A stretch of DNA of 20,672 nt, from IMG/VR virus record IMGVR_UViG_2861330777_000001, one strand, 5' to 3'. The notes under the pieces were generated by a model, which saw only the letters and a program-made list of their open reading frames with translations, made no database searches and had not been told where the DNA came from. Both the position numbers and the translations under genes were made by a program. Positions 1 to 20,672 of this stretch are shown piece by piece (position 1 is the first letter of the stretch; each line of letters begins with the position of its first letter). This stretch comes from an uncultured virus (IMG/VR IMGVR_UViG_2861330777_000001) (Duplodnaviria; Heunggongvirae; Uroviricota; Caudoviricetes).

Positions 1-408
1 CTATGCGTTAATGCCTTCGATTTTGATTCCGTACAATTCAGCGAAATCTTTTACGCCGCTTATATATCCGCTTGAATAGCGTTCCTGCATTTGCTCCGCC
101 CTGTCTAGCGTTTTTCCCTCGTAAAACCAAACTACGTTCTCGTGAACTCGGAAATTTTCGAGCATCTTTTCTTCCGGCGTTTTTTCCATGACGTATCCGT
201 TTACGAGTGCGGAAAGGAGTTCGTTATTACGTTTCTCAGCGCATTCAAGCCGCCAGTCGTTAATTACGTTTAAATACTTGTTAAGTCCACTAGCGCCGAA
301 ACCTTGTTTTACTCCGACATTTTGAGCAATATACATCGTTGATATTCCGATTTCTCGTAGTTCCTCGATTGCCTCCGCCACTTCTTTCGGTAAATTTACG
401 AGTTTCAA
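1..408 (-). CDS. Phage protein, DUF1642-like (paralogue of 405..773)
   Basis: TTG start with AAGGAG RBS at 419-424; overlaps the upstream stop by 4 nt (TTGA). Motifs LPKEVAEAIE...LLSALVNGY.VEK...GIKIEG. Confidence 0.75.
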   Translation of the reverse strand: MKLVNLPKEVAEAIEELREIGISTMYIAQNVGVKQGFGASGLNKYLNVINDWRLECAEKRNNELLSALVNGYVMEKTPEEKMLENFRVHENVVWFYEGKTLDRAEQMQERYSSGYISGVKDFAELYGIKIEGINA

Positions 409-773
409 TATTCGCCAACTCCTTCGATTTTGATTCCGAGAAGGTCGAGTGTTCTAACAACAGCCGCGGATACTCCGTCCTCATATCCATCGCAATAGCT
501 TCCGTCAGTAAACTTACATGCGGCGTACCTTTCATAATATTCCCGAACCTTTTCTTCGCCAGACTTTTCGACTTGGTATCCGTTAACTAGTGCGGTCAAA
601 ATATCGTCCGGATAGCTGTGATAATAACTACGGACTGTTTCGAGGTCCTTATGTTCGAAAGCTTCTTCGAAGACAATTGCGATAATGATTCCGGAGTTGT
701 TAAATCCGTCCTTGCGTAATTCTTCGACGGCTGTTGCGACGTCCTTTGGTAGCGTAATAGTTTCGTTGGTCAT
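405..773 (-). CDS. Phage protein, DUF1642-like
   Basis: ATG at 773 with GGAGG RBS at 781-785 (start revised from 791). Motifs LPKDVATAVE...ILTALVNGYQVEK...GIKIEG. Confidence 0.8.
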   Translation of the reverse strand: MTNETITLPKDVATAVEELRKDGFNNSGIIIAIVFEEAFEHKDLETVRSYYHSYPDDILTALVNGYQVEKSGEEKVREYYERYAACKFTDGSYCDGYEDGVSAAVVRTLDLLGIKIEGVGEY

Positions 774-775
774 CG

Positions 776-952
776 TTATTCCTCCTCGCACAGTATCATT
801 AGTGCCTTGCGTAAATCAGATTTACGGACTTCAAACGTGTGACCTTCGTGATTGATTTCTATATAGCCCGCTTGCCAGCTTTCTTCCATACGGACCTTGT
901 CTGATGAGTAATCCGTGTGTGCTGACGTCGGGATCTCGATTTTAATAACCAT
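776..952 (-). CDS. Small phage hypothetical protein, 58 aa (not in ORF track)
   Basis: TAAGGAGG RBS at 961-968, ATG at 952, TAA at 776-778. Translates as MVIKIEIPTSAHTDYSSDKVRMEESWQAGYIEINHEGHTFEVRKSDLRKALMILCEEE. Its end carries the RBS of the next gene. Confidence 0.8.
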   Translation of the reverse strand: MVIKIEIPTSAHTDYSSDKVRMEESWQAGYIEINHEGHTFEVRKSDLRKALMILCEEE

Positions 953-1107
953 TTCGTATACCTCCTTATATTAAGTTCAAGAGATTGCGTCCTCACGTCC
1001 GCCAATTCTTTTATTACTTATCCGCTGGTCTTTAATGTAAAATCTTAGCGAAAATGGAATATATAGTTAGCAGTGCGATAGCGCTGCAATCTTTTAGTTT
1101 AGATAAA

Positions 1108-1196
1108 TGAGTATAGTTAATTGAGTATAGTTTGTCTTCAAACTGTGAAGTACCCGGTATCGTAATTTGAACCCCCGCCTTCAAATATCGTCAAAC
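1108..1196. repeat. Iteron-like short repeats downstream of the HTH gene
   Basis: TGAGTATAGTT at 1108 and 1122; TTCA/TGAA inverted motifs CTTCA-N5-TGAAG (1136-1150) and TTTGAA..TTCAAA (1166-1185). Confidence 0.45.
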
Positions 1197-1516
1197 GTAC
1201 TTGGCGGATCTACTAATTGGTAAATATTCGAAGTCTGACTCCCATCGGACCTATACCTTGTTTCAGCATCAATTACGCCAACCTCCTGTAATTTCTTCAA
1301 CGCACCTCGAACGGTATTCTCCGAGCAGTAGCATTTCTTCGCCAACGTCTTTATCGACGGGTAGGAATCTTTCGTAGTATTGTCCGCATACATACAAAGC
1401 ATCGTATATACGAGTTTCTGTATCGGCTTATCTAAAACAACCTCGTCATTTAAGACGGATTTTGTAACTTGTGCAAATTTCCGCTTTCTAAAATCTACTA
1501 CTAGCCGTTCTGTCAC
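1181..1516 (-). CDS. Helix-turn-helix (HTH_36-like) protein resembling a phage replication initiator N-terminal domain
   Basis: GTG at 1516 with AAAGGAGG RBS at 1524-1531. Motif KLVYTMLCMYAD...SYPSIKTLAKKCYCSENTVRGALKKLQEVGVI...SNIYQL. Confidence 0.8.
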   Translation of the reverse strand: MTERLVVDFRKRKFAQVTKSVLNDEVVLDKPIQKLVYTMLCMYADNTTKDSYPSIKTLAKKCYCSENTVRGALKKLQEVGVIDAETRYRSDGSQTSNIYQLVDPPSTFDDI

Positions 1517-1563
1517 CGCCAAACCTCCTTTCAAGTAATTGAAGTCGCCCCTGCAAATATCGC

Positions 1564-1663
1564 CCTTAATGTATATGTCGCATCAGATAACGGCCTCGCG
1601 CACTTTTAGCGAAATTTATTCGACCTTACTTACTATGCCGCACGAGTTCGGAGTTTCGCGCAC
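1564..1663 (-). promoter_or_regulatory. Tandem bipartite motif with 60-bp period (putative phage promoter/operator pair)
   Basis: CCTTA-N5-TATGYCGCA-N13-TCGCGCAC at 1564-1603 and 1624-1663; conserved blocks, divergent spacers. Confidence 0.55.
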
Positions 1664-1665
1664 AC

Positions 1666-1694
1666 AAAAAAAGACGCCACCCGAAGGTAACGCC
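1666..1694 (-). terminator. Rho-independent terminator
   Basis: Minus strand reads GGCGTTACC-TTCG-GGTGGCGTC followed by T7. Confidence 0.8.
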
Positions 1695-1759
1695 AATTTA
1701 CGAAATATGTTAGAATAACGCTATGGAAATCTGCGCAGGTATATTAGGAGGAATTATCT

Positions 1760-2881
1760 GTGGCAGTATCATTTAACGAAGAAACAGGAAATTGGGATTT
1801 CGTAATCAGTGCGGGACGTAATCCGCTTACTGGAAGACGGAAGCAAGTTAGACGAAGAGGTTTCGCAACAAAAGGCGAAGCCGAGGAAGCGTATTTAAAG
1901 GTAAAGGCGGAGCTTAAATCTGAAAGTTTTCTCGACAAGTCTACGATGACTTACGAGAAGTTTATGGAGGAGTATTTGGCGGAACGCCGGATTTCTCTCC
2001 AACGCTCGACCTTCGAAACTCACTTGACGTATTACGAAAATAACATCAAGCCGGCAATAGGCAAGCTACGGCTGCAAGAAATACAATATTCGCACATACA
2101 GACGTTCGTTAACGCGTTAGTTGGTCAGGAATACTCGGCAAACACCGTTCATCTAGTATTTCGCATCATCTACGGATCACTAAAGAAAGCCAAACAACGC
2201 CAAATTATTAAGGAGAATCCTGCCGAAGGTATCACGCTACCCAAACGGGGTCGGCGCGAAATGAATATATGGACGCTCGATCAGGTCAACTATTTCTTGC
2301 AAGAGGCGCCACACATTGCGCGAGTCACCCGCTGTCTTATTGGATTTCAGTTCGGCTTACTCGCAGGCTTACGTCAGGGCGAAATAATGGGATTACGCTG
2401 GAAGGATATCGACTTTGACCGAAAAATAGTCTACGTAAGGCAGACCGTCACGCAGGCGGCCGAAATTAAGCCCGGCGCTAAAAACGAATCGAGCATACGC
2501 TCAGTTACGATACCCGACCGCTTAGTCGAAGAACTGCGAAAGCACCGCAAACTAATCGAGTGGGAAAAGAGCCATTGCCGGACCACCTATCGCGACAATG
2601 ACCTCGTCCTCCCTACTCGCGACGGATCGCCAATGATCCCGCGGAACTTTCGAAAGGAGTTCTACAATTTGGCGGACAAGCTCGGGTTGCCGAAGATTCG
2701 CTTTCATGACACGCGCCATACGCATGCAACGCTCCTTATCGAGCAGAACGTAAACGTAAAGCTAATCGCCGAACGACTGGGCCACCGCGACATTGAGACT
2801 ACGTTAAATACTTATTCGCATGTCCTGCCAAATATGCAGCGTTCAGTGAGCGAAAAGTTGGACGAAATACTCGATTTTTAG
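1760..2881 (+). CDS. int: Phage tyrosine integrase (arm-binding, SAM-like and catalytic domains)
   Basis: AGGAGG RBS and GTG start. N-terminal TGRRKQVRRRGFATKGEA arm-binding motif; catalytic GLRQGE, RFHDTRH, LGH, TYSH. Confidence 0.95.
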   Translation: MAVSFNEETGNWDFVISAGRNPLTGRRKQVRRRGFATKGEAEEAYLKVKAELKSESFLDKSTMTYEKFMEEYLAERRISLQRSTFETHLTYYENNIKPAIGKLRLQEIQYSHIQTFVNALVGQEYSANTVHLVFRIIYGSLKKAKQRQIIKENPAEGITLPKRGRREMNIWTLDQVNYFLQEAPHIARVTRCLIGFQFGLLAGLRQGEIMGLRWKDIDFDRKIVYVRQTVTQAAEIKPGAKNESSIRSVTIPDRLVEELRKHRKLIEWEKSHCRTTYRDNDLVLPTRDGSPMIPRNFRKEFYNLADKLGLPKIRFHDTRHTHATLLIEQNVNVKLIAERLGHRDIETTLNTYSHVLPNMQRSVSEKLDEILDF

Positions 2882-2889
2882 CTGTGATT

Positions 2890-2924
2890 GTGACCGGAAG
2901 CGTGACCTCACATGTGACCGCACA
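2890..2924 (+). repeat. Integrase arm-type site cluster
   Basis: GTGACC at 2890, 2902 and 2914 (12-bp period), directly after the int stop and before the host junction. Confidence 0.7.
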
Positions 2925-2933
2925 GTATTTCGA

Positions 2934-3623
2934 GTGACTTCGAGCCAAAGGTCGCCTCCATATCCGACGAAGCAACCTTAATTCAAAACGTAGAAATGGC
3001 CATTACAACGAAAAACATGAAATCTATCCANNNNNNNNNNNNNNNNNNNNNNNNNNNNNNNNNNNNNNNNNNNNNNNNNNNNNNNNNNNNNNNNNNNNNN
3101 NNNNNNNNNNNNNNNNNNNNNNNNNNNNCCTGGCGAACTAAAGATTCATCAAGCCTCTCATGCCCGCTACTTTGAAGACTTCTTGAAATTCGTTGATTAT
3201 GGTGAATCAATGCCAGAAATTATGAAAGCACAAGTCATGAATATGGTGCATGAGCATGTTCAAGAAACATACGCTGATAACAGCGAAGAGTTGCAGCAAT
3301 TTGAACAGGCAATGGAAGTTTGGGAAGCAAGTGAAAAACGGGAGATTCAAGAGCGTCTCGATACGCATCAAGTGATTGAAGCCACAGCACAAATCGTTGA
3401 ACATACGCCTGATGCAGAAATGCGAATGACGCTTGGCAATACTTCTGTGAAAGGATTGCTTTCCGATTTCGGCGAAAATGTCCATTTAGGGAAAATTAAC
3501 GGGCGGTATGTTTTGCTTGTGGATGCAGAGTCGATTGTGTTTGAAAAAGGCGTCTCACCGATTGAATTTCATAAACCAGAAGATGTCATGTCGATATTGG
3601 AGCGGATCAGGCAGAAGGAATAG
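2934..3623 (+). pseudogene. 3' part of a conserved Bacillales DUF3900/DUF3898 gene, interrupted by the prophage
   Basis: Before the gap: DFEPKVASISDEATLIQNVEMAITTKNMKSIQ (2936-3030). After the gap: PGELKIHQASHARYFEDFLKFV...EKGVSPIEFHKPE. Both match my recollection of this family. No start codon or N-terminal half in the window. Confidence 0.8.
3031..3128. other. Assembly gap (98 N)
   Basis: Run of N. The flanking reading frames of the same gene are out of phase across it, so the length is probably a placeholder. Confidence 0.95.
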
Positions 3624-3656
3624 GTGAAGTGGAGAAGGATAGTGTAAAAATTACAA

Positions 3657-3750
3657 TTTAGTGACCAAATTAGTGACCGCACATATGAGCTAAAAAACAC
3701 TGATATTAATGGATTTATTACCTTGTTAGTGACCGCTTTAGTGACCAAAT
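3657..3750 (+). repeat. Second arm-type site cluster
   Basis: TTAGTGACC x4; GTGACC at 3661/3673 and 3729/3741 (two pairs, 12-bp period). GTGACCGCACA at 3673 is identical to 2914. Confidence 0.7.
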
Positions 3751-3810
3751 ATTATGCTCTTTAGTTTGTGTAAGGTTTCCTTTAATTAACAATTTTATCC
3801 ACTAGATAAA

Positions 3811-3840
3811 AAGCCAGTGACAAGGAAAAATCACTGGCTT
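3811..3840. terminator. Hairpin terminator (probably bidirectional)
   Basis: AAGCCAGTGA-N10-TCACTGGCTT perfect 10-bp stem with A/T tracts on both sides. Confidence 0.7.
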
Positions 3841-4041
3841 AGTTTTTGAATATTTTATTGGTAAAGTTGTACGATACACTTTTTTTCTATCTGTAAAAGG
3901 AAAACACAGTCCTCCCAATTCATTTTTAATTCAAAATGCAGGAGCAGGAGTGCTTATTCAATATTCGATATATGAATCAGTGTGAGTGGGTGAAAAGTAC
4001 CCCCATATCTCTCAAAGTTAACTATAAAAAGCCAAGAAATA

Positions 4042-4067
4042 AAAGCACTCACATTGTTGAGTGCTTT
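4042..4067 (-). terminator. Terminator of 4076..4660
   Basis: AAAGCACTCA-N6-TGAGTGCTTT, 8 nt after the stop, T-rich tail on the minus strand. Confidence 0.75.
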
Positions 4068-4075
4068 ATATTAAT

Positions 4076-4660
4076 TTAGACTAATTGGCTAGGTAAATCC
4101 CATCTGTCATAATACTTAGAAACATTATACTCATCATCCCTTACCTCAACAATCTTACCGTTTTCAATGTGGAAGTAAAAGTAATACTTAGTTGATGAGT
4201 TAAGTCTTTTACGAGAAACAAATGACTTTAATTCATCTCTTGTATAGAAAAATACAAAGTATTCCTCTTGGTAAGATACAGCGAAAGTATAAATGTCAAA
4301 AATATCATTCTCAATATCACTTATATCAACAGTATGCCATCCTGATGGAAATTCCAAGAAACTCTTGCTGTAGTAATACTTAAGAATCAACTTTTCACCT
4401 TGCTCATCCGTTAAAACCAATCCAGAACCCTCTTCACGATTAGCCTTTCTAATGCTAAATTGAGGGTTTTCTTGCTGTAACCTGTCTGCAACGTAATCCC
4501 TTGAATTAGCTCTTGTCACTAATGTTTGTTTTACTGGCTCTTCATTGTCCTCTTCTTGAACATATTCTTGGCTCTCTAATTTCCCCTCTAGAAACCTGAC
4601 TTTCTCCTCCAACTTTTGAACACGACCAAACAGCTCTAAAACAATTGAATCATTTGACAT
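4076..4660 (-). CDS. Hypothetical protein (N-terminal coiled coil, possible divergent restriction-endonuclease-like fold)
   Basis: ATG at 4660 with AGGAGG RBS at 4667-4672; 194 aa; own terminator. The fold suggestion is inference only. Confidence 0.8.
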   Translation of the reverse strand: MSNDSIVLELFGRVQKLEEKVRFLEGKLESQEYVQEEDNEEPVKQTLVTRANSRDYVADRLQQENPQFSIRKANREEGSGLVLTDEQGEKLILKYYYSKSFLEFPSGWHTVDISDIENDIFDIYTFAVSYQEEYFVFFYTRDELKSFVSRKRLNSSTKYYFYFHIENGKIVEVRDDEYNVSKYYDRWDLPSQLV

Positions 4661-4824
4661 TTTATGCCTCCTCAAGGAATCTTTTTTACATAGATTATAT
4701 TAACATTTTTTCCACTAAAACCAAACGATTCTTTTTGATAAAACAAAATTACAAAAGATTCATTTTGTAGATTTTTTCTACAACCAAAAAAGATATCACA
4801 CTAGTGGCTATCCTCTCAGTAACT

Positions 4825-4869
4825 TCATCTTACTTCACAAAGAGTAGCTCTGCTTATCTTAGAAACGTT
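4825..4869 (-). pseudogene. Relic of a serine resolvase C-terminal HTH
   Basis: Encodes NVSKISRATLCEVR*. 4840-4860 matches 8681-8701 of the intact resolvase (KISRATL) at 19/21 nt. Confidence 0.6.
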
Positions 4870-4927
4870 CTATAACCCTTTATTGTTACCAACATTTCTA
4901 TCTATTTCATCATTTACTCTACTCAAC

Positions 4928-4958
4928 AAAAAACATCTAGCCTTGTCTAGGTTAGATG
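4928..4958 (-). terminator. Terminator after the sufA/iscA fragment
   Basis: CATCTAGCCT-N5-AGGTTAGATG (one mismatch) with T6 on the minus strand, right after TGA at 4960-4962. Confidence 0.65.
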
Positions 4959-4959
4959 C

Positions 4960-5082
4960 TCAATCTAAAGTATTTGGTGTACCTACTTTCTTCGCAGTCC
5001 TAAACGATGACCCACAACCGCATGTAGCTATTTCATTTGGGTTATCAATCGTAAATCCGCCACCCATCATGGATTGCTTGAA
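4960..5082 (-). pseudogene. sufA: 3' fragment of a HesB/IscA/SufA A-type Fe-S carrier gene
   Basis: Translates as [40 protein letters not shown], with the diagnostic GF.IDNPN...CGCG.SF motif. In-frame stop at 5095-5097 upstream; no 5' part. Confidence 0.9.
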
Positions 5083-5085
5083 AAT

Positions 5086-5170
5086 TTTGATATATCAAAG
5101 TTTTTTATTGTTTTTGGTGATTATGAATTGCAATCATGATTGTTAATTGCAAGCCTGCTCAATTGTTAAT
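5086..5170. repeat. att-like flank: palindrome plus short direct repeats
   Basis: TTTGATATATCAAA 14-bp palindrome (5086-5099); AATTGCAA x2 (5126, 5145); ATTGTTAAT x2 (5139, 5162). Confidence 0.5.
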
Positions 5171-5350
5171 GTCGCTAATTGAATAGTCCCCAAAAATTAT
5201 ACTTAAGGCAACTAATAACTCAAAAAAATTCCCCAACAATAGTTACGGTTCTTTAGATAATGAAATTAAAGCAAATTGTGTGAGTGGTACACTCTTCACA
5301 GTTCAATATAATAATCATTGTAATTTGATAACATGCCCCTTCTAAAATCA

Positions 5351-5374
5351 AGAAAGACACTCTTTTAGAGTGCC
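5351..5374 (-). terminator. Terminator of the DUF4062 gene
   Basis: Minus strand reads GGCACTCT-AAA-AGAGTGTC-TTTCT. Confidence 0.65.
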
Positions 5375-5427
5375 AACTAATGTTTTGCTTCTAAATATCA
5401 GATTATCTTTCCATTTGAGACTGATAT

Positions 5428-6798
5428 TCATAATACAGATAATGGTATTTTTAATCCCTTTTCCTCTGAATACTCTTCACAAATAACAGTAACTTTTATA
5501 TGAAAACTACCTTTTTTTAATGGAACTAATAAGTACTCATCATCAAATGTATACATCCTAGTGTGAAGCAAATCAGACAATTTCAATGTTATTGTATTTT
5601 CATTTAGGAATGTTGTGTTCCTTACTGTTAAGATGTTTTTCCCAACAAGTTGTGAATAACCCCTCGTAAGTGGAGGATAAGAACTAATTGCGGATAGTGC
5701 TTGACTCCCTATTAAATCATATATATTCGAGACTTTAAATTCACCTAGAATTTTCTTCATATTTGCCTTATCATATTCTTTTTCCGCAACCTCAATAGGA
5801 TTTTCAGGAATTGTTGGTATCTTGGGTAATTCTAAGTCTTCGATTTCATCTTTTTTAAGTATTTTAACTTCATTTGGAAAAGTTATATCTATAAATATTT
5901 CATTTGCTTTAGCAGAACCAATATTTGATATGGAAAAAGATAAATCTAAACCTGTGTCCGTAAGTCTTGTAAAATAAATCGCTTCCTGATTAAATTTATC
6001 AATCTCTTGATTAGTAGGTATATTGTTATTGTAATTTTCGATTTCCTCTTTTTTAATATAGGGAAGAAGATATTCTTCAATCAAACTATAATCAATTTGT
6101 TCAAGGTATCCCAAATGTTCAAAATTAAGATTTTCTTGAAATTTAATTTTTAATTTATCTGACTCATTAATTAAAATTTCTAAATTTGGCTCTTTACCAA
6201 TTTGTTTTTTTTTTAGTTCATCTAGTTCCTGTCTAAGGGAATAGTTCTCTTTACTTAATCTAAGAAATTCCTCTGACATTTCTGGTGTTATTGCTTTATC
6301 TGCTCTAATCCATCCTGTTCTCTGATGTCTAGAAAATGCTTTGACTAACGCTATCGTTATCTTGTTTACAAGGTCATCTGATGTTTCCCAAAATTCACAC
6401 ATTTTTCCTTCAGTTACTTTTTTTATAAATTCATCAAGTTTTTTTTCATTGCTTTTATTACCTTCCCTTTCGTTAGGAGTCGTTGCCACATCTCTATTTC
6501 TAACAAAGGACATTATAGGAATCCCTAATGATTTAGCATAATCATACTCTTTTTCAGTATAGCTAATCCCTTCTTTTGTAACTGAACCATAGCGATGCCC
6601 GATTATTAATATATAATAGTCGCTATCCATCATAGTATCTTGGATTATTTTCCATTGTTCATCATTATCAGCACTAAACATCTCCATACCTACAGGAAAA
6701 TGATACATCGACAAAATGGTTGAAAATACTTTCTCTCTAGCTTCTATTAAGTCCTTGTATGTAGAACTAATAAATATCTGAAATTTTTTATCTTGCAT
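5428..6798 (-). CDS. DUF4062 domain-containing protein
   Basis: N-terminal FQIFISSTYKDLIEAR...PVGMEMF...SDYYILIIGHRYGS...SYTEKEYDYA is the DUF4062 signature, followed by a coiled coil and a beta-rich C-terminus. AAGGAGG RBS. Confidence 0.9.
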   Translation of the reverse strand: MQDKKFQIFISSTYKDLIEAREKVFSTILSMYHFPVGMEMFSADNDEQWKIIQDTMMDSDYYILIIGHRYGSVTKEGISYTEKEYDYAKSLGIPIMSFVRNRDVATTPNEREGNKSNEKKLDEFIKKVTEGKMCEFWETSDDLVNKITIALVKAFSRHQRTGWIRADKAITPEMSEEFLRLSKENYSLRQELDELKKKQIGKEPNLEILINESDKLKIKFQENLNFEHLGYLEQIDYSLIEEYLLPYIKKEEIENYNNNIPTNQEIDKFNQEAIYFTRLTDTGLDLSFSISNIGSAKANEIFIDITFPNEVKILKKDEIEDLELPKIPTIPENPIEVAEKEYDKANMKKILGEFKVSNIYDLIGSQALSAISSYPPLTRGYSQLVGKNILTVRNTTFLNENTITLKLSDLLHTRMYTFDDEYLLVPLKKGSFHIKVTVICEEYSEEKGLKIPLSVL

Positions 6799-6836
6799 TT
6801 TAACCCTCCTTTTTCAAGCAGAAATAGTCCTTTTAC

Positions 6837-6845
6837 ATTATACCA
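6837..6845 (-). promoter_or_regulatory. Extended -10 sigmaA promoter for the DUF4062 gene
   Basis: TGGTATAAT (TGn-TATAAT) about 40 nt upstream of the ATG. Confidence 0.6.
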
Positions 6846-6972
6846 AATTCAGGAATTTTATTATTTAATTATTTTTACTTTTGTTGTTATTTACCTGAGT
6901 ACAGGAGCAGTAGAGCTACTAAATAATTCATTAAATACTCCTTGAAATTGGTCAATAGACTCCCACTAGAAC

Positions 6973-6996
6973 AAAAAAACACCCTTTTTGAGTGCC
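6973..6996 (-). terminator. Terminator related to those at 4042 and 5351
   Basis: Minus strand reads GGCACTC-AAAAA-GGGTGTT-TTTTT. Confidence 0.55.
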
Positions 6997-7021
6997 TAAA
7001 ATATTTGCTCGTAATCTCCTA

Positions 7022-7105
7022 GAAATTGCTATGGTTTGTAGAGGTGAAAGAAAAATGGCATTTGGTTACAAATGGGCGTTTAAAGATATTTTAAAGAGTA
7101 ATTGA
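7022..7105 (+). pseudogene. Relic NUMOD1 (homing-endonuclease DNA-binding) domain end
   Basis: EIAMVCRGERKMAFGYKWAFK matches the NUMOD1 C-terminal pattern I..CCrG.rktagGy.W.y; no convincing start. Confidence 0.65.
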
Positions 7106-7143
7106 TATTTTGCTATTTCGGTATAAGAGCGTATCTGCTACGC

Positions 7144-7232
7144 CTTTCTACCCATATGCTTTACTTGCTATTAGCACTATCCCTACCTTCACATGTGCGT
7201 TCTAAAATTATGTCACGTACAAATTGTGCGAA
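7144..7232 (-). pseudogene. Relic of serine resolvase helix E and hinge
   Basis: FAQFVRDIILERTCEGRDSA then, after a frameshift, KHMGRK. Resembles the resolvase consensus FAQFER..I.ERT.EGR..A....GR. Confidence 0.65.
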
Positions 7233-7351
7233 TGGACAATCGATAGCTTAAAGTTGGCTCTGTGGCATAATGAATATGATTTCATGAGTGCTGTTATAGT
7301 TCATTTCAAATTTTAAGGCAATAAAAAACAACTGACCGTTGGTTAATTTGT

Positions 7352-8614
7352 TCAAACATGTTTCCATGTCTTACCCAGTCTTATATCTGATATCGTTCTT
7401 CTATGGACACCATATTTTTCTCCTATTTCAGCATTGGTCATGTTTCCTTGCTTCAATAGCAATTTAACCTCTCTGACATCCTGCTCTGTAAGCTTTGCTC
7501 TTTCCTTAGTTTTATTAATTTCATCATCATACTGAGTCTTAACATGCGAGTATATTTTACCTGTTTTGATTCTGTGAATGGCTTGTTTAGTTACATTGAA
7601 TTGGTCGGCAATTTTTTGAAGGGTCATCTCACCTTCCTTAAGTAACTCCTTAATTATCTGTATGGATTCCTCAGATAACTTATTATCTTGCTTTCCTGCA
7701 TTAAAACCAGCAACTTCAATGTGTTTCCAAGTGGTGCCCAGACTTATATTGGTGATAGTTGAAGATGCGACATTAAAATTTTTGGCGATTTGTTCATGTG
7801 TCAAATTTCCTTGAACAAGAAGTTTCTTAATTTCAGTAGCATCCTTATCTTTTAGTTTTCTGTATGATGTACTAATGGGAGTGTCAGTAGGGATATGACT
7901 AAAGTTCCTTCCTCTGGATATGGCACTAACAGTAGTTATACCCACATTAAATATTTCAGCAATCTCTTTCTGTTTTAATTTCCCTTCTGCTAATAGGTTC
8001 TTTATCTGCTTACCTCTTTCTTCTCTTTGTTGTATCCTTGCTTCAATGAAATTCTCTTCGAAGAGGTACTTCCACTTCCTCCCAGTTCCGATTTCATAAA
8101 CTGCTATTGGAGATATACCAAAGGTTTCAGCAATTTGACTACAAAACAGTCCTTCCTTCAAAAGCTCATGGATTTCAAGTACCTGTGAAGCAGTTAGTTT
8201 GGAACTACTACTGTTCTCTCCTTGATTTGCTTCTCTTATTTTTCGTCTAGTTTCCTCTGTGACTAATCTGCCTATACCTGCTTCTGCTATCTTTTTCCTT
8301 GCTTCTTCTGTGTGGGACCTTCCAAGCATTAAAGCACTTCCACCAAATGTCATGTTGTATCCATTGTTATAAGAATCATAGTGGTTAATCCAATACATTT
8401 CCTTCTCATTTAGCTCATCAAGAGTATCTGCTTTATCAATGACTTTCCACTTGAATGATTCCTCACCATATCTTCTGATTGCTCGATGGAAAATAAATTC
8501 ACTACCACTTCTAGCATCTAACAAGTGTCTTTTCTTTCTTGTCTGTAATGTCCTTATTGTCAACCCAATATACACTTTACGATTAACTGTATTAGTTGCT
8601 TTATAAATAATCAA
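7352..8614 (-). CDS. GIY-YIG endonuclease with NUMOD3 motifs and five tandem HTH repeats
   Basis: IIYKATN...KVYIGLT...R...RAIRRYG.E.F...E...GYN; NUMOD3-like HTEEARKKI and TEETRRKI; five KL...EIK.LL..G....IA..F.V....IS.I..G..W.H repeats. TTG start with AGGTGG RBS. Confidence 0.88.
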   Translation of the reverse strand: MIIYKATNTVNRKVYIGLTIRTLQTRKKRHLLDARSGSEFIFHRAIRRYGEESFKWKVIDKADTLDELNEKEMYWINHYDSYNNGYNMTFGGSALMLGRSHTEEARKKIAEAGIGRLVTEETRRKIREANQGENSSSSKLTASQVLEIHELLKEGLFCSQIAETFGISPIAVYEIGTGRKWKYLFEENFIEARIQQREERGKQIKNLLAEGKLKQKEIAEIFNVGITTVSAISRGRNFSHIPTDTPISTSYRKLKDKDATEIKKLLVQGNLTHEQIAKNFNVASSTITNISLGTTWKHIEVAGFNAGKQDNKLSEESIQIIKELLKEGEMTLQKIADQFNVTKQAIHRIKTGKIYSHVKTQYDDEINKTKERAKLTEQDVREVKLLLKQGNMTNAEIGEKYGVHRRTISDIRLGKTWKHV

Positions 8615-8647
8615 TTAGCATCCACCTATTCTATAATAAACAGGACA

Positions 8648-9235
8648 TTAATCCCCTACACGTTCCCTTACAGCTCTATAAAGAGTTGCCCTGCTTATCT
8701 TGGTTATCTGTTCAATCTCTTTCACAGTCATCTTATTGGTATTTCTATTATTAAATAACTCAAGGGCATACTGTAAACCACTGTTATTCTCCGTGTATTT
8801 CTTAGGTCTTCCTTTATAGACTCCTCTTCGCTTAGCTTCTTCAATGCCCTCCAATTGCCTTTCCTTAATCATATCAGCTTCAAATTCTGCGATACCAGAT
8901 AATACTGTTATCATTAACTTACCAATTGCTGTTCCTGTATCAATTTTATCTCCACCCATATTCAAGACAATAAGCGAAACACCTTTGCCTTTTAAGTACT
9001 CAATAGTGTTTAAAGCATCTTTGGTACTTCTAGCAAACCTATCTAACTTTGTAACAACAATGGTGTCACCTTCTAGCACTGTCTCAAGGAGTAGATTGAA
9101 TTGCTCTCTTTCTTCTTTCTTCCTTCCACTGACCTTTTCTTTAAAAATAATGTCACATCCCGCTTCTTGCAGTTGTTTAATTTGTGCGGTTAGATTTTGA
9201 CCTGCTGACGATACACGACCATACCCATATTTCAT
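8648..9235 (-). CDS. Serine recombinase (resolvase/invertase family), intact
   Basis: MKYGYGRVSS (catalytic Ser), GDTIVVTKLDRFARS, AEFE...ERQ.EG...GRP, C-terminal HTH ISRATLYR. ATG at 9235 with AGGGGG RBS. Confidence 0.95.
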   Translation of the reverse strand: MKYGYGRVSSAGQNLTAQIKQLQEAGCDIIFKEKVSGRKKEEREQFNLLLETVLEGDTIVVTKLDRFARSTKDALNTIEYLKGKGVSLIVLNMGGDKIDTGTAIGKLMITVLSGIAEFEADMIKERQLEGIEEAKRRGVYKGRPKKYTENNSGLQYALELFNNRNTNKMTVKEIEQITKISRATLYRAVRERVGD

Positions 9236-9254
9236 ATCAATTCCCCCTCTATTT

Positions 9255-9336
9255 CGACACATGTATATGAGACAACTTTAACCTAAGTATATCAATCTCC
9301 CAACATTGTATCAATAGGGTGTACTTAAATGAAACA
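9255..9336. promoter_or_regulatory. Putative res accessory subsites
   Basis: CGACAC..TGAGACA (9255-9274) and inverted TGTATCA-N16-TGAAACA (9307-9336) immediately upstream of the resolvase. Confidence 0.55.
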
Positions 9337-9455
9337 TTATATTACTACTGGAAATTTAACTAACTATCATTTTGAACTAATCTCAAAAAATAAAACTTAT
9401 ATATCTGCTTTTAATGTTAAAATTATCCTAAAAGTACTCTTAGGAGAGAAATAAC

Positions 9456-10274
9456 ATGAAACCAAATGAAGAAATTGTTTTACAAAATAAATTACTTATT
9501 AGACACGATTTAATTGAAGAAGGACTAACATTAACTGAAAGAGAATCATTGATTCAGATGCGGAAAAGATGCGATATTTTATTTAAAGATAAAGAAGGAA
9601 GAAACCTTTATATCGAGGTGAAAGAAGTAGTAGACGACAAAGCTATCGAACAAATGTTAGGTTACAGAACATTTGTTAAAGACAATGATTCAAGGTTCAT
9701 GTTGATAGCAAATTATCCAATAAACGATAATTACCAATCAAAATTACACGAACTACAAATAGAGTATATGGCTAGAAATAAAAACGATATTCAAGTCCAG
9801 TTAAAGAATATAGTTGAAATACCAAAGGGAAATTCTAATTACCGTACTAAAGAAAATGTTATAAAGAAACTAAATAAACAAGGCACAATTGCAAGTGATA
9901 TTTACAATTACATAGCTAACAACTTACATACTTTAAACACCTCGATTATCTGTAATATCTCAGATGGAATTATGTTTCAATTAGTACAATGTAATGAGAA
10001 ATTTTTATCTATTTCAACCATCGGAAACCGCTTGCTATTTCATTTCCCTAATGGAAATCGTGATAGTATATACGCCAAATATAAAATTACAATTCCAGAA
10101 CTATACCGTTACAAAGATAAGTATTTAGAGAATATTGATAAGGATAAATTTAAAGACAAAGAGCCTAATCAAATTGATATTAAATTAAAACATGTTATAA
10201 GTTTGGATTATATCAAACCACTTATTAATGAAGCATATAAACAGTCATTAATAAGCAGTCGGTCACACATCTAA
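9456..10274 (+). CDS. NucS/DUF91-like PD-(D/E)XK nuclease domain protein
   Basis: E..LQ...IEEGL...RE...RCDILFKD...YIEVK...AIEQMLGY...MLIA; extra C-terminal domain; AGGAG RBS. Confidence 0.75.
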   Translation: MKPNEEIVLQNKLLIRHDLIEEGLTLTERESLIQMRKRCDILFKDKEGRNLYIEVKEVVDDKAIEQMLGYRTFVKDNDSRFMLIANYPINDNYQSKLHELQIEYMARNKNDIQVQLKNIVEIPKGNSNYRTKENVIKKLNKQGTIASDIYNYIANNLHTLNTSIICNISDGIMFQLVQCNEKFLSISTIGNRLLFHFPNGNRDSIYAKYKITIPELYRYKDKYLENIDKDKFKDKEPNQIDIKLKHVISLDYIKPLINEAYKQSLISSRSHI

Positions 10275-10286
10275 ACAACATTAAAA

Positions 10287-10327
10287 TAGTACAGAGTTTC
10301 CTAGTTATAAAAGGAAACTCTGTACTA
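10287..10327. terminator. Hairpin between convergent genes
   Basis: Perfect 16-bp stem TAGTACAGAGTTTCCT-N9-AGGAAACTCTGTACTA. Confidence 0.75.
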
Positions 10328-10450
10328 ACCCAAAATATTTATAAAGATATACTTCATTTTTCAAACGTTTAAAAAATTTCATCCGCTTTTACAATCAATA
10401 AAAACAACTAGTTTGACACTTCCTTAAAGGTATACCTTTTTAAACTTTAA

Positions 10451-11362
10451 TCAATGTCCAAATGGCTTTTCTTTTTCAACTGATACTGTTAAAGTTGGTA
10501 AACTCCCAACATTATCTTCATATTCCGCTTTGTAAATAATACCGTTTTGAGTATAAGATAAAGTTTTTTCCTCTACAATTTTTCCATTACTTAAACCTAA
10601 ATAGTTAATAGCAATTTGTTCTTTATTCTCCCCTTTAGGGTCTGCTATTAATATTAGGTTAGCACCTGCTTGATAAACATCTATATAACCTGATTTATTG
10701 TCCGTTACATTTCCTATAACCACAGCATACGATACCTTACCAGTATCCTTTTCTGTGCTAGCACTAACATATAAAGAATTATTTACTTGTCCATCATAAC
10801 GAATGCCAAAAGGAATTTGGCTTTCTCTTTCATTTTTTATCATAAAATATGAATTATCATAATCATCAACAGATTCATTCCAATAATTACTAAAGGTTTT
10901 CCAATCCATATTAAAGATTGTATTTTCGTAGGTATTTTCTGTACTCTCTTCTTGCGCTACAACTTCCTCTTCATTTATTCCATCTTCTTTTTCAATTAAA
11001 GCTTCTAACTCTTGTTTGTAGGACTTAATTTTATTTGTCAAAGCTTTATCACTTATTCCAATTTCTTCAATTTTACCTAAAGAGTTATAAAAGGAAGCTT
11101 CTTTATCACTATCTGCCTTCATTTCTTGATAATCCTTTTGTATATATTCTAAAAGCACTTTTGAAATAGTTTTGTTTAATTCATCTTTCTTTTCCTTTGA
11201 TGAATCGTTTGTCGCATCTTCATAGATTTTTTTTGCTGTAAAATAATCTTTTTCTTCAATTGATTCGACTACTTTTTTTGCAGAGTCTTTACTACTTGCG
11301 CCACAGCCACTTAAGATGACCAAGCTTATTCCTAAAATAATAAATAAGAAATTCCTTTGCAT
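10451..11362 (-). CDS. Lipoprotein of unknown function
   Basis: Start revised to ATG 11362 (GGGGAG/GGAG RBS). Signal peptide MQRNFLFIILGISLVILSG-C with an LSGC lipobox. Confidence 0.85.
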   Translation of the reverse strand: MQRNFLFIILGISLVILSGCGASSKDSAKKVVESIEEKDYFTAKKIYEDATNDSSKEKKDELNKTISKVLLEYIQKDYQEMKADSDKEASFYNSLGKIEEIGISDKALTNKIKSYKQELEALIEKEDGINEEEVVAQEESTENTYENTIFNMDWKTFSNYWNESVDDYDNSYFMIKNERESQIPFGIRYDGQVNNSLYVSASTEKDTGKVSYAVVIGNVTDNKSGYIDVYQAGANLILIADPKGENKEQIAINYLGLSNGKIVEEKTLSYTQNGIIYKAEYEDNVGSLPTLTVSVEKEKPFGH

Positions 11363-11610
11363 CCTTCTCCACTCCCCTATTAAACTATATATGTAATCTA
11401 GGATAATTTTACCATTTGAAAGCAAATTAAAATAGATATATAAGCCCGTGTCGAAAGTTAAAAAATTGCACACGAAACAAGCATGTCAATAAACATACTT
11501 TTATGATTATTTTTATCAATTATACGTAATGAAATATTTAACATCTGTAGGAGTGGAACACTTATTTTTCGAGTTTATCGTTCATTTGATAAATCCTCTC
11601 TTTTATACAG

Positions 11611-11637
11611 AAAAACCCCATCATAGAAATGGGGTTT
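11611..11637 (-). terminator. Terminator downstream of 11776..13032
   Basis: AAACCCCAT-N7-ATGGGGTTT with a T tract on the minus strand. Confidence 0.65.
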
Positions 11638-11775
11638 CAATCTACTTGCTTTGTGTTTGGAATGCTTGATTAGCATTATATGGTATTTGTGTTTTTTATA
11701 TAAGGTTAATCGAAAATTCCAAAGTCCTCATATTTTTGTTTTAATAACGTTTCATTAAATTATCGCAAAACCCTT

Positions 11776-13032
11776 TTATTTAAAAGTGTGGCCGTAGTAT
11801 TCTTGCAACTTCTCATATGCTTTTGCGTATAATTCCAAATACATAAATTCCTTGTTTTTATCCCATTTATTTTTGTCATCGTAAGGGTCGTTCTCAACAC
11901 TTATAACTTTCCTTTTTCCACCGTAATCTTCAATTGATTCCTTCACTACCTTTATAGGTGTGTTGAATCTCTCTTGCCTTTTTTTCGCTAACCCAACTAC
12001 ATAATCGTTTCTTGTTTTATGAAAATCGTTTCTGTTCTCTAAAAAATACTGAATCTCGTTACTGTTATAAAATTCAATTGCTTCACGATTATTTTTCTCT
12101 AACCATTTGATAATCGGATTCTTTCCTGCACGTAAAAATATTGCATGCGCTGTATAAGCTAATACCAGATATAAACGTTCACCGCTTTCATCCGTAATTC
12201 TGTTTAATCTGTATTTATACTCTTTCCAGTATTCTTGTACAATCTTCATATTTTTAAGGTTGTGAATTTCCTTCAATGAAAGGTGCTTGTATTTGTCTTG
12301 GTTTTGCAGTTCTCTCTGCATTAAAGAAATTTCCCCTACGACATAAGATGATAGCTCAGGATATTCATATCTATAAGAAATGGATTGCTCCGTTTCTCCG
12401 CTCTCATCGTCCCAACTTTCTGATATAACTGGAATTTTACATTTTCCCATTTCATACGGTACATGTGTGATTATTTTTGCTTTATTTAACCTTGCAACCA
12501 CCGCCATAAAATAATCGTTCAATCTTTGAATCTCTCTTACTACGTAATCTTCAACAACATCATCATAACCTTTTTTAACGACCTCATTTTCAACTAATCT
12601 ATTAGTCTCGGCTTCTAACACCCTTGAATCATATTTCAATTTTCTTGCTTCAAACATTTCTTTAGTAATAAAACCCATATCCAATAACCATTTTGGGATT
12701 GTTTGTGGCTTCTCACTTTGATGCGTTTCTAAATACTCTAACATCATAATTGGAAATGCTTGCTCATACTTCAATGGCACTTGCCCCTTTCCGTTATTTA
12801 CACGTTTATCTTTACGGTCAGCTTCAACATCACGTTTTGCACCCAATATGTATTTAGTCTTCTTTCCACCCTTACCTATCGTCTCAACACTTTCATATCT
12901 TTGGTCTAAATCCGTAACAAATCGATTAAATATATTTATCATCAACTTATTATTTTTAGCCATATGCTCCTTGATTATGTCGTCACCTTCGATTGCTACA
13001 ATTTCTTCCTGTGTAAATTCTGTTTTATTCAC
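11776..13032 (-). CDS. Hypothetical mobile-element protein (possible replication protein)
   Basis: 418-aa ORF, GTG start, AAGGAG RBS at 13043-13048. No motif recognised; the replication role is inferred only from the adjacent origin-like DNA. Confidence 0.8.
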   Translation of the reverse strand: MNKTEFTQEEIVAIEGDDIIKEHMAKNNKLMINIFNRFVTDLDQRYESVETIGKGGKKTKYILGAKRDVEADRKDKRVNNGKGQVPLKYEQAFPIMMLEYLETHQSEKPQTIPKWLLDMGFITKEMFEARKLKYDSRVLEAETNRLVENEVVKKGYDDVVEDYVVREIQRLNDYFMAVVARLNKAKIITHVPYEMGKCKIPVISESWDDESGETEQSISYRYEYPELSSYVVGEISLMQRELQNQDKYKHLSLKEIHNLKNMKIVQEYWKEYKYRLNRITDESGERLYLVLAYTAHAIFLRAGKNPIIKWLEKNNREAIEFYNSNEIQYFLENRNDFHKTRNDYVVGLAKKRQERFNTPIKVVKESIEDYGGKRKVISVENDPYDDKNKWDKNKEFMYLELYAKAYEKLQEYYGHTFK

Positions 13033-13072
13033 TTAAAACAAACTCCTTTTATTTTGAAATTCATACTTTCTT

Positions 13073-13140
13073 AAAAAAGATACATAATTGCCTTATGATA
13101 ATATATATAATTTATTATAGGTCGATATTGTATCTTTTTT
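13073..13140. repeat. 68-bp imperfect palindrome with AT-only centre
   Basis: 29-nt arms, 23/29 complementary; outer 12 bp perfect (AAAAAAGATACA/TGTATCTTTTTT); loop TATATATAAT. Confidence 0.8.
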
Positions 13141-13466
13141 CTTCCTTAACCAAAACCCAAGCCGTTAAATCTCCGCTATCGCTCCGATTCACCGACTCCA
13201 CATCCACAACTTCGTTGTGTCTGTGCAACAAATACTTTTCTTTCACATTAACAATTGAGTGGAGGAGCGAGCTGTTAAGCTTGCTTTTGAAAATCAACCT
13301 CATGGAGTTATCAACGAAACGGAATAGCGTAATGAGTGGATTTGCCTTTCATCAATTTATTACCTATTTAATTTATCTTAAATACCCACCTGATAATCCC
13401 TCACCTTCAAATATAAATGGTTTCTCATATCAAAAGACCACAGATATGTCAACCATTTATATTTAA

Positions 13467-13495
13467 ATTATACCATATTTTTTTATTCCAGTCCA
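13467..13495 (-). promoter_or_regulatory. sigmaA promoter facing 11776..13032
   Basis: TGGACT-17-TATAAT with TG extension (TGGTATAAT). Confidence 0.6.
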
Positions 13496-13659
13496 AAAAC
13501 CTCTTAATTAGTACGTTAATTCATTAAAGTGTCGTATCTTTATTTTGATTTTCCTACAAAACAAAAAAAACAGAAAATCGGTCTTTATTATCGAAATAGT
13601 TCTTGTTTGTCTATGGAGTGATGAAATGGAGTTTCAACCACAAGTGGGAGCTCTAATAT

Positions 13660-13748
13660 GCTTATCATCACAAATAGCATTTCAAGTGAGGCCGATGGAA
13701 GTGCCACTCATTGATTCTGAAGGGGAAACCCATGTTATGGTGATAAGC
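13660..13748 (+). ncRNA. Candidate structured RNA (three-way junction)
   Basis: Stems 13660-70/13738-48, 13675-80/13732-37 and 13682-90/13707-14, plus a GGG-GAAA-CCC tetraloop hairpin (13722-31). Non-canonical pairs are G-U on the + strand. Confidence 0.4.
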
Positions 13749-13761
13749 GCCCCGACACATC

Positions 13762-13796
13762 AAGAAACACACCCATTATTAGTGAGCGCGTTTCTT
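13762..13796 (-). terminator. Minus-strand hairpin (terminator-like)
   Basis: AAGAAACGCGCTCA-N7-TGGGTGTGTTTCTT pairs fully only on the minus strand, using G-U pairs. Confidence 0.5.
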
Positions 13797-14045
13797 TGCA
13801 TCTTAATGCGAGGGAAAATCCTTAGACTCTTCGTTCTCTCTTCTTTCTTTGACTTTCTGAATACTTGGCTAGATTTTATAAGAAGGAGCAGAAAACGAGG
13901 TTGCAGCCGCTAGTATTTACAAATTCATTAAAGGACTCGCTTTAAAGCTGCTTTAAAACCTTTTTTATAATCTTTTAATTAAAGTAGCGCTTCATATTTA
14001 AACTAGCTCTTTCAAATTAAGTAATAGTTTTTTATAGTAGATAGC

Positions 14046-14192
14046 TTACAAATAAGAACGAAGGTTTTTTACTAGCTCATCAACATCTAAATGCAAATAT
14101 TTAGTTGTTACCGAAATATCACTATGACCTAAAGCCTTTGAAATCACAGCAACATTCGCCCCTTTATCTAACAAGGATTTAGCAAAACCTCT
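14046..14192 (-). pseudogene. C-terminal relic of a tyrosine recombinase/integrase
   Basis: RGFAKSLLDKGANVAVISKALGHSDISVTTKYLHLDVDELVKNLRSYL*, containing box II (LGH...T..Y). Preceded by an in-frame TGA at 14193-14195. Confidence 0.88.
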
Positions 14193-14557
14193 TCAATATT
14201 TAGATACAACGCTTAATAAATATTTTCAAAGGGACTGAAGCAGCCACTATTAGTAAAAACATATTTACAGTCTGGTGTGAGACATACATAGACTTATAAG
14301 CATTTTGTGAAATGCAGCTTTTAGTTGTCTTCAGATAGAATGTCAACTTTGGTAATAATGCAGTTTCGCAATACTTTATGTCACAGAATCTTATGTGTCA
14401 TCAATTGAGGTTCAGAAACTGATTTCTTTAAAATTTGGTAATATAAGTAAAAAATTGTATTAATTGATATTTCCAAATACGACATAACTTTATCAATCCC
14501 AAAAATCCCTATTACAATTTCTACCGTATTAAAATATATATGTATTTTTTCTAAATT

Positions 14558-14586
14558 AAACACCTCGCCAGATTGACGAGGTGTTT
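14558..14586. terminator. Terminator of the methyltransferase gene
   Basis: AAACACCTCG-N9-CGAGGTGTTT, 4 nt after the stop. Confidence 0.75.
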
Positions 14587-14590
14587 TTTC

Positions 14591-16003
14591 TTAGTTTTTA
14601 TATTCTAACTTCTTTTCAGCATCCACTTTAGAAGGTTTAGAAAATTCTTTATTTACCATTTCTTGTTTTAATAAACCGATTCGTTTAGTTACTGCTTCTT
14701 GTTGCATTTCAAGTTTATTTATTTCCCCTTCATAATGTTCAGGAACTGATAATAGCTGAGTTTCCCCTAGATAAATTTCTTTAATTTTATTACCCATCTT
14801 TTCAATAAGCCCGACCACTAATGCATTTCCCATACAGAAGTAACGCATTCTTTCTGGCATAGTATTAGTCCAATTAGGAGGAAAATCATTTAGTATTTCA
14901 CATTCAATTGGTGTTAGTATTCTTAATCTTCCAGTATCCAAATCCGACACTACGTGAGTACTTCTGTTTTTAGTACCTTCACTAGTTAACATCGTTCTTC
15001 CAGGGCTGTCCAAATCATCTGGAAAATTCATACCTCCTTCGGAATAAGTATACACATGGCCCGATTGAGAAGTTCTCTCTATTTTCTTCGACCCTTTTAA
15101 ATATTTAAAGTGTTCAAGTGCCGTTTTCCCATTTTTCCCAACTTTATCTATATCTAAATAATACCTTTCATCTATTACTTGTCCATACTCTTTTGCTTCT
15201 CTTAATACTTGTCCCAATGTTTTTGAAGGAATAGTCTTAGGAATTACTTCTTCAGTATAGAAATTTCCGTTTCTCATTATTCCAGAGTTTCTAAAATTAG
15301 CTGTAAATGTATCTGACACCTCTACAATATCAAGAGGTAGTGTATCGTCAGAAACTGGATGTTTTAAAGAAGTGCCTTCCAATGGAAACTCTGACGCAAA
15401 GAAACCTTTTTCATGAATTAATTCTTGTGGAGAATAGCCAGATTCTTCTTGTTTTTTTGCAAATTGTGTTTCATTTTTATAGGCAAAAATAAATACTCTT
15501 CTCCTCTTTTGTGCCATACCATAATCTGCTGCATTAATCATTCGCCATTCAACGCTATATCCTAAATCTCTAAAGCTTGCTAACATAACAGCAAAGTCTC
15601 TCCCCTTTCGTTTTGAAGGAGACTTTAATAATCGGTCAACATTTTCCAAGAGGACAAACGATGGAGTATTCATTCTTATAATATCCATTATTTCCCAAAA
15701 TAAAACACCCTTTTTTCCTTGAATACCCGCTTCCCCATTTAATGTACGTGCGACAGAGTAATCTTGGCACGGAAATCCCCCTACTAATAAATCATGTTTA
15801 GGAATTTCATATTTTGCTATTGCGATATCTTCATTACTATGGAAGCCTCTATCTTCAAAGCGTTTATCATAGCAATTGAAGGCGTGTTGTGTCTTATGTG
15901 ATGGTTCCCATTGGTTTCCCCAAAGGACATTGAATCCTTCATTTCGTTCTAAACCTAATCGGAATCCTCCTACTCCTGCAAAAAGTTCTACTACATCTAT
16001 CAT
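14591..16003 (-). CDS. dcm: DNA (cytosine-5)-methyltransferase, M.Sau3AI-like (predicted GATC)
   Basis: Motifs ELFAGVGG, GGFPCQDYS, LLENV, QKRRRVF, RILTPIEC, MGNA. Long blocks (GIQGKKGVLFW, VDRLLKSPS..GRDFAVML, RTMLTSE...NRSTH) typical of M.Sau3AI. About 50-aa C-terminal extension. Confidence 0.95.
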   Translation of the reverse strand: MIDVVELFAGVGGFRLGLERNEGFNVLWGNQWEPSHKTQHAFNCYDKRFEDRGFHSNEDIAIAKYEIPKHDLLVGGFPCQDYSVARTLNGEAGIQGKKGVLFWEIMDIIRMNTPSFVLLENVDRLLKSPSKRKGRDFAVMLASFRDLGYSVEWRMINAADYGMAQKRRRVFIFAYKNETQFAKKQEESGYSPQELIHEKGFFASEFPLEGTSLKHPVSDDTLPLDIVEVSDTFTANFRNSGIMRNGNFYTEEVIPKTIPSKTLGQVLREAKEYGQVIDERYYLDIDKVGKNGKTALEHFKYLKGSKKIERTSQSGHVYTYSEGGMNFPDDLDSPGRTMLTSEGTKNRSTHVVSDLDTGRLRILTPIECEILNDFPPNWTNTMPERMRYFCMGNALVVGLIEKMGNKIKEIYLGETQLLSVPEHYEGEINKLEMQQEAVTKRIGLLKQEMVNKEFSKPSKVDAEKKLEYKN

Positions 16004-16045
16004 AAAAATAAGGACATCCTTTCGATATATATTTATCTAATTATT

Positions 16046-16074
16046 ATTATAATAAATACTTAAATAAAGATCAA
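16046..16074 (-). promoter_or_regulatory. sigmaA promoter of the methyltransferase, with GATC inside the -35 box
   Basis: TTGATC (16074-16069), 17-nt spacer, TATAAT (16051-16046); 42 nt upstream of the ATG. Confidence 0.8.
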
Positions 16075-16459
16075 CCATAATAACTATGGTAAATGAGGGC
16101 ATATAATAACTCCCAAAATAAAATTTCAAAACAGATTCTACTATAATAAGACATTTTTATTATTCTTTATCTCTATGAAAAAGAAAAACATGAACTTGAT
16201 TATACCATATTCACTCAAGATTATTTCAACTTCCAGAATAGGGAGATTCAAAAAATCACAATGACTTATAAACATAAATATTAATTATTAAAAAGAATAG
16301 AGGTTAACCCTCTACTCTTTTTCTTCATATTTAGTAATATTATTATATCAGTAGTCTGAATCTCATTTCTTATATCCTATAAATCAATTTGAATTTATTA
16401 GTGATGGTCAACTGTTAATAAAACTCATTATTTTCATCGTAAATCTATTACATAGAAAC

Positions 16460-17074
16460 TCATTTTTTCCCCTCGTATTCCTTCACTTTTCTGTAAAATG
16501 TAGCCTTAGACATTCCCATTGTCTCCATAAATTTCACCGCTGATATCTCCCCTGCTTTCCACTGACTGTAATACTTTTTCCATTCTGTTGGTATTGCTAC
16601 TGCCGGCCTTCCGAACTTGACTCCATTCTTCATTGCTATTGCGATACCCTCTGCCGGCCTTGTCTTTATTCCTTCTCTTTCCTTCTCAGCAAATGCAGTA
16701 AGCAATGTAAGGATGATTTTTTGAATTGCCTGTTTCATAATGTCGTCCTGCTAGTTACTTGTATTAATCATAGGCTCTTTTATGAAACAAAGCTTGACAC
16801 CATTTTTAACAAACCAATCATATTCAATTAATGTCTCATTCATATTTCTACCCATTCGAGAGATAGAATCAAATACGACTGTATCCCCTTCACGAACCAT
16901 CTGCTTAAGTAGTAGATACTTAGGTCTTACAAAGTCTTTTCCGCTTGCCTTATCGATAAAAATATCACGTTCACCTATTCCTTTGTCTTTCATTGTCTCA
17001 ACTTGTCTTGCCTCGTTCTGCTCCTTAGAGGATACACGAACAGAGGTTAGTTTCATAGCAACTGACAATAACAT
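16460..17074 (-). pseudogene. Serine resolvase pseudogene (in-frame TAG at 16751-16753, damaged 5' end)
   Basis: The two ORFs share one frame: RVSSKEQN..GDTVVFDSISRMGRN and AFAEKERE...GVKFGRP...SKATFYR. The N-terminal GY before RVS is missing. Confidence 0.9.
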
Positions 17075-17093
17075 ACTTGATTAAATAAATTAC

Positions 17094-17136
17094 AAATAAG
17101 CTACCGCTAGTTTTACAGACTTATGGTAGCTTATTT
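17094..17136. terminator. Terminator after the two-gene nuclease unit
   Basis: AAATAAGCTACC-N19-GGTAGCTTATTT 12-bp stem. Confidence 0.65.
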
Positions 17137-18131
17137 TATAACTTCGCCCTATAAACAGTTGGTTTTAAGTTCAATGAGTCTTTAAGGTCACCTTCGACTC
17201 TATAGAACTTTCCTGAATTAGAATTATGGTCATATTCATAGACTCTATATAACTCATAGTTATTTGTATATTCTAAAGAAAACGCCAATTCATTAGCAGT
17301 TATTATAAACGGGGTATTAATTCCACCTTTTGTAGTTTTAACCTCTATGTATAATGAAGTACCATCCTCTTTAAAGGCTTCTATGTCATAGCCTGCTCCA
17401 TCTCCTTCTATGACTGAAGTATGAATAGTGTCATATCCTAAAACATTCTTGAGATGGTTAACAACTAATAATTCCCCTTTTAATCCAAGCTCAGAATTTC
17501 TTTTGCTGTTCTCAGCATAATCAACCTTGGTAGCATAAAAGCTTCTTGATTCTTTTGCTTTATCAGGCATCAAACTTGGTCGCTGAGTTTCGACTAAATG
17601 GTCTTTAACTAAATCCTCTTGATTGATTAAGGGTTCTAATGTTAAATCCATTCTATCTAATACATTCGAAGGAGGTACCTCCCAATCTATAATCTGCCAC
17701 TTAAAATAAACTGGTTGTTCCCTAGTTGTATCATGTGTAAGATACGCTAGTCTCCCCAAGTAAGTAAAGGGTTCAACTTGTTTAGTTAGACTATTCTTCT
17801 TTTTAGTTCTTAAAAATAGGTATATATTCTCTATTAAATGATTATGACTAATCAATTGCTTTATCACTTTATTATCCAGCGTCTGTTTAGGCTGAGATTG
17901 CCAAGTTAATATACCATCTTCAGTTATACTTTCATCAAAATCATGGCCTAGTTGTTTTTGTCCAAATGTTACAAAAAACACAAAGTCCTTTTTCCTTTTC
18001 GGAATCTTTACAAGTCCATGAAGTCCCCAATTTCCCGCTCCTATTGTAAATGGAGTTACACCATCAAAGATTTTATATACATCATCTCTAGAGTATTGGT
18101 CATATAAGTTGAGACGCTTAATTGACACCAT
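17136..18131 (-). CDS. DUF3427-like N-terminal domain fused to a DUF3883/NOV_C PD-(D/E)XK nuclease
   Basis: N-term YSRDDV...FFVTFG...TWQSQP...IYLFLR...FTYLG; C-term GLKGELLV...GDGAGYDIEAF...YIEVKTT...ITANE...LYRVY. ATG at 18131 after AGGAG. Confidence 0.8.
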   Translation of the reverse strand: MVSIKRLNLYDQYSRDDVYKIFDGVTPFTIGAGNWGLHGLVKIPKRKKDFVFFVTFGQKQLGHDFDESITEDGILTWQSQPKQTLDNKVIKQLISHNHLIENIYLFLRTKKKNSLTKQVEPFTYLGRLAYLTHDTTREQPVYFKWQIIDWEVPPSNVLDRMDLTLEPLINQEDLVKDHLVETQRPSLMPDKAKESRSFYATKVDYAENSKRNSELGLKGELLVVNHLKNVLGYDTIHTSVIEGDGAGYDIEAFKEDGTSLYIEVKTTKGGINTPFIITANELAFSLEYTNNYELYRVYEYDHNSNSGKFYRVEGDLKDSLNLKPTVYRAKL

Positions 18132-18146
18132 TTTCACTCCTAAACT

Positions 18147-18770
18147 CTATATCATTTGAATATTTTGAATTATAACTCTATCAATCTGATTATATTGTTG
18201 CTCATTAACGATTCCGTTTAAACATAGAGGAGGTCTTTGATTCCTAATTTTCGCTCGTTGTACAACAGTATCTGTATTAAAGAAACCGTATATTACAGAA
18301 ACAATTGCTTCATGATACCTAGTTATTGGCAACCTGACGCCTATCTTCCCTCTAATCCTAGGATAGTTTATTTCTTCCTGGCCTATTAACCAATACACTA
18401 GTTGTACAAATTGTCTCCCATTATAAGTGACATTACCAAATTCAATAGTAAATTGTGGATTCACTTGGGTATCTAAACCACTAATCAATATATCCATTAA
18501 AGTATTACTTAATTCTATCGCTTTGTCTAATCTTTGGTTCAGCGGAAACGAAAGTAAATAGTGCTCAATTGCATATATAATATCCCCATGAGAAAAGCTG
18601 TTACCATTAACACTTAATCTATAGTCTCCTCTCCCTTTATAAGTCGGATATTCTAAAATTAAATTTTCTACATCACACTCTGGTCGATATGTTAAATCAT
18701 AATTGTTAGTATTTTGGGGTACATTTCGGTAATTATTTTGCATTGTATCAATTAAAAAACTAAAAGGCAT
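18147..18770 (-). CDS. Hypothetical protein, probably co-transcribed with the nuclease
   Basis: 207-aa ORF, GGGAG RBS, 15 nt from the next start. Conserved-looking blocks YPTYKGRGDY, SHGDI, W...QEEINYP, RYHEA. Confidence 0.8.
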   Translation of the reverse strand: MPFSFLIDTMQNNYRNVPQNTNNYDLTYRPECDVENLILEYPTYKGRGDYRLSVNGNSFSHGDIIYAIEHYLLSFPLNQRLDKAIELSNTLMDILISGLDTQVNPQFTIEFGNVTYNGRQFVQLVYWLIGQEEINYPRIRGKIGVRLPITRYHEAIVSVIYGFFNTDTVVQRAKIRNQRPPLCLNGIVNEQQYNQIDRVIIQNIQMI

Positions 18771-19199
18771 TAGCTTCCATCTCCCATTTCTTTAGTTCAA
18801 TTGTATATCCAATTATTTACTAAAACAACTACATTACTAACTATCTAGCATTTATAGGGAACAAACGGTAACAGAAAAAAATTTTATTACCCCACCCCGT
18901 GCCGAATGTTCCCTTTAGTGACCAATAAAACATGGTAACGCTCGTTAACAAGCGAGAAAAATTCGAAAATTTATCAAGATACATACGAATCAAACTACTT
19001 TTCTATTACAATTTTCTAGAGAATATTACAAGTTTCGAACTTTGTTCGTATATCTCAAGATTATTATATTCTTTGATTTTTCATTAGGCATAGATTTATT
19101 CTTGGTTATACAAATGTGCTAGTGGCAATTCTAAGGATTCTTCTCTTAATCACCTAAACTCCCCATATAAATAGTACATTATAATCAACTAATATTTTT

Positions 19200-20672
19200 T
19201 TATTCAATAAACGGCTGTTCGTGTAATAATGCTACTAAAGTGCTCCCCTTCACCCAAACGTTTTGACGATACATCGCAATGTTATTTATCGTCACCGGCT
19301 TAATAGTTGAATCTTTTCCTGAGCCTCGAATAAATATGTCGTAATCTTTTGATTTTGGAAAATTAACAGACGTTTTCAATGTACCCGATTTATTTATTTG
19401 GGGTTTTCCATCCTTTCCATATTCAATTTCGTCTCGTAATTCGTTGTAATGAATTAAACGTCTTACTTCAAGCCATACTTGCTGCAAGTCTTGTTCAATT
19501 ATTGAATCTGGAAATACAAATCGTTTAAATCCTTGAAATTTGTTATCTAATAACTTCGCATCTGAGGACGGCTCCTCAAATAAAATAAATAATAATTGCT
19601 GTAATTTAAACGCTTGATACACCGCGGATTGTTCAAAAGTTGTATTCACTTCTGTCCACTCCTCAAAGTCGATAGGAAATAGTTTCGTATCTTCTGTACG
19701 TGTACCATTTTTCGTCATCGTCAAGGTTTTCGGTAAAAGCCCAATTTTATGAAACAACTCAATTTTACTTAGCTTTTTTGCTTTTCCTCCAAACATGCGC
19801 ACTATAATTTGCTCCGCGATAGATTTTGATACATCATTTTTTTTATTTAGTTTTATCGGAATTTGTAACTCATCCATTAGCTCACGAATCGTTTTCCCAC
19901 GATGCGACTTGGTTATTTGCTTTAACTTTTCATCAATTTGTGCAAACGATGTATAACTTTCCGTTAATTGCTCTAGCTTTTGACCGAAATGATTTTGCAC
20001 AATCGTTGAAACGGTAGTACGCTTTAAACGGAAACGTGGTCGGTTCGGCCATTTCGGTGCGATATCAATTAGCATTAACTGCTTGCGCAATTCAGAAGAA
20101 ATGCTGTGATATAGCTTCTCAGGCTTGGAGTAATTTTGCTGTAAGAATTCAATAAATGTTCGAACAAGTTCCCAGTCGTTTTGAAGCGTTTTTCTATCCT
20201 CTTCTGAAAAAGTATGGAAATGATAATCCTCAATAATGAAGTTGGCATATTCAAGAGCCGGTACTGTTTGTTCTGCTGCGTAATGATAGTAAACTAGCAA
20301 TAAATTCTGAAGCTTATGCCAAAAATTTGAGCTTTCAAAGTACTCCTCCACAATTCGTTCCGGCGAAACAGCCGTAATCGACATCGGCTCCTTCGCCTCA
20401 AATTCATGCTCACTTTTCTTTTTTGGTTTACGAATACCAGTTGTTTTCAGCTCAACAGGGACTCCATCTACAAGTAAATCAGCCTCTTGTTTCGAATCTG
20501 CAGGGTAACCTAGCACAGATTGTTCAATGACATCACCTGCGATTCCTGTAATTTTAGGTGAAATACGCGCACGGTCAAAAACTCGATTTTTATCAACTTC
20601 TCCTAACGATTTCCCTACAACATTATCCAAGATTTGATGCAACTGAGACTTTTTAAAAACATGTCCAGCCAT
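19200..20672 (-). CDS. Sau3AI/MutH-family type II restriction endonuclease (two MutH-like halves)
   Basis: G.AGDVIEQ..LGY..DS..EADL...ELKTT catalytic half; DWE, RFRLK and WVKG blocks; second degenerate half; 490 aa. The start sits at the window edge, so no RBS is visible. Confidence 0.9.
   Translation of the reverse strand: MAGHVFKKSQLHQILDNVVGKSLGEVDKNRVFDRARISPKITGIAGDVIEQSVLGYPADSKQEADLLVDGVPVELKTTGIRKPKKKSEHEFEAKEPMSITAVSPERIVEEYFESSNFWHKLQNLLLVYYHYAAEQTVPALEYANFIIEDYHFHTFSEEDRKTLQNDWELVRTFIEFLQQNYSKPEKLYHSISSELRKQLMLIDIAPKWPNRPRFRLKRTTVSTIVQNHFGQKLEQLTESYTSFAQIDEKLKQITKSHRGKTIRELMDELQIPIKLNKKNDVSKSIAEQIIVRMFGGKAKKLSKIELFHKIGLLPKTLTMTKNGTRTEDTKLFPIDFEEWTEVNTTFEQSAVYQAFKLQQLLFILFEEPSSDAKLLDNKFQGFKRFVFPDSIIEQDLQQVWLEVRRLIHYNELRDEIEYGKDGKPQINKSGTLKTSVNFPKSKDYDIFIRGSGKDSTIKPVTINNIAMYRQNVWVKGSTLVALLHEQPFIE

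What the first reader, a model, noticed from the sequence alone, without database searches (positions are those of the whole stretch)
16046..16074. The island's only GATC forms the -35 box of the GATC methyltransferase's own promoter
Seen: TTGATC-17-TATAAT lies 42 nt upstream of the methyltransferase, and my manual scan finds no other GATC between 3609 and 20672. Known: M.Sau3AI-type enzymes methylate the C of GATC, and R-M systems such as CfrBI regulate the methylase promoter through a cognate site overlapping the -35. Inference: a methylation switch that expresses the MTase on unmethylated incoming DNA and damps it once the site is modified, without a C protein (none seen here). I am not aware of this being described for Sau3AI-type systems.
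Basis: partly seen in the sequence, partly recalled or inferred. Interest (0 to 1): 0.85.

Follow-up and report, generated by a model that had tools for sequence, protein, structure and literature searches.

The report
Methylase promoter carrying its own GATC
The gene for a DNA-marking enzyme that protects GATC sites has one GATC built into its own on-switch, a layout shared by most of its relatives in other bacteria, so the enzyme probably senses and limits its own production.

Summary
TTGATC-N17-TATAAT lies on the minus strand at 16074-16046, 42 nt before the ATG of a C5 methyltransferase. Its GATC is the only one in 3609-20672 (43-49 expected). It is also the only one in the whole 28.7-kb integrative island, which runs past the window end (72-84 expected).

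Of 88 loci encoding relatives of this methylase, 49 have GATC at the -35 position and 42 have exactly TTGATC-N17-TATAAT. The spacers between the two boxes are scrambled. When promoters were called without looking at GATC, 47 of 50 TTGNNN -35 boxes read TTGATC, against 2 of 171 genome-wide. The motif occurs with every arrangement of the R and M genes.

The GATC is therefore a selected part of the methylase gene's own promoter. Negative autoregulation by methylation or by enzyme occupancy is the most likely role, as shown for CfrBI, AhdI and LlaDII. It remains untested: no start site and no methylation effect could be measured, and no RNA data exist.

Against the reading, the four closest relatives lack the GATC. 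I found no description of this for Sau3AI-type systems, but the original papers were not readable. I rate it a new member of a known kind, of moderate to high interest.

The parts
16046..16074 (-). Sigma-A-type promoter of the methyltransferase gene: TTGATC, 17 nt, TATAAT
   Evidence: Sequence. It is the best promoter-like site in 15900-16800, with 10 of 12 matches. The same architecture is found in 42 of 88 homologous loci.
16069..16072 (.). GATC, the presumed recognition site of the system, at positions 3-6 of the -35 hexamer. It is the sole GATC of the 28.7-kb island.
   Evidence: GATC is invariant at this position in the 49 class-A loci. In the GATC-blind promoter call, 47 of 50 read ATC after TTG.
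16004..16045 (-). Predicted 5' leader with the Shine-Dalgarno sequence AAAGGA (16022-16017). This is a degenerate copy of the family-wide leader motif CGAAAGGATGTTCG.
   Evidence: Sequence. The motif GAAAGGRNGT lies within 45 nt of the start in 51 of 74 loci scanned. The stem seen in relatives is not formed in this copy (L003 row).
14591..16003 (-). C5 cytosine DNA methyltransferase (470 aa), Sau3AI-type partner methylase
   Evidence: PF00145, E 1.4e-65. PADLOC MTase_II, E 1.3e-164. The motifs FAGVGG, PCQ, ENV, QKRRR and GN are visible in the translation. It is 51.3% identical over residues 2-410 to the M. hyorhinis methylase at hit H22, which links to 5mC at GATC.
19200..20672 (-). MutH/Sau3AI-family type II restriction endonuclease (490 aa), 3.2 kb upstream of M on the same strand
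   Evidence: PF02976, E 8e-25. PADLOC REase_II, E 6.9e-148 over residues 1-487. It matches Sau3AI structure 4pxg at E 9.5e-10.
16199..16207 (-). TGGTATAAT, an extended -10-like box and possible second upstream promoter that would read through the GATC promoter
   Evidence: Sequence. It was not reported by the two-hexamer scan and is not part of the conserved module. No start-site data exist.
16298..16314 (.). Stem-loop flanked by A and T runs. It is a terminator-like element that would insulate M from transcription of the upstream broken resolvase.
   Evidence: One search finds 1 terminator-like site against 0.3 in shuffles. The flanking A and T runs are read.
16460..18770 (-). DNA between R and M. 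It holds a 207-aa ORF (18147-18770), a 333-aa DUF3427/NOV_C protein (17136-18137) and a serine-resolvase gene split into two ORFs (16751-17074 and 16460-16738).
   Evidence: Pfam results. PADLOC PDC-S36, E 1.7e-38, for the 333-aa protein. Outside the window itself, tblastn found no full-length match to the 207-aa or 333-aa proteins in the 44 other loci searched; the only hit was a 45-residue stretch of the 207-aa protein in L093 (E 8.7e-06).
3609..20672 (.). The window's part of a GATC-purged, roughly 33% GC integrative defence island (C8:151824-180560). Its integrase lies at the far end, outside the window.
   Evidence: The integrase and a duplicated DUF3900/DUF3898 gene fragment mark both borders.

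Best explanation
The 29-bp element is the methyltransferase gene's own sigma-A promoter in a Sau3AI-family restriction-modification system (recognition site GATC, modification GAT-m5C). The GATC inside its -35 hexamer is a conserved, selected feature of this methylase family. It most likely acts as a cis sensor of the enzyme's own activity.

The proposed mechanism runs as follows. On unmethylated DNA the promoter, a 10-of-12 consensus match, fires fully. Once the enzyme has methylated the two cytosines, sigma region 4 binds less well and methylase synthesis falls to a maintenance level. One methylated cytosine is the last base of the hexamer on the top strand. The other is on the bottom strand, opposite the G of TTG.

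The motif travels with the M gene whatever the position of R. The loop therefore acts on M alone, as in AhdI and LlaDII, and is not a CfrBI-type two-promoter toggle.

Shown here: the sequence, its uniqueness in the island, its conservation and enrichment, and the absence of a C protein. Taken from literature on relatives: the GATC / m5C specificity. Inferred: the start site, and the sign and size of the methylation effect.
For: (1) Conservation. Of 88 homologous loci, 49 have GATC followed by 16-18 nt and a TATAAT-like box, and 42 are exactly TTGATC-N17-TATAAT. Spacer columns carry about 0.1-0.6 bit, with one T-rich column at 1.3 bit, while TTGATC and TATAAT carry about 1.5-2 bit. Relatedness alone therefore does not explain the identity.

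(2) GATC-blind test. 50 of 88 loci have TTGNNN-N17-TATAAT-like promoters, and NNN is ATC in 47 of the 50. In the host genome 2 of 171 such sites are ATC.

(3) GATC is kept where TTG is not. Examples are TAGATC and TGGATC and AGGATC and TCGATC. It is also kept in other promoter layouts: GATC-N23-TATAAT in 7 loci, TTGATC-N17-TAAACT in 5 loci, and a GATC-centred palindrome abutting the -10 box in 3 loci.

(4) On the methylase tree the motif sits in both halves and in most clades. Starred branches force at least 17 changes of the label (quick tree), which suggests an old feature with repeated losses.

(5) Class A occurs with all R/M arrangements: 17 divergent, 9 M>R, 8 R>M and 7 convergent.

(6) Negative control. 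0 of 9 other C5-methylase genes (27-38% identical) in related genomes have a GATC in the 120 nt upstream.

(7) In an island that lost about 70-80 expected GATCs, the one survivor is this site.

(8) Three decayed promoters read TTGATT, ATAATC and TTAATC. These are the products expected from m5C deamination at this site.

(9) Precedent. Methylation of a cognate site in the -35 box (CfrBI) or the -10 box (AhdI) lowers methylase-promoter output.
Against: - No start site or expression data exist for this strain.
- The effect of m5C at these positions on sigma-A binding is recalled structural reasoning and was not tested.
- 22 of 88 loci have no GATC within 110 nt of the start. 13 of these keep a full-length R gene nearby, so the site is dispensable.
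- The four nearest relatives of this methylase (L004, L022, L131, L125) are all GATC-less.
- The sister island in G024 has zero GATC in at least 30.7 kb.
- A second candidate promoter (TGGTATAAT, 16207-16199) could supply methylation-independent transcripts.
- In the M>R tandem loci, repression would also lower R if the two genes are co-transcribed. This fits the establishment logic less neatly.
- The loci are related, so the counts overstate the number of independent events.
Confidence: 0.58

Rival explanations
1. Occupancy rather than methylation. The methyltransferase protein binds its unmethylated or hemimethylated GATC in the -35 box and blocks RNA polymerase directly, so the repressor is the protein and not the methyl mark. 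This resembles operator binding by M.EcoRII, M.MspI and M.SsoII. Those enzyme names are recalled; the review passage describes the type only in general terms.
For: The conservation data are the same. The conserved T-run just after GATC (T in 79-83% of class-A loci at +4 to +6) extends beyond the recognition site and could reflect a protein contact.
Against: This methylase has no N-terminal HTH extension. The PF00145 match begins at residue 3. C5 methylases turn over and bind fully methylated sites weakly (recalled), so steady-state repression by occupancy would be weak. Sequence alone cannot separate this rival from the best explanation.
Confidence: 0.17
2. The methyl mark or hemimethylation raises expression, or times it. 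The promoter would be most active when hemimethylated just after replication. That would give a replication-coupled pulse of methylase, or a positive-feedback epigenetic switch, and not simple damping.
For: The site conservation is neutral as to the sign of the effect. Dam-GATC promoters with hemimethylation-dependent activity are known (recalled).
Against: Positive feedback would give low methylase on naive, unmethylated entry, which is dangerous when an active R gene is present. The three studied precedents all show repression by methylation.
Confidence: 0.1
3. There is no regulatory role. TTGATC is simply an inherited, adequate -35 box, and the GATC is a passenger. The lone GATC in the island is then a chance survivor or a recent mutation.
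For: The promoter match alone is not above chance in this AT-rich stretch. 22 of 88 loci do without the site, including the four closest relatives. The loci share ancestry.
Against: 47 of 50 GATC-blind promoters read ATC, against 1.2% genome-wide. Positions 5-6 of a -35 box are normally free to drift, yet they are invariant here while the spacers are randomised. GATC is retained when TTG or the promoter layout changes. 0 of 9 control methylase genes carry a GATC.
Confidence: 0.08
4. In this particular locus the working methylase promoter is the upstream TGGTATAAT (16207-16199), acquired with the rearranged DNA next to the broken resolvase. The TTGATC promoter would then be a relic.
For: A TG-extended -10 box needs no -35 box (recalled). 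It lies about 90 nt downstream of the terminator-like stem-loop. 22 of 43 class-A loci also have a TGnTAnAAT somewhere upstream, but this count has no control.
Against: The proximal promoter is intact, with a perfect -10 box, a 17-nt spacer and TTG. It is the element conserved in relatives. Its GATC survived a purge that removed every other site.
Confidence: 0.07

Closest known systems
AhdI and LlaDII restriction-modification systems (methylase promoter attenuated by methylation of a cognate site; only the M gene is affected)
   Same: A recognition site of the system overlaps a core element of the methylase gene's own promoter. The loop acts on M alone, independently of the R promoter. AhdI passages were read. 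The review statement on AhdI and LlaDII was read.
   Different: In AhdI the site overlaps the -10 box, the mark is m6A, and a C protein controls R. The LlaDII primary paper was not held, so its site details are not cited. In the window the site is GATC in the -35 box, the mark is presumably m5C, and no C protein is present. Neither system has, to my knowledge, been shown to keep the site across a large family as found here.
CfrBI system (cognate site in the -35 box of the methylase promoter)
   Same: The cognate site lies in the -35 element of the M promoter, and the system is C-protein independent.
   Different: CfrBI has divergent, overlapping M and R promoters, so methylation switches polymerase from M to R. 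The mark is recalled as m4C. In the window, R is 3.2 kb away on the same strand, and the motif is found with all four R/M arrangements in relatives.
Sau3AI, LlaKR2I, DpnIII, Sth368I and Mhy3/End3 GATC systems (MutH-fold nuclease plus C5 methylase)
   Same: The gene families are the same. GATC cutting and GAT-m5C modification were shown for DpnIII (passages) and linked to Mhy3 (passages).
   Different: The nuclease is only distantly related to Sau3AI itself (E 9.5e-10). R and M are split by 3.2 kb of other genes. No promoter-site regulation is mentioned in the passages I could read. M. hyorhinis Mhy3 itself has no GATC upstream.
C-protein-controlled R-M systems
   Same: They solve the same problem, which is timing and limiting M relative to R on entry into a new host.
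   Different: No HTH ORF lies beside M or R in the window. One GATC-less relative of the methylase (L008) has a 72-aa Cro/C1-type HTH gene overlapping the M start. This suggests the two solutions are alternatives within one family.

Membership tests
Sau3AI-type type II R-M system | Nuclease of the MutH/Sau3AI fold | tested here: met
   PF02976, E 8e-25. PDB 4pxg Sau3AI, E 9.5e-10. PADLOC REase_II, E 6.9e-148. A D...ELK motif is visible in the translation.
Sau3AI-type type II R-M system | Partner C5 cytosine methyltransferase with catalytic motifs | tested here: met
   PF00145, E 1.4e-65. The motifs FAGVGG, PCQ, ENV, QKRRR and GN are read in the translation.
Sau3AI-type type II R-M system | Recognition of GATC with methylation of the cytosine | not testable with these tools
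   This is inferred from three things: 51.3% identity to the M. hyorhinis methylase tied to 5mC-GATC, the MutH-family partner nuclease, and GATC avoidance in the island. No methylome exists for this strain.
Promoter-methylation autoregulated methylase genes (CfrBI / AhdI / LlaDII kind) | Cognate site overlapping the -35 or -10 box of the methylase gene's promoter | tested here: met
   GATC occupies positions 3-6 of TTGATC, 17 nt before TATAAT. The same is seen in 49 of 88 relatives.
Promoter-methylation autoregulated methylase genes (CfrBI / AhdI / LlaDII kind) | Transcription starts at that promoter | not testable with these tools
   No RNA run is listed for this DNA.
Promoter-methylation autoregulated methylase genes (CfrBI / AhdI / LlaDII kind) | Methylation of the site lowers promoter output | not testable with these tools
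   This needs reporter or in vitro transcription assays.
CfrBI-type two-promoter toggle | Divergent R promoter overlapping the methylated site, so that methylation turns R on | tested here: not met
   R (19200-20672) is on the same strand, 3.2 kb upstream, and its own upstream region has no GATC. In relatives the motif occurs with all four gene arrangements.
C-protein-controlled R-M systems | Small HTH controller gene next to R or M | tested here: not met
   The ORFs flanking M and R give no HTH domain in Pfam (ORF lists). The only HTH hits nearby are a resolvase HTH_7 at 8648-9262 and multiple HTH hits in the 420-aa GIY-YIG protein at 7352-8614; neither is a small controller gene beside R or M.

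The most novel reading that the evidence does not exclude
Sau3AI-type methylase genes carry an ancient sentinel GATC in their -35 box. This would make the promoter a direct read-out of the cell's GATC methylation state: unmethylated on entry, hemimethylated after each replication. If so, it is an m5C-based epigenetic feedback conserved across more than 20 families of Bacilli and into Clostridia. Promoter-methylation control, currently called 'apparently rarely used', would then be the default for one of the commonest R-M families in Firmicutes. In GATC-purged mobile islands such as this one, it would be the single site that selection keeps.
Probability: 0.5. Interest if true: 0.72.

Novelty: new member of a known kind. 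Interest (0 to 1): 0.62.

Why it matters
Control of a restriction-modification system by methylation of its own promoter has been shown experimentally for only three systems. A 2025 review calls it 'apparently rarely used'.

Methylase genes of this family are frequent. A relative was found in 38 of 401 sampled genomes of the order and in 8 of 47 genomes of the genus. If most of them carry a conserved cognate site in the -35 box, this self-sensing design is widespread in Gram-positive bacteria. It would also be the first case based on 5-methylcytosine in a -35 box.

The finding gives a compact, testable 29-bp element. It also matters for how such systems establish in new hosts, for tuning transformation barriers, and for reading bacterial methylomes.

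The island offers a natural experiment. Every other GATC was removed, and this one was kept.

Tried and rejected
- RNA evidence for the start site: no RNA holder is listed for this DNA, and read laying was not used.
- Close relatives through the search for related loci: the genome collection gave 2 distant loci, the metagenomes gave 5 and the viral contigs gave none. The 90% and 82% identical proteins P0001 and P0002 could not be placed on DNA, so their promoters are unseen.
- Deamination as the cause of the island-wide GATC loss: GATT/AATC are not specifically enriched (observed/expected 1.10, against 1.26 for GATA/TATC and 1.20 for GATG/CATC). The purge looks like selection against the word. 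I dropped the decay-by-methylation idea.
- Link between losing the promoter GATC and losing R: a full-length R lies near 41 of 49 class-A loci and 13 of 22 GATC-less loci (Fisher p = 0.036). This is weak, the loci are kin, and I do not rely on it.
- Methylase tree: the careful search did not finish within the time limit, so only the quick tree was used. Long branches (L136, L126, L130, L127, L001) are unreliable.
- The promoter scan alone does not exceed chance.
- Upstream TGnTAnAAT boxes occur in 22 of 43 class-A loci. No control was run, so no conclusion is drawn.
- The 207-aa and 333-aa genes between R and M have no full-length counterpart in the 44 other loci searched; the only hit is a 45-residue stretch of the 207-aa protein in L093. 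They are not part of a conserved four-gene system.
- Papers not held: LlaKR2I 1998, AbiR/M.LlaKR2I 2006, Sth368I 2001 and LlaDII 2004. Seeber 1990 on Sau3AI was not tried. No supplementary files were opened.

Full report
THE OBSERVATION

On the minus strand the sequence reads TTGATC (16074-16069), 17 nt, TATAAT (16051-16046). Then follow 42 nt containing AAAGGA (16022-16017), then the ATG at 16003 of a 470-aa ORF. The ORF is a C5 cytosine methyltransferase (PF00145, E 1.4e-65). The motifs FAGVGG, PCQ, ENV, QKRRR and GN are visible in its translation.

GATC occurs 8 times in the window against 64 +/- 7 in shuffles. Seven of the eight lie before 3609. In 3609-20672 the site at 16069 is the only one, against 43-49 expected, and GATC is by far the most depleted palindromic tetramer there.

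Taken alone, the two-hexamer match is not more than an AT-rich stretch gives by chance: 3 sites against 4.7 in shuffles. It is, however, the best of them.

THE SURROUNDINGS

The partner nuclease is 19200-20672(-). It is a 490-aa MutH/Sau3AI-family enzyme, with a PADLOC type II REase match at E 6.9e-148 and a distant match to the Sau3AI structure 4pxg.

R and M lie on the same strand but 3.2 kb apart. Between them are:
- a 207-aa ORF without a family;
- a 333-aa DUF3427/NOV_C protein that matches the defence candidate PDC-S36;
- a serine-resolvase gene split into two ORFs;
- a terminator-like stem-loop at 16298-16314.

No HTH controller ORF lies next to either gene.

The window lies in a 5.03-Mb, 37% GC genome with 15,371 GATC sites, an observed/expected ratio of 0.80. 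The GATC-poor tract is a 28.7-kb, 33% GC block (C8:151824-180560) with 1 GATC against 72-84 expected. The two gaps on either side of our site are the two longest in the whole genome (16.3 and 12.5 kb; the third is 4.4 kb and the median is 219 nt).

The block ends in a tyrosine integrase. It is bordered on both sides by a 3' fragment of a DUF3900/DUF3898 gene (window 3183-3623 and L057:12023-12580). Another integrase lies just to its left (1760-2881). This reads as two elements integrated in tandem at one target. The cargo is defence-like: an Mrr-type nuclease, a Shedu gene in two pieces, DUF4062, a GIY-YIG/HTH protein and HNH.

I collected loci encoding relatives of the methylase from these sources:
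- the genus (8 of 47 genomes hit at E <= 1e-60);
- 401 genomes of the order (38 hit at E <= 1e-80);
- 401 genomes of the class (31 hit at E <= 1e-70);
- one genome contigs locus;
- 4 metagenome loci;
- 10 of the 33 plasmid hits.

This gave 88 loci. I dropped L002 and L129, which lack the N-terminus. I kept L009-L017, which encode other C5 methylases at 27-38% identity, as a control.

The 88 loci fall into three classes:
- 49 have GATC followed by 16-18 nt and a TATAAT-like box (class A). 42 of these are exactly TTGATC-N17-TATAAT.
- 17 more have a GATC within 110 nt of the start in another layout (class B). Five have TTGATC-N17-TAAACT, seven have GATC-N23-TATAAT, and three have a GATC-centred palindrome abutting the -10 box.
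- 22 have none (class C).

In the class-A alignment the spacer columns carry about 0.1-0.6 bit, with one T-rich column at 1.3 bit, while TTGATC and TATAAT carry about 1.5-2 bit. A T-run after GATC carries about 1.0-1.2 bit.

That alignment was selected on GATC, so I repeated the call blind. 50 of 88 loci have TTGNNN-N17-TATAAT-like promoters, and NNN is ATC in 47 of them. Genome-wide in the host, 2 of 171 such sites are ATC, and only 7 TTGATC-N16-18-TATAAT sites exist in 5 Mb. None of the 9 control methylase genes has a GATC in its 120 upstream bases.

Class A is found in named Clostridium, Macrococcus, Aerococcus and Lactiplantibacillus plasmids. On the quick methylase tree it occurs in both halves and in most clades, and starred branches force at least 17 label changes.

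Class A occurs with divergent, M>R, R>M and convergent gene orders. The motif therefore belongs to the M gene module and not to a shared R-M control region.

RESULTS AGAINST THE READING

- 22 of 88 loci lack the site, and 13 of these still have a full-length R nearby.
- The window's methylase sits in a clade of five in which the other four (L004, L022, L131, L125) are GATC-less. L022 and L131 read TTGTTC-N20-TATAAT, which looks like a decayed copy. The window's promoter is therefore either an ancestral survivor or was regained by recombination. Nucleotide homology with G024 ends 20 nt upstream of the ATG.
- G024 carries a nuclease gene about 90% identical in DNA, inside a different island that has no GATC at all in at least 30.7 kb, the methylase promoter included.
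- M. hyorhinis Mhy3, the relative with methylome evidence, has no upstream GATC.
- The association of GATC loss with R loss is weak (p = 0.036, kin not independent).

HOW IT MOST LIKELY WORKS

The family's specificity is documented in relatives. DpnIII cuts GATC and its methylase makes GAT-m5C (passages). Mhy3/End3 go with a 5mC GATC motif (passages), and Mhy3 is 51% identical to this methylase.

With GATC at positions 3-6 of the -35 hexamer, the two methylated cytosines are the last base of the hexamer on the top strand and the partner of the G of TTG on the bottom strand. Both lie in the major-groove face read by sigma region 4. That last point is recalled structural knowledge and was not tested.

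The best-supported model is negative feedback. Output is full on unmethylated DNA and reduced once the site is modified. This was shown for the -35 site of CfrBI and the -10 site of AhdI, and is stated in a review for LlaDII.

Three decayed promoters read TTGATT, ATAATC and TTAATC. These are the products expected from m5C deamination, a hint that the site is methylated in vivo.

The rivals are direct occupancy by the enzyme, a hemimethylation-timed or activating effect, an inherited passenger site, and the upstream TGGTATAAT as the working promoter in this locus. Sequence alone cannot separate the first two rivals from the main model.

THE ISLAND-WIDE ABSENCE OF GATC IS A SEPARATE MATTER

It is not typical of these systems. 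Other loci have ordinary GATC densities, including inside R and M. It is shared only with the G024 island.

The neighbours of GATC are not skewed toward the deamination products. Selection against the word is therefore the better explanation. It would give immunity of a mobile element to its own nuclease and to the many GATC-cutting systems of its hosts. Earlier notes of this scan proposed the same for GATC-free giant viruses with such a gene pair (e1-5557407; not tested here). Against that background, the retention of one GATC in the methylase promoter is notable.

KNOWN OR NEW

I ran these searches: Sau3AI + methyltransferase + promoter + restriction-modification, LlaKR2I, Sth368I, CfrBI + promoter + methylation, Sau3AI-like, and a phrase search on own-promoter recognition sites. 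I read passages. None of them gave a description of a cognate site in the promoter of a Sau3AI-type methylase.

The 2025 review lists only CfrBI, AhdI and LlaDII for promoter methylation and does not mention Sau3AI. The original Sau3AI, LlaKR2I, Sth368I and LlaDII papers were not readable, so an early remark there cannot be excluded.

That agrees with this report but is not independent proof.

VERDICT

I rate it a new member of a known kind of regulation, with an unusually broad conservation signal.

Noticed in passing
window 3609-20672, continuing to C8:180560 (L057:1-12560): A 28.7-kb, 33% GC integrative defence island holds a single GATC. The two gaps flanking that site are the two longest GATC-free gaps of the 5-Mb genome. 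Substitutions are not skewed toward GATT/AATC, so this looks like selection against the word and not methylcytosine decay.
   Followed up: partly
L173 + L058 (G024:C40:19030-49772): A second genome of the genus has a different island of at least 30.7 kb with no GATC at all. It shares with the window only the nuclease gene (about 90% DNA identity), part of a resolvase gene (79%) and the methylase gene (71%), in a different order.
   Followed up: partly
window 1760-3623 and L057:10855-12580: Two tyrosine integrases are each followed by a 3' fragment of a DUF3900/DUF3898 gene. This looks like two elements integrated in tandem into the same target gene.
   Followed up: no
leaders of the methylase genes, e.g. 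L005, L030, L040; window 16011-16030: The leader motif CCGAAAGGATGTTCGG is conserved. It forms a 5-6 bp stem with the Shine-Dalgarno sequence in the loop, just before the start codon. GAAAGGRNGT is present in 51 of 74 loci. The sequence is conserved without covariation, so RNA structure is not shown. In the window's copy the stem is lost.
   Followed up: partly
L114, L115, L119: In three related loci the methylase gene is preceded by the palindrome ACGAACGATCGTTCG, centred on GATC and abutting a TATAAT box. This is a different way of putting the cognate site into the promoter, or possibly an operator.
   Followed up: no
L008:1275-1493: One GATC-less relative of the methylase has a 72-aa Cro/C1-type HTH gene overlapping the methylase start (HTH_26, E 2.7e-10). 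It also has a divergent Sau3AI-like nuclease. This is a C-protein-like alternative within the same family.
   Followed up: partly
window 17136-18770: A 207-aa ORF with no family and a 333-aa DUF3427/NOV_C protein (PADLOC PDC-S36, E 1.7e-38) sit between R and M. No full-length match to either was found in the 44 other loci searched; only a 45-residue stretch of the 207-aa ORF matched in L093. This may be a separate defence pair brought in next to the broken resolvase.
   Followed up: partly
L057:3051-3992: The Shedu SduA N-terminal and C-terminal domains lie in two separate ORFs about 300 nt apart. The gene is probably disrupted.
   Followed up: no
L019, L025, L044: Three methylase promoters otherwise like class A read TTGATT, ATAATC and TTAATC where GATC is expected. 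These are the C-to-T products expected from 5-methylcytosine deamination. L019 has no nuclease gene nearby, while L025 and L044 do.
   Followed up: partly
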